The translations under genes were made by a program, and so were the position numbers. The notes beneath the pieces were generated by a model. That model worked only from the letters and a program-made list of their open reading frames with translations, ran no database searches and was not told the DNA's origin. Source: an uncultured delta proteobacterium (GTDB lineage Bacteria; Desulfobacterota; Binatia; Binatales; Binataceae). Taken from it: a stretch of DNA of 64,000 nt. Where the stretch lies: contig CAWIHG010000005.1 of NCBI GenBank assembly GCA_963835905.1, forward strand, positions 1,396,018 to 1,460,017, in the 5' to 3' direction. This document shows, piece by piece, positions 1 through 64,000 of this stretch (positions are counted from its first letter, which is position 1; each line of letters starts with the position of its first letter).

Positions 1-263
1 CCGAGGCGCTGCGCAGCAAGGGACGCAGCCTGCTGCCGTCGGGAATCCGCGAGGTGCGCGGAGAATTCGCGGGCGGCGATTGCGTAAGCCTGCTCGATCC
101 CGACGGCGTGGAGTTCGGACGCGGGCTGGTCAACTACCCCGCCGCCGATGTGCTAAAAGTGATGGGGCGGCGATCGGCCGAGATTTCCACGCTGCTCGGC
201 TACAAGGTCGCCGACGAGATCGTGCATCGCGACAACTTCGTATTGCTCAAGGAATCCGCATGA
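1..263 (+). CDS. proB: Glutamate 5-kinase, C-terminal PUA domain (5' end outside window; reading frame starts at nt 3)
   Basis: Translation EALRSKGRSLLPSGIREVRGEFAGGDCVSLLDPDGVEFGRGLVNYPAADVLKVMGR is PUA-domain-like. Stop TGA at 261-263 overlaps the proA start (ATGA), the classic proBA arrangement. Confidence 0.8.
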   Translation, partial: EALRSKGRSLLPSGIREVRGEFAGGDCVSLLDPDGVEFGRGLVNYPAADVLKVMGRRSAEISTLLGYKVADEIVHRDNFVLLKESA

Positions 264-1513
264 GTCTCGAGTCCGAAGTAATCGGGATGCTGGTGCGGGC
301 GCGCGAGGCGGCGCACACGATCGCGCTCGCCTCCAGCGATCGAAAGAATGATGTACTGAAGTCGCTGGCCGCGCGCCTGCGCGCGGCGCGCGCTGAGATT
401 ATCGCGGCAAATCGCAAGGACCTGGAATCCGCGCATGCCGACGGCCGCGCCGGCGCATTCCTGGAGCGCCTTAAGCTCGACGACGACCGTATCGAGGCGA
501 TGGCGCGCGGGGTCGAGGAAGTCGCGCTGCTGCCCGACCCGGTCGGCCGCGAGATCGAGCGATGGCGCCGGCCCAACGGACTGGAGATTTCGAAAATCCG
601 CGTTCCGATCGGCCTGATCGCGATTATCTACGAGTCGCGTCCCAACGTCACCGTCGATGCGGGCGTGCTGTGCCTCAAGTCGGGCAATGCGACCGTGCTC
701 CGCGGCGGACGCGAGGCGATCCGCGCCAACGCGTGCCTGGCGGGACTGATCGGGCGCGCGCTCGAAGACACCGGACTTTCCGCCGCCTGCGCCACGTTCA
801 TCGAAAATCCCGATCGCGAGACGATCCAGATCATGAAGCGGCATCCCGAGCTGATCGACCTGATCATCCCGCGCGGCGGCAATGCGCTGAAAGAAGCGCT
901 GGCTGAATCATCGGTGCCGCTGCTGCCGCATTTCGACGGTCGCTGCCATACCTACGTCGATCGCGCGGCGAATCTCAAGATGGCCGAGGAAATCTGCATG
1001 AACGCGAAGTGCAGCCGGCCCTCGGTGTGCAACGCGATGGAAACGATGCTGGTGCATTCGGCGGTCGCCGAGAGATTCCTGCCCGCGGTCGGTGCGCGGA
1101 TGAAAGCGGCGGGAGTGGAGATTCGCGGCGACGACCGCGTGCGCAAAATCCTGCGCGGCGCGCGTCCGGCCACCGAACAGGACTGGGACACCGAATACCT
1201 GGACCTGATCCTGTCGGTGAAAATCGTCGATTCGGTGGAAGAAGCGATCGCGTTTATCGAGCGCCACGGATCGCATCTCGCCGACGCTATCGTGACCGAG
1301 GATCGCATCGCCGCCGCACGCTTTGAACGCGAAGTCGATTCGGCTACGGTCTACGTCAACGCGTCGACGCGCTTCACCGACGGTTTCGAGTTCGGTTTCG
1401 GCGCGGAAACGGGAATCTCGACCAACCGCCTTCACGCCCGGGGACCGATGGGGTTGGCTGAGCTGACTACCTACAAGTACGTGATTCACGGCGGCGGCCA
1501 GGTCCGTGGCTGA
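260..1513 (+). CDS. proA: Gamma-glutamyl phosphate reductase
   Basis: Starts MSLESEVIGML. ALDH-fold ProA family throughout, e.g. IPRGGNALKEAL and VYVNASTRFTDGFEFGFGAETGIST. It sits inside listed ORF 80..1513, whose N-terminal extension is spurious. Confidence 0.9.
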   Translation: MSLESEVIGMLVRAREAAHTIALASSDRKNDVLKSLAARLRAARAEIIAANRKDLESAHADGRAGAFLERLKLDDDRIEAMARGVEEVALLPDPVGREIERWRRPNGLEISKIRVPIGLIAIIYESRPNVTVDAGVLCLKSGNATVLRGGREAIRANACLAGLIGRALEDTGLSAACATFIENPDRETIQIMKRHPELIDLIIPRGGNALKEALAESSVPLLPHFDGRCHTYVDRAANLKMAEEICMNAKCSRPSVCNAMETMLVHSAVAERFLPAVGARMKAAGVEIRGDDRVRKILRGARPATEQDWDTEYLDLILSVKIVDSVEEAIAFIERHGSHLADAIVTEDRIAAARFEREVDSATVYVNASTRFTDGFEFGFGAETGISTNRLHARGPMGLAELTTYKYVIHGGGQVRG

Positions 1514-1539
1514 CCCGGCGCCCAGGACGAATTCAAGCG

Positions 1540-2178
1540 ATGCGAGTGGGGTTGTTCGGGGGGAGCTTCAATCCGATCCACTTCGGCCACCTGCGCTCCG
1601 CCGAAGAGGATCGCGAGGCGCTCGCCCTCGACCTGATTTACTTCATCCCGGCCGCGTCGCCTCCGCACAAAGTCGAGGGCGAGCTTGCCCCCGCCGAGCA
1701 TCGGCTCCAGATGACGCGGCTGGGGGCCAAGGGAAACCGCCATTTCATGGTGTCGGACGTGGAGATCCGGCGCACCGGACGCTCCTACACGATCGAGACG
1801 GTGCGGTTTTTTCTACAAACCCTGCGCCAACCTTCGACCCTGTACCTGCTTATGGGCGCTGACCAGTTCGCCGAGCTGGATACCTGGCGGGAGTGTGACG
1901 CGCTGGTGAAGGAAGCCAACCTCGCGGTCCACTCGCGCGCGCCACAGGGGGAATCGGCGGCGGGAAAAGTCTCGCTTGCCGCGATCAAACGCTTTGGCTA
2001 CATTAGGGAAGACGATCACTACGTTAATCAGAGCGGCAAGACGCTTTCATTCGTCAACACCACGATCTTTCCGATTTCAGCCACGGCGATCCGCCAGAAG
2101 CTCCAGCACGGGCAGTCGATCAATTACCTGCTCCCGACTGACGTGCTCGATTACATCACCCGCCACTCACTGTATTGA
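1540..2178 (+). CDS. nadD: Nicotinate-nucleotide adenylyltransferase
   Basis: MRVGLFGGSFNPIHFGHL with the HxGH-type motif, 212 aa. The proA-nadD-rsfS order is conserved. Confidence 0.85.
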   Translation: MRVGLFGGSFNPIHFGHLRSAEEDREALALDLIYFIPAASPPHKVEGELAPAEHRLQMTRLGAKGNRHFMVSDVEIRRTGRSYTIETVRFFLQTLRQPSTLYLLMGADQFAELDTWRECDALVKEANLAVHSRAPQGESAAGKVSLAAIKRFGYIREDDHYVNQSGKTLSFVNTTIFPISATAIRQKLQHGQSINYLLPTDVLDYITRHSLY

Positions 2179-2597
2179 TCACCAAGGAGAGACCGGATAA
2201 CCGGCGCGTGGATTCCCTCACCAAGGCGCTCGCCGCCGCACAAGCGGCGCTGGAAAAGAAGGCCTACGACCTGGTCGTGATGCAGTCCGAGCACCTGAGC
2301 TCGATTGCCGACTACTTCATCCTGGCCACCGGGCGCTCCGACGTGCAGGTGCAGGCGATTGCCCGCGGTATCGAGGAGCGGATGGCCAAGGACAAGGTCC
2401 GCCCGCTTGCGGTCGAGGGCTTTGAGCATGCGCACTGGATAGTGCTCGATTACGACGACGTGGTGATCCACATCTTCTATGAGCCGGCGCGCGAGTTCTA
2501 CCGGCTGGAGCGCACCTGGGGCGACGCCGAACAGGTAACGCTGCCGGAGCCGATTCGTTCGCAGGCCGAAGGCCTGCGCCTGCGCGCGCTCGCCTGA
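2175..2597 (+). CDS. rsfS: Ribosome silencing factor RsfS (Iojap)
   Basis: 140 aa with the DYFILATGRSDVQVQAIARGIEE Iojap-family signature. ATGA overlap with nadD. Confidence 0.85.
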   Translation: MITKERPDNRRVDSLTKALAAAQAALEKKAYDLVVMQSEHLSSIADYFILATGRSDVQVQAIARGIEERMAKDKVRPLAVEGFEHAHWIVLDYDDVVIHIFYEPAREFYRLERTWGDAEQVTLPEPIRSQAEGLRLRALA

Positions 2598-2663
2598 GCG
2601 CGGACGCCCGCTGGGTCCGCCAGCCCTGACTTTTCCCTTCGACACCTCGCAGGAGCAAATTCC

Positions 2664-2706
2664 GTCATCCTGAGCGTAGCGAGTCTGCGAGCGGAGTCGA
2701 AGGATC
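2664..2706. repeat. Short repeat-like element gtcatcctgagcg...cgaaggatc (reads VILS..KDL)
   Basis: Resembles a short interspersed repeat family that produces spurious small ORFs in many high-GC genomes. Only one copy is seen in this window, so this rests on recollection. Confidence 0.25.
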
Positions 2707-2831
2707 TCGCGCGGCAATTCTCCGCCGCGCCAAGTGCCGGCGCCGGATGCGCTGCGCATCTGGTGAGATCCTTCGCCTCACGGGCTCGGTTCAGGATGAC
2801 CTCAGTTTAGGCGAGGAATCGGGGAGCGTCG

Positions 2832-3071
2832 CTACACGGCGCGGCGGAACAGATGCGTAACGCCGACCAGCGCGAGCGCTCCGACCGTCGCCATGGCGAG
2901 ATACCCGGTCCTTCCTAACGCGACGATTCCCAGCGCGGAGAAAATCCACCGGCCGATCACGGCGCCGATAAGTCCCAGCAGGATGTCGACGAAAATCCCG
3001 TAGCCGCTCCCGCGCATGAGCATCCCGGCCAGCCATCCCGCGACCAGGCCGATTATCAGCGTGCCGATCAT
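2832..3071 (-). CDS. GlsB/YeaQ/YmgE family stress-response membrane protein
   Basis: 79 aa, two TM helices, MIGTLIIGLVAGWLAGMLMRGSGYGIFVDILLGLIGAVIGRWIF is typical of this transglycosylase-associated family. Confidence 0.75.
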   Translation of the reverse strand: MIGTLIIGLVAGWLAGMLMRGSGYGIFVDILLGLIGAVIGRWIFSALGIVALGRTGYLAMATVGALALVGVTHLFRRAV

Positions 3072-3101
3072 CGGGCGCTTCTCACGCTCGAGGCGCGCGG
3101 G

Positions 3102-3221
3102 CTACTTTTTCTGCTCCATCGGAGCGCCGCAGCACTTGAGCGAGCCGCTGCCGCCCTTGGTGACGATCACCTGGGATCCGCATTTTCCGCAGATATAAAC
3201 CTTACCAAGCTGATTGGCCAT
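3102..3221 (-). CDS. Desulforedoxin-like small Fe(Cys)4 protein (39 aa, not in the ORF track)
   Basis: Reverse-strand translation MANQLGKVYICGKCGSQVIVTKGGSGSLKCCGAPMEQKK aligns residue-by-residue with Desulfovibrio gigas desulforedoxin ([36 protein letters not shown]), including the CxxC...CC motif. Confidence 0.7.
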   Translation of the reverse strand: MANQLGKVYICGKCGSQVIVTKGGSGSLKCCGAPMEQKK

Positions 3222-3254
3222 TTCCCGGTCCTGTTCCTCTCAAGTTCAATTGCG

Positions 3255-3935
3255 CTACGCGCCGCGAAACAGCGGCTTGCGCTTGTCCAGAAACGCGCGC
3301 ACGCCCTCGGCGCGATCGGCAGTCGTTTGTAGCAGGGCGTACAGATCTTCCTCAAGCCTGATGCCCTGGTCCAGAGCCATGTCGTAGCCCTTGAGCACGG
3401 CGTCCTTGACCAGCCGGGCCGCCAGCGGCCCGCGCGACAGGATCGCCTCTGAGACCTCGGCGCCGCGGCTGGCAAGCTCGCGCGCATCGCGTGCCAGGTA
3501 GGTCACCAGCCCGATTCGCATCGCCTCGGCGCCGTCGATTGCGCCGCCGCCCAGCAGCATCCGCATCGCATGGCCGATCCCGACCAGGCGCGGGAGCCGC
3601 TGGGTTGCGCCAAACCGCGGCATCGCGCCGCGCCGCAATCGGGTGAACGCAAAGCGCGCGCGCGCGGATGCGATCCTGATATCCGCGGCCATCGCCAGCT
3701 CCAATCCCTCATCGATCGCGTCGCCGTTGACGATCGCGAGCGTCGGCTTGGAGACGACAGCCAGTGTCTCGACCACGCGCGGATCGACGTCGGCGCTGAA
3801 GCCGCGGCAGAAGTCCGCGCCGGTGCCGGTAATCGCGAGCATCCGGATTTCGTCGTCGTCCTCGACGCGCTCGCACAGCTCGATCAATTCTACCACGGCG
3901 TGCGCGTCGAGCGGTCCGCCGCGCCCCGCCGGCAC
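3255..3935 (-). CDS. Enoyl-CoA hydratase/isomerase (crotonase) family protein, N-terminus unresolved
   Basis: Crotonase motifs ITGTGADFCRGFS and TLAIVNGDAIDEGLELAMAADIRIA. The only start found is GTG at 3935, which omits the first beta-strand. Homology continues upstream to the TGA at 4032-4034. Confidence 0.7.
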   Translation of the reverse strand: MPAGRGGPLDAHAVVELIELCERVEDDDEIRMLAITGTGADFCRGFSADVDPRVVETLAVVSKPTLAIVNGDAIDEGLELAMAADIRIASARARFAFTRLRRGAMPRFGATQRLPRLVGIGHAMRMLLGGGAIDGAEAMRIGLVTYLARDARELASRGAEVSEAILSRGPLAARLVKDAVLKGYDMALDQGIRLEEDLYALLQTTADRAEGVRAFLDKRKPLFRGA

Positions 3936-4031
3936 CAGCCTCGCGGTGAGGCATCCGGCCGCCTGCGTCAGTTCGAGCGCGCCACGGGCGGCCGGCCGGG
4001 TCGAGGCGGATTTGCGCGGGCGCGGCGTCGC

Positions 4032-5576
4032 TCAAGCTCCCGAGGATGCCCGCAGGTCCTTGCGCAGGATCTTGCCGAGCGGATTTTTGGGCAGAGCGTC
4101 GATAAACTCGATTTTCTCGGGGCGCTTGAAGCTCGCCAGGCGCGAGCGGCAGAAATCCGCCAAGTCGGCCTCGCTGACATTGGTACCCGCGCGCCTGACG
4201 ACGAACGCCTTGACCGTCTGCCCCCATTCCTCGGAGGGAATTCCGATCACCGCGGTCTCATCGACCTCCGGATGGCTCATCAGTACGGTTTCGATTTCGG
4301 CGGGCGCGATATTCTCGCCGCCGCGGATGATCATGTCGTCCTTGCGCCCGGCGAAGAATACGTAGCCTTCGTGATCGACCCAGCCGAGGTCGCCCGTCGC
4401 GCGCCATCCGTCGGGCAGCGCGGAGTCGTCGGTGCGGCCGGCGTAGCCCTTCATGATACGCGGGGTGCGGATGATAATCTCGCCGACCTGGCCGTCGGGG
4501 AGGAGATTGCCGTCGTCGTCGCGCACTTTTATTTCCACGTCGGGCAGCGGCTTGCCGATCGAGTTGAGCCGCTTGAGCTTGAGCTCGACTTCCTCGGTGG
4601 TGCCCTCGATACGATGGTCGTCGGGGCCGAGGATCGTCAGCGAGGAAGTGGTCTCGGTCTGCCCGTAGGCGTTCACGAAGCCCACGGTTTTGGGAAACAT
4701 CTCGATCGCGCGGCGGATGACCTGGATCGGCATCGGCGCGCCGCCGTACGCGAGGTTGGTCAGGCTGGAGAGGTCGGCGCTGGCGAAGTCGGGCTCGTCG
4801 ATAACCTGCTTCATCATCGTGGGCACGACGAAGGCATGGGTGATGCGCTCGGACTGGACCAGTTGGAGCCACTGTTTGGCGTCGAACTGCGGCATCACGA
4901 TTACGCGCCGCCCGGTCCAGATGTTGGTCATGTACGCGGTGGTTCCCGCGATATGGTAAAACGGCACGCAGACCAGCGCGGCGCCGCGATCGGTGCCGTC
5001 GGCCATCTCCACGTTCGCCGTCACATAGGCGGTGAAATCGCGGAACGAGAGCATGACGCCCTTGGGCAGCGAGGTCGTGCCGCTGGTGTACATCAGGATC
5101 GAAGTGTCCTCGTCCTCCACCTCGGCCTCGGTTTCATCGGGTTCGACGCGGTTGGCAAGGCCCAGCAGCCGCTGCGTTCCCGACTGACCGTCGCCCAACG
5201 CGACGATTTTGCTGGGTTTGAGCTTGGCGCGGATTCGGCCGACCAGGTCCAGGTAGCGATCGCCGACCAGCAGGACCTTGGCGTCGGCGGTATTGATCAT
5301 GTACTCGAGCTCGGCTTCCTTGGCGCGATAGTTGAGCGGCAGAAAAGTGAGTCCGGCCTTGGCCGCCGCGTAGTAGCTCGCGATGTATAAATCGGAGTTG
5401 GTGTCGAGCACCGCGAGGACGTCGCGATGGCGCAGGCCAAGCTGCTTGAAGACGGCGCAGAAGCGGGAAACCTGATCGGCAAACTGCGCGTATGTCAGGC
5501 GCCTGCCACCGAACACCAGAATTTCCTGGTCGGGCACGATCGAAGACGGGATCGTGACGAAATTGACGGTATTCAC
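4032..5576 (-). CDS. Acyl-CoA synthetase / AMP-dependent ligase (FadD-like)
   Basis: 514 aa. AMP-binding motif YTSGTTSLPKGVML, and the C-terminal GKILRKDLR found in ANL-superfamily enzymes. Confidence 0.85.
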   Translation of the reverse strand: MNTVNFVTIPSSIVPDQEILVFGGRRLTYAQFADQVSRFCAVFKQLGLRHRDVLAVLDTNSDLYIASYYAAAKAGLTFLPLNYRAKEAELEYMINTADAKVLLVGDRYLDLVGRIRAKLKPSKIVALGDGQSGTQRLLGLANRVEPDETEAEVEDEDTSILMYTSGTTSLPKGVMLSFRDFTAYVTANVEMADGTDRGAALVCVPFYHIAGTTAYMTNIWTGRRVIVMPQFDAKQWLQLVQSERITHAFVVPTMMKQVIDEPDFASADLSSLTNLAYGGAPMPIQVIRRAIEMFPKTVGFVNAYGQTETTSSLTILGPDDHRIEGTTEEVELKLKRLNSIGKPLPDVEIKVRDDDGNLLPDGQVGEIIIRTPRIMKGYAGRTDDSALPDGWRATGDLGWVDHEGYVFFAGRKDDMIIRGGENIAPAEIETVLMSHPEVDETAVIGIPSEEWGQTVKAFVVRRAGTNVSEADLADFCRSRLASFKRPEKIEFIDALPKNPLGKILRKDLRASSGA

Positions 5577-5585
5577 GGACCGCGT

Positions 5586-6392
5586 TTACCTCCTGGATGC
5601 TGCCGCGCGATGGCGGACGCGGCGTCCGGCGCCCGTGGCGCGGACCGTTTTCGGACCGCCGCAAAGGAGCGCAAAACGCCGCGCAAGTCTCCGTTCGAGA
5701 CCGAGCCCCTCCGCCAGCGGCAGGTCCACTCCACCCCACACCGCGAGCTTGACCAGAGCGGACTGCTCGCGCGGGAGGCGGCCGAGCTCGCGCGCGATCT
5801 CCAGCGCGCGCCGCTCGAGGCCGGCCCGCGGGACGACTTCGGCGACCAAACCTACAAGTAACGCGTCGTGCGCGTCAATCCAACGTCCGGTGATGCACAA
5901 ATCCAGCGCTCGGCCCAGGCCGAGCCGGCGCGAGGCGGTCTGGGTGCCGGCCACTCCGGGGATCATACCGGTCCCGGTCTCGGGAAGGCTGAGCCGGGTA
6001 TCGTCGGCGGCAATCGCGACGTCGCACAGCAGCGCCATCTCGAGTCCCCCGCCGACTGTAAAGCCGTGAATCGCAGCGACCGTGGGAATCGGCAGCGCCT
6101 TTAGCCGGCCCCACACATCGCGCCGGAACCGGACCCATCGCGCGACTATCGGAGAGGGCGCCGAGCCGAATTCGTGCAGATCGCCCCCGGTAGAGAACGC
6201 CTTGCCCGCGCCGCAGAGGACCATCGCGCGAACCTCGGGGTCCTCATGAACCGCGCTCAGGATCGCGAATAGATCGTCGCGCATCGCGACGTTGTAGGCA
6301 TTTAGCTGGTCGGGTCGGTTGAGCGTCACCCAGGCGACCGCCCCGCGTTTGCGGTAGATGACCGCGCCGTCAGCGTTGGCCGAGGTTGTCAT
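5586..6392 (-). CDS. Enoyl-CoA hydratase
   Basis: True start is MTTSANADGAVIYRKRGAVAWVTLNRPDQLNAYN, inside listed ORF 5586..6929. Crotonase fold. ATGA overlap with the upstream amidohydrolase stop. Confidence 0.8.
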   Translation of the reverse strand: MTTSANADGAVIYRKRGAVAWVTLNRPDQLNAYNVAMRDDLFAILSAVHEDPEVRAMVLCGAGKAFSTGGDLHEFGSAPSPIVARWVRFRRDVWGRLKALPIPTVAAIHGFTVGGGLEMALLCDVAIAADDTRLSLPETGTGMIPGVAGTQTASRRLGLGRALDLCITGRWIDAHDALLVGLVAEVVPRAGLERRALEIARELGRLPREQSALVKLAVWGGVDLPLAEGLGLERRLARRFALLCGGPKTVRATGAGRRVRHRAAASRR

Positions 6393-7945
6393 GCGGAATG
6401 CAGGTCGGCGCTGTCGCTCCACGCGATCGCGGGGCGTCCGCGCTCGTACACGACCTTGCCGTCGATAATCGTGATATCCACGGCCAGCGCGGCAAGCTCG
6501 GCCGGCTCCAGCCCGGACAGATCGCGCGGGAGCACGACCAGGTCCGCGAGCATCTCGGGTTCGATCGCGCCGGCCTCGATCCGCGCCAGCCGCGCGCCAT
6601 CGCGCGTGAACATCGCGAGCGCATCGGCGGGCGCAAGCTGCTCGTCGGGCGCGAGCGTGTCGCCGTCGATCGTCTCGCGCGAGATGGCGGCCGCGATCGC
6701 GGCGAGCGGGCGCGCCGGCGTGACCGGCGCATCGGTCGCTCCGGCCAGCTCGATTCCCGCCGCGCGCAGGCTGCGCGCGCGATACAGGTAGGGCAGCAGG
6801 CCGGGCTCGCGCGCGTACTTGGGACCCCGAAAATGTACGAAGCCCGGATTGGTCACCACCCACGCGCCCATCGCCGCCAGTCGCTCGAGGTGCTCGGGCG
6901 TGATGACGCCGCCGTGCTCGATTCTGCACACCGCCGGCGTGCCGCGCTCGCCAATCTGGCGCATCGCGAGTTCGATCGCGCCCAGCGCTTCATCGAGTTC
7001 CTCGACCTCGGTTGCGTGGAACGCGCAATCAAGCCCGCTGGAGAGCCCGATTCGCACCCGCCGCGCCAGCGTCGAGTCCCCCGCCGCGGCGCCGGGCATG
7101 AACTTGAGGCCCGCCAGCCGCACGCGGTCGCCCGCGAATTTGGCGGCGGCGCCCGCGGCGTCGAGGTGATGCGCGCCGATCATGACGCCGACCCGCTGGC
7201 AAATCGATCTGGCAGCCGATAGCCGCGCGAACAGCTCCACCTCCTCGGCGCCGTTGCGCACGGTCGCATCGGTGAAGGCGGTGACGCCCGCGGCGGCAAG
7301 CTCGCGGCTCATGATTCGCGCGCGCGATTCCGTCTCGGCCTTGGTGACGAGTGGAAGCCTGGCGGTGATCTCCTGCTCCATTGCGGCGACCAGCCCGCTG
7401 AGTTTGCCCGCGCCGTCGTGCTCGACGGTCGCGCCGGCGGGCGGGCGGAAGCCGGGTTCTTCAAACCCGCACAGTTTGATCGCGCGCGAGTTCAGCCACG
7501 AGGCGTGGAGCGTCTGATGGCGCAGGCGCAGCGGGTTCTTCGGGACCGCCTGGTCGAGTTCCTCGCGGGTCGGCCCGCGCCCCTCGGCCAGCAGCGCCTC
7601 GTCGCATCCGAACGCGCGCAGCCAGTTGCCGGGCGGGGTCTTGCCGGCGGCCAGACGGAGGTCGGCCAGCAGATCCGCTAGCGAGCGGCATCGCGAGACG
7701 TTCAGCCCGGTGGCCGCGGCGGCGCTTTCAAAAAAATGGAGATGCGAATCGATAAATCCCGGCGCGACGGTGCGGCCAGAGAGTTTGACCAGATGGGTCC
7801 GCGGTCCGACCAGCGCCTTGAGCTCGGTGAACGGGCCGTGCGCGATAATCCTGCCGCCGGTTATCGCGACCGAATCGCTTCCGGGATGACCGTGAACGGC
7901 TCCCTCGTGGAGAACGAGGTCGGCCTTGGCGGACGGGTTTGCCAC
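6389..7945 (-). CDS. Amidohydrolase-family metal-dependent hydrolase
   Basis: Motifs GFIDSHLHF and HATEVEE are typical of the amidohydrolase superfamily. Start assigned to GTG at 7945 (VANPSAKADLVLHEGAV); the longer listed ORF extension looks spurious. Confidence 0.7.
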   Translation of the reverse strand: MANPSAKADLVLHEGAVHGHPGSDSVAITGGRIIAHGPFTELKALVGPRTHLVKLSGRTVAPGFIDSHLHFFESAAAATGLNVSRCRSLADLLADLRLAAGKTPPGNWLRAFGCDEALLAEGRGPTREELDQAVPKNPLRLRHQTLHASWLNSRAIKLCGFEEPGFRPPAGATVEHDGAGKLSGLVAAMEQEITARLPLVTKAETESRARIMSRELAAAGVTAFTDATVRNGAEEVELFARLSAARSICQRVGVMIGAHHLDAAGAAAKFAGDRVRLAGLKFMPGAAAGDSTLARRVRIGLSSGLDCAFHATEVEELDEALGAIELAMRQIGERGTPAVCRIEHGGVITPEHLERLAAMGAWVVTNPGFVHFRGPKYAREPGLLPYLYRARSLRAAGIELAGATDAPVTPARPLAAIAAAISRETIDGDTLAPDEQLAPADALAMFTRDGARLARIEAGAIEPEMLADLVVLPRDLSGLEPAELAALAVDITIIDGKVVYERGRPAIAWSDSADLHSA

Positions 7946-7998
7946 TATTTGGAACCGGTGCCGCGCGCCGCCGAACTCAGCTGGCGCGCGCTCACGGG

Positions 7999-8142
7999 TC
8001 AGTCGGAGGACGGCAGCGGCTTGGCCTCCTTGATCTTCATCTCGCCTTCGCAGCACTCGATCGAGCCGGTACCGGCCTTGTTGCACAGCACCTCGGTGCC
8101 GCACTTTTCGCATTGATAGCGTTTGCCCAGAGTGTTTGCCAT
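7999..8142 (-). CDS. Desulforedoxin-like small Fe(Cys)4 protein, second copy (47 aa, not in the ORF track)
   Basis: Translation MANTLGKRYQCEKCGTEVLCNKAGTGSIECCEGEMKIKEAKPLPSSD has the same CxxC...CC pattern as the 3102..3221 gene. Confidence 0.65.
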   Translation of the reverse strand: MANTLGKRYQCEKCGTEVLCNKAGTGSIECCEGEMKIKEAKPLPSSD

Positions 8143-8217
8143 TTTGATTTCTCCCCTGTCATGGTCCGCACGGACGGCTTTCGCCGCCGGAGCGGAAATA
8201 ATATATCGCTCAAAACC

Positions 8218-9231
8218 CTACTTGAAGGGTAGCTCTTCCACCCACGCGTCGATCGCGCCCGCCGGGTCCGCGATCGTGACGCGGGTGCCCGCCGCCCATG
8301 CGCTATGATGAACAGTCGCAAGCGCGATTCCACCCATCCGCGGCGAATTCGCGATACTGGTCGCGCGGCCGACTTCCTTGTCCGCCAGCATCACCGCGGC
8401 TGCGCGCGCCGGCATCCGCGCCGCATCGAACCTGAGACCCATCAGGTGGCGCTTGAGCGCACCGCGCGCGGTTGCGCGCTCGATCGTCTCCTGCCCGACA
8501 TAGCATCCCTTGCTGAACGAAATTGCGCGCTCCATGCGCGCCTCCAGCGCGATTGTCTTGTCGCCGGTATCGACGCCCACCAACGCGAGCCCGCGCTCGA
8601 TTCGAATGGCGTCGAGCGCCGCGGCGCCGACCCGGCGGAACGCCGGGTCGGAGGCGAGAATCCGGCCAATGGCGGATTCAAGTTCTCCGCGCGTACCGAT
8701 CATCGAAAATGCGGGCCCGCCGAGCCGCGGAAGATTCGCAACCATCAGCGAGCCCGCGCGGACGAACCGCCACTGGGCGATGGTGGCGGGCGCGTCGCCC
8801 ATTGCGGCAGTAATCGCGTCCGCCGCGCGCGGCCCTTCAATATCCACGACCGCGAGATCGGAATCGGTCTCGAACTCGACGTCATCAGCGACCAGCAGGC
8901 GTTCCAGATGCTCGCGCGCGCGCCGCCACAGGGTCGTATCGGCGTCGATCAGTACCGCATCGGGCGCAACCCACATGAAGCAGTCCGCGATCACGTGCGC
9001 ATGCTCGGTCAGGAACATCGCGGGCACCACCGCGCCTGGCGCGGCGCCCTTGACGTCGTTGCTGCACATCCCGTGGAGAAACGACACCCGGTCCTCGCCT
9101 ACGACGCGGACGACGCACCGGCCGGGAAGCTCGAGCACGCCGGCCGCATCGGTAATGGCGGCGTAATCGGCGCCAAAATTCGGCGAGCCTGCGGCCGCAG
9201 CCGAAGCATCAATCTGTTGAGAATCTTCCAT
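8218..9231 (-). CDS. Folate-binding protein YgfZ / aminomethyltransferase-fold (GcvT-like)
   Basis: GcvT/YgfZ-type signature. Start taken at MEDSQQ (9231); an alternative ATG lies at 9267. Confidence 0.65.
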   Translation of the reverse strand: MEDSQQIDASAAAAGSPNFGADYAAITDAAGVLELPGRCVVRVVGEDRVSFLHGMCSNDVKGAAPGAVVPAMFLTEHAHVIADCFMWVAPDAVLIDADTTLWRRAREHLERLLVADDVEFETDSDLAVVDIEGPRAADAITAAMGDAPATIAQWRFVRAGSLMVANLPRLGGPAFSMIGTRGELESAIGRILASDPAFRRVGAAALDAIRIERGLALVGVDTGDKTIALEARMERAISFSKGCYVGQETIERATARGALKRHLMGLRFDAARMPARAAAVMLADKEVGRATSIANSPRMGGIALATVHHSAWAAGTRVTIADPAGAIDAWVEELPFK

Positions 9232-9434
9232 TACGTGACAGGAAAAAAATGGGCCTACGGTGGGCATTTTACCAGCAGATCGGCCCTCGCCGCCACATCC
9301 CGTCTGCCCGATCGGCACCGCGAGGGCCTCCCCGGACTCGCGCAGAGCTTGAAACTTCTCAAAAGAAGGGTACAAAGAATTCGGTTCTGTTAAGAGGGGT
9401 ATCTGACGTATAATCGACCTCAAAGGAGCCAAGG

Positions 9435-9572
9435 ATGGGCGCGTTTCTCCTTGGATTGATTATCGGCGCTGGCGGAGCATTCCTGCTCTTCACCCTTGAC
9501 GAGGGCGAGGTGTTCCTGAAGATCGCCCGCCAGATCAAGCAGACCGCCGACAAGTTCAAGCAGTCGTCCTGA
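9435..9572 (+). CDS. Small membrane protein (45 aa)
   Basis: Strong RBS aaggag precedes ATG. MGAFLLGLIIGAGGAFLLFTLDEGEVFLKIARQIKQTADKFKQSS has a single TM helix. The stop lies 4 nt before the start of the downstream secreted protein. Confidence 0.45.
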   Translation: MGAFLLGLIIGAGGAFLLFTLDEGEVFLKIARQIKQTADKFKQSS

Positions 9573-9575
9573 GCG

Positions 9576-11024
9576 ATGGGCACGAACGGAAACCTCGGCG
9601 GCTCAGGCGCCGCACGCGCCTGGGTGCGAGCGTGCCGGTTAGCAGCGCGCGCCGCGGCGGTCTGCGTTGCGGCGCTGACGATGGTTGTACTGGTCCGAAC
9701 GGCGGCGCGGGCCGACAGCCCGCAGACCGTCGCGAGCGAACTAAGCGACCGCGCGTTCTCGATGCTCAATTCCATCAATGCGGCCCCCGCGGACACCGGT
9801 CCCCTGCTCGGCCCGGTGGCAAATCTCGCCAGCGACGCGCAGACGCTCAGCGCGGCGCTGGGTCGCGGCGACAGCGTAACCGCCGGGCGAGCGATGGCGG
9901 CGGTCCAGAAGGATCGAGGCGCCGTCGAGACGATGCTGCGCGCGGGAAACCATCTGCCCGATGCCGGGCAATGGAAGCTTATCGAGGGTCAGATCGCCGC
10001 GCTCGCCCGCAGCGTCCATCCGATCGCGGGGGCGATTGCGACCGGAGTGCCGCCCGAATCGACCGCTGCCAGCGCGGCCAAGTTTCCGCCCGAAGCGCCA
10101 CCGGCTCCGCAGGTGGTGATCGAGTCGCGCGCTTTCAGCGACGGCGCGGTCCGGGTGCGCGGATACATGCAGGGGACCGATCTCAAGTCGGCGGGAATTT
10201 TCAACAACGATCAGCTCGTCAAGCCGCTCGAATTCGGCAGCGCGAGCGGACCCGAACGCGTGCGCTTCGATCTCTCGATCGAAGCTCCGACCGCCAGCCA
10301 GTCCATCCAGGTGACCGACGCGCTCGACCGCATCGGGCGCGCGCCGGTTGCGCCCGACGTTGCGGCGCTGCCGAACACCCGCAGCGGCGGAGAGAAAGTG
10401 ATCGAGCTGGGCGGAGGAGTCGCCTCTGATTCGGTCGCGTCAGCGGGGCCGGGACTGCCGCCCGCGATGCCGGAAACCCGCAACAACACCGTCGAAATTC
10501 CGCCCGCCAATACCCTGGACAAATCCGAGGGCGGAACCGGACGCCGTCTTCCCGGCGGCGCGGGAGGCAACCTGACCGGCGTCCAGATCAACGTGATCTT
10601 CGCCGACGAGGTGATGGATCAGCCGGGCAACTTCCAGGTCGTAGGGCAGATTTCAGGCGGGGGCGTGCACCGGGCCGGGGTCTATGTTGACGGCCGGATG
10701 GTGCGGCCAATCCCGATCAGCCCCGGAAGCTACAGCGCCTTCGACGTGACCTTTCCGCTGATCGCGGGCAAAGAGGCCACCATTCGCGCATACGGGGTGG
10801 GCAGCAACTACGTGGAAGCATCGGTCGATAGCTCGGACATGGGAGCAACGGTCATGCGCGGTCCCACGATGTATCCGCCCAGTCCTTATCCCTACGGTAG
10901 TCCGTACGCGATGCGGCCAAATCCGTATGGCGCCCCGCCGCCGTATGGCTACGGATATCCGCCGCCCTACGGATATCCGCGGCCCGCGGCGCCCGCGCCG
11001 TGGTATCGCCGTCTGTTCCCGTAA
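9576..11024 (+). CDS. Secreted hypothetical protein with C-terminal Pro/Tyr/Gly-rich low-complexity tail
   Basis: N-terminal hydrophobic signal-like segment; C-terminus PYPYGSPYAMRPNPYGAPPPYGYGYPPPYGYPRPAAPAPWY. No recognised catalytic motif. Confidence 0.55.
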   Translation: MGTNGNLGGSGAARAWVRACRLAARAAAVCVAALTMVVLVRTAARADSPQTVASELSDRAFSMLNSINAAPADTGPLLGPVANLASDAQTLSAALGRGDSVTAGRAMAAVQKDRGAVETMLRAGNHLPDAGQWKLIEGQIAALARSVHPIAGAIATGVPPESTAASAAKFPPEAPPAPQVVIESRAFSDGAVRVRGYMQGTDLKSAGIFNNDQLVKPLEFGSASGPERVRFDLSIEAPTASQSIQVTDALDRIGRAPVAPDVAALPNTRSGGEKVIELGGGVASDSVASAGPGLPPAMPETRNNTVEIPPANTLDKSEGGTGRRLPGGAGGNLTGVQINVIFADEVMDQPGNFQVVGQISGGGVHRAGVYVDGRMVRPIPISPGSYSAFDVTFPLIAGKEATIRAYGVGSNYVEASVDSSDMGATVMRGPTMYPPSPYPYGSPYAMRPNPYGAPPPYGYGYPPPYGYPRPAAPAPWYRRLFP

Positions 11025-11118
11025 CCGAGTACGCGCCGGCGCTCCCGACCGCCTTGCTCCGGTATCGGTGCTTGGGTAGGCTTGCTAATTCAACCTTCTA
11101 ATCGAGAGTGCACAGGAA

Positions 11119-11682
11119 ATGCTGATTCAAGCGACGCAACTGCGCGTCGGCATGGTGCTGGAGTACAACAAGGATCTCTGGCGCGTTATGACCGTCACGC
11201 ACATCACGCCCGGCAACTGGCGCGGGATGGTGCAGACCAAGCTGCGCAACCTCAAGACCGGCTCCCAGACCGAAAACCGCTTCCGCTCTGAAGATCGCGT
11301 CGAACGCGTGATCCTGAGCCAGGTCAAGATGCAGTTCCTGTATCAGGATGGCGACGATTACCATTTCATGAACACCGAGACGTACGACCAGATCACGATC
11401 CCCAAGGATCTGATCGAGGACGTGGCCGGATTCCTGACCCCCAACCTCGAAGTCGAAGTCGAGTTTCATGAAACCACGCCGCTCAACATCACGCTGCCCA
11501 AGACCATCACGCTCAAGGTGGTGGAGACCGACCCCGGCATTAAGTCCGCCGCGGTGACCAACACGCTCAAGCCCGCCACGCTGGAGAGCGGGATGGTAAT
11601 CCAGGTGCCTCATTTCGTGGCCGCGGGCGACACGATCACGATCAATACCGAGACCAAAGAATACGTGTCGCGCTCCAAGTGA
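11119..11682 (+). CDS. efp: Elongation factor P
   Basis: 187 aa MLIQATQLRVGMVLEYNKDLWRV...GMVQTKLRNLKTG; near-canonical EF-P. Confidence 0.9.
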   Translation: MLIQATQLRVGMVLEYNKDLWRVMTVTHITPGNWRGMVQTKLRNLKTGSQTENRFRSEDRVERVILSQVKMQFLYQDGDDYHFMNTETYDQITIPKDLIEDVAGFLTPNLEVEVEFHETTPLNITLPKTITLKVVETDPGIKSAAVTNTLKPATLESGMVIQVPHFVAAGDTITINTETKEYVSRSK

Positions 11683-12920
11683 GAGCGCGCGGACGCGGCG
11701 CTGGCGCTGGGCGCGACCGCCATCCCCCGCGCACGCGTGAGCGCGTAAAGCCGCCGCGCGGGCGCGCCGAGCTGCCCCGCAAGCGTGAGCGCGTAAGGCC
11801 TCCCGAGCGCGAGGTGCGCGCGCCGCGCCCGATTCGCCTGTTTCCCGACACCTACGTCGTCCACACCCAGCCCGGACTCGAAGGCGTCGCGTTTAGCGAG
11901 GTAGCGGCGCGCGTGCCCGGTGCGCGCGAGTCGGGCCGCCGCGTGGTTCCGGAGCGGGCCGGGATGACGATCTTCACGGCGCCGCGGCCCGACGCATTGA
12001 GCGCGCTCCGATGCGCCGAAGACGTGTTCGCGCTGGCCGGTTATCGCGCGGGACTCGACGCGGACAAATCCTCGCTCGACCGGATTCGCGCCGCGGCGCG
12101 CGAAGCGCCGTTCGTGCAGGAGGCGCTCGATGCCCGAGTTCGGTTCCTGCGCGGAGTGCGTGCGGGACGCCGCCTGCGGTTCCGCGTCGTTGCGCGGCAG
12201 GCGGGCGAGCATGAGTTTCGCCGCGTCGATTTGCAGCACGCCGTCGAGCGCGGAATCCAGGAGCGGCCCGATCATACCTGGCGGCTGGACGAGCCGGCGG
12301 CCGACCTCGAGGTCTGGGCCACGATGATCGGCACCGAGCTGTTCCTCGCGATCCGGCTGAGCGACGACACGATGCGCCATCGCGAGTACAAGACCGCGCA
12401 TCTTCCCGGCTCGCTGCGGCCGGCCGCCGCCGCGGCGCTCGCGTGGCTTTCCGATCCGGACTATCGCGACGTGGTGCTCGATCCTTTCTGCGGCGCAGGC
12501 ACGGTTCTGATCGAGCGGGCGCATCTGGGGCGCTACGCGCGGCTGATCGGGAGCGATCGCGACCCGGCGGCGATTCGCGCGGCGCGCGCCAACGTCGGCC
12601 CGCGCTACAAACCGATCGATCTCCAGGGATGGGACGCGGGCGCGATCCCGCTTGGCGACGCGAGCGTCAACGCGATCATCGCCAACCTGCCCTGGGGCGC
12701 GCGCTACTCAACCCACGGCGAGAATCGGCGGCTTTATCCCGACTGGATGGCGGAGTTCGACCGCCTGCTCGCGGCGGGAGGCCGGATGGTGCTGCTGACG
12801 TCGGAGTGGAGAATCATGCAGAACATGATCTCGCGCGGACGAATCCGGCCCGAGAAGATCATCCGCGCCAATATCCTGGGCGCGCCAGCGTCGGTGTACG
12901 TCTGCAGAAAAGCGCGATGA
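11679..12920 (+). CDS. THUMP-domain RNA methyltransferase (N6-adenine/N2-guanine class)
   Basis: SAM motif DPFCGAGT and catalytic NLPWG (DPPY-like). Basic N-terminal extension with a 20-bp tandem repeat (RERVKPP/RERVRPP). GTG start overlaps the efp stop; start uncertain. Confidence 0.65.
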   Translation: MRARGRGAGAGRDRHPPRTRERVKPPRGRAELPRKRERVRPPEREVRAPRPIRLFPDTYVVHTQPGLEGVAFSEVAARVPGARESGRRVVPERAGMTIFTAPRPDALSALRCAEDVFALAGYRAGLDADKSSLDRIRAAAREAPFVQEALDARVRFLRGVRAGRRLRFRVVARQAGEHEFRRVDLQHAVERGIQERPDHTWRLDEPAADLEVWATMIGTELFLAIRLSDDTMRHREYKTAHLPGSLRPAAAAALAWLSDPDYRDVVLDPFCGAGTVLIERAHLGRYARLIGSDRDPAAIRAARANVGPRYKPIDLQGWDAGAIPLGDASVNAIIANLPWGARYSTHGENRRLYPDWMAEFDRLLAAGGRMVLLTSEWRIMQNMISRGRIRPEKIIRANILGAPASVYVCRKAR

Positions 12921-13070
12921 CCGCGGCGCGCGCCAGCGCATCCGCCCGATAGCGGCGGCCCGCAAAACAGGTATCGACAATCACGCGATCGACGGCGCCG
13001 TCGGCGAGCCCCGCTCGCTCAGGGTGGCCGCTCGGACGCGCCTCGCGGTTGGCTCAGACACGCCTCGCGG

Positions 13071-14444
13071 TCACTTGGGCGCGACGGGTGAAAAATACGC
13101 GAGCGTGCCGTGCGCGAGGTTGCGCGCGTCTTTCCCGTCGATCGGCATCACCCACACTGCCGGGGGCGGCACCGTGCCGAGCGATTTGTCGGGCTCAACC
13201 AGCAGCCGAACGCCCGCGAAAACAATCGCGCTCGAATCGGGCGACCAGATAGTATGGGAGAGCGCGAACTGATCGAAGAAGCGATAGGAAATCGCTTCCT
13301 CGTCGGTGGAGAGAAAACGAGTGACGTGGGTGCTCTTGCCGGTCTTCAGATCGATCACCACCCACCAGTAGTAGGGCTTCTCCTTCGGCACCGCGATGTA
13401 GGCCAGGTAGCGCCCGTTGGGCGAAACGAAATATGCGTCAACCGGATCCTTGGTCAGCACACGCGAGGCTGCGGTGGCGATGTCCACCAGCCGGATTCCC
13501 GCGTACACCGGATCATGCGGCACCGTGGTGGTCGAGTAGACGATATGGGCCGAGTCGGGCAACCACTCGAAGCTGTTGTCACCCACCGGCAGGCTGACGA
13601 TCGAATGCGGATGGCTCCCGTCGGCGTCGGCAACCACCAGGTTGGCCTCCACGTTGTAGTTGGCGACGTAGGCGAGATGTTTTCCGTCGGGCGACCAGCT
13701 CGGGGTCATGAACGGTGAGCGTCCGTGCGACAGTATCTTGTCCACCTGCTGGTTGGTTTCCGTCAGGCTCATCAGGGAGACGCGCTCGCTGGTTTCGGGA
13801 TCGGAGCCGGCGGTGTGCACCACCAGGCGGTCTGCCGTGGCGTTCCAGTCGAAGTAAAGCGGCATCCCGGTCATCACGATTCGAATCGGCGCGGTCTTCT
13901 CCACCTGCGCGAGCATCAGGCTCAGCCCCTTGGGCTCGGCAAGCAGGAAGGAGAGATGCTGACTGTCGGCGAGCCATTGCAGGTAGATCACCCGCTCGTT
14001 GGCGCTCTGGAAGATTTGCCTGGCGCCACGACGATGGAGATCGTACACCCACAGGCCGAACTGGCGGCCTTTCTGGTCTTCGATAGCCGACGAATAGGCG
14101 AGTTTCGATCCGTCGGGCGAAAACGTGGGCCATCCGTAATGCAGGCGGCGCTTGGACTCGCTGCCACCACCCATCGCCACGGGAATGAACCCGGGGGCGC
14201 GGCGCACCTGGGTGCCTTCGGACGGGCAGGTCAGGCATTGCGGCTTGGCCGATACCTGCGGGAGGTAATAGATCTGGTCGTCGATGCCGACGTATCCGAT
14301 TGCTCCGGACGGTGTTGCCGCGAGCGCAAATCCGCCGCACAGGAAGATCAAGGCGATCGGGGCGGCGAGTTGAAGCGCCGCGCGAGCGAACCTCCCCCAA
14401 AGACGAGTCATCGTTGACCAGAATTGCGCCGCAGGTACCATCAA
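13071..14444 (-). CDS. TolB-like / WD40-like beta-propeller (PD40) periplasmic protein
   Basis: Signal peptide, then repeated PD40 motifs FSPDGSKLAY, WSPDGKHLAY, VSPNGRYLAY, WSPDSSAIVF. Confidence 0.75.
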   Translation of the reverse strand: MMVPAAQFWSTMTRLWGRFARAALQLAAPIALIFLCGGFALAATPSGAIGYVGIDDQIYYLPQVSAKPQCLTCPSEGTQVRRAPGFIPVAMGGGSESKRRLHYGWPTFSPDGSKLAYSSAIEDQKGRQFGLWVYDLHRRGARQIFQSANERVIYLQWLADSQHLSFLLAEPKGLSLMLAQVEKTAPIRIVMTGMPLYFDWNATADRLVVHTAGSDPETSERVSLMSLTETNQQVDKILSHGRSPFMTPSWSPDGKHLAYVANYNVEANLVVADADGSHPHSIVSLPVGDNSFEWLPDSAHIVYSTTTVPHDPVYAGIRLVDIATAASRVLTKDPVDAYFVSPNGRYLAYIAVPKEKPYYWWVVIDLKTGKSTHVTRFLSTDEEAISYRFFDQFALSHTIWSPDSSAIVFAGVRLLVEPDKSLGTVPPPAVWVMPIDGKDARNLAHGTLAYFSPVAPK

Positions 14445-14542
14445 CGCAAGCGCAATCTGGGATGAGATGCTGTGACCGGCGGCAACCCCGGCAGTCGCGC
14501 CACGGTTGACAGCACGCGTCGATCGCGCACAGAGTTTAGCCC

Positions 14543-14986
14543 ATGAGGCGGGCAGCAGCAGTTCTATTGGCAGCGGTCCTGATGCTGGCGCCTGCGCTGG
14601 CCAACGCGCAGGAAGACCGGATGGATTCGCAGCATCCCAACGAATACACCGACGAAGACTCGCAGCCGCTCAAGCTGGTCAGCTACGTGCTCGCGCCGGT
14701 GGGCTTCCTGCTCGAATGGACGGTGGCGCGTCCGCTCCATTACCTCGCCGACGAGTCGCCGCTGGCGCCGGTGCTGGGCGCGAATACCGATTCCGAAGGC
14801 CTCTCGCCGCCCAATGTGCCGCCGCTTCCGCCGCCCGACGTCATCACGGAGAGCAACGAGCATATCGAGACCACCATCGTTCCCGCTCCGGAGAGCGCGG
14901 TTGGATACCAGACCAAGCCCCCATCGGCACAATCCGCGCCGTCCGTGGCGACACCGCCATCATCGTCGCAATCCGTGATGCACTAG
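14543..14986 (+). CDS. Secreted Pro-rich hypothetical protein
   Basis: Signal peptide MRRAAAVLLAAVLMLAPALANA. No known domain. Confidence 0.5.
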   Translation: MRRAAAVLLAAVLMLAPALANAQEDRMDSQHPNEYTDEDSQPLKLVSYVLAPVGFLLEWTVARPLHYLADESPLAPVLGANTDSEGLSPPNVPPLPPPDVITESNEHIETTIVPAPESAVGYQTKPPSAQSAPSVATPPSSSQSVMH

Positions 14987-15040
14987 CCGCGCGCGTTGCG
15001 AGAGCTACCGCCGCCGATCGCCGAGCTTGCTCAAAGTACC

Positions 15041-15092
15041 GCAGCTTTAGCCTGTGGGTGCTTGCTCCGAATGGCACAGGCTTTAGCCTGTG
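15041..15092. repeat. Clustered hairpins (agcctgtg / cacaggct x3) at the left edge of the low-GC island
   Basis: Seen in sequence: agcctgtg-N18-cacaggct-tt-agcctgtg, and nearby ccccttcgc direct repeats. GC content drops from here. Confidence 0.35.
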
Positions 15093-15341
15093 AAGCCAGC
15101 AGTGCATCAGTCACCCCCTCCTGTATCCTCCCCCGTGTCGAAAAACGGTGGAGGAAAGGAATTGCAAGCGCGCATCCTGCTCCCCTTCGCGAAGCTCCTT
15201 TTTTCCCCTTCGCCCCCATTATTTTCATGGGGGAGAATCCAAGAGGGGGTGCCCGCACGCTCCGACGAACTGGCAGGATCGGTAACACTTTAATCCGGCA
15301 GCCTAGGTGACAGGCTCCGGCGCTCCGCCTGCGAGGCGGCA

Positions 15342-16382
15342 CTAAGCTCTGAATTCAGGATTCTCAGGCAGCGGCGCGACGGCGGCGCCTGGAAACTGAA
15401 CCAGGTCGGTTCGCCACCAGACCAGAAAGGTCTCGAAGTCCAACGCGTCGACGGCCAAGCCGACCAAATTCTCCGCCAACACGTCAACGTCCCGATCATC
15501 CAAAGTCGCTCGCTTAGGGGAATTGGAACGGTAGAAGTAGAGTATGAACCCCGGATACAGTGCAGTATGCGGCGGCAAGTCGTTTATCTCCGCCTGGCTC
15601 CCGGAGGGTCCGCTCGGCTCCGTTCCCGGCATACCGTTTGAAATCACCAGATTTCTCTCAGAATCGTCGTCCGGTTGGCCCGGGATCCACAAAGCATACG
15701 CTGGGCTGACGACTTTGGACTGCCGGTCAAGCCGAAGGAACCTCCCAACGGCATCGTCGAGCAGGGTGTTGGGGTTCAGGGGATAACCAAGTCCATCTTC
15801 CGGACACGAATGCTCCCAGTCGTCTATCATCTCCGGCTGCGCGTCGTCCGGTAATATCGCGAAGAAGCTCCCCTTCAATATATCTATTCTCTCGCGCACC
15901 TTTTCGCGGACGAAGCTGCCCGTCAGTTGCTCTAATAGATACTCCGCCGCTTTGTCGGATTCGTTCACCGGATGCCAGACAAGCCTGGTCCTTTGAGGAT
16001 AATGGACAGTGCTGGTTACGTCATCGATAAGGTACCGCACTCCGACCTTTAGGCCGCTCAGGCGGCGCAGTATTTCTGGCGGTAGGTCGAGGTCCACATC
16101 GGGATCGTCAATCCAGCAGTCGATAGTGACTCGCTTGCCGATGGGAAGTTCTTCTACGCCGCTTTGTCGCGCTTCCAGAAAATCACACCAATACTCAATC
16201 TGGGCGCCGGGGCGCATCGTGGTCCTGAGTGAAGCATCGATGTGTCGTATCCACAATCCCGTAAAGAATTTGACGTTATCGGCACGCTCCATCCAGTCGC
16301 TGTCGACGCCCAGGACCTTCGAGACGTAGTCGGGGTCGACTCCTTCAACCCGCAACGAAACTCGGCTGTACTGCTGTTTCAT
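15342..16382 (-). CDS. Hypothetical protein (346 aa), possibly tandem DUF4279-like
   Basis: Lower GC (~55%). The N-terminus VSLRVEGVDPDYVSKVLGV resembles DUF4279-type proteins by recollection. Its start overlaps the end of rhs fragment 3. Confidence 0.55.
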   Translation of the reverse strand: MKQQYSRVSLRVEGVDPDYVSKVLGVDSDWMERADNVKFFTGLWIRHIDASLRTTMRPGAQIEYWCDFLEARQSGVEELPIGKRVTIDCWIDDPDVDLDLPPEILRRLSGLKVGVRYLIDDVTSTVHYPQRTRLVWHPVNESDKAAEYLLEQLTGSFVREKVRERIDILKGSFFAILPDDAQPEMIDDWEHSCPEDGLGYPLNPNTLLDDAVGRFLRLDRQSKVVSPAYALWIPGQPDDDSERNLVISNGMPGTEPSGPSGSQAEINDLPPHTALYPGFILYFYRSNSPKRATLDDRDVDVLAENLVGLAVDALDFETFLVWWRTDLVQFPGAAVAPLPENPEFRA

Positions 16383-16700
16383 GATCCTGCAAGGCCAGCG
16401 CCGCGACCATCAGCGTCGCGATACTGCCGCTCGAATTCACAAGAGCAATCGTACTGCCGAGCGCATCACGCAGCAACGCTACGCTTCCCGTCGAATCGGT
16501 GCTCACAAACCCGTCATCAAGCCACAACCCCGACAGAATGTCGATCTTTCCGCTGATCGATGACTGCACCCGCGCCGCGTTGATCCCGTCGTTCACGTAA
16601 TTGTCGATGATTGTCCCGGTGTTCTGCTGGACCCTTCTGCCCAGCGCGTCGTACCTTGTTTGTGCGGCGGACGAGAGTATCTGAGCGGGACGTGCTCTGA
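16345..16700 (-). pseudogene. Orphan rhs fragment 3 (YD-repeat / core region only, no start, truncated)
   Basis: Translation ...TRYDALGRRVQQNTGTIIDNYVNDGINAARVQSSISGKIDILSGLWLDDGFVSTDSTGSVALLRDALGSTIALVNSSGSIATL then runs out of frame; the expected YEPFG...NPY...RARYY...DPxGL tail is missing. Confidence 0.55.
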
Positions 16701-16873
16701 CCGCAGAACCGCAGATCTGCCGGAGATACGCTCTCGATGTGGACCTATCTCTGGGTGTAGGTCAGGGGTGCGGACCGTTTCCACGCGCCGCCTTCTAACC
16801 GCGGATCGCTCCGCCAATCGCGTAGGCATGAGCGAACTGAGGCGTTAAAGATTCCGCGTCTGACTGCTCCTAC

Positions 16874-17377
16874 TCAAGCGGCCCAGCTCAACACGAGAAT
16901 TATCAACAGCGCCGCTACCACGGCCCACGCGAAGGCACTGGCGAGAGCGTCAAACTCCAGCGGGCCATGAAACGTTCCCATGGTGTTCATAAAACTGACC
17001 TCAACTGGCCCAAAGTTGAGGGTGTCACCACCCCTGATTCGCGTACTCCGCTCAATCCGCCGTCCGTTGATAAAGGTTCCGCGCGTCGAACCCAGATCCT
17101 CGACAAAATATCGATCGAGAAACCGCCGCGTAATTTTGGCATGATGCGCGGCGACTTGAGGATCCGCGATCAGCACGCCGCAGTCACTCGCACTGCCAAT
17201 CAGCGTCTCACGCCAGCCGAGGGTGTGTTCGTGGCGGCCTGAACCGTCGATCCTCAGCAAGTACGTCGGTTTTTCCTCGGGTGGGCGAGGACCATCATAG
17301 CCAGGGATGGGCCTCAAACCGAACCGACCGGGAGGACCGGTGGCTTGCTGAGACCGATTATGGCGATATTTACCCAT
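16874..17377 (-). CDS. FHA-domain protein with C-terminal transmembrane anchor
   Basis: FHA signature GSASDCGVLIADPQVAAHHAKI...VEDLGSTRGTFINGRRIE...GDTLNFGPV, and C-terminal helix FAWAVVAALLIILVLSWAA. Confidence 0.65.
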   Translation of the reverse strand: MGKYRHNRSQQATGPPGRFGLRPIPGYDGPRPPEEKPTYLLRIDGSGRHEHTLGWRETLIGSASDCGVLIADPQVAAHHAKITRRFLDRYFVEDLGSTRGTFINGRRIERSTRIRGGDTLNFGPVEVSFMNTMGTFHGPLEFDALASAFAWAVVAALLIILVLSWAA

Positions 17378-17525
17378 ATAATATAAAGAACGCGCGATCG
17401 CTGACGTTTGCTATTGCTAATGTGAGGTTCTTCCGGAGAACTCTCCCCATATCGCCTTGCGCGCAAAGAGGAACATGCGCTTGTCTTCGCTTTCTCCGAG
17501 CACAGACTTCCGGAAAGTCGACTGC

Positions 17526-18077
17526 TCACGCAGCCGCGCCGGATTTGCCGCTGACTCCGGACTTGTGGGCGCTATGTCTCACTTTGAACGGTACAATGAT
17601 TCCAATTGCACAAATAGCTCCGACTGCGATCAGGGGCCAACTCTGCAGTGCTAGCCCTTCCACAATGCCGACAGTCGCAAGCGCGGCGGATCCAATTCCA
17701 ATCGGAACTGCCCGACGTTCCTTCGGTACAAGGCGCAGCCAGAGAGCGACAATGAAGGCGGTCGTCGAAAGCGGAACCACTGCTAAGTGATCCTCGGTTA
17801 GAAGAAATACCGCCAGCGCCAGTCCTGATAACGAGAACAGGAAGCCGATCGCCTCGATGACTAAACGAAACGTCAGCGAGGAAGAGGTGCGCATCTGCCA
17901 TCCAAGCGAAAGGCCCACAACCCCGCCTAGTGCGCTTGAACCGGCAAGTATCGGCAATTCGGCGGCCCCGGCGACACTCCAGAAGCAATAACCGATCACT
18001 GCTCCGACCAGCACGCCTACGGAAACGAGTCCAGCCAAAAACGCAATATCACGGTTCTCCTCGTTCATCGTGGGCAC
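17526..18077 (-). CDS. Multi-TM membrane protein, candidate immunity protein for the upstream rhs-tip toxin
   Basis: 183 aa with about five predicted TM helices. Lies immediately downstream of the orphan toxin domain and has low GC. Confidence 0.5.
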   Translation of the reverse strand: MPTMNEENRDIAFLAGLVSVGVLVGAVIGYCFWSVAGAAELPILAGSSALGGVVGLSLGWQMRTSSSLTFRLVIEAIGFLFSLSGLALAVFLLTEDHLAVVPLSTTAFIVALWLRLVPKERRAVPIGIGSAALATVGIVEGLALQSWPLIAVGAICAIGIIVPFKVRHSAHKSGVSGKSGAAA

Positions 18078-18134
18078 CTCCTCAGCTGAGCACGCTTACT
18101 TCCGCGGCGAGTGTCGCTTGATCTCCGAACGGAG

Positions 18135-19105
18135 TTAGGGGCTGGGAGCCGCCGGTCCTGCTATTCCGGGGGCACCTGCAGCACCTTGAAAGAGCATTGA
18201 ATCTATAAGCCCGTCTTCAACGATTGCGACGGTGGCGCCCACGGCCATTCCGAGGAGCACACCTATCGCGATACCGGGCAGGCCCCCGATCTCACCAATG
18301 GCGGCGCCGATTTCGGCAAACTCCTCGATGTCTAGAGGTATCAGTGCGGCGCGGGCGAAGAGCTGCCCAGTCGAGGGCTGAATGCCAGAAAGGCTGCCGG
18401 GTGCGCCGACGCTCGGTCCCGACACAGCGGCCATCTCGCCTGCCCCGATGCCCGCGTCTGCCTCGGCAACGCCAAGCGGGGAGTTGGCTCCGGATTGCGC
18501 GGCTTCGTATGCAGCGATCTGGCCCGCAGTATCATTCTCAGATGAATCGCCTCCTGAACCGCCGCCTCCAGTAGCCGAGTTGTTTCCGCCTGCACCTCCA
18601 GCGCCGGGGCCCGAGTGGACCCACTCCCAACCGTTAAAGGTTTTCACGGCAGCCCACGCGTCGTCGGCCGATCCTCCGCCGCGACCCGTGGGGTCTGTGA
18701 GCTTCGTCGGAGCGTCCCCGACATACGCGAAGAAATTGGGCTGGCCGCCGCCGAGTCCCAGCGGGTCGGACGAGATGAAGCGGCTGCGAGGCGCGCCCGA
18801 GCAGCCGTCCTGAGCCGCCCGGCGAAGGACCCCCACAGCGGATTGTAATAGCGCGCGCGCATGAAGTAGAGCCCGCTTTGATCCAACTCGCGCCCCGCAA
18901 ACGCGTAAGGATTCGTCGTCGATGCGCCGCTGGTCGAGGTCTTGCCGAACGGCTCATACGTGTCTTGGGTGGCCAGACTTCCGCCCGAGTTCACGAGCCC
19001 GATCGTACTGCCGAGCGCGTCGCGCAGCAACGCCACGCTTCCCGTGGAATCGGTGCTCGCAATTTCATCATGCGGTGACAGAACTGAGGAGCCTTGGTCG
19101 AGCAT
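18135..19105 (-). pseudogene. Orphan rhs C-terminal tip 2 with Gly-rich toxin domain (frameshifted)
   Basis: Frame 1 gives STDSTGSVALLRDALGSTIGLVNSGGSLATQDTYEPFGKTSTSGASTTNPYAFAGRELDQSGLYFMRARYYNPLWGSF. A frame switch then gives RFISSDPLGLGGGQPNFFAYVGDAPTKLTDPTGR plus a ~190-aa Gly-rich domain ending in a glycine-zipper helix GLPGIAIGVLLGMAVGATVAIV. Confidence 0.6.
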
Positions 19106-19152
19106 TCGGTGGCCGCCAGGCGTTGCGGCTATCGCGGGGAGGGACGATACGA

Positions 19153-19920
19153 TTATCTCAAGAAATAAGGCGCTATGATAAACAGGGCACCATCAAGCAG
19201 CGAGTGTGCGATCACGCAGGTTCCAACGTTCCGTCGCCAGACGTACAAAAGGACCAAAACCAGTTGTGGCAACAGGAACGTGTAAAGCACCTTCAAGCCC
19301 CAATCGCTGTGAGCAATCATCGAGCCCGCTAACGCCGCACAAGCGCCCCAGAAAATGCTTCCTGACCAGGTTTCGAATCGTTCTATCACATAGCCACGGC
19401 CGCATTCTTCGACCATCGCATCCCAAATCACCGCCACCGCTCGAGCCCATACGGGGAGGGCGAGGGCACGTTCAATTACGGATGTAAGGGCGGGATTGGC
19501 ATCTTGGATGCCGAATACCCAGAAAAGAATGTAGGCCTCGGCGTAAGCCAGAAGAAAACAAGAAAAAACCCCTGCGAGCGCGGGCGGAATTTCAGTAAGA
19601 GTTGGCAGCCGCCAGCCCGCCGACGCCAAAGGCTGGCGCTCCCAGCGGGTGATTATTGCCGCGAGGAAGACTATTGGCGAAAGAGCGTAAACCGCAGCTG
19701 CACCGCGCCCCAATTCGCTGGAGAACCGAACGTGTCCCAATACCTCGGTCACCTGCGGAATATCCGGAAGCAATACGAGGCCATAAGCCGACAGGACGCC
19801 CGCAAATAAGGCAGCTGGATTGACTCGTCGACGCAGGGCCGGCTCATCTGCGCATGTTTTAGTCCCTATTTTCAGAGCGTTTGGTTGTTCTCCTGTCGCA
19901 TTGCTACTGGTCACATGCAA
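19153..19920 (-). CDS. CPBP family intramembrane metalloprotease (Abi/CAAX-protease-like), candidate immunity protein
   Basis: Motif 1 EECGRGYVIERF (EExxxR), motif 2 FWGACAALAGSMIAHS (FxxxH), motif 3 HSLLDGA. Start overlaps the stop of the upstream toxin ORF by 10 nt. Confidence 0.7.
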   Translation of the reverse strand: MHVTSSNATGEQPNALKIGTKTCADEPALRRRVNPAALFAGVLSAYGLVLLPDIPQVTEVLGHVRFSSELGRGAAAVYALSPIVFLAAIITRWERQPLASAGWRLPTLTEIPPALAGVFSCFLLAYAEAYILFWVFGIQDANPALTSVIERALALPVWARAVAVIWDAMVEECGRGYVIERFETWSGSIFWGACAALAGSMIAHSDWGLKVLYTFLLPQLVLVLLYVWRRNVGTCVIAHSLLDGALFIIAPYFLR

Positions 19921-20900
19921 GCTCCGGACAGACTCAGGCCGTTGGGTGCTTGCATCATAGGGGCATCCGGCCGCTCAAGGCTCGCTGCGTTCAGAATGGC
20001 CCGCGCCGCAGAACCGAGTGTCGAGCAACCGGAATAGAATGAGGCCTGCGTCGTGGTGTTCGGCACGAAATCCAGATTCGAGTAACTCGGCAAATTCATC
20101 ACGGGCGGGAGATGAATGCGCGGATCTCCAAATATATATATCGCGAGTTTTCCGAGTAACGTAAAGAATACTCCTCCAAAACCCAGAATATACTTGGGCT
20201 TCGGCTTCGGCGTTGGCGTTGGTTTCGGCTTCTGCTTTTGCTTTGGCGCTGGCGGAGGAGGATCGGGTGGTGTCGGAGGCGGGCCGGGGCTGCCGCCCCA
20301 CACTTCGCCCGTTGGATCGACGAAGTTCATCGGGCTGTTGCCGACATACGCGAAGAAATTCACCTGGCCGCCGCCGAGACCGAGCGGATCTTGCGAGATA
20401 AAGCGGCTGAGCAAGGGATTGTAGTACCTCGCGCGCATGAAATAGAGCCCGGATGCGTCCAGCTCGCGCCCCGCGAACGCATACGGATTCGTCGTCGAAG
20501 ACCCGCTGCGCGAGGTCTTCCCGAACGGCTCGTATCCGTAACTCGTCGCGATGCTGCCGCCCGAGTTCACGAACCCAATCGTACTGCCGAGCGCGTCGCG
20601 CAGCAACGCCACCGCTCCCGCTGGAATCCGTGCTCGCAAACCAGTCATCGAGCCACAGCCCCGACAGAATGTCGATATTCCCGCTCATCGAGGACTGCAC
20701 CTGGACGGCGTTAAGCCCGTCGTAAACGTAGTTGTCTATCGTTGTCCCGGTATTCTGATGGACCCGCCGCCCCATCGCGTCGGACCGCTCGAATGGCAGC
20801 GTGTCAACCAGAAGCCGATGCGGTGTGTTTTCGCGCACGTGTACTCCGTAGTGAGAAGTGCTATAGTAATTCGGGATGGATATGAGGTTGCACAGGCGAA
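19911..20900 (-). pseudogene. Orphan rhs C-terminal tip 1: RHS core end + Pro/Lys-rich linker + small C-terminal toxin (one +1 frameshift)
   Basis: ...YVYDGLNAVQVQSSMSGNIDILSGLWLDDWFASTDSSGS, then a frameshift (one inserted g), then AVALLRDALGSTIGFVNSGGSIATSYGYEPFGKTSRSGSSTTNPYAFAGRELDASGLYFMRARYYNPLLSRFISQDPLGLGGGQVNFFAYVGNSPMNFVDPTGE. Followed by PPPTPPDPPPPAPKQKQKPKPTPTPKPKPK and a ~110-aa low-GC toxin with a hydrophobic helix YILGFGGVFFTLLGKLAIYIFG. Confidence 0.6.
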
Positions 20901-21274
20901 TATCCGTAATCAGCAGAAGACTGGAGAGTTATACATCGCCGGGAAGAGAATATAGTCACTCCGGGAGAGGATCGAACGAACCCACGTGGAAAATAGAAAA
21001 CGTCAAGAGTTCTCGCGTGTTCTCTCTTGATCATTGGCTCCCGCTGAGTATTCCGAAGCCGCCAAACCGCCCCCGATGAGCACTGCGAACCGGCGGATGA
21101 GCCGATATACGGGCCTGCGAACTCACCCAGCTATGGCGCAATCCGGCGCGGGCCTGCCTCGGCGGAAGCGCGGGAACCGGGCTGCGCGGATAACGCCGGC
21201 CCGGCGCCGCGATCGCACCGCTGTCGCGAAGTATATCGGACGTGATATGGCCTGAACCTACAGGAGATATCGCG

Positions 21275-22078
21275 ATGCCGCGCATTAAGACTGCCTCGAT
21301 AACGATCAACTACGAGACCTACGGCGAGGGCGAGCCGCTGCTGCTAATCATGGGCTTCGGGATGCCGGGGGCCGCATGGTTGCCGTCGCTGCCGTTCCTG
21401 ACCGGCTTCAAGTGCATCTATTTCGACAATCGCGGCACCGGACTTAGCGACAAGCCCGAGGGGCCGTACACGGTCGAGGACATGGCCGACGACGCCGCGA
21501 ACCTGCTCGACGCGCTGAAAATCGCGCGGGCCAAGGTGTTCGGCGTCTCGATGGGCGGGATGATCGCGCAGGAGCTGACCCTGCGTCATCCGGAAAAGGT
21601 CATCAGGGTCGTGCTCGGATGCACGATGCCCGGCGGTCCGAATGCGAAGATGGCGGCGCCGGACGTGATCGAGCGCCTGATGACGGCGAACAAGATCATG
21701 GGGAGCGAGCCGGAGCGCGGGTTGGACCTCCTGATGCCGGCGCTGTATCCGCCCGAGTTCATCGCGGCGCATCCGGAGATCAAGGAAATGATGCTGGCGG
21801 GGATGAAGATGATGCCGCCGACGCCGCCGGAGACCGCCGACCGCGCATTCGCCGGAATCGCGCAATTCAACGCGCTGGATCGCCTGGGTCAGATCAAGTG
21901 TCCGGTGATGATCGTGCACGGCGACAAGGACGTGCTGGTGCCGCCCGAGAACGCGCAACTGATCAAGAGCCGCATCCCGCAGGCCGAGATGTATATGATC
22001 GCGGGCGCGGGGCACGCGTTCCAGTCGGTGGACCTGGTTGGAATCCACCAGCGTATCGTCGATTGGCTCAAGCGCTGA
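21275..22078 (+). CDS. Alpha/beta hydrolase
   Basis: MPRIKTASITINYETYGEGEPLLLIMGFG, nucleophile elbow GVSMGG, late catalytic His. RBS aggaga precedes ATG at 21275, inside listed ORF 21242..22078. Confidence 0.8.
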   Translation: MPRIKTASITINYETYGEGEPLLLIMGFGMPGAAWLPSLPFLTGFKCIYFDNRGTGLSDKPEGPYTVEDMADDAANLLDALKIARAKVFGVSMGGMIAQELTLRHPEKVIRVVLGCTMPGGPNAKMAAPDVIERLMTANKIMGSEPERGLDLLMPALYPPEFIAAHPEIKEMMLAGMKMMPPTPPETADRAFAGIAQFNALDRLGQIKCPVMIVHGDKDVLVPPENAQLIKSRIPQAEMYMIAGAGHAFQSVDLVGIHQRIVDWLKR

Positions 22079-22088
22079 GCGGCGCGGC

Positions 22089-23174
22089 TCAGGAGCGCGG
22101 CGAGAATTCGAGGCGATAGACGACGTAGTTGGAGCATACGCGGGCGCCGAGCTTTTCCGCGGTGCGGCGCGAGGGCCAGTTGTCGTCCACAACCAGCGTG
22201 TAGCTCAGGAACTTCGCGCCGGACTCGATCAGTTTCAGGTACGCGTAGGAGGCCATCGCGATGTTCACGCCCTGCCCGCGCGCGCTCTGGCGCACGCCGA
22301 TGCCCAGGAAATTGAGCCGCTCGGAATCCGCGAGCTTCGCGCCCGGGCGCACAACCGCGAGCGCGGTCTGCTCGGGCGCGACCATCAAGGTGCCCACCGG
22401 CTCGCCGGCGCGATAGGCGATTACGCTGGTGTCGAGCGCGCCGATCGCCTCGAAGAGCATGAAGAATTCCTCGAACGCCGCGTCGGGCATCGCGACGTAC
22501 CCCCAGTGTTCGTGGAAGGCCTCATTGAAGGCGGGAGCGAAATCCGCCACCCGCCGATCGGCGGGAACTCCGCGCAGCGGCACGATGCTGAAGCCGGCGC
22601 GGCGCGCGCCCTCCAGCGCGCTCCGGTATCGCGCGATCAGCTCGGGGGTGACCTCGATCTTGTAATCGACGAATCCCTTCTCGGTCGCAAAGCCCGCGTC
22701 CTTGAGCATCGCGTGGTAGTAGTCGGGATTCTGGCGCACCATGAAGGGCGGCAGCGGCCGGTAGGCATCGATGGTAAACGGTCCGTCGAGCGGCAGCAGA
22801 AATCCGGCGCGCGCCGCGCGCGCACCCTGCGCGCGCAACCAGTCGCACGCCGCATCGACCATCGCGCGCACCGCTTCGCTCGCATCGGGCAACGCGTCGA
22901 ACATCGCGAGATGCCCGAGCGGATCGTTCCATCGGCGCTGGTAGGCGGGATCGAAAATCGCAAGCGCACGCGCGACGACTCCGCCGTCCTGGCGCGCCAC
23001 GAACGGACGCAGCGCCTTGCCCGCGGCCAGAGCGCTATGCCCGGTCAGCGTGGGCATCTCGACCATCTCCAGCGCGGGCCATCGCGCGGGCAGCGCCGAA
23101 TTGACGCTATCGGGCAGCGCGATGAACTCACGCAGCGCCGTCTCGCTGGAGGGCGATTCGATCTTAAGTCCCAA
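22089..23174 (-). CDS. GNAT-family N-acetyltransferase (two-domain)
   Basis: C-terminal acetyl-CoA-binding motif VRQSARGQGVNIAMASYAYLKLIESGAKFLSYTLV. Confidence 0.6.
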   Translation of the reverse strand: MGLKIESPSSETALREFIALPDSVNSALPARWPALEMVEMPTLTGHSALAAGKALRPFVARQDGGVVARALAIFDPAYQRRWNDPLGHLAMFDALPDASEAVRAMVDAACDWLRAQGARAARAGFLLPLDGPFTIDAYRPLPPFMVRQNPDYYHAMLKDAGFATEKGFVDYKIEVTPELIARYRSALEGARRAGFSIVPLRGVPADRRVADFAPAFNEAFHEHWGYVAMPDAAFEEFFMLFEAIGALDTSVIAYRAGEPVGTLMVAPEQTALAVVRPGAKLADSERLNFLGIGVRQSARGQGVNIAMASYAYLKLIESGAKFLSYTLVVDDNWPSRRTAEKLGARVCSNYVVYRLEFSPRS

Positions 23175-23331
23175 CCCGGTTCTCCGCGGGAAGCGTAACC
23201 ATGGCGAAGGCCGCCTTGTTTCCGCATCATGCGTGCGCTAATCACGACGCAGGGCAAAACTTAGCGCCACCGCCGCAAACCCGTCAATTCACCGTCGCGG
23301 GTGCGCGCCGGTTTCCCCGGGAGTCTCGCAG

Positions 23332-23544
23332 ATGGTCGAGAAAACGATCGAGCTAACAGGAATATCGGCCAACTCGGTCGAAGACGCGGTTCAGATTGCC
23401 GTGGCACGGGCGGGGGTCACGATCTCCGGCATCCATACCGTGCACGTCGAGGATATTTCCGCGGCGGTCGAGGCGGGCAAGGTTGCGCGATGGAGGGTGC
23501 GCATCAAGGCCACCTTCCAGGTCAAAGACGAGTTGCACGAGTGA
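23332..23544 (+). CDS. Dodecin-family flavin-binding protein
   Basis: 70 aa MVEKTIELTGISANSVEDAVQIAVARAGVTISGIHTVHVEDISAAVEAGKVARWRVRIKATFQV matches the dodecin fold signature. Confidence 0.7.
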   Translation: MVEKTIELTGISANSVEDAVQIAVARAGVTISGIHTVHVEDISAAVEAGKVARWRVRIKATFQVKDELHE

Positions 23545-23649
23545 GCCGCCGCCGATCGCGGCGATTCTGCGGCTTTATCGCGCCGCACCAACCGTGGTGG
23601 TTCGCAATGCCACAAGGTCATGCGAAACCGGCCACTGGAGTCCTCACCC

Positions 23650-24648
23650 ATGGCGACCAAAATAGTTGAGGTTCATCCCGGTATTTACGAGATCTTCCTG
23701 CCGCTCCCGATGCGGCCGACGATCATCAACGTGTACCTGCTCGATTGTCACGGAGCGTGGGCCCTGGTGGACACCGGGATGAACTCGCCCGAAAGCATCG
23801 CGACGCTCGAGGAAGCGTTCGCGCAGGTCGGGATCAAAATCGAAAATCTCGACGCGATCATCGCAACCCATCACCACATCGATCATTTTGGCGCCTCGGG
23901 CACACTCAAGCGCCGCAGCGGAGCGCAAGTGCATATCCATACGCTCGAGGCCGAGCGCGCGGACCGGATGCTGATGTTCGGACGGATGAGCCCCGGCGAT
24001 CGCCCGGAATCGCGCGCGTTTTTTCAGAGCCACGGATTTCCCATCGACCAGCACGAGCCCTCCGGGATGCGCCCGATGTGGATGGGCACCAACATGTACG
24101 CGCCGGTCACGAATCCCGATCACACGATCAGCGACGGCGACGTGATCAGCATCGGCGATCGCAAGCTGGAAGTCGTGTGGACGCCCGGCCATTCGCCCGG
24201 CCACAACGTGATTTACCTGCGCAAAGAGAAGGTGATGATCGTCGGCGATCACTTGCTTCCGAAAATCACCCCTCACGTCGGAATTTACCCCGATGGCGCG
24301 GGCACCAATCCGCTCGGCGACTTCATCAATTCACAGCTCAAGGTGCAGAAGTACGACGTCGAGATGGTGCTGCCCGCGCACGGCGGCGTCTATCAAGACC
24401 ATCGGCGCCGCGCCAACCAGCTCATCGAGCATCACCGCTATCGCGAGGCGGAGATGCTCGATCTCGTCAAGCACAAGCCGCAAACCGCATTTGACGTTGC
24501 CCAGCAGGTCTTCGGCGGCGAAGAGAGACCGATATTCCACGTGATGGCGGCGACCTTCGAAACCCTTGCCCACCTCGAACTTGCCTGTATAGAAGGTCGC
24601 GCCCGCAAGTCCGAACGCGACGGCCGGGTGCTTTTCCAAGCCCTGTAA
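23650..24648 (+). CDS. MBL-fold metallo-hydrolase
   Basis: THHHIDHFG metal-binding motif and downstream His/Asp ligands. Start taken at MATKIVEVHPG. Confidence 0.8.
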   Translation: MATKIVEVHPGIYEIFLPLPMRPTIINVYLLDCHGAWALVDTGMNSPESIATLEEAFAQVGIKIENLDAIIATHHHIDHFGASGTLKRRSGAQVHIHTLEAERADRMLMFGRMSPGDRPESRAFFQSHGFPIDQHEPSGMRPMWMGTNMYAPVTNPDHTISDGDVISIGDRKLEVVWTPGHSPGHNVIYLRKEKVMIVGDHLLPKITPHVGIYPDGAGTNPLGDFINSQLKVQKYDVEMVLPAHGGVYQDHRRRANQLIEHHRYREAEMLDLVKHKPQTAFDVAQQVFGGEERPIFHVMAATFETLAHLELACIEGRARKSERDGRVLFQAL

Positions 24649-24773
24649 TTGTGTTACGAAGGGTTTGCTAAATTTTTCATTAGGTGTATTTTGACGCTGC
24701 TTTGACAGCGGTGGCGGATTGCCCGTAGTGGGCCTTGTTACCGGGGGAGGCCCCCAGACTGAAGGAGGAAGCC

Positions 24774-25184
24774 ATGAGACGCACGATTGGGTTGTTGCTG
24801 GCCTCTGGGCTAGCAATGTTGGTGGCAGGGTGCGCGAGCACTGGAGGAGGGGGAGGCACCACGGCCGGCGCTACTGCGGCTACGGGTGGAGGAACTGCCG
24901 CTCCCACAGAGAGTATGCGTAATTTCAACCTCCGGGTTAAGTGCCCCGGAGTTCATACGCTCAAACTGCATGGATGGACCGATCAGCAAATCCAGGCACA
25001 GCTGAGCGTCGAGCCCGACGATATCGCCGCCTGCGAGAAGTGGGTGGCCGAACAGCCCAAGGGCTACGTTCCTCCTCCGCCCGCGGGTGTGACGCCCAAG
25101 AGAGTGCAGCTTCCGGCCGCGCAAGCCGCTCCAGCCGCCAGCAATGGCTCTGCGGCGGCAGCGCCGGCACCAGCCAAGCAGTAG
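24774..25184 (+). CDS. Lipoprotein, hypothetical
   Basis: RBS aggagg precedes ATG. Lipobox LVAGC, then a Gly/Thr/Ala-rich linker. No known domain. Confidence 0.6.
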   Translation: MRRTIGLLLASGLAMLVAGCASTGGGGGTTAGATAATGGGTAAPTESMRNFNLRVKCPGVHTLKLHGWTDQQIQAQLSVEPDDIAACEKWVAEQPKGYVPPPPAGVTPKRVQLPAAQAAPAASNGSAAAAPAPAKQ

Positions 25185-25345
25185 TCGCAGGCGGCCGGGC
25201 TTGGGCGGGCTTCTTGAAAGCCACGCTTATACTTCGGCCTCAGCTGGACGCGATAAATCAAGCGGCGCAGCGCTGATCAGCGCTGCGCCGCTTTTCCTTG
25301 GAGTTATGATTCTGCCGGCCCGGGCGCTTTGCCCGCGGCCGTGAA

Positions 25346-25780
25346 TTAGTGGGCGCGAGCCGCGCGCTTACCGTCGCGCCGCGAAGGGGCGCTGATTCGC
25401 CCGCTGCGAACCACCGGTGAACGACGCGCCAGTCGCCGCGTGGACACGCCGGCCAACTGCTGCGTACGCCACTCCTTCAGTCCCGAGCGCAGGAACCCCG
25501 GTTCGATACCGAGCGTCTCGCACACCGTCTCGAAAGAGAACGGGCCTTCGCCGCCTTCGCCGCACAGCCACTGCTCGGCTTCCTGGAACAGGCGCTTGCG
25601 CGCGCCGTTCTTGGCGTCGGCGTTATTCTGAAAGCAACGCAGGGCGTCCTCGAGGATCGCCATCATCAGCTTTTTGACTGGGCGGATCGAGCTATCGTCA
25701 CGCCGGCTGTCGTAGAACTGCTCCGGCGTAAGGACGTCAGGGACGAATAAAGAACCTAGTGAGCTGTTTTCCCATTCCAT
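25346..25780 (-). CDS. Hypothetical protein (144 aa)
   Basis: Preceded by an unusually AT-rich ~400-bp intergenic region that contains a long palindrome. Confidence 0.45.
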   Translation of the reverse strand: MEWENSSLGSLFVPDVLTPEQFYDSRRDDSSIRPVKKLMMAILEDALRCFQNNADAKNGARKRLFQEAEQWLCGEGGEGPFSFETVCETLGIEPGFLRSGLKEWRTQQLAGVSTRRLARRSPVVRSGRISAPSRRDGKRAARAH

Positions 25781-25985
25781 AAATTTGGCCTATCCGCTTT
25801 CCCCGCAAAAACATCCACCCCATGGAGGAGCCTGAGCGTCGAAAGGTCGGGTTCGTAAAATCCTGTAAACTTATCAGCAATTAATGTGCCACACACGCCA
25901 CACCCCCGCGATCCGCACATCTCTTGCGTTCCCTTGCATTCAGTCGAGGATTAGGACTGCTAAATCCTAGAAAACTTCGTATTAC

Positions 25986-26021
25986 CTTTGCACATCGCGA
26001 AATTATCCGCGATTTGCAAAG
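25986..26021. promoter_or_regulatory. 36-bp near-perfect palindrome CTTTGCAcATCGCGaAATtATcCGCGATtTGCAAAG, candidate operator
   Basis: Seen in sequence, ~200 bp upstream of the 25780 start in an AT-rich (~48% GC) intergenic region. A second 6-bp-stem hairpin (aggatt/aatcct) lies ~50 bp away. Confidence 0.4.
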
Positions 26022-26177
26022 AATCCAACGCCCGAATCCTTATGCCCCTTTTGCGACACAAGTGACAATTTAGCTACAGCCCCGGATGCAACTGCCTGTC
26101 GCTCGACCATTATACACGATTGATGGCGGTGCTGGATCACCGGCGACGCAGAGAATTTCAGGCTCCCTGAAGCGCTT

Positions 26178-26849
26178 CTACTGCACCATGTCCGGACCAC
26201 CGCCGGGACCGCCGGAGCCGGATTTGCGCTCTTCGAGCTTGAATGCCAGCACGTCCAGCAGAGACTCAACCCGATCCGTCAGCGCCTCCAGCATCGTCTG
26301 CTTCTCGATCGGCGCCAGGTCCAGGTGAAAGCACAAAAAATTTATCAACTGCGGCCCGTGCAGCCCGCGCTGCTCGACGAGCATGCGCCATGCCTCTTTG
26401 GCGGGCGGGCCGAGATAGCCGAACAGCATCTCGCGCAGCCCCTCTAGCGTCTCAACGTCGCATTCGAGCAGGCCCGGTTCGACGGGGCACCATTGCACCT
26501 CGGCCTGCCGGTAGGATCGTTCTCGGATCTCGCGCACGACACGAAACTCCGAGAACCCTTCCAGCACCAGGTTGTAGCGTCCGTCGGGAAGAGGGACCAA
26601 CTCGTTTATTCGTCCGGCGCATCCGATCTCGAAAATATCCGGGGCGGTGCTGACGTCGGCGACCGGATTGCCCTTCAGCAGCATCATCCCGACCACTCGC
26701 TCCCGTCCGGCGATATCCGCGACCATCTCGCGATAGCGCGGCTCGAAGATATGCAGCGGCACCCTGACTCCGGGAAACAAGACCAGATTGGGCAGCGGAA
26801 ATAGTGGAATGATTCTGAGAGACTCAGACACGAGCAGCCAAGCCGCCAA
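26178..26849 (-). CDS. LON N-terminal (LonN) domain protein
   Basis: IIPLFPLPNLVLFPGVRVPLHIFEPRYREMV is the classic Lon substrate-binding N-domain start. No ATPase or protease domain follows. Confidence 0.7.
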   Translation of the reverse strand: MAAWLLVSESLRIIPLFPLPNLVLFPGVRVPLHIFEPRYREMVADIAGRERVVGMMLLKGNPVADVSTAPDIFEIGCAGRINELVPLPDGRYNLVLEGFSEFRVVREIRERSYRQAEVQWCPVEPGLLECDVETLEGLREMLFGYLGPPAKEAWRMLVEQRGLHGPQLINFLCFHLDLAPIEKQTMLEALTDRVESLLDVLAFKLEERKSGSGGPGGGPDMVQ

Positions 26850-26886
26850 ACGCGAGAGTAAGGCCGCGGCGATATTGCGTCAAGAT

Positions 26887-26931
26887 CGGCGCGATTGCGG
26901 CTGCGTTAATTGAGCATTCACAATCGCGCCG
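26887..26931. promoter_or_regulatory. 11-bp perfect inverted repeat cggcgcgattg-N23-caatcgcgccg in a divergent promoter region
   Basis: Seen in sequence between the LonN-domain gene and the ALDH gene. Confidence 0.3.
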
Positions 26932-27064
26932 TGCGGACCCCGTCGCACGCCGCGGCCGCCTCGCCGCCGCATCGGATGCGAATCGCAGGCGGTTTCGCTA
27001 TCGTGCCAGAAACGCGGCGCCGCCCGATTGCTCTGCACTCGGCGCCGTCCGCGGAGCCGCAAAG

Positions 27065-28543
27065 ATGGAAACCAGGCTGTTCATTGCCGGAAGCTACTCG
27101 GATGCAACTTCCTCCGCGCGCTTCGAGGATATCGAGCCCGGGAGCGCCGAGCTGCTCGCCACCGTGCCCGAAGCTTCAAGCAACGATATCGAGCGCGCCG
27201 TCGCAGCCGCGCGTCAGGCCGCCGACGGCGGCGCCTGGCCCGCGATGTCGACCGACGCACGCGCCGCGGTGCTCGGGCGGATGGCCGACGGAATCGAGCG
27301 GCGCGCTCAGGAACTTGGCCGGCTCGAAGCGCGCGACGTGGGCAAGCCCGTCGCCGAATGCGTCAATCACGATATAGCGCGCGCCGCGAAAAACCTCCGC
27401 TTCTTCGCCGCCGCCGCGCAGGCGTGGACCCAGGAAGCCTCGCTCGGCGACGCCAAGTTCCTGGGCGAGGACCTGCGCCTGGCAAGCCTGACCCAGCGCC
27501 CGCCGCTCGGCGCCGGCGCGATCATCATTCCGTGGAATTCGCCCCTGATGCTGGCGACGTGGAATCTCGGGCCGTGCCTGGCCACCGGCAATACCTGCGT
27601 GCTCAAGCCCAGCGAGATGGCGCCGCTCACCTCGATCGCGCTGGGCGAAATTGCCGCGGAAGCGGGACTGCCGCCCGGCGTGCTCAATATCGTCACCGGC
27701 CTCGCGCAGACCGGACAGGCGCTCGTCTCGCATCCGGGAATTGACGCAATCGCGTTTACCGGCGGCGCCGCGACCGCACGCAACGTGATGGCGGCGGCGG
27801 CGCAGTCGCTCAAGCGCGTCACGCTGGAGCTGGGCGGCAAGTCACCCAACCTGGTCTTCGCCGACTGCGAGCTGCGGCGCACCGCCGTCGGCGTGGCGCG
27901 GTCGATCTTTCGCAGCCAGGGACAATCCTGCGTCGCGGGATCGCGCCTGGTGGTCGACCGCCGCATCGCCGATGATTTCCTGGTGCTCTTGCTCGACGAA
28001 GTGAAGCGGCTTCGGATCGGCGATCCGCTCGATGAGCGCACCGAGTACGGACCGCTCATCTCGGCGGCGCATCGCGAGCGCGTGCACGGCGTCGTGACCG
28101 AGGCGGTCGCCGGCGGCGCAAAGCTGCTCTGCGGCGGAAGCGCGCCGGAGGGTATCACGCGCGGGTTCTATTATCTGCCGACGATCCTCGACCGCGCAGC
28201 GCCATCCTCACGCGCGGCCAGCGAGGAAATTTTCGGGCCGGTGCTCACCGTCGAGCGCTTCGACGGCGAGGACGAGGCTGTCGCCGCGGCCAACGCGACC
28301 CGCCATGGATTGGCCGCCTATGTATGGACGCGCGACGTGAATCGCGCGCTGCGCGTGGCGGAAAAAATCAAAACCGGGATGGTGTGGGTCAACAGCTTCT
28401 TCCTGCGCGACCTGCGCACCCCGTTCGGCGGCGCCAAAATGAGCGGGCTCGGGCGCCAGGGCGGCCGCTGGGCGCTGGAGTTCTGGACCGAACCGAAGCT
28501 GGTGTGCCTGGCCTATCCCCAGACGGATCGCAACGAGCGCTGA
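27065..28543 (+). CDS. NAD(P)-dependent aldehyde dehydrogenase
   Basis: 492 aa with ELGGKSP and catalytic-Cys region QGQSCVAGSRL. Confidence 0.9.
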   Translation: METRLFIAGSYSDATSSARFEDIEPGSAELLATVPEASSNDIERAVAAARQAADGGAWPAMSTDARAAVLGRMADGIERRAQELGRLEARDVGKPVAECVNHDIARAAKNLRFFAAAAQAWTQEASLGDAKFLGEDLRLASLTQRPPLGAGAIIIPWNSPLMLATWNLGPCLATGNTCVLKPSEMAPLTSIALGEIAAEAGLPPGVLNIVTGLAQTGQALVSHPGIDAIAFTGGAATARNVMAAAAQSLKRVTLELGGKSPNLVFADCELRRTAVGVARSIFRSQGQSCVAGSRLVVDRRIADDFLVLLLDEVKRLRIGDPLDERTEYGPLISAAHRERVHGVVTEAVAGGAKLLCGGSAPEGITRGFYYLPTILDRAAPSSRAASEEIFGPVLTVERFDGEDEAVAAANATRHGLAAYVWTRDVNRALRVAEKIKTGMVWVNSFFLRDLRTPFGGAKMSGLGRQGGRWALEFWTEPKLVCLAYPQTDRNER

Positions 28544-28559
28544 GCGGAGAAAAACAGAG

Positions 28560-29447
28560 ATGAATCTCCCAAATGGAATCATCGCGATGCTGGTGACGCC
28601 GTTTCACGGCGATTACCGGCTCAACCTCGACGCGCTGCGCAACGAAGTGCGCTGGGCGATCGATAACGGCGCCGCGGGCGTGGTGGCGGCCCCGTCGATC
28701 GGGGAATTTCTCCACCTGGACGAGTCCGAACGCACCCGCGTGTTCGAAGTCGTCGCCGAGGAGGCGCGCCGGCGCCCGAATATCTGCGCGGTCGCGATGA
28801 CCTCGGGCGCGACCACCCTGGAGACGCTCCACTACGCCAAAATCGCCGCGCGGCTCGGTTATGACGCGCAGCAGGTGATCCCGCCCTACTACTGGCGATG
28901 CGGTGAAGCGGAGGTCGAGCGGCACTTCCAGATGGTCGCGGACGCTGGCGATCTGCCGGTGGTGGTCTATCACAATCCGGCGCTCAGCAAATTCAATATC
29001 TCGCCGAAGTTCGCGGGACGGCTCGCGGCGATCGGCGGCGTGGTCGCGTTCAAGGAAGTGCTCACCGACCTGCAGCATCTCGAGGCGCTCTACGACGAAG
29101 TCGGCGGCGCGGCCGCAATCTACAACACCTTCCGCGCGCTGCTGGCGGGCCTGATGCTTGGTGCGGCGGGCGGCTTCATCAATATCTTCGCGGTGCCCGC
29201 CGCCGCCGCGCTGCTCAAGGCTTATCGCGCGGGCGACTACGTCCGCGCCGAGGAGATCCAGCGGCGGCTCAACCGCTGCTTCCCGCGGGGCGGCGAGGAA
29301 ACCCTGGGCCATCTGGGCACCACCAAGGTCACCGCAACGGTGTCCACCGGAATTGAGATGGGTCCCGCGCGCCCGCCTTACATGGCGCCCGCCGACGCCG
29401 CCGAGCGGATCCGCAAGCGTCTGCCGCTGCTCAAGGAGGTGCTCTGA
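28560..29447 (+). CDS. Dihydrodipicolinate synthase / N-acetylneuraminate lyase family aldolase
   Basis: DapA-family TIM-barrel signature (GIIAMLVTPF..., Schiff-base Lys region). Confidence 0.8.
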   Translation: MNLPNGIIAMLVTPFHGDYRLNLDALRNEVRWAIDNGAAGVVAAPSIGEFLHLDESERTRVFEVVAEEARRRPNICAVAMTSGATTLETLHYAKIAARLGYDAQQVIPPYYWRCGEAEVERHFQMVADAGDLPVVVYHNPALSKFNISPKFAGRLAAIGGVVAFKEVLTDLQHLEALYDEVGGAAAIYNTFRALLAGLMLGAAGGFINIFAVPAAAALLKAYRAGDYVRAEEIQRRLNRCFPRGGEETLGHLGTTKVTATVSTGIEMGPARPPYMAPADAAERIRKRLPLLKEVL

Positions 29448-29449
29448 GA

Positions 29450-30894
29450 TGGGCGCACGCTCGGGCAACAACTTTCTCTCCTCGCTCAAGAAGCTTGGCG
29501 CGGAAGTCTGGCTCGACGGCGCTCGCGTCACCGACGTGACCACTCATCCGGCGTTTCGCAACTGCGCGCGCTCGCTCGCCTCGCTCTATGACATGCAGAT
29601 GGAAGCGCCGGAGGCGATGACCTATCGCACCGAGGACGGCGGGCGCGCGGGACTCTCGTTCCTGCAGCCCAAAACGTCCGAGGATCTGCGCAAGCGGTCG
29701 CGGATGATGAAGGGTTGGGCGGATTTTTCCGGCGGCTTCATGGGCCGCACCCCGGACTACCTGAACGTCAGTATCGCCGCGATGGCCGCCGCGCACGAAT
29801 TCTTTGCCGCCAGCGATCCGCGCTGCGGCGACAATATAAAGAATTATTACCGCGAGGCGCGAAATCACGACTGGTGCGCAACCCACACCCTGGTCAATCC
29901 GCGCGCGAGCCGCACCCAGGGATGGGCCGGGCATACCGACGCGGACCTGGCCCTGCGGGTGGTCGAGAAGACCGCAGACGGGATCGTGGTGAACGGGTGC
30001 CGGATGCTCGCGACGCTCGCGCCGCTGTCCGAGGAAATCCTGGTCTTCCCATCCACGGTGCTCAAGGCCGAGTCGGCCGCCGAGCCGTTCGCGGTGTCGT
30101 TCGCGATCCCGTGCAACACCAAGGGGCTGCGCTTCCATTGCCGCGACGCCTACGACAGCGGCCGCCCGAAGTTCGACGCGCCGCTCGCCTCACGCTTCGA
30201 GGAAATGGACTGCGTGGTTGTGTTCGACAACCTGGCCGTGCCGTGGGAGCGCGTGTTCCTGTGCGGCGACGTCGCGCGCTGCAACGCGCTTTACGCCGAG
30301 ACCGGCGCGGTCGTGCACATGATGCATCAGGTCGTGGTCAAGAACGTGGCCAAGAGCGAGTTCGTGCTCGGGCTTGCAGCGCGTATCGCCGAATCCTCCG
30401 ACGCGATGGCGCTGCAGCATGTGCGCGAGCGGCTGGCCGAGATGATCACGACGACCGAGACGATGCGCGCGTGCCTGCGCGCCGCGGAGGCGGACGCGGC
30501 CACCGACAAATGGGGCATATGCGCGCCGGCGCGTCCGCCGCTGGACACCGCGCGCAACCTGTTCCCGCGGCTTTACCCGCGGATGGTCGAGATTATTCAG
30601 CTCAACAGCTCGTCCTCACTGATGGCGACGCCGTCGGACGCCGACTTTGCCAATCCATCCGAGCGCCCCGACCTCGACCGTTACTTCGCCGCGTCCGACA
30701 GCGGCGCGCGCGATCGGGTTGCGCTCTATCGCCTCGCGTGGGACGTGGCGTGCAGCTCGTTCGGCGGCCGGCAGGTGCTCTACGAGCGGTTCTTTTTCGG
30801 CGATCCGGTTCGGATGGCTAGCGCACTGGTGGACAATACCGACCTGCGACCGCTCGTCGAGCGCGTGAAAGCTTTTCTCACGCGCCCCAATTGA
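29450..30894 (+). CDS. HpaB-family (4-hydroxyphenylacetate 3-monooxygenase / 4-hydroxybutyryl-CoA dehydratase-like) protein
   Basis: 481 aa acyl-CoA-dehydrogenase-like fold with the typical HpaB N-terminus (SFLQPKTSEDLRKRSRMMKGWADFSGGFMGRTPDYLN). ATG at 29450 directly after the upstream stop. Confidence 0.65.
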
Positions 30895-30946
30895 GGCGGG
30901 CCGCTTGTCCCGCAAGCGGGCCTTGGGCAGTGTGTGATGCGGCAGG

Positions 30947-31591
30947 ATGTCACGGTTAAGGAAAGCGGGAAAAGTATGGTCGCGTCCCGGCGCGCGCGCC
31001 GCGGCCCAGCGCGTGCTGTTCGACCCGGAGGGCGTGTTCGCGATCGATTCGGCCTCGCTATTCGCGCGCGCCGGAGCGCTGGAAGTCGAAATCGGCGCGG
31101 GCAAGGGCGAGTTTATCGTCGAGCGAGCGGCGCAACTTCCCGAGCGCAATTATCTCGCGGTCGAACTGTCGGGCGTAATATCCCGGATGCTCGCGGTCCG
31201 GTGCGGCCGCGCGGAACTCGGCAACGTCCGCGTGGTCAGGATGGATGCGCGCACGCTGGTGAACCTGATGCTCCCGGACGCAAGCGTCGCCGCCTTCCAC
31301 ATCTACTTTCCAGACCCGTGGCCCAAGGAGCGCCATCATAAGCATCGGATGTTCACTGAGCGGACTGTCGCAAGCCTCGGCAGAACTTTGGCGCCCGGCG
31401 GCAGTCTTTATGTCGCGACCGACGTTCCGGAATATGCGGCCGAGATCGAGCAGATGCTCACGGCGGGCGGCTTCATTCGGGCGGGCGCGACGACACCGGG
31501 CGGCGCCTCGACCGGATTCGCGCGCAAATTTATCGCGGTGAAGAGACCGGTCTTTGAAAGCGAATGGAAGATTGTCAACTGCTGTAAATGA
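30947..31591 (+). CDS. trmB: tRNA (guanine46-N7)-methyltransferase
   Basis: IYFPDPWPKERHHKHR signature. Confidence 0.8.
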   Translation: MSRLRKAGKVWSRPGARAAAQRVLFDPEGVFAIDSASLFARAGALEVEIGAGKGEFIVERAAQLPERNYLAVELSGVISRMLAVRCGRAELGNVRVVRMDARTLVNLMLPDASVAAFHIYFPDPWPKERHHKHRMFTERTVASLGRTLAPGGSLYVATDVPEYAAEIEQMLTAGGFIRAGATTPGGASTGFARKFIAVKRPVFESEWKIVNCCK

Positions 31592-31755
31592 TCCCCAGGA
31601 ATTAGCGCGGCAATGCCGAAATACCGCCCCAATCAAGTGAAATTCGCCAACTGGCCGCGTTCGATGGTTAAGCGGTGCTGATACGTTGTTCCATTTTCCG
31701 CAAGGATGGTTTGCATTGGTCCTCCGGCTTGTTTAACCTGACCGGAGCTTTGGTT

Positions 31756-33120
31756 ATGCGGCGTGTGCTCGTCATATTGCTGGCCGTGTGTTTCCTGCCC
31801 GCATCGGCGTGCTCCATCCGAAAGAAGCCCACCGGGCAGGACTACTACCAGCAGGCCCAGGTCGATTTCGCCCAGAAGGAGTTCAACGCGGCGATCGAGA
31901 ATTACCAGGACCTGATCGATTACTACCCCTTCAGCCCTTACGCCGAGGACGCCGAGATGAAGATCGGCATGGCGTACTACGAAATGAAGGACTATGCGGA
32001 AGCCGTCGCCGCGCTCGACGACTTCCAGCGTATGCATCCGACCAGCAAGAACCTCGAGCTCGTCAGCTATTACATCGCGATGAGCTATTACGATCAGATC
32101 GGCCGCGAGGACCAGGACCAGTCCAAGACCAAGGACGCGCTCAAATATTTCCAGGTTCTCGAAGCGCGCTATCCCGAAGGATCGTTCGCCGAGCTGGCGC
32201 GCGAGCGCGCAATCGTGTGCCGCGATGTCCTGGCGCGCCACCAGATGATCATCGGCAATTTCTATTACCAGCGCGCCAATTTCAAAGCCACCGAGTCCCG
32301 GATGGCGGAGCTGATGGAGAGGTATCCCGACACGCCGATCGCACCGGAGGCGCTGCTCGAGCTCGCCCAGGCTCTGGACAAGGAAGGAAAAAGATACTCC
32401 GCCGCCCAGGCTTACACCGCCCTTCTGCTCCATTACCCGAATACCCCTTACACCACTCAGGCGAAGGCCGCGCTCAAACGGCTCCATGAGCCGGTGGATA
32501 CCGAGTCCGATCCGCTGCCGCTGGTGCTCGCGGAAAGCGGTTACAGCGGCCAGGGGCCGGATCAGGACCACGTCGTCGTTCGCCAGCGCGACGACGGCCT
32601 GGGCAGCACGCAGACTGCCGATGCTGGCGGGGGGGCCGCCGCTGGCGGCGTCCTGGGCGCTCCGGCGGCGCAGGCTGCGAAAGCGACGGCGGCGGCTTAT
32701 GGCCCCGATGGGCTGCCGAACCTGAATCGCCCCGAGGAAGCGCCCGCCTCTAAAGCGTCCGGTCCCGCCACCATCAAGCAGGTGCGACTGTCAGCCGCGG
32801 ATCCCCCGATGTCGGTGATTATCGATCTGACGGCGCCCGCGACCTACGAAAAGCACGTCCGCAACGATTCCGGTTATTCGACCGCGATCGTGACGATCAA
32901 GAACGCCAAGCTCGACGCCGCGATGCCGCGGCACATGGTCTTCGATCGCTCCATCTTCAAGGACTGCGACATCACGTCAAACTCGCAGGGCACCAGCGTC
33001 GCTGTTAATACCGACCCGGTCGCCAACGTGTCAGTGGTGCCGCTGGAGGGTCCGCCGCGCCTGCTGGTGACGTTCACTCCGGTCAGCCAGGCGATGGATC
33101 ACTCTGGCAATCAGCCCTGA
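31756..33120 (+). CDS. bamD: BamD-like outer-membrane-assembly lipoprotein (TPR) with long C-terminal extension
   Basis: Lipobox LPASAC and TPR segment YYQQAQVDFAQKEFNAAIENYQDLIDYYPFSPYAEDAEMKIGMAYYEMKDYAEAVAALDDF. ~200 extra C-terminal residues. Confidence 0.6.
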   Translation: MRRVLVILLAVCFLPASACSIRKKPTGQDYYQQAQVDFAQKEFNAAIENYQDLIDYYPFSPYAEDAEMKIGMAYYEMKDYAEAVAALDDFQRMHPTSKNLELVSYYIAMSYYDQIGREDQDQSKTKDALKYFQVLEARYPEGSFAELARERAIVCRDVLARHQMIIGNFYYQRANFKATESRMAELMERYPDTPIAPEALLELAQALDKEGKRYSAAQAYTALLLHYPNTPYTTQAKAALKRLHEPVDTESDPLPLVLAESGYSGQGPDQDHVVVRQRDDGLGSTQTADAGGGAAAGGVLGAPAAQAAKATAAAYGPDGLPNLNRPEEAPASKASGPATIKQVRLSAADPPMSVIIDLTAPATYEKHVRNDSGYSTAIVTIKNAKLDAAMPRHMVFDRSIFKDCDITSNSQGTSVAVNTDPVANVSVVPLEGPPRLLVTFTPVSQAMDHSGNQP

Positions 33121-33134
33121 CCGGCGCGGGCAGC

Positions 33135-34415
33135 TCAGCAAAATACGTCGCCGAAGTTCAGACCCGCGAAGTTCAGCACGACCTCCGCATAAGTTCGAAG
33201 GCCCCAGTAGAACCCGTCGATCGGCAGCCGTTCGTCGTTGCCGTGATAGAGCGAGCCGAACGGGGTGTGCGGATCAAGCCGTACCGGCGAAAACCCGTAG
33301 CATCGCGCGCCCAGCAACGAGTAGAACTTGTTGTCGGTTGCGCCCGGAATCATCCACGGTATCGCGCGCGCGCCGGGGTCGGCGGCTTCCACGCGCTTGC
33401 AAATCAGATCGAACAGCTCCGTGTCGGAGCTGGTTTCAACCGGCGGCGCCGTCTTGAGCAGCTCGAACCGCGGCTCCGGGCCGACGATCGCGCGCAGCTC
33501 CGCCATAAAGCTCTCAGGATTTTCGCCGGGTAGCGTGCGTCCGTCGAGCACCGCCCACGCCTCACCGGGAATCACGTTGTCCTTGTAACCGGCGTGCAGA
33601 ATCGTCGGCGAGACCGTGTTCGCCAGCATCGGGGCGAACAGCGGCCCCGCGTGCTCGGGATCAACACCCAGCTCCCCGAGCGTCTGCTGCATCAGGGGCA
33701 GCACGCGCCGGCGCATCGGGGTATCGATTATCTTCGTGAGCAGATGCGAGATTTGAGCGATCGCGCTGTCGGTCCGCGGCATCGAGCCATGCCCGGGACG
33801 CGCCGTGACCGTCATCTTGACGGTCACGCACCCTTTCTCGGCGATCTGAATCGGGTAGAACCGCTTGTCGCCGAGATGGACCGTGAATCCGCCGACCTCG
33901 TTGAGCACCCATCCGGCGCGGACCAGTTCGGGATGGCGCTCGACCAGGAATTTGGCGCCCTGGTCGCTGCCCGCCTCTTCGTCCGCCACTGCGGCCATGA
34001 TCAGATCGCGATTGGGTTGGGCGCCGGCGCGCTTGAGCCCCGTCATCAGCACCAGGTCCATCGCGCACTTCGACTTCATATCGAGCGAGCCACGCCCCCA
34101 TACGCATCCGTCCGCGATATCGGCGCCGAACGGATCGCGCGTCCATCCGGAGCGCTCCGCGGGAACCACGTCCGTGTGCGAGGAGAGCAGCAGAGCCTCC
34201 TTGCCGCGGTCGCTGCCCGCGATTCGCGCGACCAGGTTGGCGCGGGTCGGCGCGCTCTCGCGGATGACCGAGTCGATGCCGTGGCGGGCGAGCGATTCGG
34301 CGATTAGGTCGGCCGCGATTCGCTCGTTGCCGGGCGGATTGGTGGTGTCGCAACGGATAAGCGCGCGCAGGACGTCGAGTGCCTCATCCTGAATGGTCTG
34401 CCACGAAATCTTCAT
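33135..34415 (-). CDS. M20-family metallopeptidase (ArgE/DapE/CPG2-like)
   Basis: SHTDVVP, GRGSLDMK and ADEEAGS metal-binding motifs. Confidence 0.8.
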   Translation of the reverse strand: MKISWQTIQDEALDVLRALIRCDTTNPPGNERIAADLIAESLARHGIDSVIRESAPTRANLVARIAGSDRGKEALLLSSHTDVVPAERSGWTRDPFGADIADGCVWGRGSLDMKSKCAMDLVLMTGLKRAGAQPNRDLIMAAVADEEAGSDQGAKFLVERHPELVRAGWVLNEVGGFTVHLGDKRFYPIQIAEKGCVTVKMTVTARPGHGSMPRTDSAIAQISHLLTKIIDTPMRRRVLPLMQQTLGELGVDPEHAGPLFAPMLANTVSPTILHAGYKDNVIPGEAWAVLDGRTLPGENPESFMAELRAIVGPEPRFELLKTAPPVETSSDTELFDLICKRVEAADPGARAIPWMIPGATDNKFYSLLGARCYGFSPVRLDPHTPFGSLYHGNDERLPIDGFYWGLRTYAEVVLNFAGLNFGDVFC

Positions 34416-34594
34416 AGGTGCGGTTGACGCTCCTGTTGTACCAACACGTTAATAAATACTACCTGATGTTAAGACACGATAACAGCGGGTTGAAGGTGCG
34501 ATAATGGCCCGTTGCGCGGGCCTTGGGCAAGAGCCAGCCGGCCCATGGCGGGAGCGGCCGGTTGCCGTTAAGCTGCACGCTAAGGAGCCGTCGC

Positions 34595-35389
34595 GTGAAT
34601 ATCACCTGCATCGAGCGCGTCCTGATCGCCACCGCTGACCTGGACGCCGCGTGCGATAGATGGCGCCGCGCGGGCTTCGCGGTCGAGCGCGTCGAGGGCG
34701 GCGCAGAGGGTATCAGCTTCGCGCGTGCCGCCGGCGGCGCGATTGCGATCGATCTCTGTGCGCTCACCGCGCCCGCAGATCCGGCGCTGGCGGCCCCGCT
34801 CGCGGAGGCCGCGGGACTTGGCGGTGGACTGCTCGGGTGGACCTGGGGAGTGGCGCGTGGCGGTCTCCCGCCCGATGCGTCCGCGCGAGTCGCGCTGCCG
34901 GCGGCGTCCGGTCCCGCGGTGGACGCGGCGGTACTCAGTTCCGGCCTTCCCAATCTATGGACCGCCGCGGTGGATATCGACACGTCGGTAGCTGAGCGCG
35001 CGGCGCGGCTCGCCGCCGCGTCCGGACCGAACCCGAACACGGTCCAGTACCTCGAGCACATCGTCGTGATGACGCCGGTGCTCGAAGATGCGATCGCGGC
35101 GCAGGAAAAAATCGGCGTAAAGTGCAAGCGTATCCGGGAGGCTGGCGGCGGCGCGCGCCAGGCATTCTTCAAGCTCGAGCGCACCGTTATCGAGGTTGTC
35201 GGTCCTGCGCGGGCGCGACCGGGATGCTGGGGGATTGCGCTTATGTGCTCCGATATCCACGCGGCAGTCGCCTGCGCCCGCGATCACGGACTCGAAGCCA
35301 CCGAGCCCAAGACCGCCATCCAGGGCGGGCTCATCGCGCGTATCGTCGCTCCGCTCGACGGCGTCGCGATCGCGTTCATGCAGCCCTAG
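34595..35389 (+). CDS. VOC (glyoxalase/bleomycin-resistance/dioxygenase) family protein
   Basis: Tandem VOC modules. Start at GTG 34595 with RBS aaggag 8 nt upstream, inside listed ORF 34523..35389. Confidence 0.55.
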   Translation: MNITCIERVLIATADLDAACDRWRRAGFAVERVEGGAEGISFARAAGGAIAIDLCALTAPADPALAAPLAEAAGLGGGLLGWTWGVARGGLPPDASARVALPAASGPAVDAAVLSSGLPNLWTAAVDIDTSVAERAARLAAASGPNPNTVQYLEHIVVMTPVLEDAIAAQEKIGVKCKRIREAGGGARQAFFKLERTVIEVVGPARARPGCWGIALMCSDIHAAVACARDHGLEATEPKTAIQGGLIARIVAPLDGVAIAFMQP

Positions 35390-36890
35390 CCGGCCCGCGT
35401 GAGCCGCCCGCAGCGCCGCCTGAGGCTGGCGCAGTTGCGGCCCGCGCAATCTCGCGCAGCATCCCGGCGAATACCATCTGGTGCAGCGGCCAGACGGCGT
35501 ACCAGTAGGCGAGTCCGGAGAGCCCCACCGGATCGAATATCGCGGTCTGGCGGATAAGCGAGCCGCCGCCGTCGGGTTCCACCTCGAAATCGAGCCACGC
35601 GCGTCCCGGCAACCTCATTTCGGCCGCAAGCCTGAGACGGCGATCGGGCTCGTAGCTCTCAACCCTCCAGCAGTCGATGGCGTCGCCCACTTCGATCATC
35701 AAGCGGTCGCGACGCCCGCGGCGCATCCCGACTCCGCCGATCAACAGGTCGAGCCACCCGCGGATCGTCCACAGCCAATCGCCCCAATACCATCCGGTCT
35801 CGCCCCCAATGCGGCCAATGGGCGCGAACGCCGCGGCCGCGGGCAGGTTGACTCTGGTCGCGCGGGAATCGACCAGCCGGTTGCCGAAGCGCCTGCCACC
35901 GAAGTCGCGCGCCGGCCCCGCGGCCGAGATCGCATCCGACCATCGGGTCTGGGCAAATTCGCTGTCCTCGTTGCGCAGCGCGGCGGCGATCGCCTCGGCC
36001 ATCGGGATCGGGCGGATGCCGAAGATTTGCTCGGCGGCGTGGTCACGCACGACGGTGGGATGGCTGATGCTGTCGATTAAAGCGCGGCCCACGCGCGCGT
36101 AGAGCGGCGTCACCAGTCCCAGCCACAGGCTGGAAAGCCGGGGCGTCAGGACCGGAACCCGGATCATGAAGCATCGCAGCCCGCGCTGGCGCGCGTATTC
36201 GCGCAGAATATCGCCGTACGACACGACGCTCGCGCCGCCGATTTCGAAGATGCGATTGCCCTCGAATTCATGATCGAGCGCGGCAACCAGGTAGGCGATC
36301 ACCTCGCCGATCGAAATTGGCTGCGCCGCCACCGACAGCCATCGCGGTGTGATCATCACCGGCAGCCGTTCGGCGAGCGCCCGCACCATCTCAAAGGACA
36401 GGCTCCCGGACCCGATTACGATCGAGGCGCGGAACTCGATAACCGCGACGCCCGATTCGCGCAACAGATCGCCGACTTCGTGGCGGCTCCTCAGATGCTC
36501 GGAAAGATTGGCGCCGCTATCACCCAATCCGCCCAGGTAGATAACCCTCCGCACTCCGGCGCGCTTGGCCGCCGCGCCGAAGTTTCGCGCGCCCTCGCGA
36601 TCGGCGCTCGCAAACGCGCCGCCCGAGCCCATCGAGTGCACCAGGTAGTACGCGGTGTCCACCCCCGCCATCGCGCGCTGGAGGCTGTCGGCATCGAGAA
36701 TGTCGCCGCCGACCACCTCGGTGGCGGACGCCGCTCGCGCCCGCGCATATTCCGGCTTGCGCGCGAGGCATCGCACACGCGCCCCGCGGCGCTCCAGCTC
36801 ATGGAGCAGCCGTCCGCCGACGTAGCCGGTCGCGCCGGTCAGCAGGATCAGCTGGTGGCCATGCGCTGCGTTCGCGTCGTCGTTACTCAC
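35376..36890 (-). CDS. NAD(P)-binding SDR/NmrA-like domain fused to DUF2867-like C-terminal domain
   Basis: ILLTGATGYVGGRL Rossmann motif; C-terminal half resembles DUF2867 by recollection. Confidence 0.7.
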   Translation of the reverse strand: MSNDDANAAHGHQLILLTGATGYVGGRLLHELERRGARVRCLARKPEYARARAASATEVVGGDILDADSLQRAMAGVDTAYYLVHSMGSGGAFASADREGARNFGAAAKRAGVRRVIYLGGLGDSGANLSEHLRSRHEVGDLLRESGVAVIEFRASIVIGSGSLSFEMVRALAERLPVMITPRWLSVAAQPISIGEVIAYLVAALDHEFEGNRIFEIGGASVVSYGDILREYARQRGLRCFMIRVPVLTPRLSSLWLGLVTPLYARVGRALIDSISHPTVVRDHAAEQIFGIRPIPMAEAIAAALRNEDSEFAQTRWSDAISAAGPARDFGGRRFGNRLVDSRATRVNLPAAAAFAPIGRIGGETGWYWGDWLWTIRGWLDLLIGGVGMRRGRRDRLMIEVGDAIDCWRVESYEPDRRLRLAAEMRLPGRAWLDFEVEPDGGGSLIRQTAIFDPVGLSGLAYWYAVWPLHQMVFAGMLREIARAATAPASGGAAGGSRGPARAA

Positions 36891-36982
36891 TTGTCCCTGA
36901 GAACCGCGCGGGAATTTCCCGCCGACAATTCAATTTTGGGACAAGTTCATATTCGTGACAAGAAACCCGATCGGCGCCCGAA

Positions 36983-37783
36983 TCAGCGGCCCTGAAATTT
37001 CGGCTCGCGCTTCTGGATGAATGACTGAATCCCTTCCTGGAAGTCGTGGGAGCGAAACAGCAGCAGCAACTGCATCAGCACGTGATGCGTATGCGACTCG
37101 AAGTCCTCGGTCAGCCCGGCGCGATACAAACGCTTCATCGCCCTGATTCCCAGCGGCGCGTTGGAGGCGATCTTCTCCGCCCATCGTTCAGCTTCGGCCA
37201 TCAGGCTCTCGTGCGCCACGACTTTGTTCACCAGCCCCAGCTCCAGCGCGCGCTCCGGCGTGATGTCCTCGGCGATGAACCCGATCTCGCACGCGCGTGC
37301 CCACCCGATGAGCCGCGGCAGATACCAAGTCCCTCCGCTTTCCGGCACGATGCCGCGCTTGGCGAAGCCGGGCACCAGCTTGGCCCGGTCGCTGATCAGG
37401 CGCATGTCGCAGCCCAGCGCGAGATCGAATCCGTAACCCGCCGCCGCGCCATTGAGTGCGCAGATAACCGGAACGTCGATCCGATGCAGCGTGACGGTCG
37501 GAATTTCGAAGGTGCTCAGATGAGCGGCGCCTCCGCCACCCGACAACACCCCTGAACCGCCGATACCGCGTCCCGCCGCGGCGTCCTTGAGATCGAGCCC
37601 CGAGCAGAAGCCGCGTCCCTCGCCGGTCAGAATTATCGCGCGCACTTCGGGATCGTTGTCGTATTGCTTCAGCCGGTTGCCCAGCTCACCCAGCATCTCG
37701 ACGCTGATCGCGTTCATGCGGTCGGGGCGGTTGAGCTTCAGGACCGCGATATTACCGTTCTTTTCGGCGAGCAAATCGCTCAT
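36983..37783 (-). CDS. Enoyl-CoA hydratase (crotonase)
   Basis: NGNIAVLKLNRPDRMNAIS and ILTGEGRGFCSGLDL. Confidence 0.8.
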   Translation of the reverse strand: MSDLLAEKNGNIAVLKLNRPDRMNAISVEMLGELGNRLKQYDNDPEVRAIILTGEGRGFCSGLDLKDAAAGRGIGGSGVLSGGGGAAHLSTFEIPTVTLHRIDVPVICALNGAAAGYGFDLALGCDMRLISDRAKLVPGFAKRGIVPESGGTWYLPRLIGWARACEIGFIAEDITPERALELGLVNKVVAHESLMAEAERWAEKIASNAPLGIRAMKRLYRAGLTEDFESHTHHVLMQLLLLFRSHDFQEGIQSFIQKREPKFQGR

Positions 37784-37891
37784 CGATAAATCCTCCTGCG
37801 GCGATTGCGGACGCACGCGACCACGCTCCGTAGCATAGCGGCTTTACCAATCGAAAGCGCGCGAGATCGCGGCCGGTCAACGCCAGAGTCG

Positions 37892-38300
37892 TCAGAGCTT
37901 GGTGCTAGCGTCGGGCTGTACCGTCAAGCTATACAGGTCGGGATTCGTCAGCGCCTTCCAGAACTCGTAACCATGCTGCGGATAGTAGTGATTCACCAGC
38001 AGCGCCAGAAGATTCCCGTGGGGCGCGATCACGATGGTTTCCTCACGATGGCGGCGTACCAGGTCGCGATGCGCGGTCACGGCGCGCCGCTGCGCATCGG
38101 CGCTCGACTCCCGCCCGGATGAATGAATGAGAAATCATGCGAGCACTCGCGCAGCGCCCGCTCCCATTGCTCGAGAGGCTCGGCGCCAAGCCTTCGCTCG
38201 CGCAGTTCGTGCATCTCGCTGATCTCTACTCCGCTCGCCCGCGGCTCTTTGGGGGAATCCGGCGCCGGATAACCTCCCACGCCCCGATCCGAAAGGCAGA
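37892..38300 (-). pseudogene. Histidine phosphatase (phosphoglycerate-mutase-like) family remnant, frameshifted
   Basis: Two overlapping ORFs in different frames (37892..38080 and 38077..38280) give ...EISEMHELRERRLGAEPLEQWE... and ...IVIAPHGNLLALLVNHY... The N-terminal RHG region is degenerate and there is an in-frame stop upstream. Confidence 0.4.
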
Positions 38301-38505
38301 ACGCTGCGTCCGACGAATTCAGTCCCGCGCGTTCCAGGTCAAGAGCGGCGGCGCTACCGGTGCTCGGTCGGGTCGGTCTATGAACGAGACTGGTCGGTTA
38401 AGGCAGGGCGAGAGATAATTCGGCGGGTCGCGTGCCAGGGTGCTTCGCGAGTACCCTGAGCAGACCGCGATGTTTTGGCGATTGACCGCGATGAGGAGTG
38501 GACAA

Positions 38506-38781
38506 ATGGATGAAAACGGGAACAGCCGCAATCAGTTCCTGATTATCAACCGCGCGCAGGTGCTCGATTCCAGTTGCAGCGCGTGCGGCGCTCGATTTGC
38601 CGAAAGCCCCAGCGGCGACAAGACTCTGATCGCCACTGTGAGCGAGGGCAAGCGCACGTTCTTCTTCTGCGCCCCGTGCGGCGACAACATCATGGGCCGC
38701 GTCCAGATCGAGGACGCGCGCGGGCATTATGGCTGGGATTGGGCGATTCCGGTCCGCAACGGGAACCTCCATGAATCCTGA
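38506..38781 (+). CDS. Small Zn-ribbon-like protein (two CxxC motifs)
   Basis: RBS gaggag precedes ATG. MDENGNSRNQFLIINRAQVLDSSCSACGARF...FFFCAPCGDNIMGRV. Confidence 0.5.
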   Translation: MDENGNSRNQFLIINRAQVLDSSCSACGARFAESPSGDKTLIATVSEGKRTFFFCAPCGDNIMGRVQIEDARGHYGWDWAIPVRNGNLHES

Positions 38782-38800
38782 TTGAGAGAGTCGCCGCGCG

Positions 38801-39355
38801 ATGGACGCCGGTTGGTCACCTCCACCGATTCAACCGGAGCGCGGAGGGCTCTGGCTGTACCTCGCCCTGCCCTACCGCCGGTACGATATCGATACGCATT
38901 TGACCGTCGATCAATGCGCAAACGCGCTCCAGGCGATCATCGAGCCGCGCAAGTGGTTCCGAAGGAAAGCTGAAATTCGAACTGACCGGTTCCAAGGCGA
39001 AGTTACCGGCAGCAAGTTTTCCATCAGCCGCATTTTCCGCGGTCGCAATTCGCTTGTGCCAATGATCTCAGGCGTCATTCGCGAGCGTGCCGGTTGCACG
39101 ACGGTCTCAATGACCATGCGGCTTCATTGGATCGTACTAGGGTTCTGGGCTCTTTGGATGACAGGGGTTTTGGTTGGAGCGGCGGCCACGCTGTTTGCCT
39201 CAAAGGATTGGTCTTCGGGCAAGCTGGTGCCGCTCGTGATCATGCTGGCTTTCGGCTACCTCATGTGCACGATCATCTTCGAGACGGAAACTGAAAAAGC
39301 GCGCCAGCTTCTGACCGACGCGCTGACGGGCAGACCCACCCCCACTTCGTCTTGA
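38801..39355 (+). CDS. Hypothetical membrane protein (two C-terminal TM helices)
   Basis: 184 aa, no recognisable domain. 19 nt downstream of the Zn-ribbon gene. Confidence 0.5.
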   Translation: MDAGWSPPPIQPERGGLWLYLALPYRRYDIDTHLTVDQCANALQAIIEPRKWFRRKAEIRTDRFQGEVTGSKFSISRIFRGRNSLVPMISGVIRERAGCTTVSMTMRLHWIVLGFWALWMTGVLVGAAATLFASKDWSSGKLVPLVIMLAFGYLMCTIIFETETEKARQLLTDALTGRPTPTSS

Positions 39356-39423
39356 ACCGCGCCGCCTCTGCCCTGTATCGGCGCGCGGGCTTCCGCTAAA
39401 CCTTTCACGGGTTGGACTTCACT

Positions 39424-40995
39424 ATGGTTCCCGCCGGCGACCGCTACGTTCTTGCAATCGACATGGGCTCGGGTAGCGTCAAGGCGGCCGTCGTGTCGAG
39501 CCGAGCTGAAGTCGCGGCGTCGGCGCTGAGCCACCTCACGACTCAGCTGCTGCCCGACGGCGGCGCGGAGCAGGATCCTGCGCAGTGGTGGCGCGCGGTC
39601 GTCGACGCAAGCCGCGCCGCTATCGCAAATTCCGGCGTCCCGCGCGATCGAATCGCCGCGGTCGCATGCACCACGCAATGGGCCGTCACGCTGCCGGTCG
39701 ATAAGGCGGGCAACCCTCTCTGCAACGCTATTTCATGGATGGATTCGCGCGGCGGCCGCTACAACCGCGCGCTTACGCGCGGATGGCCATCCGTCCAGGG
39801 CTACGGGCTTGCGAAGCTGCTCCGATGGCTTCGGGTAACGGGCGGCGTCCCGGTTCATTCTGGCGCCGACGGCCTGGGCCATGTGCTGTTTCTCAAGCAT
39901 GAGCGGCCGGAGATTTATGCGCGCGCACACAAGCTGCTCGAGCCGATGGATTATCTCAATCTCAAGCTCAGCGGCAGATTCGCGGCGACCGGCGCAACGA
40001 TGTTCACGTACTGGATGGCGGATATCCGCGATCCCGCGCGCGTCGATTACTCGCCCACCCTGCTCCGTCTGGCGGGACTCGAGCGCGAAAAATTTCCCGA
40101 CTTGGTTCCGCCCGCGAGCGTGATCGGAACGCTCACCGCCGGGGCCGCCGCGCAACTCGGCCTGGAGCAATCCACCCGCGTAGTGACCGGCACCTGCGAT
40201 CTGCAGGCGGCGACGATCGGCGCGGGATGCGTCCGCGACGGCGAGGGATATTTCTATATCGGCACGACCTCATGGATGAGCTGCCATATCGCGCGCAAGC
40301 GGACCGATCCCCTGCACATGCTCTCCGCGATGCCCGCGGCAATTCCGGGCCGCTACGTCGTGACGGCGGAACAGGGGATGGCGGGCCGATGCCTCGAGTT
40401 CCTGCGCGACATCCTCTATCCGGAGCCCGGAGGGGACGTTTACGAGGACATGAACCGGCTCGCCGCGGCGGTGGCGCCTGGCAGCGACGGTCTTATCTTC
40501 ACGCCGTGGATCGGGGGCGTGATGGCGCCGGCGGACGATGCATGGACTCGCAGCGCGTTTTTCAATCAGAGCGCGCGCACCACGCGGGGGCATTACGTGC
40601 GCGCGGTGATGGAAGGAATCGCCTTCAATCTTCGCTGGCTCAAGGGCTACGTCGACAAGTTCGCCGGCCGTCCGTTCGACGCGCTCAATTTCATCGGCGG
40701 CGGCGCAAGCTCCGATCTATGGTGCCAGATTCACGCGGACATCCTCGGTTGCCGGGTGCGGCAGGTTGCGTCTCCGCGCAGCGCGAACGGTGTTGGGGCC
40801 GCGATGGCGGCATTCGCGGCGTTGGGGGATATTCAATTCGAGGCGATTCCTTCGCTGGTGAAGATTGCCGCGGTATATGACCCGATCGCCGACCATAGGA
40901 AGATTTACGATCGCCGGTTCGGCGAATTCATGGAGTTCTACAGGCGCGCCAAACCGATTTACCGCCGGATGAATCCGGTTGCCGACCCCGATTAG
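39424..40995 (+). CDS. FGGY-family carbohydrate kinase (xylulokinase/glycerol-kinase-like)
   Basis: VLAIDMGSGSVKAAVV N-terminal phosphate loop; FGGY fold throughout. Confidence 0.85.
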   Translation: MVPAGDRYVLAIDMGSGSVKAAVVSSRAEVAASALSHLTTQLLPDGGAEQDPAQWWRAVVDASRAAIANSGVPRDRIAAVACTTQWAVTLPVDKAGNPLCNAISWMDSRGGRYNRALTRGWPSVQGYGLAKLLRWLRVTGGVPVHSGADGLGHVLFLKHERPEIYARAHKLLEPMDYLNLKLSGRFAATGATMFTYWMADIRDPARVDYSPTLLRLAGLEREKFPDLVPPASVIGTLTAGAAAQLGLEQSTRVVTGTCDLQAATIGAGCVRDGEGYFYIGTTSWMSCHIARKRTDPLHMLSAMPAAIPGRYVVTAEQGMAGRCLEFLRDILYPEPGGDVYEDMNRLAAAVAPGSDGLIFTPWIGGVMAPADDAWTRSAFFNQSARTTRGHYVRAVMEGIAFNLRWLKGYVDKFAGRPFDALNFIGGGASSDLWCQIHADILGCRVRQVASPRSANGVGAAMAAFAALGDIQFEAIPSLVKIAAVYDPIADHRKIYDRRFGEFMEFYRRAKPIYRRMNPVADPD

Positions 40996-41033
40996 ACAAA
41001 TCGACATGCGCGGCGCGAAAAGGAGTTCAAGCA

Positions 41034-42461
41034 ATGGCCAAAGCAGCACGCAAAACGGAGCAATCCTCAGGCCCGATGGGCGAGATGCATCCGTACCGGG
41101 ACAAGTTCGCGATTAACACCGAGCTTCCCAAAAAGGGCCGCACTCCCGAAGACGTGCTCCGCGAGCTGCGCTCGATCGCCCGGACCGAAGACTCACGCTG
41201 GCAGACCGGGAAAATCTCGGGAACCTATTACCACGGCGGGATGGAGCATTACGCGTTCCTCAACCGCGTGTTCGCGCTGTTCTCGCACGTCAACCTCCTC
41301 CAGCGCGACATGTGCCCGAGCGGCACCAAGTTCGAAGGCGAGATAATCGCGATGACGGCGAAGATGCTCGGCGCCGACGCCGCGCGCGAGCGCAACCCCG
41401 CCGACCAGGTCTGCGGCGCAATCACCTCGGGCGGCACCGAGAGCATCATCCTGCCGATGCTCGCGCAGCGCGAACGCGCGCGGGCCGAGAAGGGAATCAC
41501 CGCGCCAGAGATGGTGGTGCCCGACACAATTCATCCCGCTTTCTCAAAGGGCGCGCACTACTTTGGAATCAAGCTGATTCGCGTTCCTGTGGGGCCCGAC
41601 TATCTCGCCGACGTGGACGCGATGCGCGCGCAAATCGGGCCGAACACGATCGCGATCGCCGGCTCGGCGGCCAATTATCCGCACGGGCTTATCGATCCGA
41701 TCGAAAAGCTCTCCGACCTTGCGCTGGAGTACGGAATCGGCCTGCACGTGGACAGCTGCTTCGGCGGCTTCATCCTGCCGTGGATCGCAAAGCTCGGCTA
41801 CGAGGTCCCCGCATTCGACTTCCGCCTGCCGGGTGTCACCTCGATGTCGTGCGACACGCACAAATGGGGCTACGGGCTCAAGGGCGCGTCGGTGGTGCTG
41901 TATCGCAACACGGCGTTGCGCCGCAGGCAGTACTTCGGAATTACGGATTGGCAGGGCGGGCTGTATGCCTCGCCGACGATCGCGGGCAGCCGCTCCGGTG
42001 GTATCAGCGCCTCGACGTGGGCCGCGATGGTCGCGCTCGGCGAGGAGGGATATCTGAAGGCGACTCGCCGGATCATGAAGGCGGCCGACACGATCAAGGC
42101 GGGAGTCGGGAAAATTCCCGAGCTCAGGATTATCGGCAGCCCGACCTACTGCATCGCGATCGCCTCCGACGCGGTCGATATCTTTCACGTCAACGACTAC
42201 CTCGCCGATCGCGGATGGCGACTCAACGGATTGCAGAAGCCGGCCGGGTTCCACATCTGCGTCACGCTGCCGCAGACCATGCCCGGCGTCGCGACGAGAT
42301 TCGTCAGGGACATCGGCGACGGCGTTGAGTACGCCAAGCAGCCTCATTCGAGTCCAGCCAAAAGCGGTGCGGTGTACGGCGGCGGCGCGGCGTCTATTCC
42401 GGCCGAGATGGTCAACGAGCTGCTGATGACTTGGCTGGACGCCAGCTACGAGGTTTCGTGA
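41034..42461 (+). CDS. PLP-dependent group II decarboxylase, sphingosine-1-phosphate-lyase-like
   Basis: SCDTHKWGY (PLP lysine) and GTYYHGGMEH..., typical of the SPL/glutamate-decarboxylase-like family. Confidence 0.75.
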   Translation: MAKAARKTEQSSGPMGEMHPYRDKFAINTELPKKGRTPEDVLRELRSIARTEDSRWQTGKISGTYYHGGMEHYAFLNRVFALFSHVNLLQRDMCPSGTKFEGEIIAMTAKMLGADAARERNPADQVCGAITSGGTESIILPMLAQRERARAEKGITAPEMVVPDTIHPAFSKGAHYFGIKLIRVPVGPDYLADVDAMRAQIGPNTIAIAGSAANYPHGLIDPIEKLSDLALEYGIGLHVDSCFGGFILPWIAKLGYEVPAFDFRLPGVTSMSCDTHKWGYGLKGASVVLYRNTALRRRQYFGITDWQGGLYASPTIAGSRSGGISASTWAAMVALGEEGYLKATRRIMKAADTIKAGVGKIPELRIIGSPTYCIAIASDAVDIFHVNDYLADRGWRLNGLQKPAGFHICVTLPQTMPGVATRFVRDIGDGVEYAKQPHSSPAKSGAVYGGGAASIPAEMVNELLMTWLDASYEVS

Positions 42462-43285
42462 TGGCGCGGCGCGGAGCGCTCAGCGATCGCGAGACCGGCG
42501 AATTTGTCGAATTCGCGTGCCGGCTAGGCGAACTTGCGGGACGAGTAATCCTGCCCCACTTTCGCGCGGCGCTGGACGTCGAGAACAAGGCGCCTGGCGG
42601 CCCTTACGATCCGGTCACAGTCGCCGATCGCGCGGCGGAAACCGCGATTCGCGAGGAAATCGGGCGCGTATATCCACGCCACGGAATCCTGGGCGAGGAG
42701 CATGGAGTATCAGCCGGCGCCGACGACTTCACCTGGATAATCGATCCGATTGACGGCACTCGCGCCTTCATACTTGGCCAGCTCCATTGGGGCGTGCTTA
42801 TCGCGCTCAATGACGGTGAGAAGCCCGTCGTCGGCGTAATGCATCAGCCGTACGTCGGCGAAACTTTCGTCGGCTCGCGCCTTGGCGCGGAGCTGCGGCG
42901 AGGAACACAGCGCCACGCGCTGCGCACGCGGCGATGCGACCGGCTCGAAGACGCGGCGGTCTGCGCGACGGACCCTGCGATGTTCGAGGCGGGAGCGGAG
43001 GCTGACGCGTTTCACTCGATCGCGCGGCGCGCGCGGATGCGGCGCTACGGCGGGGACTGCTATTCGTATTGCCTGCTCGCAGCGGGACTGGTCGACCTGG
43101 TGATCGAGTCGCATCTCAATCCCTACGACATCCAGCCGCTCGTCCCGATAATCGAGGCCGCCGGCGGCATCGTGACCTCGTGGTCAAACGGTCCCTGCTA
43201 TGACGGAGGACAGGTGCTGGTCGCCGGCAGCGCCGGGATCCATCGCGCCGCGCTCGAATTTCTGCGCCCCGCCGCATCGCGATGA
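42461..43285 (+). CDS. Inositol monophosphatase / histidinol-phosphatase (HisN-like) family
   Basis: WIIDPIDGT metal-binding motif. ATGA overlap with the upstream gene. Confidence 0.8.
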   Translation: MARRGALSDRETGEFVEFACRLGELAGRVILPHFRAALDVENKAPGGPYDPVTVADRAAETAIREEIGRVYPRHGILGEEHGVSAGADDFTWIIDPIDGTRAFILGQLHWGVLIALNDGEKPVVGVMHQPYVGETFVGSRLGAELRRGTQRHALRTRRCDRLEDAAVCATDPAMFEAGAEADAFHSIARRARMRRYGGDCYSYCLLAAGLVDLVIESHLNPYDIQPLVPIIEAAGGIVTSWSNGPCYDGGQVLVAGSAGIHRAALEFLRPAASR

Positions 43286-43345
43286 GCTGAGCACGCAGTG
43301 GCGTGCACCGCGCTCCGGCGCCGCACTTTCAGCGGGAGGACAGCT

Positions 43346-44224
43346 ATGAGCAACTCACAGCGTCCAATCGAAACGATCGCGGTGATTGGAGCCGGCGAGA
43401 TGGGAGCGGCGGTGGGACGGCGGATGCGCGATGCCGGAGCGCGCGTGCTGACGACTCTGGCGGGACGCGGCGCCGCAAGCGCCCGGCGCGTGGCGGAGGC
43501 CGGGATCGAGGTCGTCGATAACGACGAGCGAATGGCTGGCGACGCCGCATTCATCCTCTCGATCGTTCCACCCGGTCAAGCAGTACGGGTCGCAGAGCGA
43601 TTCCGCGCCCCACTGTCTCGCGCCGCGCACAAACCGGTCTTCGTGGAATGCAACGCTGTCGCACCCGACACGGTGCGGCGAATCGCCGGGCGGCTGGCCG
43701 AGACCGGATGCCGTTTCGTCGATGCCGGAATAATCGGCGGACCGCCGCCCGCGGACCGGTTCGATATAGGTCCGCGCTTTTACGCCTCTGGGCCCGACGC
43801 GCATCTTGTATCGCGGCTTTCCAGATACGGCCTCGACATCGCGACGCTCGACGGCCCGATCGGTGCGGCATCGGCGCTCAAGCTCTCCTACGCGGGACTG
43901 ACCAAGGGCATTACCGCACTGGGCGCCGCGATGGTCGCGGCGGCGTCGCGCGAAGGTCTTGATGGTGCGTTGCGCGCCGAGCTCGCGCGCAGCCAACCGG
44001 AGATTCTCGCGCGAGTCGAGCGCAGCTTACCCCGCATGCTACCCAAGGCGTATCGATGGGTCGCTGAGATGGACGAGATCGCTGCGTTTGTGGGAAGTGC
44101 GGCCGCCGGCGCGGGAATTTACACGGGCGCCGCCCGGCTTTACGAGCAGATCGCGGCCGACCTCAATGCCCAAGGCGACGCGCGCACGATACTCGCGTCG
44201 CTGCGATCATTCCTGCGAGCCTAG
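43346..44224 (+). CDS. NAD(P)-binding 6-phosphogluconate-dehydrogenase-like oxidoreductase (DUF1932-type C-terminus)
   Basis: IAVIGAGEMGAAVG Rossmann motif. Confidence 0.65.
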   Translation: MSNSQRPIETIAVIGAGEMGAAVGRRMRDAGARVLTTLAGRGAASARRVAEAGIEVVDNDERMAGDAAFILSIVPPGQAVRVAERFRAPLSRAAHKPVFVECNAVAPDTVRRIAGRLAETGCRFVDAGIIGGPPPADRFDIGPRFYASGPDAHLVSRLSRYGLDIATLDGPIGAASALKLSYAGLTKGITALGAAMVAAASREGLDGALRAELARSQPEILARVERSLPRMLPKAYRWVAEMDEIAAFVGSAAAGAGIYTGAARLYEQIAADLNAQGDARTILASLRSFLRA

Positions 44225-44399
44225 AACTCGCGCGATTTGCAGTCGGGCGGCAACGGCCATCGCCGGCCGGTGGTGCCACCGCGCAGTTTGATAGACGCGC
44301 AAAACGGTTGCCAAACACGCGCCGCAGCGACACTATCCGAAACAACGCTGCCGCGCCGCGCCAGTTTGGCGCCCGAGCGCGGATTTCAAGGAGCATCTA

Positions 44400-45591
44400 A
44401 TGAGAGAAGCCGTCATCGTATCCACCGCCCGCACGCCCATCGGCAAGGCGTATCGCGGTGCATTCAACGATATCGAGTCGCCGTCGATGGCGGCCCCGAT
44501 CATCCAGGCCGCGCTGAAACGCGCCGAGCGTCGAACCTGCGGAAGTCGATGACTTGATCATGGGTTCCGCGCTCCAGCAGGGCACCCAGGGCTTCAACGT
44601 CGCACGCCAGTGCGCGGTCGCGGCGGGACTGCCGGTCAGTGTCGCGGGGCAGAGCGTCGATCGGCAGTGCTCGTCGGGTCTGATGAGCATCTCGATGGCG
44701 GCCAAGCAGATCATGGTCGACGGGATGCAGACCGTAGTCGCGGGCGGAGTCGAATCAATCAGCCTAGTGCAGAACTCGCACATGAACGCGTATCGCCAGG
44801 GCGATCCGCTGGTGCTCAAGTACGCGCCCGCGGTGTACATGGCGATGATCGACACCGCCGAGGTCGTCTCTAAGCGATACAAGGTTTCGCGCGAAGTCGC
44901 AGGATCAGTACTCCTTCCAGAGCCAGCAGCGCACCTTCGCGGCTCAGGAAGCCGGACTATTTCAAAGACGAAATCGTCGACAACGACGGTCACCAAGAAG
45001 TTCGAGGACAAGAAGACCGGCGAAACGAGCAAGCAGCAGGTCACGCTGGAGCGCGACGAATGCAACCGACCCGGCACCACGCTCGAAGGGCTCGCATCGC
45101 TGCCGCCGGTCAGGGGTCCGGGCGGATTCATCACCGCCGGCAACGCGAGCCAGCTTTCCGACGGAGCCTCGGTCTGCGTCGCTGATGGAACGAAAGCAGG
45201 CCGAGCAGCGCGGGCTACATCCGCTCGGGATCTATCGCGGGATGGCGGTGGCCGGATGCGAGCCCGACGAAATGGGAATCGGGCCGGTGTTCGCGGTACC
45301 CAAGCTGCTGGAGCGCAACGGACTCAAGATGGACGACATCGGGCTGTGGGAACTCAACGAGGCATTCGCCTGCCAGGTGATCTACTGCCGCGATCGAGCT
45401 CGGCATCCCCGACGAGCGCCTCAACGTCAACGGCGGCGCGATTTCCGATCGGCCATCCGTACGGCATGAGCGGATCGCGGATGACCGGGCACGCGCTGAT
45501 CGAAGGCAAGCGGCGCGGCGTCAAGTACGTGGTGATCACCATGTGCGTCGGCGGCGGAATGGGCGCGGCCGGCCTGTTCGAGGTCGCGTAA
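44400..45591 (+). pseudogene. Acetyl-CoA C-acyltransferase (thiolase) disrupted by ~5 frameshifts
   Basis: Every segment is a clean thiolase (MREAVIVSTARTPIGKAYRG...; [36 protein letters not shown]...CSSGLMSI; [21 protein letters not shown]; [19 protein letters not shown]; [40 protein letters not shown]; [46 protein letters not shown]). The reading frame changes five times: near 44525 (a to b), then alternating b/c near 44897, 44975, 45188 and 45395. Confidence 0.7.
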
Positions 45592-45616
45592 GCAAGGACC
45601 GCGTGGAGAAACGATT

Positions 45617-46642
45617 ATGAAACTAGGACTGATGGCAGGCGGATTCGGACCGCAGATCCGGATCGATGTGGAAAGAATCAAGGAGGCGGAGGCGCTCGGC
45701 TACGATTCGGTGTGGACCGCCGAGGCGTGGGGAAACGACGCGATCACTCCGCTGGCGTGGCTGGCCGCGCAAACCAGCAAGATCAAGCTCGGCACCGCGA
45801 TCATGCAGATGCCCGCGCGGACGCCCGCGATGTGCGCGATGCAGGTTATGACTGTCGATCAGCTTTCCGGCGGCAGGATGATCGTGGGGCTCGGACCCTC
45901 TGGACCGCAGGTGATCGAGGGATGGCACGGGGTCGCATACGGCAAGCCGCTCAAGCGCACCCGCGAATATATCGCGATCATGCGCGAGATATTCAAACGC
46001 GAGAAACCGGTCGAGTTCCAGGGCGAATTTTACCAGATGCCCTACAAGGGTCCCGGGTCGTCGGGCCTCGGCAAGCCGCTGCGCAGCATTCTGCACGGCC
46101 GCACCGACATTCCGATTTACACCGCAACCATCTCCCCCAAGGGCGTGGAAACCGCCGCCGAAATCGCCGACGGTTTCATCCCGGTGTGGACCACGCCAAA
46201 GGGACTCAACACTTTCATGCCGCATATCGAGGCCGGCTTGCGCAAGGCTGGCGGCGGCAAGGGACTGAAAGATTTTGAGATCGCGGTATCGCTCAACGTG
46301 GTGGTGAACAACGACGTTCAGGCCGCTCGCGATTCGCTCAAGCCGGGCATCGCGCTTTACGTCGGCGGGATGGGCGCGCGCGGCAAGAATTTTTACACCG
46401 ATCACGTCAGCCGGCAGGGATGGGCCGACGACGCGCGCAAGATCCAGGACCTCTTTCTTGGCGGCAAGCGGCAGGAAGCCACGGCGGCGGTTCCCGATGC
46501 TCTGGTGGACGAACTTTCGCTCGTCGGCCCCAAAGAGCGCATCCGCGAACGCGCCGCCGAATGGAAGGCAAGCAAGGCGACCACGCTCCTGATCGGCGGG
46601 GATACGAACGCGATCAGGGTGATGGCGGAGGCGTTCCTGTAA
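45617..46642 (+). CDS. LLM-class flavin/F420-dependent oxidoreductase (luciferase-like)
   Basis: [39 protein letters not shown] is the characteristic LLM N-terminus. Confidence 0.8.
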
Positions 46643-46700
46643 AGCATCCGACCGCAAAGAACACCCAGCTATCGGGAACGCAATCAGCGAAGGATCGTTT

Positions 46701-47846
46701 ATGAAAAGCCCCATCTGCCAGATGCTCGGAATCGATTTTCCCCTGTTCGCCTTCAGTCACTGCCGCGACGTAGTCGCCTCGGTGAGCCGTGCGGGCGGAT
46801 TTGGCGTGCTTGGCGCAACCGCCTTCACTCCGGACGAACTCGAGCCCGAGTTGAAGTGGATCGACGAACACATCGGCGGCAAACCCTACGGCATCGATGT
46901 TCTCATTCCAGAGAACCTCGCGATAAAGAATGAACCGGGGCTGACCACGAAGTCGCTCGCCGCTCGCGTACCGCAGAAGCAGAAGGACTTCGTTCGCGAT
47001 CTGCTCGGGCGCTACGGCGTCGATCCTGCTCGCACGCTCGAGAGTCCGGGCGCGGCGGCGCCAGACCGGCCTTCCTCACTGCAACAGGAACACGCGCTGA
47101 AGCTGCTCGAAGTGTCCTTCGATCATCCGATCAAGCTCATCGCAAACGCACTCGGAGTCCCGCCGCAGTCGATGATCGAGATGGGGCGCAAGCATGGGGT
47201 GCCCGTGGCCGCCCTGGTCGGAGCGCCCGAGCACGCGGTCCGCCAGGTCAATGCGGGCGTGGACATCATCGTGGCGCAGGGCGGTGAGGCCGGCGGCCAT
47301 TGCGGCGAAGTCTCGACCATCGTGCTCATCCCCGAGGTCCTGCGCGCGATCAAGCCCATTCGCGACGTGCCGGTGCTGGCAGCCGGCGGAATCATGACCG
47401 GCCGTCAGATGGCGGCGTGCATGGCGATGGGTGCGGCGGGTGTCTGGACCGGCTCGGTATGGCTCGCGACGACCGAGTCCGAAACCTCCGAGATTTTTCG
47501 CGAGAAGATGATCTCGGCGCGCTCGCGCGACACGGTTCGCTCACGGTGCCGGACCGGAAAGCCGTCGCGCCAGCTCCGCTCGGCGTGGACTGACGCATGG
47601 GAAGGTCCGGAGAGTCCGGGGCCGCTGGCGATGCCTTTTCAGAGCCTGATCAGCGAACCCGCGCTGGCCGCCGCGCAGCGGGCAGCCGAGCACGGCAACC
47701 CCAAGGCGCGCGAGTTGGTCACCTACTTCGTTGGCCAGGGAGTCGGACTGGTCGACAAGGTGAAGTCGAGCCGCGAGGTGGTCAAGGAATTCATGGAAGA
47801 GTTCGCCGAGGCGCTAGCCGATATGCAGGCGCTCACCGAGGAATAG
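46701..47846 (+). CDS. Nitronate monooxygenase / NAD(P)H-dependent flavin oxidoreductase (NMO family)
   Basis: ICQMLGIDFPLFAFSHCRDVVASVSRAGGFGVLGA and FMN-binding TIM barrel. Confidence 0.8.
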   Translation: MKSPICQMLGIDFPLFAFSHCRDVVASVSRAGGFGVLGATAFTPDELEPELKWIDEHIGGKPYGIDVLIPENLAIKNEPGLTTKSLAARVPQKQKDFVRDLLGRYGVDPARTLESPGAAAPDRPSSLQQEHALKLLEVSFDHPIKLIANALGVPPQSMIEMGRKHGVPVAALVGAPEHAVRQVNAGVDIIVAQGGEAGGHCGEVSTIVLIPEVLRAIKPIRDVPVLAAGGIMTGRQMAACMAMGAAGVWTGSVWLATTESETSEIFREKMISARSRDTVRSRCRTGKPSRQLRSAWTDAWEGPESPGPLAMPFQSLISEPALAAAQRAAEHGNPKARELVTYFVGQGVGLVDKVKSSREVVKEFMEEFAEALADMQALTEE

Positions 47847-47882
47847 CGCCGGCACGGCCGATCTGAAAGCGACCAGCGCGAG

Positions 47883-47912
47883 ACGGCGCCGAATAATCGG
47901 CGCCGTTTCCTT
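47883..47912 (+). terminator. Rho-independent terminator after the NMO gene
   Basis: Perfect 10-bp stem acggcgccga / tcggcgccgt with loop ataa, followed by ttcctt. Confidence 0.5.
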
Positions 47913-48006
47913 AATCGCGATTGCCACCGCCGGTCGCAAAATCCGGCCAGGTGCTTCATGCCAGCGCAAAAGATGTGATATTTGATCGATTCGCAAGGAG
48001 TGCACG

Positions 48007-49233
48007 ATGGCTCGAGAAATTACCGAAGCAGACATCCGCGGGCGGGTCCGGAAACTGCTCGAGGAAGCGCACCCGGATCGCGTCGATCAGTTCACATTCC
48101 GCGGCAAGCAATATGACCACGGCCTCGCCTGGGTCCATTTTCCCGAGGGCTATGGCGGACTGGGCGTCAGCCCCGGCCTCCAGGCGGTCGTCGCCGACGA
48201 GATCGCAAAGCACGCCAAAACCATCTACGACGACATGATGATCAATGCGATCGGCATCGGCATGGGCGCGCCGACCGTTCTGACTCACGGCACCGACTGG
48301 ATGCGAGATAACCTGCTGCGCCGAATCTTCACGGGTGAGGACATCTGGTGCCAGATGTTCAGTGAGCCGGGCGCCGGCTCGGACGTCGCCGGCCTCGCGA
48401 CGCGCGCGACCCGCGAAGGCGACTATTGGGTCGTCAACGGCCAGAAGGTGTGGACCAGCCTCGCCCACGTCTCGAAGTGGGGGATGCTGCTGGCGCGCAG
48501 CAATCCAGACGCGCCGAAACATTCGGGCATGTCCTACTTCCTGCTCGACATGCATAGCCCCGGCGTAGAGGTCCGCCCGCTCCACCAGATAACCGGCGAA
48601 GCCGAATTCAATGAAATTTTCTTCACCGATGTGAAAATTCCCGCCGACCGCCTGATGGGCCGCGAAGGCGAGGGATGGAAAGTCGCGATAACCACGCTGA
48701 TGAACGAGCGCACCGCGATCGGCGGTTCCGGCGCACCGCGCAAGGGAAGTGGATCGATCGGCGTCCTGATGAGCCTGTGGAAGTCGCGCGAAAAGGGGCG
48801 CTTCTCGCCCGACGGCGAAGTCCTCATGCGCGATCGCATTTCCAGGCTCTACATCGAGTCTGAACTGCTCCGCATGACCAGCCAGCGCGCGCGCTCCGCG
48901 CGCAAGGCTGGCAACCCGGGACCCGAAGGCTCGGTCGCAAAGCTCGCTCAGGCCGAACTGAACAAGCGGATCTGGGAATGCGCAATGGACGTGCTCGGCC
49001 CCGACTCGCTCATCTACGAACCGGGTTATGCTCGCCGGCGTCCGACCTCGCGGGCCAAAGAATCGCGCACGGCGCTGTCGAAGTACCAGTTCCTGCGGGC
49101 GCGAGCCAATTCGATTGAAGGTGGCACCTCCGAGGTGATGAAGAACATCCTCGGCGAACGCGTGCTCGGGCTGCCGGGCGAACCGCGCTCCGACAAGGAC
49201 ATTCCGTGGAAACAGATTCCGCGCAACGGATGA
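48007..49233 (+). CDS. Acyl-CoA dehydrogenase
   Basis: ACAD fold (CQMFSEPGAGSDVAG..., C-terminal helical domain), 408 aa. Confidence 0.85.
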   Translation: MAREITEADIRGRVRKLLEEAHPDRVDQFTFRGKQYDHGLAWVHFPEGYGGLGVSPGLQAVVADEIAKHAKTIYDDMMINAIGIGMGAPTVLTHGTDWMRDNLLRRIFTGEDIWCQMFSEPGAGSDVAGLATRATREGDYWVVNGQKVWTSLAHVSKWGMLLARSNPDAPKHSGMSYFLLDMHSPGVEVRPLHQITGEAEFNEIFFTDVKIPADRLMGREGEGWKVAITTLMNERTAIGGSGAPRKGSGSIGVLMSLWKSREKGRFSPDGEVLMRDRISRLYIESELLRMTSQRARSARKAGNPGPEGSVAKLAQAELNKRIWECAMDVLGPDSLIYEPGYARRRPTSRAKESRTALSKYQFLRARANSIEGGTSEVMKNILGERVLGLPGEPRSDKDIPWKQIPRNG

Positions 49234-49278
49234 GTCCGCGGACCATCATTATCACTTAGAAAAACACAGTATAGGAAA

Positions 49279-50394
49279 ATGGATATTTCGTTCACGCAAG
49301 AGCATGACGAACTGCGCCAGACCGTGCGCAGATTTCTCGACAAGGAATCCACCGAAGCGACTGTCCGCAAGTTGATGGAAACCGACAGTGGTTACGACGC
49401 CCGCACCTGGGAGCGGATCGCGTCCGAACTGTCGCTGGTCGGTCTGGTGATTCCCGAGAAGTACGGGGGCGCCGGTCTGGGACCGGTCGAAATGGCGATC
49501 GTATTCGAAGAGATGGGTCGCGTACTCTATTGCGGACCGTTTCTGGCCAGTGCCGCGCTCGCCGCGAGTATGCTGCGGGACGCGGCCACCGATGCCGAGA
49601 AGTCGAAACTGCTGCCCGATATCGCGTCCGGCAAAACCATCGCGACGCTCGCAATCGCTGAGGAGTCCGGCAAATGGGACGCTGATTCGATCGCCCTGCG
49701 CGCGCAGCGCGACGGAGCAAATTGGCGACTCGATGGGATCAAGAATTATGTCCTGGATGGACAGATCGCGAGCGTAATCCTGGTCGCCGCACTCGCCGAC
49801 GACGGGCTTGCTCTTTTTCGCGTCGATGGCACCGCCGCCGGATTGGAACGCACCGCGCTGCCAACCCTCGATCTGACTCGCAAGCTCGCGCGGCTGACCT
49901 TCAAGGGAACTGCCGCAACGCGAGTCTCGGACAAGGACATCCGCGCAGCCCTCGAGCGCACTCTGACGTTCGGAGTCGCGATGCTCGCTGCGGAGCAGGT
50001 TGGCGGTGCGCAGCGCTGCCTCGAAATGTCAACTGAGTACGCCAAGACGCGCCTGCAGTTCGGGCGGCCCATCGGATCGTTCCAGGCAATCAAGCACAAG
50101 TGCGCTGACATGCTGGTTGAAACCGAGTTCGCGCGCTCGGCTGCGTATCACGCGGCGTTCGAGCTCGCCGGCGGCGATCAAGCCGAAGCGAGTGAAGCCG
50201 CGCAGATTGCAAAATCATACTGCGCGGAGGCTTTTTTCAAGGCGGCGGCCGATAATATCCAGATTCACGGCGGGATGGGCTTTACCTGGGAACATCCGGC
50301 ACATCTGTACTTCAAGCGCGCACGGGCGGGCATCGTAATGTTCGGCGAACCAAGTGAGTATCGCCAGAGACTCGCCGCCGCCCTCGAACTGTAG
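49279..50394 (+). CDS. Acyl-CoA dehydrogenase (second, adjacent)
   Basis: ACAD fold, 371 aa. Possibly the partner of the preceding ACAD. Confidence 0.85.
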   Translation: MDISFTQEHDELRQTVRRFLDKESTEATVRKLMETDSGYDARTWERIASELSLVGLVIPEKYGGAGLGPVEMAIVFEEMGRVLYCGPFLASAALAASMLRDAATDAEKSKLLPDIASGKTIATLAIAEESGKWDADSIALRAQRDGANWRLDGIKNYVLDGQIASVILVAALADDGLALFRVDGTAAGLERTALPTLDLTRKLARLTFKGTAATRVSDKDIRAALERTLTFGVAMLAAEQVGGAQRCLEMSTEYAKTRLQFGRPIGSFQAIKHKCADMLVETEFARSAAYHAAFELAGGDQAEASEAAQIAKSYCAEAFFKAAADNIQIHGGMGFTWEHPAHLYFKRARAGIVMFGEPSEYRQRLAAALEL

Positions 50395-50462
50395 CCAGCG
50401 GCGAAGACGCTCGCGCCGGTCGATTCGCTGACGTAGTCTCGCGACGATCAGAGCGGCGCGCA

Positions 50463-51581
<1,119 letters not shown>

Positions 51582-51607
51582 TTACGCGACGCCCGAACGA
51601 TCGGGCT

Positions 51608-52039
51608 CTATTGTGAAACCAGCATGCGCGACGTGCTGGTAAGATTCACGGCTACCGGGCTAAGGAAAGGTACCCTTATCTGGTAGGGGTACGAGATCTG
51701 CACCTGTGCGTCGGTCTTCTTGGCGTTGATCGGATCGGTAGGCCAGCTCACCGCCACGTCGCTGTCCTTCAGACCCAGCCCGACTGCATATTTGATAGCG
51801 ACCTGCTGGATTTGCGAGTCACTCACAGGATCCGGGCTCGTCGGCGAGTGGACAATCGCATAGCGTACGGCTTCCCGGGTCGCATTCGATACCGTGTTGT
51901 AGGAATACACCGCGGTGCCCAGAGACATCAGGCCAAACGTGAGCATGAAGAGTAAGGTTGCGACCCCGCAGAATTCAACCATCGACTGACCGGCGCATTT
52001 GGCGGTCCAATGGTTTCGGAGATAGTTTTGCGAATTCAC
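51608..52039 (-). CDS. TadE-like pseudopilin (Flp-pilus-assembly TadE/TadF family)
   Basis: N-terminal GQSMVEFCGVATLLFMLTFGLM TadE-type domain. Confidence 0.65.
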   Translation of the reverse strand: MNSQNYLRNHWTAKCAGQSMVEFCGVATLLFMLTFGLMSLGTAVYSYNTVSNATREAVRYAIVHSPTSPDPVSDSQIQQVAIKYAVGLGLKDSDVAVSWPTDPINAKKTDAQVQISYPYQIRVPFLSPVAVNLTSTSRMLVSQ

Positions 52040-52500
52040 TGTGCCACCATCATTACGGCTTTTCCGCCCAGCATCACCGTGGATGGAATGCCTGGATATT
52101 TTATCGCGGTATGAAATGTCGTCGTGGTGTCGACTTCCACGTAGGTTGCCTGCGGACTATTCGCACAATACTGTGCGGGACACGCCGCAACACTGCTGGT
52201 GGTTACGCACGTGCACTGTTTCGCCGTGGCGCTGAGGGCGGACAGGTTGGACCCATCGTCTTTGGCCGCGGTCTCCATTCCCGAGGAATCGGCAGCGGTA
52301 ATCACGCTCTGAGAACCATACTGCGCGCCAGCGCGCGCCGCATTGGCAACCTCGATGTTGGCGTAATAGAGCCGCCCGAAGTCGGCGGCCGCGAGCAGCA
52401 GCAGCGCAAGCACTGGCAGCGCAACCGCCATTTCCACCATGGCCTGACCGCCGGATTTTCGGTGCAGGCCGCTTTTGGATTGTCGTGACTGATTATTCAT
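52036..52500 (-). CDS. TadE/TadF-like pseudopilin
   Basis: N-terminal GGQAMVEMAVALPVLALLLLAAADFGRLYY. Confidence 0.65.
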   Translation of the reverse strand: MNNQSRQSKSGLHRKSGGQAMVEMAVALPVLALLLLAAADFGRLYYANIEVANAARAGAQYGSQSVITAADSSGMETAAKDDGSNLSALSATAKQCTCVTTSSVAACPAQYCANSPQATYVEVDTTTTFHTAIKYPGIPSTVMLGGKAVMMVAQ

Positions 52501-53857
52501 ATAATGCCGTTGACCTGATTGGAGAGCCGTTGTCGAGCGATGAGTAGTTGTCCCCGAGCACGCTGTTTCCCGACACCGATATAGTGTCCCCGACTATGAT
52601 CGTGTAACCGTCGGAGCTGCTGCTTCCTGAATAACTTACCGCGGTAGTTGAAAAGTAAATCGCTCCGTCGAAGGTCGAACCCGAGGAACCGGTTATGGTG
52701 CTTCCCTTTGAGCCGGTCGGAATACTGCGGTCCTCAAAGAAGAGAATCCCGGCGTAAGTGCCCGATGTTGGCGCGCTCAGGTGTGCGGTGTTGGATCCGC
52801 TGAGCGCAATCGGTCCGTACGAGGAGTAACCCTGAGTGTTGTAGAACGTTACTCCGGCGCCGGATATGTTTGCCTTTGAGGCAGTTACCTTCAACCCTCC
52901 TCCATCGAGTATGTAGGTTCCGGAATTGAAAACAACTGGATTGTTTCCGCTAACCTGGATGCCACCGCAGTAGACGCCCTGGTTCAGATAGGTGATTCCG
53001 CTACCGGTCCCGACATGTACGTTCGTGTAGTCGCAGGCTCCGACCGTGGGAGCTGCCAGATAGGAGAGCGGATCCGGCGCGGGCGCGATGTTCGTCACCG
53101 GGGTTGGTGAAAAGCCGCTACCCGAGTATCCACCGGCTACGCCGATGTCGGCGGCGGTCAGGGTTGCGCCGCCGTTCGAGTTAAGCGCAGTGGCGTCGTT
53201 GGAGTCGACAATCGCGCCGCAAGAGAGGCTGACCGAGCTGCTACCGCTAATGGTGAGACCGCCGGAGGCGGTCGGATCCAAAGCATAGACACAGGCGGGG
53301 CCGTTCATTGATGCGGCAACCGATCGCGCAGAAACGTCGACCGTGTCGTAGCCTAGCACCCGCATGAAATAGGTTGGCTCCGGCCGGCTGACGACCACCT
53401 CCACGTACCGCGCGTTGCCGGCGTACTGTCCACCGGAGGGTGGATTATTCACCGTCACCGTTACGCCCTGGTTGCCATTGGAAAACCCGTTGGCGGCGCT
53501 GGCGGTGTCGGCGGCGGTGGCGGCGCTTCCATTCAGTCTCAGCGCGATGGCGCCGGCGACCGCCGCTGCATCCGCAGCCGTTTGCATGTCCCGCCGAGCG
53601 GTCCAAAACTGGCCCACGTCGACGGCCAGAGCGGCAAACCCCATCAGGGTGATCAACCCGATGGCGACAAGCACCATGACCTGCCCGGAACTGCCTCTTG
53701 CCCCGAGTCCCGGCGCAATGGCGCCGGCCTGCCTGCCCCGCGCAACAGCGGTCGCGTTTGCAGTGAACCTGTCGATCTTCGGAGCCTTAAACGGGGAACC
53801 TACCGACGCGGCCAGATTGCTCTGACCGCGAATCCTGGGGGAAATCCGACCAAACAT
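52493..53857 (-). CDS. TadG-like Flp-pilus-assembly protein
   Basis: N-terminal GQVMVLVAIGLITLMGFAALAVDVGQFWTARRDMQTAADAAAVAG (TadG-type domain), then a Gly/Ser/Thr-rich beta region. RBS gggagg precedes the start. Confidence 0.65.
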   Translation of the reverse strand: MFGRISPRIRGQSNLAASVGSPFKAPKIDRFTANATAVARGRQAGAIAPGLGARGSSGQVMVLVAIGLITLMGFAALAVDVGQFWTARRDMQTAADAAAVAGAIALRLNGSAATAADTASAANGFSNGNQGVTVTVNNPPSGGQYAGNARYVEVVVSRPEPTYFMRVLGYDTVDVSARSVAASMNGPACVYALDPTASGGLTISGSSSVSLSCGAIVDSNDATALNSNGGATLTAADIGVAGGYSGSGFSPTPVTNIAPAPDPLSYLAAPTVGACDYTNVHVGTGSGITYLNQGVYCGGIQVSGNNPVVFNSGTYILDGGGLKVTASKANISGAGVTFYNTQGYSSYGPIALSGSNTAHLSAPTSGTYAGILFFEDRSIPTGSKGSTITGSSGSTFDGAIYFSTTAVSYSGSSSSDGYTIIVGDTISVSGNSVLGDNYSSLDNGSPIRSTALYE

Positions 53858-54119
53858 GACTCTTCTCGCCTCCCAATAGCGGTTTCAAGCCATGAGTCCG
53901 CGCCGGTCGCGGAAGTTCTCGTGAGCGGCGCGCACCCACGTCGGCGGGGCCCGGTGCGCGTTCACGCGTCATCCAGATACCGCCGATGCGTAGAGTGATA
54001 CTACAAGTTGTAGCATAACGCAACCGCACCAATTTTCACAGCCGAGCTGCATATAGCAGACAGCCCCGCGCGAGCGTGCGCGACTCGGCTCCAGGTACCG
54101 CGCCCAATTCCCCGATGAG

Positions 54120-54292
54120 CAGGGAAAATACAGGGAATGCCGCCGCAAACGAGGCTCTTCTGGCCCCTTCCGGGCAAAATGAGCCGCAGCCCAGGCGCGC
54201 TTTTCTGCTAAATTCCCTACTTCACCGAACAGGGAATTTGGATCCGTGATCCACGCCATCCTCAGGGCTTAACAGGGAAACTTGATTCCCTG
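54120..54292. promoter_or_regulatory. Cluster of CAGGGAA(T)/ATTCCCTG motifs including two inverted repeats
   Basis: Seen in sequence: cagggaaaatacagggaatg (54120-54139); aaattccct-N12-agggaattt (54210-54239); cagggaa-N6-ttccctg (54273-54292). Lies in the ~1.1-kb non-coding stretch between the tadG-like operon and the NHL-repeat gene. Confidence 0.35.
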
Positions 54293-54977
54293 AAATGATC
54301 CGCGCGGAGAACTTGTCCGCCGCAAATAGCCGGGAGCGCGCAGAGGAACGCGACATCTTTTATGCGTCCGTCAAGGGCAAAGGGCGGACGGGGCCAGGTC
54401 AATCAGCCTGCTCGGTGCCGGGCGTCAACCGCGCGCTGGCGGCGGTGGCTCGTGACCGCGGGAACTTTCCTTTGATCGGGCCGGCTCGGCCCACCTTGCT
54501 CGTTGCGAGGTCAAAGGACCGGAGCTGGCTGGTAACCTCGCACAATCATGCGGGTCCAGTGCGTCCCCGAGATGAGAGACCGGGATGAGCCCCGTCAAAG
54601 ATTGAAATCCGGATCCATCGATACCTTTGCGGCGACCTCCGCCGCATAATCGCTTGATAACCTGAGCCGAGCCTCCGAAGTGCAGCACCTGCGGTCAGTC
54701 CAAATTAACCTCGTGTCCTCGTGGAAAGCAGGCGCCGGGCGCTCAGGAACCGGCCGAAGCGAAACCAGGCGCTCGGCGCACCGGGGCGCCTCGATCGCGA
54801 TCCTCCGAAGCGCGACTGGCTGTCAGCAGCTTTGCCGCGCGGTTGATGGTGAGCGTTCCGTTGGGAACGAGCTGATTAACGTCGGAACTGATTTTGCCAT
54901 CGTTTTCTGCAATACGCAGACGCGAGGGCATCGTCGACTAGGCGTTCGCCCCCGGCAAACATCTGGGGCGCCTTCGC

Positions 54978-56234
54978 ATGGTTCAAGACGCAAATTTGCG
55001 CCCTGCTCGATCCCAACAATCTTCAAAACAACGGCGGCCCGAAGCAGACCATCGCGGTGCAACCCCTACAGCAACTCCGACTGCGACCCCAATGCCCATC
55101 CCGATCATCACGACCGTGGCGGGAAACGGCCGCGAGCTGTTGGGAGTCGGGGGTCCGGCGACGAGCGTCGCGATTGGCTTTGTGAGCGGCGGTATCTTCG
55201 ACTCGTCGGGCAATCTCTACATTTCCGCGCTACAGGACAATGAAGTACTGAAAGTGTCACCGTCAGGCATCCTCACGGTTGCAGTCGGCACAGGCGAGGG
55301 AAACTACAGCGGTGACGGCGGCTCCGCGCTGAATGCCACGCTGAGTCAACCGGGGCCGCTCGCCGTCGACTCGGCTGGCGATCTCTTCATTTCCGATTTC
55401 AAGAACTACGTCGTGCGAGAGGTAAACCCCGCGGGAATCATCAACACGGTCGGCGCGTTCCAGGCGGGTGGCTTCGCCGGCGACGCGAACGGAAATATGT
55501 ATGCGAGCGAGATTGGCGGCGACGTCGTGCACGAGATAACTCCCGGCGGAGTCGTCATGACGATCGCGGACACTTACCACGACGCCGGCTACTCCGGCGA
55601 CGGAGGGCCGGCTAAGGCAGCATTGCTCGGCGACGTGGAGGGTCTCGCGATCGACGGTACCGGGAACCTCTATATTGCCGATAACGGCAACGCAAGAATT
55701 CGCGAGGTCATCAATGGGATCATCAGCACGGTAGCTGGCAACGGGATGTTCGGAACTTACGGGGAAGGCGACGGCGGCCCGGCGATCGATGCGCCGATTG
55801 TCGCGAATCAGGTGGCGGTGGGCCAGGATGGAAGCATCTACATCAACGGCAACAACAGCATCTCGAAAATCGATCCGCAGGGCATCATAAACACAATCGC
55901 CGGCGACGGGAATTTTGGTGCAACGATGTTCCAGTTCCCGCCGGGCAGCCTCGCGATCGACGCCGACATGGAGGGCGCCGGACTTCCAGCGCTGCTGCCC
56001 AACGGCGACTTCTATGTTGCGTGCTGCGAATCCAACATCGACAAGGTGAGCGCCGCCGACGGAACGATCCAGGTCTTCGTGCGCGGATACGACTTTACCG
56101 GGTTCGGGGAGGATCTTGCCGTTCCGATAGAACGCCAGGTACCCGACGCGCTGGAAACCCCTGCTCGCTTGGCAAACTTCCACGGAGGCCAGACCCGACA
56201 GCATCACCGTGTCCCACAGCGCTTCCGGCAATAA
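54978..56234 (+). CDS. NHL-repeat beta-propeller protein (start uncertain)
   Basis: Six NHL-like blades (GNLYISA, GDLFISD, GNMYASE, GNLYIADNGNARIREV, GSIYING...). No clear signal peptide; the real start may be at M(55092) or in another frame. Confidence 0.55.
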   Translation: MVQDANLRPARSQQSSKQRRPEADHRGATPTATPTATPMPIPIITTVAGNGRELLGVGGPATSVAIGFVSGGIFDSSGNLYISALQDNEVLKVSPSGILTVAVGTGEGNYSGDGGSALNATLSQPGPLAVDSAGDLFISDFKNYVVREVNPAGIINTVGAFQAGGFAGDANGNMYASEIGGDVVHEITPGGVVMTIADTYHDAGYSGDGGPAKAALLGDVEGLAIDGTGNLYIADNGNARIREVINGIISTVAGNGMFGTYGEGDGGPAIDAPIVANQVAVGQDGSIYINGNNSISKIDPQGIINTIAGDGNFGATMFQFPPGSLAIDADMEGAGLPALLPNGDFYVACCESNIDKVSAADGTIQVFVRGYDFTGFGEDLAVPIERQVPDALETPARLANFHGGQTRQHHRVPQRFRQ

Positions 56235-56511
56235 CTCCTTGAGCGCAGATACCGGTGGCCACCCCCGGTTTGCTCCTTTCCCGTGCTCCTGCCAGTTTTG
56301 CCCATGGTGGCGTCTCCTCTAATAGCCACCCGATCTTCCGATCGGGCGACGATTGCCCCCACTTCAATTTCAACACCCGGCCGCACGCTCACCCGCCGAA
56401 CGCCTTTCGTGGGGCTGGCTCCAATATACGGCGCACGTGGTCGTGCGCGCGCTCGAAGCGCTAACATCACGCGTCGGTGACCCAAAACCCGAAAACTAGG
56501 ACGACTGGCAA

Positions 56512-56718
56512 TTGAAAAGTCGACCTAGTGTGGTCGGAGCGCAGGAAGTGTTCCTTTCCCTTGACTACGCCAGGCGCAAGATCGAAGCTTGGCGGAAGCA
56601 CTATCACGAGAACCGTCCTCACACATCGCTGGGCTACGTTCCACCCCGGGGATTCACCCACAGGCCGCGAGGAACGCCGGCCCATGAACCCGGACTACTC
56701 ACCCCCAAGTCGGACTAG
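56512..56718 (+). mobile_element. Transposase C-terminal remnant (rve integrase-core tail)
   Basis: FLSLDYARRKIEAWRKHYHENRPHTSLGYVPP matches the conserved transposase/integrase tail (...AR..IE.WR..YN..RPH.SLGY.TP). No intact upstream portion. Confidence 0.5.
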
Positions 56719-56735
56719 GAATCGGAGGACCCTCG

Positions 56736-58187
56736 GTGAATAGCAGACCATCGACGCGCGAGTGGACATTCTTCGGGTTGGTCGCTGCGTACTCAGCGAT
56801 CTACCTGGCGATTTATCCAGCGTCCTATTCGATAATCGACGAAAGCTGCATTATCGCCCTCGGACAGGCGCTGCGCCACGGCAGCATTTTTCTCGACTCG
56901 CCGATCTGGGGAATGCCACTCGACGGCCGCGTCGTCTCGAAGTTTTCAGCGTTTCACGCCGCGCTGCTGATGCCAGCGCTCAGCACGTCGTGGCGCACTA
57001 TGTTTCTCGTCTCTGCGGCGTTCTTCGTGGCGGGCGCGTTCGTGCTGCGCGCGATGCTCCGGCGCGCCGGCCTCGGGAGCGGATGGTGCGTGCTGTATTT
57101 CATGCTGGCCGGCGCGCTCTACTATTCGCAGACCGTGATCGCGGCGGTCCCGGCCGCCGTGACCGGTCTCTTCGGGGTGTCGCTATGCCTGCGCGATCCG
57201 CCGCGGCCGCTGCTCGCAGGACTGGCGTTGGGTGCAGCCACGCTGCTTCATCCGTGGATGGGGCCGTTTGCGGTGGTGTTCACGATTGTGTGGAGCCTCG
57301 AGCAGGGCATCCCGCAAGGCATCAAATCGGCCGGCGGGCTGCTCCTGGGCGCGACGCCGTCGGTTGCAGCGCTGATGGCCTACAATCACGCGACGACGGG
57401 CAGCGCGTTTCGCGACGTTTATACGATGCTGGGGCATCAATACGAGTTCAATGGGCAGCATCTTATATCGTTTTTCGTGTTCTATTTTTTGTCGTTTGGC
57501 GTGTTTCCACTCGCCGGATGGAGCGCTTTTTCGCGGCGATGGTCAGGGACCTGGGCGATTCCTGCGGTGTGCGCCGTAACCATCGTGCTGGGGTCACTCT
57601 ATTACTATCGCGACGGTTTGAAGGTCGGTTCGGCGACCGTCGGCAACGCGGCCCTAATCGCGGGCCTAATCCCAGGTCAGCGCTTTCTCATTCCGGCTTC
57701 GATGCTCGCCTGCTTACCCGCGGCGAGATTTCTGAACGAGCGAGTTTCGCGGCTCGCCCCGATTCTCGTGCAGCGCGGAAAAATCGCGGCGCTCGCCGTT
57801 TTCGTCATTTCATTTTCGCTGATCAGCATGGCGCATCAGTCGTATTTGACCGCGCATGCCAAGGTGCAGCAGACTCTGGCCCTGAGCCTTCCGCATGACG
57901 CCAAGATCGCGATCGCGGGCAGAGTGAGAAAGGAATTTGCGCCCGCTTCATTTGCTTTCGATGGAGTCTACCGGCTCGACATCGATGAACCCGTGCCGCG
58001 CGATCAGTACTTTGCGGTGCTGAGGCTTCCCGGCGGCGCTACGCCCGCGGCGTGGGCCGCCGGGCACACGGTCACCCGCGTGCCGATTCGTTCGTGGGTA
58101 TGGAATCGCGATCTGCTGATCGGATCGCCGGCGCACTCGTCAGACGGAAAATCAAATGCAGTCAGTTCAGATGCTCGTGGTGGGTAA
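56736..58187 (+). CDS. Polytopic membrane protein, hypothetical (possibly GT-C-like glycosyltransferase)
   Basis: ~11 predicted TM helices, 483 aa. No confident family assignment. Confidence 0.5.
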   Translation: MNSRPSTREWTFFGLVAAYSAIYLAIYPASYSIIDESCIIALGQALRHGSIFLDSPIWGMPLDGRVVSKFSAFHAALLMPALSTSWRTMFLVSAAFFVAGAFVLRAMLRRAGLGSGWCVLYFMLAGALYYSQTVIAAVPAAVTGLFGVSLCLRDPPRPLLAGLALGAATLLHPWMGPFAVVFTIVWSLEQGIPQGIKSAGGLLLGATPSVAALMAYNHATTGSAFRDVYTMLGHQYEFNGQHLISFFVFYFLSFGVFPLAGWSAFSRRWSGTWAIPAVCAVTIVLGSLYYYRDGLKVGSATVGNAALIAGLIPGQRFLIPASMLACLPAARFLNERVSRLAPILVQRGKIAALAVFVISFSLISMAHQSYLTAHAKVQQTLALSLPHDAKIAIAGRVRKEFAPASFAFDGVYRLDIDEPVPRDQYFAVLRLPGGATPAAWAAGHTVTRVPIRSWVWNRDLLIGSPAHSSDGKSNAVSSDARGG

Positions 58188-58672
58188 TGTGCTGCAGTAT
58201 TTCGTCCCGTGTACATATTGATAAAATGATGTCGCCCGCGGTCATTTCTCAAAGTTTCGCCGAGAGACGCTTAGTCTTACACTGACCTTTAGTGTTGTGT
58301 CCGAAAGGCAACTCATATCACCCTGAATCCGGCGTGAAAAATACTCATTCAGACCCTGCGGTAGTCTAAGGTGCTCCGGAATGGTCTTGCTCTGCCGTCT
58401 CAAGACCAGGAGAAGAGTCAGGTCAACGCGCTTGAGCGCACCCAGCCGGTGCTGCCAATGGGGATGGGCTAAATCGAAGGCGCTCGCCGCCATCGCTAAC
58501 TCAGGAAGGCCGCTCGGCTCGACCTTCTATTGAGGTTCTACATCGGACCGACCAGATGAGCGAGGTGATCTCGGCGCCGGAACGCTCTCGGGCTTGAACG
58601 CGTCTCCGGCGAGCCGCTCGATGGGGATTCCCGAGGTACGGTCTTGTTAGACAACAGCGTTAAGGGCTGCAC

Positions 58673-59530
58673 CTACCCCGTTTCAGTAGACAGAGTTGGG
58701 CTTGTGCGGAATTCCGCTGGATGGCTCCTTTGGTAGTTGATAGGCGAGAGATAGTCGAGGGCCGAATGGCGGCGGTGAGGTTTGTACCAACCTTCGATAA
58801 AATCGAACACCGCCATCCGCGCCTGGGCCTGGGTTCTGAAGTTTTGTCGGTTGAGCAGCTCGGATTCGAGAGTGGCGAAGAAGCTCTCGCACATGGCGTT
58901 GTCAAAACAGTCGCCCACCGAACCCATCGAGGGCCGCCCCCGGCCTGTTCGCAACGCTTCCGAAGGCGACCGACGTATATTGGCTGCCTTGGTCGGAATG
59001 ATGGATCACGCCGGCGGGACGGCGCTGTACCAGCGCCATGTCAAGGTCTTTGAGTACCAGCTCGGTACGCAGATAAGTCTTCATCGCCCAACCCACTATC
59101 CGGCGGCTGAAGACGTCGAGCACCACGGCCAGATAGAGAAGGCCGGCCCAGGTTGGAATGTAGGTGATGTCGGCCACCACAAACGGTTGGGCGCCGCGGC
59201 GGTGAAGTTGCGTTCGACCAGGTCGGGCGCCGGCCGGGCGGCGCGATCACGCACCGTAGTGATGATCCAGTTGCACCACCCCCGGATCACGGTCCGGGGG
59301 CCGGCTGCGCGCATCAATCGCGCCACGCGTTTGATGCCCGCCCTAATGCCTTGCTCCGCGAGGTCGACAGGGATGCGCGGCGCGCCATAGGTCCGGCGCG
59401 AGCGACGATGGATCTCGGCGATCCGCGCGCTCAACTCGGCGTCCGCGCGAGCTCGTGCCGAGGGCGGACGCTTGAGCCGCGCGTAATAGCCACCGGGGGA
59501 GACCGCCCAGTACGCGGCACCTGGTGGCAA
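58673..59530 (-). mobile_element. IS3-family transposase (orfB) remnant, fragmented over three frames
   Basis: ORFs 59096..59530, 58902..59180 and 58673..58954 together give ...RRTYGAPRIPVDLAEQGIRAGIKRVARLMRAAG.../...VADITYIPTWAGLLYLAVVLDVFSRRIVGWAM...IHHSDQGSQYTSVAF.../...DNAMCESFFATLESELLNRQNF...ARMAVFDFIEGWYKPHRRHSALDYLSP. That is a DDE transposase with frameshifts. No orfA was found. Confidence 0.7.
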
Positions 59531-59919
59531 TCCGATGTATGGCCCGGTTAGCCCCTACGAATGCGAACGCCGCGATGGGTCCGTTTATATTTTTTCCGGT
59601 GCGCGCGCAGGCACCCTCTCTCCGCCGCTCCGACCCTCGCTCCGGCACCGCCGCTGCGCGATTGATCGTGACCTGTCGCAAGCGGGGGGCAAGGCAAGCG
59701 CACGCTTCCCCCGCGCTCTGTGCGAGCGGTTTTCCGGCGCTCGCCGATTGCGGAAGCGGGATAAGCGCGCCCCTGTGATGAGCGGGCATCAAGGCAACAG
59801 CACCTTGTGGCGGACCGAGCGGGCGTTAGCGATTTCGGGCTGAGGGCAAACGGCGCTGCGAGCGGCGCCATCGGACTGACTATTAGTCTAAAGACTCGCC
59901 GCTGCTTGTCAAGCCCGTT

Positions 59920-61267
59920 TCAGGCGGTGGCGTCATTTTCGCGGCCGGTGAACTGATATGGATTGGTGCTCGATGCGCGCGACGCCGTCGTGTTCCCGAA
60001 CGGTTCGTAGGTGTATGAAGTCTGAATTGCTCCTGCGGAATCCGCGAGCGCCAGCGTGCTTCCGAGCGTATCGGTCAGGAAGTCGCGACTGCCGGCGGAG
60101 TCGGTCCTCTGAAAGTACTCGTCGATGTTCAGCCCGGTGAGTAGATTTGCCGACGGGCTCCCGGACTGGATTTCCTGCACTGGATTCAGGCCGTCATACA
60201 GGAACTGGGTCGTGGTTCCTGCAATAGTTTTGCTGACCCGCCGGCCGAGCGCGTCGTACCCGAAGCTGGCCGTCACCGCACCGCTGATCCCAACCAAATG
60301 ATTGCGCGCATCCCAGCTATAGGTGTTGCTGCCATCGTTGGTCAGGTTTCCATTCGCATCATAGGTCATCACGGTCCCGTTGAACGAAGTCATCTCGTTG
60401 TCCGCGTTGAACGTGTTCCCCGTCACCGCTTGCGGCAGATTCGTCTCCGCCATGCTGCCCGTCTTCTCGATGACGCGCCCGTCGGCATCATAGCTGTATT
60501 CCAGGTCGCCGATCTGGTTGCCCGCCAGCGTCCAGGTCATCCCGCTCACCCGCGAGTCGGCGTTCCTTTGGCGCAGAGGGCCCCTCTCGCTGCCCCTTCG
60601 CTTTCGCTCAGGGCTGCGGCTCCAATCGGGCGCCGAAGCGGCGGCTCAGGACAGGCTCCACTATATGTCACCACTATCCCATTGGGCAGCGTGAGCTGCG
60701 TCCTTCGATTGGCGTTGTCATATTGGAACGCAACCGAGCCGGTTCCCTGCGTAACTCCTGTCAATCGGTTCGCATTGTCCCACGTGTACGAGACCTGCGT
60801 CTGCCCCGCCACCGTCAGCGTCGCCCGCCGGTTCGCGTTGTCGTAGCTGTAGCTCACCTCGCCCAGCGGGGTCTGCTCGTCGGTCAAACGATCGAGACCG
60901 TCATAGGTCCGCGCGATCGTCCCGGCGATCGAGTCCGTCGCTCCGGTGAGGCGATTTCCGCCGTCCCACGTATAGCTGATTGAGCTCTGATATCCGCTGC
61001 CGTTGTAGCCATAGCCCGCGAAGGTGCGGCGGTTGAGGCCATCGTAGCTGTATTTCGTGATGTTTCCATCGCGATCGGTGTGCTGGGTCAGGTTTCCGTT
61101 ACCGTCATAGGAATAGTTCTCGACTGCATTCAGCGCGTCTGTGCGCGAACTCCGGCGGTCCATGTTGTCGTACGTGTACCTGGTCTGGTTCGCGTTGGCG
61201 TCGGTGACTGAAGTGAGGTCGCCGCCGGTATAGCTGAAGTGGACCGTAGCGCCCGCCGCGTTGTTGA
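59920..61267 (-). pseudogene. rhs-family YD-repeat protein, internal fragment (no start, C-terminus truncated, internal frame break)
   Basis: YD repeats: YSYDGNGNLTQHTDRDGNITKYSYDGLNRRT, YTWDNANRLTGV, FQYDNANRRTQLTLPNGIVVTY. A frame break near 60550-60662 is followed by EYSYDADGRVIEKTG...YDANGNLTNDG...YDALGRRVSKT...YEPFGNTTASRASSTNPYQFTGRENDATA, then a stop exactly where RHS cores continue (GLYY.RARYY). There is an upstream in-frame stop at 61268-61270 and no Met. Confidence 0.65.
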
Positions 61268-61322
61268 GTTAGGCGACCTGACCCTCGGAATCTTGGTCTA
61301 AGATTGCAAAGCGCTAGCGGTT

Positions 61323-61340
61323 ACACGTTGTTAACAACGT
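61323..61340. promoter_or_regulatory. Perfect 18-bp palindrome CACGTTGTTAACAACGTG
   Basis: Seen in sequence in the 480-bp non-coding stretch between the rhs fragment and the tRNA-like element. Candidate binding site for a dimeric protein (repressor or recombinase). Confidence 0.4.
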
Positions 61341-61625
61341 GCCATTGATGTGGAAGCGCCTCACGAGGCCTTGTGGTGTTGGACGAAACCCTCCGCAGCC
61401 GATAGTCCCGCCCGGCCAAGAATCTTGCACGGAATCTCGATGAGACTATGCGCGGGGTTCGCCTGAGGGTGGGGACTTTTGTGGTGACCCTCGATCGATT
61501 TCCGTATGATTCGGTATCGCTCGTGAGCTCGACGCGAGAGTTTGAAGACCCTTGGCGCCGTTGGGTTTGATGCATATCGAGGGTCACGGGGTCACGGAAT
61601 GATACCTGCGAAAACCGCCCTGCTA

Positions 61626-61673
61626 TGCTGGAAGTGCGTGTGGTCGCCGGTTCAAATCCGGCCGCCCCGACCA
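61626..61673 (+). repeat. tRNA 3'-end-like element (T-arm + acceptor 3' strand + CCA), copy 1
   Basis: gccgg-TTCAAAT-ccggc T-arm, followed by cgccccg-a-CCA. The upstream sequence does not fold into D or anticodon arms and no complementary 5' acceptor strand is present, so this is not a complete tRNA. Confidence 0.5.
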
Positions 61674-61749
61674 ATCGAATTGCCGAACCCGCGACTCCGA
61701 AGCTATCTTCGTTAGTCCCAACGACTGAAACGTCGAGGAGATTTGCGCC

Positions 61750-62625
61750 ATGAGCGTTCACCGAGAGGATTTCAGCTTCCTGAGTCCGGACGGGATTACA
61801 ATCGCGTGCTACCGATGGCCCGCCGCGGGACGCGCGACCGGCGCCGTGCAGATCGCGCACGGACTCGGCGAGCATTCGCTGCGCTACGCGCGCGCGGCGG
61901 AGTTCCTCAATCGCGCGGGCTACGTGGTGTACGCCAACGACCATCGCGGGCACGGCCGCTCGGCGCCGAACCGCGAATCGCTCGGAGATTTCGGCGCGCG
62001 CGGATGGGACGGGCTGGTCGAGGACATGGCGCGGCTGACCGGGATCATCCGCGAGCGCGAGGGCGCGATTCCGATCGTCCTATTCGGCCACAGCATGGGA
62101 TCGTTCGCCGCCCAGCAGTATCTGCTCGATCACAGCGCGCTCATCGCGGCCGCCGTGCTGTCGGGATCGGCGGCGGTCGATTTCCTGGTCCGCCCGCGCG
62201 GGGACGCACCGCAGGGGCTCGAGACCATGAACCGCGATCTACCCAATCCGCGCACACCGTTTGATTGGCTGAGCCGCGATCCCGACGAGGTCGACAAGTA
62301 CATCGCGGACCCGCTATGCGGCTTCAACATGTCCGAGCGCGCGCGCGAATCGTCGGCGGTGTCGCTTGCGCGCGCAATCGATCCGGCGCAACTCTCGCGC
62401 ATCCGCAAGGACCTGCCGATTTACATCTTCGCGGGCGACGCCGATCCGCTGAACAACCATCTCGAGCATCTGCGCCCGGTCGCCGAGCGTTACCGCGCCG
62501 CGGGAGTCCGCGACGTGACCGAGCGCTACTACTTGGGCGGACGGCACGAGATGCTCAACGAGACCAATCGCGACGAGGTGCTCGCCGATTTGCTCGCATG
62601 GATCCGCCGCGCGCTGACGCCGTGA
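61750..62625 (+). CDS. Alpha/beta hydrolase (lysophospholipase / monoglyceride-lipase-like)
   Basis: HGLGEHSLRY..., nucleophile elbow GHSMGS, and a C-terminal catalytic His region. Confidence 0.8.
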   Translation: MSVHREDFSFLSPDGITIACYRWPAAGRATGAVQIAHGLGEHSLRYARAAEFLNRAGYVVYANDHRGHGRSAPNRESLGDFGARGWDGLVEDMARLTGIIREREGAIPIVLFGHSMGSFAAQQYLLDHSALIAAAVLSGSAAVDFLVRPRGDAPQGLETMNRDLPNPRTPFDWLSRDPDEVDKYIADPLCGFNMSERARESSAVSLARAIDPAQLSRIRKDLPIYIFAGDADPLNNHLEHLRPVAERYRAAGVRDVTERYYLGGRHEMLNETNRDEVLADLLAWIRRALTP

Positions 62626-62790
62626 GCGGATCTCTGAACTGTGCCCAATTTGGTACCCACCGTTGATTACAATCGGTATCCCTGATGAGCTAGCGACCAA
62701 CTTCCTCAAGTGCGCGGAAGGCTAGGGAGACAGGCGCTTGATTGCTGCCGGCTGACGGAAGCTGGTACCGGCTTTTTGCCGCAGTTTATG

Positions 62791-62837
62791 CTTCGGGTGC
62801 GTGTGGTCTCCGGTTAAAATTCGGCCACTCCGACCAA
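62791..62837 (+). repeat. Degenerate second copy of the tRNA 3'-end-like element (direct repeat of 61626..61673)
   Basis: cttcgggtgcgtgtggtctccggttaaaattcggccactccgacca is ~80% identical to copy 1 (tgctggaagtgcgtgtggtcgccggttcaaatccggccgccccgacca). Together they bracket the alpha/beta hydrolase gene. Confidence 0.45.
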
Positions 62838-63032
62838 ATCTGAATCTCCCCCGATAGCTCACGCCCGCCGACGCCGCGACCGCTGATCGCAATCATAGCT
62901 GCGATTCAATCTGGTTCCGGGAAGATGACAAGCTGACTGCGTAAATTTACGCATCGAGCGTTCAGTAGATTCACGAATTGACGGCCGACTACCGATTTGA
63001 ATGAATCTTTAAGATTGAGCGGTCTTGGAGAA

Positions 63033-64000
63033 ATGGCAATGACACAGTTCGGGCGTGTCCGTGAATTCGCTTTTATCCTTGGTCTGAGTGTTCTCTGCGT
63101 CGCGCTCCCACGCGCGATTGCCGGCGAAACGCCGGGCAATGCGCGCAATCCAGCGCAGGCAAACTATTCTTTCGCAAAGCTGCCGCTCGCGTTCGAACCA
63201 AACCTGGGACAAGCGCCGCAGCCGGTCAAATTTATCTCACGAGCCCGCGGTGGAACCCTGTTTCTGACTTCGACCGGCGCGACCTTCGCAGTGACCCGGC
63301 GCCACATCCCCAACGTCAACGCGACCATTTCCGGCGTGAGTGCGAACGCCGGGGCGGGAACTCCAGTTGCGCGGCCTGTGGTGGAGAGCCACGCGATGCG
63401 GATCAGCTTTTCCGGCGCAAATCGAAACGCGGCCAGCGAAGGCCTCGACCGGCTTCCGGGCGTCACCAATTACTTTGTGGGAAAAGAACCCGGCAAATGG
63501 CACACCGGAATTCCGAACTATGCCCGGGCGCGCTTCCATCGGATTTACCGCGGGATCGATCTGGTGTTTTACGGGACTGGCAACGGATTCGAATACGACT
63601 TCGTGGTCGCTCCCGGTGCGCATCCAGGCGACATTTGCTTGCGCCTCGAGGGCACGGACAAGGCCGAGTTAAACCGCAATGGCGATCTGATCATCAGCTT
63701 CGGGGGTGAGCGTCTGTCGCTCCGCAAGCCCGTCCTATACCAGCAAGTGAATCACCACCGAAGGGATATCCGAGGTGCGTTCGTAAAGGTTGCCAAATCG
63801 ACTTACAGAATCCGGGTAGGGAAATACGATCGAAAGGTTCCGCTGGTGATCGATCCTGCGCTGGTATGGGCTTCATATGTGGGTGGCGACTTTCTCGACG
63901 TTCCGTACCGCGTCGCCAACGACGCATCGAGTAATCCCTATTTTACCGGACTGACCTGCTCCTCGAATTTCCCGGAACCAACCATCGGGTCGGCGATGGG
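63033..64000 (+). CDS. SBBP/beta-propeller-repeat secreted protein (5' part; continues beyond window)
   Basis: RBS ggag precedes ATG. Signal peptide, then the YSFAKLPLAFEPNLGQAPQPVKFISRARGGTLFLTSTGATFAV start typical of this family in Acidobacteria and delta-proteobacteria. No stop before the window end. Confidence 0.55.
   Translation, partial: MAMTQFGRVREFAFILGLSVLCVALPRAIAGETPGNARNPAQANYSFAKLPLAFEPNLGQAPQPVKFISRARGGTLFLTSTGATFAVTRRHIPNVNATISGVSANAGAGTPVARPVVESHAMRISFSGANRNAASEGLDRLPGVTNYFVGKEPGKWHTGIPNYARARFHRIYRGIDLVFYGTGNGFEYDFVVAPGAHPGDICLRLEGTDKAELNRNGDLIISFGGERLSLRKPVLYQQVNHHRRDIRGAFVKVAKSTYRIRVGKYDRKVPLVIDPALVWASYVGGDFLDVPYRVANDASSNPYFTGLTCSSNFPEPTIGSAM

What the first reader, a model, noticed from the sequence alone, without database searches (positions are those of the whole stretch)
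3102..8142. Two unannotated desulforedoxin-like mini-genes (39 and 47 aa) inside a long CoA/beta-oxidation operon
Both sit below the 60-aa cut-off and are missing from the ORF track. Each has the CxxC...CC Fe(Cys)4 motif, and the first aligns almost residue-for-residue with D. gigas desulforedoxin. They lie in the same minus-strand gene string: YgfZ-like, Dx2, amidohydrolase, enoyl-CoA hydratase, acyl-CoA synthetase, crotonase, Dx1, GlsB. Two paralogous rubredoxin-type electron carriers wired into an acyl-CoA operon in an apparently aerobic-type genome are unusual. They may supply electrons to a partner in this operon, or serve oxidative-stress defence as in desulfoferrodoxin.
Basis: partly seen in the sequence, partly recalled or inferred. 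Interest (0 to 1): 0.55.

Follow-up and report, generated by a model that had tools for sequence, protein, structure and literature searches.

The report
Split pair of desulforedoxin-like mini-genes
Two tiny genes (39 and 47 codons) in this soil bacterium are real and very strongly conserved; they encode the two halves of a widespread, unstudied pair of metal-binding mini-proteins related to desulforedoxin, and the pair often sits beside acyl-CoA enzymes for reasons not yet known.

Summary
Both minus-strand ORFs exist: Dx1 at 3102-3221 (39 aa) and Dx2 at 7999-8142 (47 aa). Each has the exact CxxC-x15-CC desulforedoxin signature and a Shine-Dalgarno site. Both are conserved in about 80 Binataceae species, with dN/dS about 0.07, and are better conserved than the enzymes around them. 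The gene order YgfZ, Dx2, amidohydrolase, crotonase, acyl-CoA ligase, crotonase, Dx1 is kept in 69 of 72 loci.

They are not simple paralogues. Dx1 is the 'type A' member and Dx2 the 'type B' member of a very large two-gene family. Type B carries an invariant C-terminal tail ending in LPSSD. In 74 of 76 metagenome loci A sits about 30 nt upstream of B, and in some lineages the two are fused A-B. The 5-kb split seen here appears only in Binataceae-like loci.

The A/B pair recurs next to CoA ligases, CoA transferases, crotonases and amidohydrolases in several phyla, but not in all lineages. No superoxide reductase domain lies near any of 176 loci.

The most likely reading is a heterodimeric, desulforedoxin-fold metal module that acts as an accessory to acyl-CoA metabolism. 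Whether it carries electrons (Fe) or is structural (Zn) is unresolved. I rate it a new variant of a known kind.

The parts
3102..3221 (-). Dx1: type-A desulforedoxin-like mini-gene (39 aa, CxxC-x15-CC, ends ...PMEQKK)
   Evidence: ORF. PF06397 35.8 bits, above the gathering score of 23. Best PDB hit is 1cfw, desulforedoxin. Orthologue 72-97% identical in 66-69 of 72 Binataceae loci, dN/dS 0.075.
3234..3240 (-). Shine-Dalgarno-like AGAGGAA upstream of Dx1
   Evidence: Sequence. A GGAG/AGGA motif lies at the same distance in the orthologous loci.
7999..8142 (-). Dx2: type-B desulforedoxin-like mini-gene (47 aa, CxxC-x15-CC plus the invariant C-terminal tail KEAKPLPSSD)
   Evidence: ORF. PF06397 20.9 bits, E 3e-4. 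AlphaFold model pLDDT 76.7; top six PDB fold hits are desulforedoxin or Dfx N-domains, with 1dxg_A at rmsd 1.1 A. Orthologue 81-94% identical in 80 loci, dN/dS 0.073.
8151..8156 (-). Shine-Dalgarno GGGGAG, 8 nt upstream of the Dx2 ATG
   Evidence: Sequence. A GGAG motif is conserved in the orthologous loci.
8143..8217 (-). YgfZ-Dx2 intergenic region: AT-rich promoter/operator-like motif, then a GC-rich hairpin
   Evidence: The palindrome TTRAAG-N5-CTTTAA lies about 60 nt upstream of Dx2 in 34 of 79 Binataceae loci and in 0 shuffled controls. The window's copy is degenerate.
8218..9267 (-). YgfZ/CAF17-like folate-binding protein (start uncertain; the ORF runs to 9432)
   Evidence: GCV_T and GCV_T_C domains. 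TIGR03317 75.6 vs cut-off 49. Upstream of Dx2 in 76 of 77 Binataceae loci.
6389..7945 (-). Amidohydro_3 metal-dependent hydrolase (likely GTG start at 7945, 53 nt after the Dx2 stop)
   Evidence: PF07969, E 8e-68. Only uncharacterised PDB relatives. Present in 72 of 72 loci.
5586..6392 (-). Crotonase ECHb (its ATG overlaps the amidohydrolase stop as ATGA)
   Evidence: PF00378, E 9e-49. Coordinates. 49% identical to the Syntrophales counterpart.
4032..5576 (-). AMP-forming acyl-CoA ligase (FadD13 / feruloyl-CoA-synthetase-like)
   Evidence: PF00501 and PF13193. PDB relatives. 48-49% identical to the ligase next to the A-B pair in Syntrophales and 38% to the one in Acidimicrobiia.
3255..3935 (-). 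Crotonase ECHa (N-terminally short ORF), 33 nt upstream of Dx1
   Evidence: PF00378, E 3e-37. 46% identical to the Syntrophales counterpart.
2832..3071 (-). Transgly_assoc (GlsB/YmgE-type) small membrane protein, 30 nt downstream of Dx1
   Evidence: PF04226. Its position is variable in other Binataceae loci, so it is only loosely part of the unit.

Best explanation
Dx1 and Dx2 are expressed protein-coding genes. They encode the two different halves (type A and type B) of a widespread, uncharacterised desulforedoxin-fold mini-protein pair.

Each half binds one metal ion through CxxC-x15-CC. By homology the site is a rubredoxin-type Fe(Cys)4 site, but Zn is not excluded. The two halves most likely associate as a heterodimer, the counterpart of the D. 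gigas desulforedoxin homodimer. The flexible, invariant C-terminal tail of B (...P-S-S-D-COOH) would be free to dock on a partner.

In Binataceae the ancestral adjacent A-B gene pair has been split and now brackets an amidohydrolase, crotonase, CoA ligase, crotonase cassette. I infer that the pair serves as an accessory module of this acyl-CoA-processing pathway, either delivering single electrons or acting as a metal-stabilised adaptor.

Shown: the genes are real, the fold is Dx-like, the Cys4 motifs are present, the A/B pairing and fusions exist, and the CoA-enzyme neighbourhoods recur.

Inferred: the heterodimer, the identity of the metal, docking by the tail, and the accessory role.
For: Real genes:
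- dN/dS about 0.07 at dS about 1-1.5 across 67 and 79 species.
- Conserved Shine-Dalgarno sites.
- The mini-proteins are more conserved (median 90% and 87% identity) than the flanking enzymes (53-79%).

Fold and motif:
- PF06397 hits and PDB sequence hits to desulforedoxin and Dfx.
- AlphaFold model of Dx2 matches 1dxg_A at 1.1 A rmsd.

A and B act together:
- In 74 of 76 metagenome loci a type-A ORF ends a median of 30 nt before type B.
- Natural A-linker-B fusions occur in several lineages.
- A natural fusion is modelled as one compact body (pLDDT 84.8, pTM 0.72), with one domain superposing on the whole of 1dxg_A (TM 0.91, rmsd 0.8 A).
- Dx1 carries the A hallmark (...PMEQKK) and Dx2 the B hallmark (...KPLPSSD).

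Link to acyl-CoA metabolism:
- Synteny is kept in 69 of 72 Binataceae loci.
- Syntrophales have ECH-ECH-ACS-A-B-CoA transferase, with 46-49% identity to the window's enzymes; Acidimicrobiia have A?-B-ACS.
- Many metagenome loci have CoA transferase I or III, ECH, Amidohydro_2/3 and ACS around A-B on the same strand.
- 7 of 18 B-sequence clusters have such a neighbour within 3 kb.

Tail:
- D47, P44, G6 and R8 are invariant in 125 type-B sequences, whereas ligand position 31 varies.
- The tail has low pLDDT (57).
Against: - No oxidoreductase is encoded in the Binataceae operon, so an electron-transfer role has no visible partner there.
- 11 of 18 family lineages place A-B next to unrelated housekeeping genes (CarB, PyrK, YjbQ, FolE, LexA, RelA). 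The CoA link is therefore recurrent, not universal, and could partly reflect how abundant CoA genes are in these genomes.
- Ligand 31 of B switches between Cys, His and Asp, and the A domain has lost cysteines in the Chloroflexi fusions. This argues against a strictly conserved Fe redox centre.
- The heterodimer rests on gene fusion, gene adjacency and one pTM value. No complex was modelled or measured.
- Dx2 is below the Pfam gathering score, and both proteins are below the TIGR00319 cut-off.
- There is no expression or metal data.
Confidence: 0.55

Rival explanations
1. Pure structural or adaptor proteins. The Cys4 (or Cys3His/Asp) site holds Zn as in a zinc ribbon, there is no redox chemistry, and the A/B dimer scaffolds or regulates an acyl-CoA enzyme. 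This would resemble DUF35 zinc-ribbon subunits of thiolase complexes or MbtH-like partners of adenylating enzymes.
For: - The fourth ligand of B toggles between C (70), H (54) and D, which is typical of Zn sites.
- The A domain of the Chloroflexi fusions keeps only 2 of 4 Cys yet is retained.
- The most conserved residues (GKR, P44, D47) lie outside the metal site.
- All neighbouring enzymes in the window are non-redox.
- Weak Pfam hits to zinc-ribbon families appear for family members.
Against: - The CC-type motif and fold are those of the Fe protein desulforedoxin, not of CxxC...CxxC zinc ribbons.
- In Binataceae all eight cysteines are invariant.
- No physical link to any enzyme has been shown.
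- Many lineages lack CoA neighbours.
Confidence: 0.3
2. Oxidative-stress defence. The Dx proteins would feed electrons to a separate superoxide reductase (neelaredoxin-type), giving a split desulfoferrodoxin.
For: - Homology of both proteins to the N-terminal domain of desulfoferrodoxin.
- A stress-associated GlsB/YmgE-type gene lies next to Dx1.
Against: - No SOR catalytic domain in the window or in any of 176 family loci (2.18 Mb).
- The only B-like/SOR hybrid (P0192) is a singleton 576-bp contig that is 100% identical to an ordinary Dfx from residue 31 onward, so it is a chimera.
- No Binataceae-labelled Dfx appeared among the best 120 hits.
- The GlsB position is not conserved.
Confidence: 0.05
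3. Iron or Fe-S cluster handling together with the upstream YgfZ/CAF17-like protein. Dx2, with Dx1, would act as an iron or electron donor for Fe-S cluster repair.
For: - YgfZ sits directly upstream of Dx2 in 76 of 77 Binataceae loci and in two Binatia-like metagenome loci.
- The YgfZ protein passes TIGR03317.
Against: - The YgfZ adjacency is confined to the Binatia-like lineages; no other family lineage shows it.
- A conserved promoter/operator-like motif and a hairpin separate YgfZ from Dx2, which suggests separate transcription.
Confidence: 0.05
4. Chance ORFs, or the conserved stretch is really an RNA or regulatory element.
For: Both ORFs are short. Dx2 is overlapped by the mechanical 5' extension of the amidohydrolase ORF.
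Against: - Codon-position pattern and dN/dS about 0.07.
- Conserved start, stop and Shine-Dalgarno sites.
- Thousands of protein-level homologues.
- No Rfam family over either ORF.
Confidence: 0.01

Closest known systems
Desulforedoxin (Dx) of Desulfovibrio gigas (PDB 1DXG/1CFW; Pfam PF06397)
   Same: - Size class: 36 aa for Dx against 39 and 47 aa here.
- Identical CxxC-x15-CC spacing.
- Same fold: the model superposes at 0.8-1.1 A rmsd.
- Stand-alone mini-protein. Dx1 (type A) ends at the same point as Dx.
   Different: - Dx is a homodimer of one gene product. Here two distinct, co-inherited gene products (A and B), or A-B fusions, are the rule.
- B has an 11-residue invariant C-terminal tail (...LPSSD) that Dx lacks.
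- Both carry a GK[RV]Y motif before the first Cys that Dx lacks.
- The hosts are aerobic Binataceae and many non-sulfate-reducing phyla.
- The metal content is unknown.
N-terminal domain (centre I) of desulfoferrodoxin / 2Fe-superoxide reductase
   Same: Homologous domain with the Cys4 site. These are the best PDB fold hits for Dx2 (2ji1, 2ji2, 1vzg, 1dfx).
   Different: There is no fused or neighbouring SOR catalytic domain (PF01880) in the window or in 176 loci. The genomic context is acyl-CoA metabolism, not oxygen defence.
Rubredoxins that partner specific enzymes (e.g. the AlkB-associated rubredoxins)
   Same: Small Cys4 metalloproteins encoded inside catabolic operons.
   Different: The fold and motif differ (CxxC...CxxC in rubredoxin). 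A redox enzyme partner is obvious for rubredoxins and absent here. This comparison rests on general knowledge and was not tested.
Small zinc-ribbon accessory or carrier proteins of CoA and amino-acid pathways (DUF35 subunits of thiolase complexes; LysW amino-group carrier protein)
   Same: Small Cys4 metal-knuckle proteins encoded within metabolic operons. Like type B, LysW has a conserved acidic C-terminal tail that is the functional end of the molecule.
   Different: There is no sequence or fold relationship. LysW systems need an ATP-grasp ligase (LysX), which is absent here. DUF35 proteins are about 130 aa and include an OB fold. The analogy is from general knowledge only.

Membership tests
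Desulforedoxin / Desulfoferrod_N domain (PF06397) | Metal-binding signature CXXC-X15-CC | tested here: met
   Dx1 has C11, C14, C30, C31 and Dx2 has C11, C14, C30, C31 with exactly 15 residues between. The definition is quoted from PMC3116461. All four Cys are invariant in 68 and 80 Binataceae orthologues.
Desulforedoxin / Desulfoferrod_N domain (PF06397) | Profile score above the curated threshold | tested here: inconclusive
   Pfam: Dx1 35.8 vs 23 (met); Dx2 20.9 vs 23 (just missed, E 3e-4). NCBIfam TIGR00319: 30.4 and 15.9 vs cut-off 36.05 (both missed).
Desulforedoxin / Desulfoferrod_N domain (PF06397) | Desulforedoxin fold | tested here: met
   Dx2 AlphaFold model (pLDDT 76.7): the top six Foldseek PDB hits are all Dx or Dfx N-domains, probability 1.00, with 1dxg_A at rmsd 1.1 A and TM(target) 0.79. 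Fusion homologue: 1dxg_A at TM 0.91 and rmsd 0.8 A. Dx1 itself was not modelled.
Desulforedoxin / Desulfoferrod_N domain (PF06397) | Binds one Fe in a distorted tetrahedral Cys4 site (characteristic UV-vis, EPR and Moessbauer spectra) | not testable with these tools
   Needs expressed protein. Family-wide C/H/D variation at ligand 31 leaves Zn open.
Desulforedoxin / Desulfoferrod_N domain (PF06397) | Homodimer of a single ~36-aa chain | tested here: not met
   Two distinct chains (A and B) are co-inherited: adjacent in 74 of 76 loci or fused A-B. B has an extra 11-aa tail. A heterodimer is inferred, not shown.
Desulfoferrodoxin / superoxide reductase system | Presence of the SOR catalytic domain (PF01880), fused or encoded nearby | tested here: not met
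   tblastn with three Dfx catalytic domains gave no hit at E<=1e-3 in the window or in 176 loci (2.18 Mb). Whole Binataceae genomes could not be searched.
Operon-embedded electron carrier (rubredoxin-like role) | A redox enzyme partner encoded in the same operon | tested here: not met
   The window operon encodes only a hydrolase, two crotonases, a CoA ligase, a YgfZ-like protein and a membrane protein. In some anaerobe loci HGD-type dehydratase, SDR and thiolase genes occur nearby, but not consistently.
YgfZ/CAF17 family (upstream neighbour) | CAF17-like domain above threshold and the KGCYxGQE motif | tested here: met
   TIGR03317 75.6 vs 49. The motif SKGCYVGQE is visible in the translation.

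The most novel reading that the evidence does not exclude
The A/B pair may not be an electron carrier at all. It could be a new kind of protein-borne handle for acyl or amino-acyl chemistry. In this reading the invariant, flexible C-terminal ...P-S-S-D-COOH of type B is the functional end, either a covalent attachment point or a docking point. The co-located AMP-forming ligase or CoA transferases would load it and the adjacent amidohydrolase would unload it, by analogy with the zinc-ribbon carrier LysW and its ligase and hydrolase. The metal knuckle heterodimer would serve only as the scaffold.
Probability: 0.06. Interest if true: 0.9.

Novelty: new variant of a known kind. Interest (0 to 1): 0.55.

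Why it matters
Desulforedoxin has been a textbook bioinorganic model for decades, yet its physiological role has never been settled, and it is thought of as a curiosity of sulfate reducers.

This window leads to a very large relative of it. The family has more than 3,300 clusters at 90% identity for type B alone, and at least 1,000 clusters at 50% identity. It spans Binatota, Chloroflexota, Dehalococcoidia, Acidimicrobiia, Syntrophales and others. It exists as a two-gene or fused A/B unit with its own invariant features, and it keeps turning up inside acyl-CoA gene clusters.

Neither text search of the held open-access paper library found a description of this A/B unit.

Two things would follow if this holds:
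- The question 'what is desulforedoxin for?' gains a testable genetic context.
- A missing accessory component is flagged for a widespread, uncharacterised pathway built from a CoA ligase or transferase, crotonases and an amidohydrolase.

It is also a clean example of conserved genes under 50 codons that length cut-offs hide.

Tried and rejected
1. An exact-sequence look-up of both window proteins in the contig index found nothing. The source genome itself is not in that index.
2. Dx1 alone could not be searched with the search for homologous proteins (40-aa minimum). It was covered through alignments and the representative search instead.
3. P0192, a type-B-like N-terminus joined to a SOR domain, looked like a Rosetta-stone for the oxidative-stress idea. 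It is a singleton on a 576-bp contig and is identical to an ordinary Geobacter-type Dfx from residue 31 onward, so I rejected it as an assembly chimera.
4. A SOR search with a P. furiosus sequence recalled from memory, plus the motif C[NS].HG.W, gave nothing meaningful in the window.
5. The sigma-70 promoter scan found no site in 2600-9700, and terminator-like hits were at the level seen in shuffled sequence.
6. Rfam gave only a sub-threshold HgcF hit inside the YgfZ gene (25.7 vs 70 bits), which I dismissed as chance.
7. Literature searches for desulforedoxin-like proteins, PF06397, or Binatota together with desulforedoxin or SOR gave nothing on this A/B pair.
8. PDB and NCBIfam searches of the ligase, amidohydrolase and crotonases gave only generic assignments, so the substrate of the pathway stays unknown.
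9. The geometry of the predicted A-B packing could not be compared with the 1DXG dimer because model coordinates are not exposed. Only pTM and single-chain matches are available.
10. The fifth Cys of Dx2 (VLCNK) was considered as a ligand. It is C in 84, V in 34 and I in 6 of 125 type-B sequences, so it is not a universal ligand.

Full report
**1. The observation**

Dx1 is 3102..3221 (39 aa) and Dx2 is 7999..8142 (47 aa).

- Each has C-x2-C-x15-CC, which is exactly the CXXCX15CC signature that defines the desulforedoxin (Dx) domain (PMC3116461).
- In a six-frame scan of the whole 64-kb window the relaxed pattern occurs three times, and two of these are the ORFs in question.
- Pfam PF06397 (Desulfoferrod_N) scores 35.8 bits for Dx1 (gathering score 23) and 20.9 bits for Dx2 (just under; E 3e-4). 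Both fall below NCBIfam's TIGR00319 cut-off.
- The best solved-structure relatives by sequence are D. gigas desulforedoxin and the N-domains of desulfoferrodoxins.
- Identity to D. gigas Dx is 43% for each protein in the three-way alignment. That is a good match but not 'residue for residue'.
- Each ORF has a Shine-Dalgarno motif: AGAGGAA about 12 nt before the Dx1 ATG and GGGGAG 8 nt before the Dx2 ATG.

**2. Are they genes?**

Yes.

- A profile of the two proteins finds hundreds of near-identical 47-aa proteins labelled Candidatus Binataceae.
- A scan of one genome per GTDB species finds relatives in 384 species. The 80 best loci are all Binataceae or 'delta-proteobacterium' MAGs.
- In these loci Dx2 is 81-94% identical to the window protein, and Dx1 is 72-97% identical.
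- Across 67 (Dx1) and 79 (Dx2) orthologues, 37/39 and 45/47 third codon positions vary, against 11-18 first and second positions. Pairwise dN/dS is 0.075 and 0.073, with dS about 1.0-1.5.
- The mini-proteins (median 90% and 87% identity) are more conserved than every flanking enzyme (53-79%).
- GGAG/AGGA motifs sit at the same distance from the ATG in the other species.
- No Rfam family covers either ORF.

Public annotations already call these genes, mostly as 'hypothetical protein' and sometimes as 'Desulfoferrodoxin, N-terminal domain'. They are therefore 'unannotated' only with respect to a 60-aa cut-off.

**3. Surroundings in the window**

The minus-strand string runs in this order:

1. 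A YgfZ/CAF17-like protein (TIGR03317, 75.6 vs cut-off 49; motif SKGCYVGQE).
2. Dx2.
3. An Amidohydro_3 hydrolase.
4. Crotonase ECHb.
5. An AMP-forming acyl-CoA ligase.
6. Crotonase ECHa.
7. Dx1.
8. A Transgly_assoc (GlsB/YmgE-type) membrane protein.

The spacing is operon-like:

| Junction | Spacing |
|---|---|
| Dx2 stop to amidohydrolase GTG | 53 nt |
| Amidohydrolase stop / ECHb start | overlap as ATGA |
| ECHb stop to ligase start | 9 nt |
| ECHa stop to Dx1 ATG | 33 nt |
| Dx1 stop to GlsB ATG | 30 nt |

The order is kept in 69 of 72 Binataceae loci that reach far enough downstream, and YgfZ precedes Dx2 in 76 of 77. In three loci (L010, L031, L034) YgfZ, Dx2 and the amidohydrolase are present without the ECHb-ligase-ECHa-Dx1 block, so the string has two modules.

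The ligase resembles FadD13 and feruloyl-CoA synthetases only generically, and the amidohydrolase has only uncharacterised solved relatives. The substrate of the pathway is unknown.

Binatota are described as having an aerobic respiratory chain and extensive fatty-acid degradation (PMC8262859).

**4. What the two proteins really are: an A/B pair**

A full HMM search of 1.84 billion cluster representatives returns at least 1,000 clusters at E<=1e-3, with 183 at E<=1e-10. Reading these sequences shows two subfamilies.

- **Type A** is 39-40 aa, with the pattern MANQ.GKRY.C.KCG.E.IVT+.G.G.L.CCGQPME.KK. Dx1 belongs here, as in effect does classical Dx.
- **Type B** is about 47 aa, with the pattern ..LGKRY.C..CG.EVL.TK.G.G...C[C/H]...M....[KR].[LI]PS[SA]D-COOH. 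Dx2 belongs here.

In 125 type-B sequences G6, R8, C11, C14, L19, G24, G26, C30, P44 and the C-terminal D47 are invariant. Ligand position 31 is Cys in 70 and His in 54, and Asp in a further lineage.

Many proteins of 80-120 aa are A-linker-B fusions. In the Chloroflexi fusions the A domain keeps only two of its four cysteines.

A type-B profile search finds 3,312 clusters (90% identity). Sources name them as Chloroflexota, Dehalococcoidia, Acidimicrobiia, Syntrophales, WOR-3 and 'Deltaproteobacteria', and annotate them as 'desulfoferrodoxin', 'desulforedoxin' or 'hypothetical'.

In 74 of 76 metagenome loci with enough upstream sequence, a type-A ORF ends a median of 30 nt before type B on the same strand. 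The two exceptions are Binatia-like loci in which YgfZ precedes B. The 5-kb separation with B first, as seen in the window, is therefore a derived state found only in the Binataceae-like lineages.

**5. Structure**

- AlphaFold2 on Dx2 with 125 homologues gives pLDDT 76.7. The core scores 79-89 and the tail 57.
- The six best Foldseek matches in the PDB are all desulforedoxin or Dfx N-domains. 1dxg_A superposes at rmsd 1.1 A over 33 columns with TM(target) 0.79.
- A natural fusion (P0287, 83 aa) is modelled with pLDDT 84.8 and pTM 0.72, meaning one compact body rather than two beads. One domain superposes on all 36 residues of 1dxg_A (TM 0.91, rmsd 0.8 A).

I could not extract coordinates to compare the A-B packing with the crystallographic Dx homodimer.

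**6. Genomic associations outside Binataceae**

Contexts fall into several classes:

- **Syntrophales:** ECH, ECH, CoA ligase, A, B, CoA-transferase III. Its two crotonases and its ligase are 46%, 49% and 48-49% identical to the window's ECHa, ECHb and ligase.
- **Acidimicrobiia:** (A remnant), B, CoA ligase (38% identical to the window's ligase).
- **A large group of sediment contigs:** CoA-transferase III, ECH, ECH, Amidohydro_2, CoA-transferase I subunits A and B, A, B, CoA-transferase III, then Amidohydro_3 on the opposite strand (29-33% identical to the window's amidohydrolase).
- **Another group:** A, B, CoA-transferase III, Amidohydro_3, then the ligase on the opposite strand.
- **Housekeeping contexts:** CarB, PyrK, YjbQ, A, B, then FolE on the opposite strand; or A-B (or the fusion) next to GNAT, LexA, RelA and HisS.

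After collapsing B sequences at 85% identity, 7 of 18 informative clusters have a CoA-family gene within 3 kb on the same strand. Binataceae would add one more.

The same four enzyme families as in the window therefore recur with the pair in different arrangements and phyla, but the association is not universal. No SOR catalytic domain occurs in the window or in any of the 176 loci, which total 2.18 Mb.

**7. How it most likely works**

*Shown:* two constrained genes, the Dx fold, the Cys4 motifs, co-inheritance of A and B, natural fusions, and recurrent CoA-enzyme neighbourhoods.

*Inferred:* A and B form a heterodimer, the heteromeric counterpart of the Dx homodimer, with one metal site per chain. 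The disordered, invariant tail of B docks on a partner. In Binataceae the pair serves the amidohydrolase/crotonase/ligase module that it brackets.

Whether the metal is a redox-active Fe, as in Dx, or a structural Zn cannot be decided from sequence.

- For Fe: the homology, and the fully invariant Cys4 sites in Binataceae.
- For Zn, or for a non-redox role: the C/H/D switching at ligand 31, the loss of ligands in some A domains, the stronger conservation of non-ligand residues, and the lack of any oxidoreductase in the operon.

I put about 0.55 on the composite statement. Taken separately, I would put about 0.95 on 'real Dx-fold metal-binding genes', about 0.75 on 'A and B act together', and about 0.6 on 'functionally tied to acyl-CoA metabolism'.

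The rivals are a purely structural Zn adaptor (0.3), an SOR or oxidative-stress partner (0.05), Fe-S handling with YgfZ (0.05) and chance ORFs (0.01).

**8. Comparison with what is known, and novelty**

The proteins belong to the Dx/Desulfoferrod_N superfamily by motif and fold. They depart from the defining example in several ways:

- They are a two-gene or fused heteromeric unit.
- Type B has a C-terminal tail, and both carry a GK[RV]Y motif before the first Cys.
- Their taxonomic range and genomic context are different.

Neither text search of the held open-access paper library turned up a description of this unit.

I rate it a new variant of a known kind. It would be of moderate interest to bioinorganic chemists and to people working on uncharacterised CoA pathways and on small proteins.

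The most novel reading that the data do not exclude is that type B is a LysW-like carrier or handle, loaded by the neighbouring ligase or transferase and unloaded by the amidohydrolase. I give this about 6%.

Noticed in passing
window 8143-8217 (minus strand), and the equivalent region of L001-L080: Between YgfZ and Dx2 many Binataceae carry a palindromic AT-rich motif, TT[GA]AAG-N5-CTTTAA. It lies about 60 nt upstream of the Dx2 ATG in 34 of 79 loci and in none of the shuffled controls. A species-variable GC-rich hairpin follows it. It looks like an operator or extended -10 promoter plus a 5'-UTR hairpin. The window's copy is degenerate (ttgagcgatatattattt). A few of the motif hits overlap the YgfZ stop codon (PFK*).
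   Followed up: partly
window 6389-8113 and 5586-6929 (minus strand): The mechanical ORF list over-extends the amidohydrolase and ECHb genes upstream, by 574 aa and 447 aa respectively. As a result the amidohydrolase ORF appears to overlap Dx2. Orthologue alignments place the real starts near GTG 7945 and ATG 6392, and the latter overlaps the amidohydrolase stop as ATGA.
   Followed up: yes
window 3255-4031 (minus strand): ECHa is N-terminally short: 226 aa, with the Pfam ECH_1 match starting at profile position 21. The 96 nt between the ligase stop and its GTG start are open in the same frame, with crotonase-like sequence but no ATG, GTG or TTG. This may be a non-canonical start or a degenerate N-terminus.
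   Followed up: partly
L081-L084, L089, L090 (proteins P0270-P0280 and others): The Chloroflexi A-B fusions keep the A-domain fold signature (GKRF.C...MVTKAG.GDLSC) but have lost two of the four metal-binding cysteines. This parallels the Cys-less Dx-like domain of Treponema pallidum SOR, which appears among the fold hits (1y07).
   Followed up: partly
proteins P0217-P0219, P0225, P0227, P0230: Some type-B proteins carry an extra N-terminal domain of about 60 aa (pattern ...KE.ALE.L..RP.GF...G......L..E.E.G...G). It has no Pfam match apart from the Dx part.
   Followed up: partly
protein P0192 (ENA, 576-bp contig): A Binataceae-like type-B N-terminus is joined to an ordinary desulfoferrodoxin. 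From residue 31 onward it is 100% identical to P0378. It is almost certainly an assembly chimera at the shared CCGQEMK stretch.
   Followed up: yes
L038, L068 (and L002, L027, L042): Several long-read 'MFD' MAG loci show genes, including Dx1, broken into pieces in tblastn. These look like indel sequencing errors rather than pseudogenes.
   Followed up: no
L151, L152, L154, L164: In one sediment lineage the A-B pair lies next to two HGD-D (2-hydroxyacyl-CoA dehydratase / benzoyl-CoA-reductase-like) genes, a MarR regulator and CoA-transferase I subunits. This is the only context seen that contains enzymes needing low-potential electrons.
   Followed up: no
window 8370-8488 (minus strand): A sub-threshold Rfam hit to the archaeal HgcF snoRNA (25.7 bits vs gathering score 70, E 0.007) lies inside the YgfZ coding region. 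I take it as chance.
   Followed up: no
window 9576-11024 (plus strand): A divergently oriented 482-aa ORF upstream of YgfZ ends in a striking Pro/Tyr/Gly-rich tail (...PYPYGSPYAMRPNPYGAPPPYGYGYPPPYGYPRP...). It was not examined.
   Followed up: no

Follow-up and report, generated by a model that had tools for sequence, protein, structure and literature searches.

What kind of locus is a 6.2-kb island that holds only the ends of rhs genes, interleaved with small intact genes, and what may such an island be kept for? We addressed this question for an island located at 21.2-15.0 kb of a 64-kb window (the whole stretch of DNA that was analysed), whose minus strand carries the ends of three rhs genes, toxin tips on two of them, and four cargo genes that are still intact. 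The cargo genes encode a CPBP protein, a five-transmembrane (5-TM) protein, a C-terminally anchored FHA protein (FHA-TM) and a 346-aa protein. We consider it probable that this island is the distal and degenerate orphan cassette array of an Rhs polymorphic-toxin locus, kept mainly for immunity; loci of this type are known, and what is new is the lineage, not the system.

In intact loci, an orphan cassette stays silent until homologous recombination through its core-end homology joins the tip to a full-length rhs gene, and the immunity genes of such cassettes can shield the cell from neighbours that use the same toxins. Orphan rhs-CT/rhsI modules reportedly lie 3' of full-length rhs genes in Enterobacteria, as in the E. 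coli Rhs elements and the Salmonella rhs-orphan locus, which are said to be the subject of Jackson 2009, Poole 2011 and Koskiniemi 2014. The island and these enterobacterial arrays have in common a core-end homology ending in a PxxxxDPxGL-type motif, a variable tip and a small downstream gene, as well as tips that are GC-poorer than the core and several tandem cassettes on the same strand. The island differs from them in that no full-length rhs gene stands ahead, the leaders carry indels, one tip is lost and the host belongs to an uncultured Binataceae-type lineage.

rhs core ends in an atypical island

The gene order and the coordinates proposed by a sequence-only reading of this DNA were recovered from the ORFs and the sequence. 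All island genes are on the minus strand, and a divergent alpha/beta hydrolase gene and 400 non-coding nt precede the first tip (tip1). That reading had GC falling from 68% to 50-58%: the drop is real but modest in size, from 0.639 in the rest of the window to 0.589 in the island (0.64 to 0.59), and local GC reaches 0.64-0.68 at 18.2-19.0 kb, inside the island. The island is the lowest-GC 6.2-kb stretch within the window, about 2 sd under the mean. Its composition is atypical, and more clearly so at third codon positions: GC3 is 0.57-0.67 in toxin tips and cargo genes vs 0.78-0.86 in flank genes. The rhs pieces have a host-like GC3 (0.70-0.82). No recombinase gene adjoins the array.

The core-end homology of tip1 runs from 20785 to 20307 on the minus strand, from (S)DAMGRRVHQNTGTTIDNYVYDG to NFVDPTG, as delimited with TIGR03696, tblastn in two frames and alignment. 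That of tip2 runs from 19081 to 18684 (minus), from IASTDSTGSVALLRDALG to DPTG (TIGR03696 in two frames, repeat spacing and alignment), while the third piece, frag3, spans 16654 to 16415 (minus), from YDALGRRVQQNTGTIIDNYVNDG to NSSGSIAT (repeats D2 and D3, tblastn and alignment). Searching profiles for an RHS core, as the sequence-only reading had advised, gave matches to TIGR03696 (RHS repeat-associated core) in both tips, with 86.6 bits for tip1 (cut-off 32.5) and 37.7 and 27.8 bits for tip2, split over two frames. Each piece carries at most ~160 codons of rhs core, and at the DNA level the three share 77-82% identity. In the three array pieces, YD repeats (PF05593) had no match at E<=0.1, and none of the pieces belongs to an ORF that combines a long YD-repeat shell with an N-terminal delivery domain. 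All copies of the array, and those of the related contigs L002 and L086, begin at a common YDA(L)GRR boundary, as expected of cassettes that belong to one system.

All three copies are damaged. Tip1 has a 1-nt insertion that shifts the frame, located in a G-rich run within 20609-20622. Tip2 has an insertion of 47 nt within 18787-18839, between RARYYNPL and RFISSDP (repeat spacings 1576 vs 1623), whose sequence is unique in the window. Frag3 ends after GSIAT at 16415; it stops short of the Rhs-associated core motif and has lost its toxin tip. One might take the frameshifts for sequencing or assembly errors, in which case tip1 and tip2 would be ordinary intact orphan cassettes: one extra base in a G-rich run is a typical error, and the record is a long contig of metagenome style. 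We find this very improbable, because a unique 47-nt insertion is not a type of error and housekeeping genes across the window are unbroken. Moreover, an independent short-read assembly (L001) is 100% identical to window positions 11278-16477, that is over its 5.2 kb, including the frag3 truncation at its junction with the 346-aa gene. Even if both indels were false, the array would still be without a main rhs gene.

Indeed, the claim that there is no full-length rhs gene, and that the only other rhs sequence (59.9-61.3 kb) is a fragment, was borne out when we ran tblastn with Rhs proteins over the window: these 64 kb of the 2.34-Mb contig contain no full-length rhs, whether next to the array or farther away, and no further rhs-like sequence was found in the window besides the array and one separate fragment outside it, at 59923..61163 on the minus strand (PF05593, ORFs and tblastn). 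This fragment is made of more divergent YD repeats (89.9 and 43.3 bits to PF05593), has a frameshift near 60549 and is cut at its 3' end beside a broken IS3-family transposase (58.6-59.5 kb; rve and HTH_21 matches). The alignment of the tips that had been suggested puts it at about 44-56% amino acid identity to them.

Toxin tips followed by membrane proteins

In the first module, the rhs homology of tip1 continues into a putative toxin domain (CT1) of 131 aa plus stop (20306 to 19911, minus strand), recognised from its ORF, hydropathy and a shuffle test, with a Pro/Lys-rich linker, a single hydrophobic helix ILGFGGVFFTLLGKLAIYI and a tail of ~70 aa. It had no family match in Pfam, NCBIfam or PADLOC. 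Its TGA stop overlaps the GTG start (GTGA) of a CPBP/Abi-type membrane protein gene, which runs from 19914 (GTG) or 19920 (TTG) to 19153 on the minus strand; the protein has five hydrophobic segments and scores 30.4 bits against PF02517 (CPBP / Rce1-like; cut-off 22.4), with motif variants judged by eye. From this position, the CPBP protein is the candidate immunity partner of tip1.

The second module follows the same plan. The putative tip2 toxin domain (CT2; 182 aa plus stop, 18683 to 18135, minus strand; sequence, regular-expression search, hydropathy and shuffle test) is Gly/Ala-rich, and its C-terminal glycine zipper GGLPGIAIGVLLGMAVG, with four consecutive GxxxG, lies inside its sole hydrophobic helix. 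Profile searches including Pfam, NCBIfam and PADLOC gave no family match. From 57-66 nt past its stop, a gene running from 18068 (ATG) or 18077 (GTG) to 17526 (minus) encodes a protein of five hydrophobic segments (180 aa from the ATG), which had no match in Pfam or NCBIfam; the recorded proteins of the source genome include its 180-aa form, as the single member of a cluster. The earlier description of a Gly-rich toxin with a 5-TM protein next to it thus agrees with what we found, and the 5-TM protein is, again by its position, the candidate immunity partner of tip2. A search for a homologous CT1/CPBP or CT2/5-TM pair elsewhere found none. By their single hydrophobic helix and glycine-zipper helix, respectively, CT1 and CT2 appear to be membrane-targeting, which agrees with partners that are membrane proteins.

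The Rhs-family toxin Tse5 of P. aeruginosa is a glycine-zipper, membrane-depolarising toxin with a membrane immunity protein. In S. aureus, EsxX is likewise a glycine-zipper toxin that depolarises membranes and its immunity partner, ExiCD, is polytopic in the membrane; strains that lack the toxin can also carry ExiCD-type immunity genes as orphans (PMC12744356). CT2 resembles this class by its fourfold GxxxG zipper in a hydrophobic helix and the gene for a polytopic membrane protein behind it, and no sequence similarity to either system was detected.

Are these toxins decayed while their immunity genes are intact, as had been claimed? The four non-toxin ORFs of the island (4/4) are intact, the indels do exist and the toxin of module 3 is gone, but the indels lie in the rhs leaders and both toxin-domain frames are open; such frames stayed stop-free in only 1% (CT1) and 0.8% (CT2) of shuffles. 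Since the toxin-domain ORFs are also open, the immunity genes outside module 3 are not demonstrably better preserved than the toxins. These open frames, unexpected by chance, would also suit a live cassette reservoir, from which tips are still donated, by recombination downstream of the lesions, to a compatible full-length rhs gene elsewhere in the genome. Tip1 has ~300 nt of unbroken homology 3' of its frameshift, the host-like GC3 of the rhs pieces suggests long residence and the window is a small part of its contig. Yet we hold a live reservoir to be unlikely: no full-length rhs gene is in the window and the other rhs piece, ~50% identical in protein, is itself broken; tip2 is left with only ~100 nt of homology past its insertion and module 3 has no tip; the arrays of L002 and L086 are likewise made up of immunity-type genes with scraps of rhs between them; and no T6SS, VgrG or PAAR gene was found among the ~30 window ORFs scanned.

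A fused immunity-type protein and an FHA protein

In module 3, the toxin is gone and the gene that follows is intact. This gene (16382 to 15342, minus strand), which begins inside the run-on frame of frag3, encodes the 346-aa protein, a two-domain immunity-type protein identified through a DUF4279 profile match and homologs placed after toxins. Residues ~2-137 read as a divergent DUF4279 (FdL-Imm5) domain: this half aligned to DUF4279 with an hhalign probability of 99.9% (E 7e-32), while in direct searches with PF14106 (DUF4279) the protein was below the Pfam threshold, without a match, and one homolog reached E 0.064. A profile of the family finds stand-alone proteins, all of them above the PF14106 cut-off.

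Residues ~135-335 belong to an unnamed family of ~200 aa that is not in Pfam, whose relatives are stand-alone genes directly after Ntox37-like toxin tips. These genes lie 33 nt (L088-L091) and 39 nt (L092) past genes for proteins that are short or derived from Rhs and whose ends are Ntox37-like, and three of the partner toxins score 20.5-22.2 bits against Ntox37 (PF15535), under the cut-off of 27.8. On the metagenomic contig L003, a 345-aa homolog starts 31 nt past the end of an intact Rhs toxin, which has no PF15535 match and aligns to the tip of L089 (E 2e-4). The 346-aa family and its C-domain are thus co-directional with, and immediately 3' of, toxin domains in several independent contexts (L003, L088-L091 and L092), suggesting that the C-domain family is a likely partner of Ntox37-like toxins; for the CPBP, 5-TM and FHA-TM proteins, no relatives turned up that would allow such a comparison. 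With the tip deleted, the 346-aa gene intact and the L003 homolog behind an intact Rhs toxin, module 3 upholds the idea that immunity was retained after toxin loss.

DUF4279, also named FdL-Imm5 (PMC9424270), whose profile the N-terminal 137 residues match, has been published as an immunity family (PMC9424270, PMC13304343) and is found downstream of Rhs toxins. A DUF4279 gene has been proposed as partner of the Salmonella SPI-19 toxin Rhs-Ntox33 (PMC13304343); unlike that pair, the 346-aa protein has an extra ~200-aa domain, and in related loci its partner toxin looks Ntox37-like, not Ntox33. The earlier statement that the FHA-TM and 346-aa proteins had no precedent therefore does not hold for the 346-aa protein, and it stands for the FHA-TM protein, for which a search found no full-length relatives.

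The FHA-TM gene (17377 to 16874, minus strand; PF00498, PF16697 and hydropathy) is absent from the called genes on record. It encodes a tail-anchored protein of 167 aa, with an FHA domain at residues 58-123 (64.2 bits to PF00498, cut-off 20.7, E 1.5e-17; 49.2 bits to PF16697) and one C-terminal TM helix at 145-163. In alignments to the solved FHA domains of Dun1, Rv1747 and CEP170, its canonical phosphothreonine ligands are replaced (GR to GS, SRxH to AAHH), so that it lacks the conserved phosphothreonine-contacting Arg and Ser, probably with functional consequences. This gene, perhaps with the 5-TM gene, could be a module for membrane signalling or related to secretion that lies among rhs scraps by chance and has no part in a toxin-immunity module. 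No known immunity family fits the protein, FHA itself is not one (it has a single, unrelated mention in PMC3482391), the gene has its own low-GC upstream spacer of 148 nt, and the families that it matches best, FhaB/FipA-like and YscD-cytoplasmic-like, do not include it, as both matches fall below or outside membership. We regard such a mixed island as possible, though doubtful. The GC3 of FHA-TM (0.62) is that of the island cargo and not of the host, the gene sits after a toxin tip and ahead of the next rhs leader, and the missing Arg and Ser argue against classical kinase signalling. No kinase or phosphatase gene was seen among the nearby window ORFs.

Related loci and the probable role of the island

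Polymorphic-toxin cassette arrays, polyimmunity loci and fused immunity proteins were described by Zhang et al. 2012 (PMC3482391), who define a polyimmunity locus by tandem immunity genes that are never interrupted by toxin cassettes. The island resembles such loci by its tandem, same-strand immunity-type genes of unrelated families, with a content that differs between relatives, and by the fusion of two immunity-type domains in the 346-aa protein, as in a polyimmunity protein. Its candidate immunity genes are, however, separated by two toxin tips and three rhs pieces, which departs from the definition of a polyimmunity locus.

The comparison with related genomes that the sequence-only reading had called for shows the island to be an insertion relative to them. 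L004 and L005, with flank proteins about 62% identical, have collinear flanking genes and lack the island, with just ~1.2 kb in place of the hydrolase gene and the 6.2 kb. The closer relative L002 carries, at this site too, an rhs/346-family array, but in another arrangement: an otherwise continuous rhs core end is interrupted there by an insert of 1117 nt that is just the 346-family gene. The similarity of L086 to the window is limited to the 346-family ORF. Considering this insert and this confined homology, rhs core ends might serve this lineage as "landing pads" that capture immunity genes, each as a cassette the size of one gene, and so build a toxin-free protective array, in which the tail-anchored, phosphothreonine-blind FHA-TM could act beside a glycine-zipper Rhs toxin as a new kind of accessory factor or second immunity protein; we find this idea quite improbable.

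For the orphan array that we favour, each cassette would have consisted of about 0.25-0.5 kb of rhs core-end homology, a toxin tip and one or more immunity genes. The full-length rhs gene is missing from the locus, the module 3 toxin is lost and modules 1 and 2 have indels in their recombination leaders. Still intact are the CPBP and 5-TM proteins, the bivalent protein combining DUF4279 with an Ntox37-partner-type domain and, possibly, FHA-TM. The locus, if functional at all, would therefore most likely be a retained immunity set against Rhs toxins circulating among related Binataceae. Its cargo proteins may still protect the cell today, and the main rhs gene may have been lost or may have moved elsewhere.

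The general understanding of Rhs systems is unchanged by this island, and what could go further is limited to the FHA-TM gene, for which we have no explanation, and to the insert of L002 that is the size of one gene. Within that frame, the island offers a clear case of a deleted toxin with a fused two-domain immunity-type gene left intact, gives an unnamed ~200-aa family a likely role as partner of Ntox37-like toxins, and extends Rhs cassette arrays and the retention of orphan immunity to an uncultured Binataceae-type lineage.

Three rhs core-end copies in a low-GC island

The gene layout that the sequence-only reading had proposed for the minus strand from 21.2 to 15.0 kb agrees with our ORF map. 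Three rhs pieces of this island, called tip1, tip2 and frag3, are copies of one sequence (pairwise DNA identity 77-82%) that encodes the end of the Rhs core; tip1 and tip2 continue into toxin tips (CT1, 20306-19914, and CT2, 18683-18138), whereas frag3 does not. HMM searches for an RHS core, as the same reading had called for, found it in both tips: the tip1 core end (20785 to 20307, minus strand) matched TIGR03696 (RHS repeat-associated core) with 86.6 bits for a cut-off of 32.5, and the tip2 core end (19081 to 18684, minus strand) matched it in two frames (37.7 and 27.8 bits). Frag3 (16654 to 16415, minus strand) spans only the region upstream of this domain. The short YD-repeat Pfam model matched none of the three, since they are too short, with at most about 160 codons of core.

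Each copy carries its own lesion. One extra base within 20609-20622 causes a frameshift in tip1, while 47 extra bases within 18787-18839 separate RARYYNPL from RFISSDP in tip2 (repeat spacings 1576 vs 1623); this 47-nt insert is single copy in the window. Frag3 breaks off after ...GSIAT at 16415, showing that its toxin tip was lost. Since both indels sit in the rhs homology leaders, outside the toxin domains, and since the toxin-domain frames are stop-free over 131 codons in tip1 and 182 codons in tip2 (shuffled versions were stop-free in 1% and 0.8%, respectively), the earlier view of decayed toxins beside intact immunity genes is strictly true only for module 3, made of frag3 and the gene for a 346-aa protein. 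The junction between these two is no artefact, because an independent short-read assembly (run ERR11594399) has a contig that matches window 11278-16477 at 100% identity and reaches into the frag3 repeat, where it ends.

A tblastn search with Rhs proteins of related contigs detected rhs-like sequence in the window only in these three pieces and in a fragment at 59.9-61.2 kb that has true YD repeats. We rejected this fragment as the missing main gene: it shares only ~44-56% protein identity with the tips, carries an internal frameshift and stops at a broken IS3-family transposase. The transposase (58660-59530), whose three ORFs match HTH_21, rve and rve_3, is itself decayed and abuts the 3' cut of the fragment. 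A few kb away, on the opposite strand, lie genes for an NHL/teneurin-NHL repeat protein (54978-56234) and a TadE/G-like protein (52493-53857), for which no link to rhs was established. A common YDA(L)GRR boundary opens tip1, frag3 and the rhs pieces of two related contigs (L002 and L086), so that tip1 is a cassette itself and not what is left of a truncated main gene. A metagenome search for the tip1 core end returned 80 loci (top identity 47%), without any close relative that has a full-length rhs gene, and none of the related contigs extends upstream far enough to reveal one.

With 0.589 GC, the island is the lowest 6.2-kb stretch of the window (mean 0.635, sd 0.021); the lower-GC island first described thus stands, with a smaller drop than was claimed. 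The signal is clearer in third codon positions than in overall GC, as GC3 was 0.78-0.86 in flank genes, 0.57-0.67 in tips and cargo genes and 0.70-0.82 in rhs pieces. Classically, Rhs genes combine a core of host-like composition with tips that look foreign. Rfam and tRNA scans gave no match, arguing against a tRNA-linked integration site, and promoter and terminator scans showed no excess over shuffles.

Toxin tips, membrane-protein partners and an FHA protein

The toxin domain of tip1 consists of a Pro/Lys-rich linker, one hydrophobic helix and a ~70-aa tail, and that of tip2 is Gly/Ala-rich with a glycine zipper, GGLPGIAIGVLLGMAVG, within its sole hydrophobic helix. Tip1 is followed by a gene encoding a CPBP protein (PF02517, 30.4 bits for a cut-off of 22.4), whose GTG start overlaps the tip1 TGA stop, and tip2 by a gene encoding a protein with five hydrophobic segments (5-TM). 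The two toxin domains and the 5-TM protein had no Pfam, NCBIfam or PADLOC family match, and the PADLOC search matched no defence system. Position and membrane character together suggest two membrane-acting toxins, each partnered by a membrane protein. For glycine-zipper toxins, polytopic membrane immunity proteins have been published, and these also occur as orphans in toxin-less strains (PMC12744356). No pair related to CT1/CPBP or CT2/5-TM was found elsewhere: in the 80 metagenome loci, neither the island tips nor CPBP, 5-TM or the FHA protein described below had a relative, and a plasmid tblastn with the tip2 toxin gave no match. A CPBP protein of contig L003 and a 4-TM protein of L086 were rejected as counterparts of the window CPBP and 5-TM proteins, respectively, being unrelated to them.

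The island also encodes a tail-anchored FHA protein (FHA-TM), an ORF that is not on record among the called genes of the source genome and whose GC3 (0.62) is in line with island cargo. Its FHA domain is secure (PF00498, 64.2 bits), it scored above threshold for the YscD-cytoplasmic model too (49.2 bits), and its one TM helix finishes four residues before the stop. Aligned to solved FHA domains, it has GS in place of GR and AAHH in place of SRxH, having lost the Arg of the first motif and both Ser and Arg (now Ala) of the second, which makes a classical phosphothreonine reading doubtful. A word-based search found no homolog at E<=1e-5, and a plasmid tblastn returned generic FHA-domain matches only, with no full-length relative. 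FHA-TM could serve module 2 (tip2 and its cargo) as a second factor, could provide the immunity of a module that was lost, or could be a truncated gene or a hitch-hiker.

A two-domain protein after frag3

Profile searches among 1.84 billion representatives revealed that the 346-aa protein is a two-domain fusion, with positions 2-137 matching stand-alone proteins of ~145 aa and positions 135-335 matching stand-alone proteins of ~200 aa; full-length relatives formed only five clusters (among 5.8 billion). The window protein itself had no direct Pfam match; all N-type matches (12/12) passed Pfam DUF4279, and profile-profile comparison of the N-domain with DUF4279 gave a probability of 99.9% (E 7e-32). 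DUF4279 is the FdL-Imm5 immunity family (PMC9424270); in Salmonella, it was proposed to confer immunity to an Rhs-Ntox33 effector (PMC13304343).

Stand-alone C-domain genes begin 33 nt after an Rhs-derived protein of 408-428 aa in four contigs (L088-L091) and 39 nt after a 161-aa protein in a fifth (L092), and the C-termini of these upstream proteins had sub-threshold Ntox37 scores (20.5-22.2 bits for a cut-off of 27.8). In the MAG contig L003 (GCA_036706575.1), a 345-aa full-length homolog begins 31 nt after an intact Rhs end, whose tip resembles these Ntox37-like ends (BLASTP E 2e-4). Its DUF4279-like N-domain and the placement of its relatives after toxin ends make the 346-aa protein best read as a candidate immunity protein with two domains, similar in its makeup to 'polyimmunity proteins' (PMC3482391), and its toxin partner is best read as deleted from the window. 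An AF2 model of the full-length protein was not usable (pLDDT 45).

Short Rhs-derived proteins of L088-L091 (4681/4741-5967) and L002 (1651-2073) have a variant core end, …PFLYQG.E.E.T.P.PLYYSG…, replacing the usual motif, followed in L088-L091 by a Gly-rich hydrophobic stretch and then the Ntox37-like end; they may form an Rhs tip subtype of their own. Between the convergent 346-aa and secreted-protein genes, at 15095-15270, is a long imperfect hairpin with 26-nt arms at 15112-15137 and 15226-15251. Its 176-nt RNA folds at -84.2 kcal/mol (z = -4.66 vs shuffles). The hairpin has no second copy in the window and no Rfam match; it could act as a bidirectional terminator or be some small structured element.

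Related loci and the nature of the island

In L086, a homolog of the 346-aa protein (80% identical) has a 4-TM gene on one side and another rhs leader on the other. DNA identity is 86% between L086 937-1981 and window 16382-15335, from the start codon to 7 nt past the stop, and the flanks are unrelated (4-TM gene and rhs leader vs frag3 and non-coding DNA). Judged from these alignments, the gene seems to travel or recombine as one unit. L002 is a closer relative, with flank proteins 83-93% identical; its array, which occupies the same site, consists of an rhs piece and a 348-aa homolog (51%), together with another rhs tip and the end of one more 346-family paralog. There, a continuous rhs core end (L002 505-555 and 1673-1842, corresponding to window 16654-16604 and 16601-16432) is interrupted, within 2-3 nt, by an insert of 1117 nt, which is the 348-aa gene alone (49-nt leader, ORF, 21-nt trailer), in frame with the upstream rhs piece. 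Such abutting breakpoints are unpredicted by simple deletion models.

The PD40/Tricorn-like flank protein has relatives at ~62% identity in two MAGs (Candidatus Binataceae; one labelled Thermodesulfobacteriota). These MAGs (L004 and L005), which lack the island, have eight or nine flank genes collinear with the window, and only ~1.2 kb separates their GNAT-family and small secreted-protein genes, where the window has an alpha/beta hydrolase gene and the island; in both MAGs this gap holds a ~200-aa ORF with, by eye, a Rieske-type look in L004. The hydrolase gene (21242-22078) is missing from that gap, yet has a host-like GC3 (0.86); its absence indicates that, the rhs array aside, the GNAT-to-secreted-protein gap is a variable spot. 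The hydrolases beside the window and L003 arrays were rejected as orthologs (24% identity). The ~30 other ORFs of the window are metabolic or housekeeping, with no T6SS, VgrG or PAAR genes among them.

Altogether, the island is probably an array of orphan Rhs cassettes that has degenerated and lacks its main gene, here in a new lineage, and retention of immunity after toxin deletion is clear in at least one module. It agrees with what has been published on cassette arrays of polymorphic toxins and differs from a polyimmunity locus as strictly defined (PMC3482391), because toxin cassettes interrupt it. Novelty comes down to an immunity domain family that is probably new and to two details, namely the FHA-TM gene and the gene-sized insertion of L002.

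Follow-up and report, generated by a model that had tools for sequence, protein, structure and literature searches.

Does the end of a broken Rhs gene in the 64-kb stretch of DNA analyzed here (the window) encode a membrane-active toxin, and does the gene that follows it encode the matching immunity protein? The question arises from an open reading frame on the minus strand (18135-18836), which was present with a translation exactly equal to that quoted in the original prediction and which runs from the end of an Rhs core into a variable, glycine-rich tip. With moderate confidence, and judging from sequence, we favor the reading that this tip is a silenced membrane-inserting toxin and that the product of the next gene (P0002) is its membrane-embedded immunity protein, the two belonging to an orphan Rhs cassette in an acquired island.

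The split Rhs core and its 47-nt insertion

The core end and the tip comprise the following features, the cassette as a whole being referred to as module B.

18836-19075, minus strand: 5′ portion of the orphan Rhs core of module B, read in the same frame as open reading frame 18644-19105; STDSTGSVALLRDALGSTIGLVNSGGS...YFMRARYYNPL
18789-18835, minus strand: 47-nt frame-shifting insertion between 'YYNPL' and 'RSRFISSDPLGL' (RSRFIS), defined by alignment
18681-18788, minus strand: remaining 3′ portion of the Rhs core, which shares its frame with the tip; RSRFISSDPLGLGGGQPNFFAYVGDAPTKLTDPTGR, read directly, with the autoproteolysis motif DPxGL...DPxG
18138-18680, minus strand: tip, 181 amino acids, an intact 181-codon open reading frame

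The NCBIfam profile TIGR03696 (Rhs_assc_core) was recovered in two pieces. Positions 1-46 matched in the frame of open reading frame 18644-19105 (E = 2.1e-9), where the first half of the core ends ...TNPYAFAGRELDQSGLYFMRARYYNPL, and positions 43-75 corresponded to residues 18-51 of open reading frame 18135-18836 (E = 2.6e-6). The core end RSRFISSDPLGLGGGQPNFFAYVGDAPTKLTDPTGR falls within the first 52 residues of the latter frame, and DPLGL-(19 residues)-DPTGR directly precedes the variable tip, the arrangement expected of an Rhs-associated core. The core junction is thus real, but the two halves of the profile match sit in two frames and the core is split. The 5′ core DNA of module B exhibited 81-82% identity with two other core copies of the same island, and alignment to a neighboring core copy traced the frame break, at which the original prediction had hinted, to the 47-nt insertion at 18789-18835. 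This insertion occurs a single time within the 64-kb window.

A related array was retrieved by a search that used the repaired core as query. It lies on a 4.7-kb ENA contig (L082) and includes CPBP genes, Rhs cassettes and an open reading frame of the 346-aa type that is also found in the island. In alignments, the insertion was missing from island module A and from the third module of L082, and it was present in the first cassette of L082 with 46 of 47 positions identical; the core around it in that cassette matches at only about 81% of positions, and the next tip is of the module A type. The presence of the insertion in L082 means that it is either old or was spread by gene conversion, and rules out an assembly artefact. 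A 26-mer taken from the insertion had no exact match in JGI metagenome contigs. Programmed −1 frameshifting over the insertion, which would restore the frame, was considered and found to be unsupported, as the 300-nt frame overlap contains no slippery heptamer of the form X XXY YYZ and the RNA fold at the insertion was no more stable than those of shuffled sequences (z = +1.1). Given its 46/47 conservation between cassettes that are ~19% diverged, the insertion might also be viewed not as damage but as a selected element for silencing or recombination, an interpretation that we consider the less likely one.

With the insertion in place, translation of the present DNA cannot join the tip to an Rhs protein. 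Core homology starts only at ~19075, just downstream of a CPBP gene, and neither a YD-repeat shell nor a PAAR or VgrG gene was found upstream of the cassette, which thus lacks the unbroken frame, the complete YD-repeat shell and the N-terminal delivery domain of a whole Rhs protein. The missing Rhs shell and the frame-shifting insertion together mean that the cassette as it stands cannot yield a deliverable toxin. Module B is an orphan, stand-alone Rhs C-terminal cassette, and it has a small gene of the same orientation directly downstream of the tip, in the position of an immunity gene.

Composition, helices and coding status of the tip

The tip and the tail that closes the open reading frame were divided as follows.

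18381-18680, minus strand: tip residues 1-100, Gly/Ala/Ser-rich and acidic, a predicted disordered linker or entry region
18288-18344, minus strand: tip residues 113-131, acidic amphipathic helix LIPLDIEEFAEIGAAIGEI
18219-18287, minus strand: tip residues 132-154, hydrophobic glycine-zipper helix GGLPGIAIGVLLGMAVGATVAIV
18135-18218, minus strand: C-terminal tail EDGLIDSMLFQGAAGAPGIAGPAAPSP with the TAA stop codon

Glycine (40 residues, 22%) and alanine (36 residues, 20%) together make up 42% of the tip, which further contains 15 serines, 18 aspartates and glutamates, two lysines and arginines, one histidine and no cysteine, and is strongly acidic (net −16). Low-complexity runs are present (e.g., GPGAGGAGGNNSATGGGGSGG), and the glycine-rich region exhibited no notable tandem repeat at the DNA level. 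An AlphaFold2 model built with no alignment was of low confidence (pLDDT 49.7), falling below a pLDDT of 50 at residues 12-44 and 60-100, and consisted of two C-terminal helices and three short isolated ones, with values of about 66-73 for the better-supported helices. The first of the C-terminal helices (residues 118-132, LDIEEFAEIGAAIGEIGG) is amphipathic and acidic, and the helical hydrophobic moment reached its maximum (1.08) at residues 113-130. The second (residues 134-165) covers most of the sole hydrophobic peak of the tip, at ~132-154, where the Kyte-Doolittle mean was 2.35 over 19 residues and up to 2.51 in an 18-residue window.

Within this peak, glycine recurs at residues 132, 136, 140, 144 and 148; G125 and G129 stand before the series, and A152 after it. 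An extended glycine zipper has been defined as (G/A/S)xxxGxxxG or GxxxGxxx(G/S/T) in a hydrophobic helix (PMC12744356), and the series G132-G136-G140-G144-G148-A152 near the C terminus is of the (G/A/S)xxxGxxxG kind. The protein ends 27 residues past the zipper with no cargo domain behind it, and a second in-frame TAA lies between the tip stop codon and the next gene. Composition, hydrophobicity and the AlphaFold2 model thus bear out the earlier description of a Gly/Ala-rich tip with one C-terminal membrane helix of GxxxG-like spacing; that description had been staked on a TM helix being predicted at all, and a hydrophobic helix with five glycines at i+4 is what was found.

The significance of the motif was evaluated by shuffling. 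At least five glycines at i+4 were obtained in 5.6% of shuffles of the whole tip, a hydrophobic peak as high in 0.4%, and the two jointly in 0.01% (1e-4); when only the C-terminal 60-residue segment was shuffled, the glycine run occurred in 0.4%. The glycine run by itself is not rare at 22% glycine, which counts against the significance of the zipper. Of the six frames, only that of the tip is free of stop codons, the other five carrying 2-6 each, and 0.7% of nucleotide shuffles remained open across 181 codons. GC content by codon position in the C-terminal third of the tip (0.76/0.52/0.58) follows the pattern of other island genes. The shuffle tests, the open frame and the codon-position GC, along with the lack of a tandem repeat, indicate that the motif did not arise by accident of composition and that the open reading frame of the tip looks like a coding sequence that is, or was until recently, real.

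Searches for relatives of the tip returned the window's own gene and little else. That gene was the only match in a word-indexed search of 5.8 billion clusters and in searches of GTDB genome contigs and JGI metagenome contigs, and tblastn against plasmids gave nothing beyond it. An exhaustive phmmer search of 1.84 billion representatives recovered the tip itself and two weak matches, one to a repeat protein and one to a TPR protein, which were rejected as artefacts. Comparison with Pfam at E ≤ 10, NCBIfam and PDB sequences revealed no enzyme family or fold, and the Pfam Bacteriocin_IIc and Gly-zipper families gave no match even at E ≤ 10. Foldseek of the AlphaFold2 model against the PDB yielded nothing below E = 5, a result to be read with the caveat that single-sequence AlphaFold2 can miss real folds. 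The confident match to a soluble enzyme that would have spoken against a membrane toxin was therefore not obtained from Pfam, NCBIfam, PDB sequences or Foldseek. An exact look-up found a 1358-bp Logan contig that is 100% identical to window positions 18800-17443; it probably derives from the same population and so adds no comparative information. A likeness between the start of the tip and that of another Rhs tip on L082 (GGGAS...HQGGAGENG) was not significant (BLASTP E = 0.55) and was set aside.

The downstream membrane protein and the surrounding island

Two features follow the tip on the same strand.

18077-18083, minus strand: Shine-Dalgarno-like GAGGAGG, 8 nt upstream of ATG 18068, read directly
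17526-18068, minus strand: candidate immunity gene (P0002), a 180-aa polytopic membrane protein according to hydrophobicity and AlphaFold2

The downstream gene had been described as a multi-TM protein of five spans encoded at 17526-18077. Its multi-TM character was upheld; the start is likelier to be ATG 18068, 8 nt after GAGGAGG and 66 nt past the tip stop codon, than GTG 18077, and six spans are more likely than five, since P0002 exhibited six hydrophobic peaks and its AlphaFold2 model six helices (mean pLDDT 55.8, low confidence). Arginine and lysine cluster in the C-terminal tail and in two loops (60-68 and 112-119), with acidic residues in the alternate loops, a positive-inside pattern that fits six spans with both termini cytoplasmic. 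Helices 1 and 2 each carry GxxxGxxxG, and two such motifs were found in 3.3% of shuffles. No homologue of P0002 was recovered from 5.8 billion clusters, and no Pfam or NCBIfam family matched. P0002 is therefore predicted, from its six segments and positive-inside charge, to be a polytopic inner-membrane protein beside the presumed toxin; its position as the next gene fits the membrane-level immunity that had been suggested.

Three Rhs modules lie in an island of 6 kb (about 15.2-21.2 kb), and module B is the middle one. GC3 of the island genes is 0.57-0.69 vs 0.80-0.86 for the flanking genes, and neither a tRNA nor an integrase was found at the island borders; horizontal acquisition of the island is part of the reading that we favor. 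A flanking aldehyde dehydrogenase exhibited 72-76% identity to its counterparts in soil MAGs of Candidatus Binatus / Binataceae, which makes Binatota the probable phylum of the host. The other two modules are as follows.

19911-20838: module A, with a 1-nt indel in its core
About 16413-16700: module C, a core stub without the DPxGL motif and without a tip, followed by a 346-aa open reading frame

The tip of module A contains a hydrophobic helix as well as a Pro/Lys-rich linker, and the next gene encodes a CPBP/Rce1-like membrane protein; this pairing of a hydrophobic tip with a membrane protein in a neighboring module is supporting context for the favored reading. The 346-aa open reading frame behind module C is homologous (E = 1e-11) to a gene that, in a related contig, stands behind an Rhs tip that is intact, and for that reason has the look of an immunity gene left stranded. 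Between modules B and C lies a gene for an FHA-domain protein with a membrane anchor at its C terminus. The only RHS repeats of the window belong to an RHS-repeat body at 59920-61163 that is frameshifted and interrupted by IS3-like transposase remnants.

Orphan rhs-CT/immunity modules are arranged downstream of an rhs gene, each comprising a tandem stretch of core, a variable tip and an immunity gene; such C-terminal displacement arrays have a GC content below that of the host and are silent until recombined. The island resembles these arrays in its tandem core homology, tip, immunity gene and lower GC. In contrast to them, it has no intact main rhs gene upstream, every one of its modules is damaged, and one damaging insertion is nearly identical in the diverged relative L082.

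This damage bears on whether the cassette is simply a decaying pseudogene, dead since the insertion, of which the tip would be a drifting remnant with nonfunctional glycine/alanine richness and a nonfunctional hydrophobic stretch, and the membrane-protein gene at most would be under selection. The frameshift and the lack of a shell do mean that the tip may be drifting. The insertion is shared with the ~19%-diverged L082 and is therefore not recent, all three island modules are impaired (the indel of module A and the truncation of module C included), the Rhs body elsewhere in the window has likewise lost its frame and been interrupted by an IS element, and no tip homologue was found in any database searched. 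Decay since an old insertion is nevertheless difficult to reconcile with a tip frame that stays open for 181 codons where the other five have 2-6 stops (0.7% of shuffles), with a coincidence of zipper and hydrophobic peak found in 1e-4 of shuffles, and with the intact toxin-immunity spacing and Shine-Dalgarno sequence. Moreover, L082 has a different tip behind the same insertion, so gene conversion may have spread it. Pseudogene decay is thus unlikely in our estimate. Under the favored reading of a silenced toxin with its immunity protein, the immunity gene is likely the only part now useful to the host.

Relation to known membrane-active toxins and proposed mechanism

The original prediction regarded an Rhs tip of this type as a departure from those usually described, which overstates the case, as precedents exist in Tse5/Tsi5 (PMC9637101), TelE (PMC10434224) and EsxX (PMC12744356). 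The C-terminal 149 residues of Tse5 (RhsP1, PA2684), an effector of the Pseudomonas aeruginosa H1-T6SS, insert into membranes, form cation-selective pores and depolarize, and the immunity protein Tsi5, encoded next door, is an integral protein of the cytoplasmic membrane (PMC9637101). Like the tip, the Tse5 toxin directly follows an autoproteolysis motif (DPxGL-(18)-DPxGL in Tse5) at the C terminus of an Rhs protein, has no enzymatic domain, and is predicted to contain amphipathic and TM helices. Tse5-CT is 149 aa long and net basic (19 positive and 13 negative residues) with several TM or amphipathic helices, whereas the tip has a net charge of −16 and one helix of each kind; Tsi5 has two TM helices vs the six predicted for P0002; and Tse5 is a full-length PAAR-Rhs protein beside a VgrG gene, whereas module B is a frameshifted orphan fragment. 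No match to the Tse5-CT family emerged from phmmer on 1.84 billion representatives.

A parallel in the zipper itself is provided by TelE and EsxX of the LXG/T7SSb group, in which toxicity (in TelE) or depolarization depends on an extended glycine zipper at the C terminus (PMC10434224; PMC12744356). Six-pass membrane proteins are encoded alongside both, and ExiC/ExiD protect from extracellular toxin (PMC10434224; PMC12744356); the proteins that confer immunity to channel-forming effectors are nearly always polytopic membrane proteins (PMC12744356). With TelE, EsxX and TspA the tip shares the character of a polymorphic toxin, a zipper in a C-terminal hydrophobic helix, a six-pass neighbor and, putatively, depolarization or destabilization of the membrane. 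These toxins use an LXG/T7SS scaffold and come from Firmicutes, whereas module B is an Rhs cassette of probable Binatota origin, and sequence similarity is absent. The six-pass protein adjacent to TelE gave no protection from cytoplasmic toxin (PMC10434224), so that adjacency is no proof of immunity by P0002. EsxX and TelE also need a soluble immunity protein of the DUF5085 type for cytoplasmic protection, and none was seen beside the tip; an Rhs shell could take the place of such protection.

The CDI ionophores (CdiA-CT EC93 family) are likewise contact-delivered and dissipate the membrane potential; one of their helices bears a putative glycine zipper, and their CdiI is a hydrophobic membrane protein (PMC11630599). 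They differ in having a predicted five-helix bundle and a separate folded entry domain, whereas two helices are predicted in the tip after a disordered region, and their CdiI proteins are two-helix hairpins of 72-100 residues, in contrast to the 180 residues and six predicted helices of P0002 (PMC11630599); the five-helix ionophore with a small two-helix CdiI that marks the CT-EC93 family is not what the low-confidence models predict for the cassette. CdzC/CdzD of Caulobacter are small, Gly/Ala-rich and hydrophobic, with GxxxG repeats, membrane killing and multipass immunity (PMC5380434, as summarized in PMC10240207 and PMC10434224). They are free peptides secreted by type I secretion with double-glycine leaders, unlike the Rhs-fused design of the tip. 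In none of the phmmer (1.84 billion representatives) or Pfam (E ≤ 10) comparisons was homology of the tip to a characterized glycine-zipper toxin detected, and the tip is likened to the glycine-zipper and Tse5 class by function, belonging by sequence to none of those families. Glycine-rich class II microcins and bacteriocin IIc peptides presumably resemble the tip as well and serve here as a lead only.

A zipper helix may also act on the membrane in ways other than forming a channel, by anchoring or translocating the protein or by binding an inner-membrane protein, with toxicity through inhibition of that target. The glycine zipper at the N terminus of Tde1 serves translocation and not killing (PMC10240207), CDI ionophores rely on specific membrane-protein receptors (PMC11630599), and a single hydrophobic helix combined with strong acidity is atypical of spontaneous pore formers. 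Against this, the protein stops 27 residues after the zipper with no cargo domain beyond it, and the N-terminal 100 residues of the tip are of low complexity with no family or fold match. We consider a membrane-targeted, non-channel activity of this kind to be quite unlikely. Least likely of all, and very improbable, is a soluble enzymatic toxin with a new, globular fold whose core would bury the hydrophobic segment. This reading draws on the many Rhs tips that are unannotated enzymes and on the folds that single-sequence AlphaFold2 can overlook, but is at odds with 42% Gly+Ala, low-complexity runs, one histidine, no cysteine and two basic residues, with the lack of a family, PDB sequence or Foldseek match, and with a neighboring gene whose product is not a soluble inhibitor but a polytopic membrane protein.

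For the favored pair of membrane-inserting toxin and membrane-embedded immunity protein, the following course of events is envisaged. On an intact Rhs protein, the tip would be held inside the Rhs shell, cut off at DPTG and, once freed, delivered to the envelope of a neighboring cell. The zipper helix would then insert into the cytoplasmic membrane and self-associate by its glycine face, giving a small channel, possibly lined by the glutamates of the amphipathic helix, through which the membrane potential would be lost. P0002 would block insertion or assembly of the toxin inside the membrane, and its GxxxGxxxG helices may pack against the toxin helix. Delivery, insertion, oligomerization, ion conduction and protection are all steps that we infer. 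Of the proposal that the tip is a bacteriocin-like, membrane-depolarizing toxin, the part concerning structure stood, a zipper TM helix being present and a soluble fold not having been found; the depolarizing toxic function is a putative one, suggested by the sequence motif and gene context alone.

Several observations weigh against this scheme. The tip and P0002 are singletons in all databases searched; acidic residues lie on both sides of the hydrophobic helix, which is unfavorable for spontaneous insertion; the acidity of the tip (18 Asp/Glu vs 2 Lys/Arg) is opposite to the charge of Tse5-CT; and both AlphaFold2 models are of low confidence (pLDDT 49.7 and 55.8). A more far-reaching proposal, offered as tentative and in our view doubtful, makes the tip the founder of a new family of Rhs-delivered toxins with no sequence relation to others, in which a strongly anionic peptide with a single zipper helix forms cation channels and is countered inside the membrane by a six-helix immunity protein through heterotypic zipper packing; no such system would have come from the uncultured phylum Binatota before. 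The tip/P0002 pair is best filed as a putative new, sequence-unrelated example of an established functional class.

With the class already established, this copy silenced and homologues lacking, the value of the pair lies mainly in its use as a candidate for experimental panels. A minimal, sequence-unique zipper toxin with a zipper-bearing partner would be a handy model of how immunity blocks channel assembly. If the assignment is right, one amphipathic and one glycine-zipper helix would constitute a very small channel payload for an Rhs protein, one that is strongly acidic in contrast to Tse5-CT and that comes from a phylum represented only by metagenomes.

Module B: zipper motifs and a frame-breaking insertion
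Two features of the cassette under study, module B, were compared with random expectation or with L082, a related 4.7-kb ENA contig carrying a similar array of CPBP genes and Rhs cassettes.

17526-18068, minus strand: immunity candidate, with GxxxGxxxG in predicted helices 1 and 2
18789-18835, minus strand: insertion of 47 nt that breaks the reading frame of the Rhs core (L082 counterpart, about 1170-1216)

The GxxxGxxxG motifs of the immunity candidate fall at G18, 22 and 26 in predicted helix 1 and at G48, 52 and 56 in predicted helix 2, and at least two such motifs were present in 3.3% of shuffles. This arrangement hints that the immunity candidate may pack zipper-to-zipper against the toxin helix. 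The frame-breaking insertion is identical between the window and L082 at 46/47 nucleotides and is more conserved than the flanking core, which is only about 81% identical; the tips downstream differ between the two. Neither a slippery site nor a stable RNA structure was found in the insertion region, and the insertion was not found among JGI metagenome contigs.

Neighboring cassettes
16874-17377, minus strand: FHA-domain protein, 167 aa (PF00498, E=1.5e-17)
15342-16700, minus strand: module C core stub and the 346-aa ORF that follows it
19153-20838, minus strand: module A, comprising Rhs core, tip and CPBP/Rce1-like gene

The FHA protein, which ends in a C-terminal hydrophobic anchor, is encoded after the immunity candidate and before module C, a core stub that stops before the DPxGL motif and lacks a tip. 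No Pfam family matches the 346-aa ORF, which does have a homolog in L082 (ORF 3610-4299, BLASTP 1e-11); because this homolog sits downstream of an intact Rhs tip, the 346-aa ORF is probably a stranded immunity gene. In module A, the core carries a 1-nt indel near 20620, and the tip, a Pro/Lys-rich linker followed by a hydrophobic helix (YILGFGGVFFTLLGKLAIYIFG), overlaps the start of the CPBP/Rce1-like (PF02517) membrane protein gene. The tip and this membrane protein appear to form a second toxin/immunity pair of the membrane type. In L082, too, a tip that starts this way precedes a CPBP gene.

Island composition and host
about 15200-21200: low-GC island (GC about 0.57 versus 0.63-0.68 in the flanks)
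58673-61163, minus strand: degraded RHS-repeat body and IS3-type transposase remnants
27065-28543, plus strand: flanking aldehyde dehydrogenase, compared with loci L002-L021

GC3 of the island genes is 0.57-0.69, as compared to 0.80-0.86 in flanking metabolic genes, and neither a tRNA nor an integrase was found at the island borders. Elsewhere, an RHS-repeat body divided between two frames (59920-60549 and 60546-61163) is cut off at "...TGRENDATA" by the transposase remnants, whose HTH_21 and rve domains are likewise fragmented. Upon searching GTDB species representatives, which did not include the window's own genome, the best aldehyde dehydrogenase matches (72-76% identity) were soil MAGs of Candidatus Binatus/Binataceae and "uncultured delta proteobacterium"; on the basis of these matches, the window probably belongs to Binatota.

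Follow-up and report, generated by a model that had tools for sequence, protein, structure and literature searches.

In the 64 kb stretch of DNA analysed here (the window), the locus encoded on the minus strand between 19153 and 20838 is an orphan Rhs cassette, the first of three 5'-truncated cassettes arranged in tandem, and not the tip of an rhs gene. The cassette is composed of the last ~190 codons of an Rhs core, acting as a recombination handle, a foreign tip of low GC content and a translationally coupled downstream gene for a CPBP protein. On balance, we favour the reading that this cassette joins a membrane-active tip to an immunity protein of the Abi/CPBP type, where we infer the labels "toxin" and "immunity" from the gene context. 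The toxin half of the window copy is probably dead; the same pairing of tip and CPBP recurs at related loci, in one case at the end of a full-length Rhs protein.

Organisation of the cassette

The following features were assigned, the CPBP motifs by regex search and family alignment:

20622..20838, minus strand: 5' part of the orphan Rhs core fragment (module 1), in frame from GTG 20838, ...NYVYDGLNAVQVQSSMSGNIDILSGLWLDDWFASTDS
20621..20621, minus strand: additional G (CCA[G]CGGG) putting module 1 out of frame relative to modules 2 and 3 in a DNA alignment of the three modules
20307..20648, minus strand: Rhs-associated core end, residues 1-114 of the 245-aa ORF, ending ...RFISQDPLGLGGGQVNFFAYVGNSPMNFVDPTG
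20193..20306, minus strand: Pro/Lys-rich linker, 38 aa, EVWGGSPGPPPTPPDPPPPAPKQKQKPKPTPTPKPKPK
20127..20192, minus strand: hydrophobic helix of the tip, YILGFGGVFFTLLGKLAIYIFG, with Lys at helix position 15
19911..20126, minus strand: tip tail, 71 aa plus stop codon, DPRIHLPPVMNLPSYSNLDFVPNTTTQASFYSGCSTLGSAARAILNAASLERPDAPMMQAPNGLSLSGACM
19153..19920, minus strand: CPBP (Rce1-like, "Abi") polytopic membrane protein, 253 aa (from GTG 19914) or 255 aa (from TTG 19920)
19396..19410, minus strand: CPBP variant motif 1, EECGR
19309..19323, minus strand: CPBP variant motif 2, SMIAH
19192..19206, minus strand: CPBP motif 3, HSLLD (HxxxD)

The tip ORF (19911-20648, minus strand) reads ...NFVDPTGE-VWGGSPGPPPTPPDPPPPAPKQKQKPKPTPTPKPKPK-YILGFGGVFFTLLGKLAIYIFG-, followed by 71 more residues, which bears out the linker and helix sequence that the initial annotation had placed 3' of DPTGE; the tail that it saw after the helix is also present, although shorter than the ~80 residues given, and the tip comes to 93 aa after the linker instead of the proposed ~110 aa. 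Upstream of the linker, the Rhs core end is recognised by TIGR03696 (Rhs_assc_core) with 86.6 bits against a cutoff of 32.5 over residues 39-114, and a putative self-cleavage motif region (DPxGL ... DPxG) lies directly 5' of the variable tip (...ISQDPLGLGGGQVNFFAYVGNSPMNFVDPTGE). The earlier description as an rhs tip is correct with regard to this upstream core end, but not with regard to an rhs gene: the cassette is truncated at its 5' end and its frame is broken at 20621. The 5' part of the module 1 core shares 81% DNA identity with module 3 (repeat D3), the full-length Rhs protein of the related locus L003 aligns to window positions 20605-20781 when used as tblastn query, and a repaired translation without G 20621 restores a single ORF of 308 aa running from 20838 to 19911.

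The composition of the DNA changes along the cassette: the tip has a GC content of 0.54 and the CPBP gene one of 0.56, so that the earlier figure of ~50% was roughly right, and the break in composition is real. Third-position GC (GC3) is 0.57 for both tip and CPBP gene, whereas the Rhs core part has 0.77 and the neighbouring genes have 0.78-0.86; the drop from 0.77 to 0.57 falls exactly at the core/tip junction. As had been annotated, the next gene overlaps the tip: the CPBP start codon GTG 19914 overlaps the TGA stop codon of the tip as GTGA, with TTG 19920 as alternative start.

The orphan array and the state of the window copy

The window holds three tandem Rhs core-end repeats, no two of which are followed by the same tip or the same downstream gene. 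Upstream of the module 1 tip there is no YD/RHS-repeat shell in frame: only ~75 core codons are found and then non-coding DNA, in addition to the frameshift at 20621. No intact rhs gene exists within the 64 kb window, and an IS element truncates the sole other Rhs piece (59.9-61.2 kb). The tip ORF, while intact across its 245 codons, is absent from gene-caller records. Because the Rhs shell is lacking, the frame is broken and no gene-caller record exists, the toxin half of the window copy is probably dead. The CPBP ORF is complete, retains all conserved residues and is called as a gene in the public annotation (P0001); being intact, it is probably kept as an orphan immunity gene that guards against neighbours still producing the toxin.

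A more radical explanation is that the window copy is altogether a decaying relic, with a tip ORF and a CPBP gene that are not expressed or functional and a pairing devoid of any present role in this genome. The broken frame, the absent shell, the unrecorded 245-aa ORF and the IS-truncated Rhs piece would all agree with this, as would the lesions found in modules 2 and 3, namely a 47-nt insertion at 18789-18835 and a truncation, and a promoter scan that detected no sigma-70-like promoter upstream of the cassette, a result that says little for this lineage. We nevertheless regard this explanation as improbable: the CPBP ORF is full-length, lacks none of the conserved residues and is publicly annotated, the tip ORF is uninterrupted, the extra G at 20621 could stem from misassembly (this site lies outside the independent short-read contig L007) and recombination with a main rhs gene can reactivate orphan cassettes (PMC3967940). 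Furthermore, it bears on the state of the window copy only and not on the nature of the pair.

The tip

The tip was characterised by hydropathy analysis and AF2 modelling, with the results pointing to one hydrophobic helix and no globular fold. A simple hydropathy scan of the tip ORF gives one hydrophobic segment (residues 154-172), and the helix has a Kyte-Doolittle mean of 1.87 over 19 residues. The AF2 single-sequence model of the tip alone, which has a pLDDT of 56 and served for helix positions only, places a helix at residues 47-64, where the spanning 10-residue blocks average pLDDT values of 64, 77 and 58; a second helix is predicted in the tail with low confidence. An R or K is likewise found ~14 residues into the helix at the related loci L008, L003, L001 and L022, and at these four loci as well as at L023 the tip comes after a comparable Pro-rich linker that contains K, T or Q. 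Given the charged residue in the middle of the helix, together with a tail that is Pro-rich and poorly conserved, the helix may not span the membrane.

Sequence searches, in which the tip was also used as a unit of 135 aa spanning 19914-20318, revealed the tip of L008 as the only detectable homologue (BLASTP E = 5e-6 over ...PDAP...SGAC); the tail residues of the window tip recur identically in the independent contig L007. Word-indexed searches of 5.8 billion proteins returned no match either for the 93-aa tip or, in a search of the same size, for a profile made from the window and L008 tips. An exhaustive HMMER search over 1.84 billion representatives gave two matches, both to long repeat proteins, which we rejected as homologues since their scores are sums over many weak repeats. 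In Pfam, NCBIfam and PDB sequence searches the tip showed no meaningful match and no enzyme or known toxin family, and phmmer with the 135-aa tip against all PDB chain sequences found 0 matches at E <= 10.

Two candidate signals at the C-terminus were considered and rejected. A CAAX-like Cys signal does not apply, as the last residues of the tip are SGAC[MA] in the window and in L008, with the Cys at position -2 and not -4, and other tip types terminate in WRYA, LAPA or SNLQ; the conserved codons at the SGAC[MA] end also hold the GGAG ribosome-binding site of the CPBP gene. A C-terminal lipobox was dismissed for being off consensus and meaningless at a C-terminus.

The simplicity of the tip, hardly more than a linker and a helix, raises the question of whether the C-terminal region is a toxin at all, or a membrane anchor or sorting signal for a dedicated CPBP-type protease in the style of MrtJ/JDVT-CTERM or the myxosortases. 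Several CPBP proteases indeed serve C-terminal signals with a transmembrane helix, and NCBIfam models exist for these, of which MrtJ matches weakly. The scores of the window CPBP are, however, far below the cutoffs (12.5 bits against 75 for MrtJ, 13.5 against 270 for MroQ), and true signals comprise a motif, a helix and a basic cluster at the extreme C-terminus, whereas here 50-71 residues follow the helix and no terminal basic cluster is present. In addition, a recognition signal would not vary nearly as widely as the tip sequences do, and a region located 3' of the Rhs self-cleavage motif that alternates in orphan arrays with other tips behaves as a toxin domain does. We therefore consider a sorting function very unlikely and retain the tip as a candidate membrane-active toxin.

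The CPBP protein

The downstream protein matches the Pfam family PF02517 (Rce1-like) with 30.4 bits, above the gathering threshold of 22.4 (E = 4.9e-7; profile positions 4-91 of 93), and the HMM comparison proposed along with its first assignment to the CPBP family is passed. The AF2 model (pLDDT 77.6) confirms, at the level of a prediction, a helical membrane fold of the Rce1 type; a Foldseek search gave no match, and comparison of the CPBP profile with PDB sequences yielded chance matches only.

In case of the three CPBP motifs that had been reported for this protein, HxxxD is present as HSLLD, but literal EExxxR and FxxxH are absent from the protein by regex search. Motif 1 is EECGR (EExxR), with the Glu pair shifted by one position compared to EEMFFRG of the distant relative P0009 when both are aligned on the following RGY; motif 2 is SMIAH, with Ser in place of Phe in the close relatives and a His that every family member keeps. 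All nine aligned family members (9/9) share the Glu, the two His and the Asp. Counted from TTG 19920, the residues concerned in the window protein are E171, E172, H204, H239 and D243. Where EExxxR has its first Glu, the catalytic Glu of Rce1, this CPBP family carries Val, Ile or Met. Owing to this substitution and to the shifted motif 1, it is uncertain whether the protein has protease activity, as judged from the sequence.

Recurrence of the pair in related loci

The neighbourhoods of related CPBP genes were analysed, with tblastn used for the Rhs cores. Each of the eight close CPBP relatives (8/8, 42-50% identity) sits directly 3' of a Pro-rich linker and a short tip, with an Rhs core upstream of the tip in every relative whose contig extends far enough. 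One case is L003, present on 15 contigs, where the pair ends a full-length Rhs protein of 1149 aa with a signal peptide, DUF6531 and RHS repeats (RHS_repeat 155 bits); the search for the same pair behind full-length rhs genes, which the initial annotation had proposed, was thus successful. CPBPs at <=37% identity do not adjoin Rhs, and scans of genomes and metagenomes with the CPBP alignment added only distant CPBPs that are not linked to Rhs. A few soil bacteria carry the pair; relatives bear the label Candidatus Binataceae.

The coupling of the two genes is maintained across these loci: a 4-nt stop/start overlap ([AGT]TGA) occurs in the window, L001, L003, L021 and L022, that is at 5/6 loci. 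Identity groups of the CPBPs track the tip types, and P0002, the CPBP closest to that of the window (50%), partners the only tip homologous to the window tip. These observations leave hardly any room for the idea that the CPBP gene serves in abortive infection or defence against phages and only happens to lie beside Rhs debris: PF02517 proteins have historically been labelled as abortive-infection proteins, yet PADLOC returned no match for any protein of the array, the gene is translationally coupled to the tip at 5/6 loci and it is found 3' of an Rhs tip in all eight close relatives.

A further explanation is that the CPBP is a maturation or release protease, clipping the linker/helix junction in the membrane of the producer and thereby activating or exporting the peptide. 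SagE is thought to act in this way for streptolysin S. Processing of bacteriocins and signal peptides has been reported for CAAX proteases (PMC9298176), and PrsW, a relative of CPBP proteins, has been proposed as a toxin-processing peptidase that is sometimes linked to RHS repeats (Zhang et al. 2012, PMC3482391). The invariance of the putative catalytic residues would suit such an enzyme, as would the linker-helix junction, whose expected place at the membrane surface is where enzymes of this type cleave. The tip is moreover less conserved than the CPBP, the reverse of what is seen in most toxin/immunity pairs. However, PrsW domains are N-terminal and constant, whilst the CPBP moves with each variable tip and occupies the position of the immunity gene in orphan cassettes. 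Neither in the window nor in L001 or L022 does a further candidate immunity gene lie 3' of the CPBP; what follows it in L022 is another Rhs cassette. A dedicated enzyme would also have no reason to persist where its substrate has been truncated, as in L005, in which an intact CPBP follows a tip reduced to its last 58 aa, or frameshifted, as in the window. In the best-sampled subgroup the dN/dS of the CPBP is 0.35-0.55, an indicative value given that the estimates rest on four sequences and tips of 55-77 codons. Because the CPBP is intact where the tip has decayed or the frame is broken, and in view of this dN/dS, a CPBP kept without a working toxin fits better with an immunity gene than with a maturation enzyme, and we judge the latter explanation to be unlikely.

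Proposed mechanism and significance

According to the reading that we favour, namely a membrane-active tip with its CPBP as immunity protein, the tip would be a small, non-enzymatic toxin. The Rhs core would cleave itself at DPxG and so free a piece consisting of the Pro/Lys spacer, the hydrophobic helix with its buried Lys and the short tail; this piece could then insert into the cytoplasmic membrane of the target and disturb its barrier or potential, in a manner likened to the hydrophobic C-terminal fragment of the Rhs protein Tse5 and to class II bacteriocin peptides. The CPBP would serve as cognate immunity protein working inside the membrane, for which two options can be envisaged: its Glu/His/His/Asp site may cut the incoming helix, following the model for Abi-type bacteriocin immunity, or its helical bundle may hold the helix without cutting, as SpdC does with the SagB helix. 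We lean slightly towards cutting, since no family member departs from the four putative catalytic residues. Going beyond this, we put forward tentatively, as a possibility that we would not yet call probable, that this CPBP clade represents enzymatic Rhs immunity, recognising the tip helix within the bilayer, perhaps through contact of its conserved buried Lys/Arg with the Glu pair, and cutting it.

According to PMC3482391, the immunity protein of a polymorphic toxin is nearly always a non-enzymatic binder; enzymatic immunity of this kind, if true, would add a catalytic, toxin-destroying form to a field otherwise described with such binders. It would also provide bacterial CPBP proteins with a defined natural substrate, in a family whose roles are still largely unclear. 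Membrane-acting Rhs tips are few, with Tse5 as the worked example, and a tip-specific partner with a protease fold joins two separate fields, the Abi/CPBP bacteriocin immunity of Gram-positive bacteria and the Rhs delivery of Gram-negative-type bacteria. The pair is small (135-aa tip, 253-aa CPBP) and would lend itself readily to tests by heterologous expression. For the window itself the practical message is more modest: the orphan cassettes of the array are decayed, and the CPBP gene has probably been retained for immunity.

Comparison with known systems

The statement that a CPBP beside an rhs tip is less commonly described than CPBP-based bacteriocin immunity is fair; our search of the accessible literature found no paper linking CPBP with Rhs or with polymorphic-toxin immunity. 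The array as such resembles the orphan rhs-CT/rhsI modules of Poole et al. (2011, PMC3150448) and Koskiniemi et al. (2014, PMC3967940), as far as these are characterised there: the cores are 5'-truncated and in tandem, each has its own tip and downstream gene, and the homologous core could recombine with a main rhs. It differs from these in having no main rhs beside it and in the damage to all three modules (frameshift, 47-nt insertion and truncation).

Among Rhs tips, Tox-WTIP (Zhang et al. 2012, PMC3482391) is likewise a small, highly hydrophobic, non-catalytic RHS C-terminal domain with a basic residue in its first helix. However, its RxxR and Wx[ST]IP motifs are absent from the window tip by regex search, the window tip has one clear helix and not two, and no immunity protein is listed there for Tox-WTIP.

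For Tse5, the immunity protein Tsi5 is a small membrane protein. Tse5 itself, from Pseudomonas aeruginosa, is an Rhs protein whose C-terminal fragment is encapsulated and forms pores (PMC10684867, PMC9637101), and the likeness lies in a hydrophobic, non-enzymatic Rhs C-terminal fragment that acts on membranes, a property that the window tip would share. The two show no sequence similarity (PDB chains, E <= 10, with the Tse5 cryo-EM entry presumed to be included), and where Tse5 has several helices the window tip has one and is partnered by a protein of protease fold. Tse5 is furthermore delivered by a T6SS, whereas the L003 relative carries a Sec signal, with no T6SS genes near L003 or near the window array.

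A precedent for binding of a helix is provided by SpdC of Staphylococcus aureus, which binds the single transmembrane helix of SagB non-catalytically (PDB 6u0o; bioRxiv 10.1101/2020.05.21.109470). In contrast to the window CPBP, which keeps all putative catalytic residues, SpdC acts as a non-catalytic scaffold for a cell-wall hydrolase and is unrelated to toxins.

The closest parallel to the arrangement of the pair is found in Abi/CPBP immunity to class II bacteriocins. CAAX/Abi proteins are reported to confer bacteriocin immunity, in the account that PMC9298176 gives in citing Kjos 2010, and bacterial CAAX proteases also serve as peptide-processing enzymes or receptors (PMC9298176). As far as the sources describe SkkI and PlnI, a polytopic CPBP is encoded directly 3' of a small, hydrophobic, membrane-active peptide and is co-expressed with it, and the Glu, His, His and Asn/Asp positions of the Abi proteins are retained in the window CPBP; the latter differs in its motif 1 (EExxR) and in a motif 2 without Phe. 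The peptide of the Abi systems is a free bacteriocin exported by means of a leader, and the host is a lactic acid bacterium; here it is an Rhs tip behind a self-cleavage motif and a 38-aa Pro/Lys spacer, in a soil lineage of Gram-negative type. With these differences, the window cassette belongs to the Abi-type arrangement of a CPBP gene 3' of a membrane-active peptide, provided that the tip is membrane-active as we infer.

The Rhs cassette and its CPBP gene

The cassette analysed here (module 1, 19153–20838, (−) strand) joins an Rhs core end to a C-terminal tip and to a gene for a CPBP protein, a CAAX-protease-like (Rce1-like, 'Abi') membrane protein:

19911–20648 (−): tip ORF, 245 aa, with its start inside the Rhs core
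20193–20306 (−): Pro/Lys linker, 38 aa
20127–20192 (−): hydrophobic stretch YILGFGGVFFTLLGKLAIYIFG
to TGA 19911–19913 (−): tip tail, 71 residues past YILGFGGVFFTLLGKLAIYIFG
19153–19920 (−): CPBP ORF, overlapping the tip stop codon

The RHS repeat-associated core model TIGR03696 matches residues 39–114 of the tip ORF (86.6 bits, cutoff 32.5), and this core part ends ...ISQDPLGLGGGQVNFFAYVGNSPMNFVDPTGE. Directly after it, the linker and helix strings quoted in the initial annotation were found exactly as given, and the tail expected behind them is present, albeit shorter than the ~80 residues proposed. The overlapping next gene is indeed a CPBP gene: its GTG at 19914, the start used by the public 253-aa protein P0001, forms a GTGA overlap with the tip stop, and its ORF matches Pfam PF02517 (Rce1-like, CPBP) with 30.4 bits, above the gathering score of 22.4. 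Tip and CPBP gene share a GC3 of 0.57, compared with 0.77 in the core portion of the ORF and 0.78–0.86 in adjacent genes; a change in composition of this kind between core and tip is classic for Rhs.

The tip had been taken for the end of an rhs gene, which did not hold: module 1 is an orphan cassette, the first of three tandem core-end fragments on the (−) strand (starts near 20838, 19105 and 16740; 67–82% DNA identity), each leading into its own tip and its own downstream ORF, all different. No intact rhs was found within the 64 kb window. Module 1 carries an extra G at 20621, deletion of which restores a single 308-aa ORF from GTG 20838 that is colinear with the intact 280-aa orphan ORF of the metagenome contig L008; the 245-aa tip ORF is absent from the recorded gene calls, and as a toxin the copy in the window has probably lost its function. 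The remaining elements are:

17526–19105 (−): module 2, second orphan Rhs cassette
17526–18077 (−): 183-aa multi-pass membrane ORF after the module 2 tip
16874–17377 (−): FHA-domain ORF (PF00498, 64 bits) with a C-terminal transmembrane helix, between Rhs modules 2 and 3
15342–16740 (−): module 3, third Rhs core fragment
59920–60549 and 60546–61163 (−): Rhs shell fragment, two ORFs (RHS_repeat, 43 and 90 bits)
58673–59530 (−): frameshifted IS3-like transposase (HTH_21, rve and rve_3 in three ORFs), cutting off the Rhs shell fragment

The core end of module 2 is interrupted by a 47-nt insertion (18789–18835). Its tip is Gly-rich and holds a glycine-zipper-like hydrophobic stretch, GIAIGVLLGMAVGATVAIV; the 183-aa ORF gave no family match, and the two may be another membrane-toxin/membrane-immunity pair. 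The module 3 core breaks off directly behind ...NSSGSIAT without reaching the DPxGL motif; it overlaps the beginning of a 346-aa ORF (15342–16382), for which Pfam, NCBIfam and PADLOC gave no match. The shell fragment, the only other Rhs piece of the window, ends abruptly at ...FTGRENDATA. Damage is present in every Rhs element of the window. The genes flanking the array are all ordinary (PD40 propeller protein, alpha/beta hydrolase, GNAT acetyltransferase, metallo-beta-lactamase-fold protein), with no T6SS genes or tRNA among them.

Related loci

Close relatives of the CPBP protein are rare: only eight were found among 5.8 billion proteins, with 42–50% identity across the family alignment, and the clade occurs only in uncultured lineages from soil, where relatives carry the labels Candidatus Binataceae or 'delta proteobacterium' MAGs. 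The DNA surroundings of all eight were inspected. The initial annotation proposed to look for the pair after full-length rhs genes elsewhere, and a pair of the same kind was found with P0004 (L003/L004, 15 contigs): its gene overlaps the stop of an rhs gene of full length (1149 aa), whose product begins with a signal-peptide-like segment and contains DUF6531 and RHS repeats (155 bits). The N-terminus of this L003 protein (locus 4049–8016) is a Sec-type signal peptide and not PAAR- or VgrG-linked; the gene before it, overlapping its start by 4 nt, encodes 173 aa with a signal peptide and an RHS repeat, and the downstream genes, including a ParB_N/N6_N4 methylase and a DUF5681 gene, look phage- or mobile-element-like.

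Orphan Rhs fragments precede P0005 (L001/L002) and P0002 (L008). The contigs of P0003, P0007 and P0008 (1–2 kb) show linker and tip and end short of any core, and upstream of the intact P0006 (L005) only the last 58 residues of the tip remain. By tblastn with the window core end, an Rhs core was found upstream wherever the locus extended far enough, whereas loci with CPBPs at ≤37% identity had none. Tip stop and CPBP start overlap as [AGT]TGA at five of six junctions. In L022 (1199–1780), a further orphan Rhs core end, with a different, Gly/Ala-rich tip, lies behind the CPBP gene P0007; related genomes therefore also contain arrays of such cassettes.

The tips

Five tips are visible whole (window, L008, L003, L001 and L022) and share a common layout: a Pro-rich spacer of 35–50 aa (with K, T or Q), a hydrophobic stretch with a Lys or Arg ~13–15 residues into the run, and a short, largely Pro-rich tail. 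Contig L021 holds a tip end only, and the L023 tip has a linker and no obvious hydrophobic helix. The sequences themselves have diverged almost past recognition: only the L008 tip is detectably similar to that of the window (BLASTP E = 5e-6, C-terminal ...PDAP...SGAC), no similarity connects the window tip with the L003 type, and database searches gave no further relatives. Tip types are tracked by CPBP identity groups, the CPBP nearest to that of the window being the L008 protein (50%).

AF2 modelling of the tip alone gave a low-confidence model (pLDDT 56) with the hydrophobic helix, a possible second helix and no globular domain; no enzyme family, Tox-WTIP motifs or PDB sequence match were found for it. 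This make-up suggests a non-enzymatic membrane-active peptide; that the region is a sorting signal instead appears unlikely.

The CPBP protein

The AF2 model of the CPBP protein, built from nine family sequences (pLDDT 77.6, pTM 0.72), is helical almost throughout; neither Foldseek nor a sequence profile against the PDB returned a match. Of the three CPBP motifs initially annotated, HxxxD is present (HSLLD), whilst a regular-expression search found neither EExxxR nor FxxxH, the window protein reading EECGR and SMIAH instead. The family alignment shows one Glu, the two His and the Asp to be invariant. When motif 1 is aligned on the RGY behind it, its register is shifted: the canonical EExxxRG (EEMFFRG in the distant relative P0009) corresponds to [VIM]EE[CF]GRG in the Rhs-linked clade, which therefore has a hydrophobic residue at the first canonical Glu, the position that we take to be the catalytic Glu of Rce1. 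It is speculation that the Lys/Arg of the tip helix might contact the Glu pair of the CPBP protein. A distant relative (33% identity) fused to TPR repeats (L014, 5725–7014) reads TTELAVRGY in motif 1, retaining only the Glu invariant in the Rhs-linked clade; no Rhs lies next to it.

Interpretation and comparison with known systems

We regard tip and CPBP protein as a rather probable toxin/immunity pair. This is favoured over a general processing factor because the partner travels with a variable tip inside orphan cassettes, is translationally coupled to it and co-varies with tip type. Against a role as dedicated maturation protease for the tip, which we judge improbable, the CPBP gene is intact even beside a truncated tip (L005) or a frameshifted one (window). 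The same state agrees with the persistence known for orphan immunity genes (PMC10539506), and there is only a small chance that the window copy is a pure relic without a present role. Phage defence by the CPBP protein is unlikely, with no PADLOC matches. As immunity protein, CPBP could cleave the tip helix in the bilayer or could capture it non-catalytically; a precedent for capture is SpdC, along whose TM3 the transmembrane helix of SagB is bound (bioRxiv 10.1101/2020.05.21.109470).

In the papers searched, which covered CPBP, CAAX and Rce1-like proteins in connection with Rhs, T6SS, LXG, polymorphic toxins and immunity, we found no description of such a pair. Zhang et al. 2012 (PMC3482391) bring up CPBP only for its distant relationship to PrsW, itself proposed as an N-terminal processing peptidase, and describe immunity proteins as typically without relationship to enzymatic domains; a 2026 Morganella survey files CPBP genes near T6SS loci under 'miscellaneous'. 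The pairing of tip and CPBP is robust and can be tested, and immunity through a protein with a protease fold would be out of the ordinary. What is new here is the Rhs orphan cassette joining a membrane-helix tip to an Abi/CPBP-type partner; components and logic are familiar, the closest analogies being the encapsulated pore-forming fragment of the Rhs protein Tse5 (PMC10684867, PMC9637101) and the class II bacteriocins with Abi/CPBP immunity proteins (PMC9298176, citing Kjos 2010).
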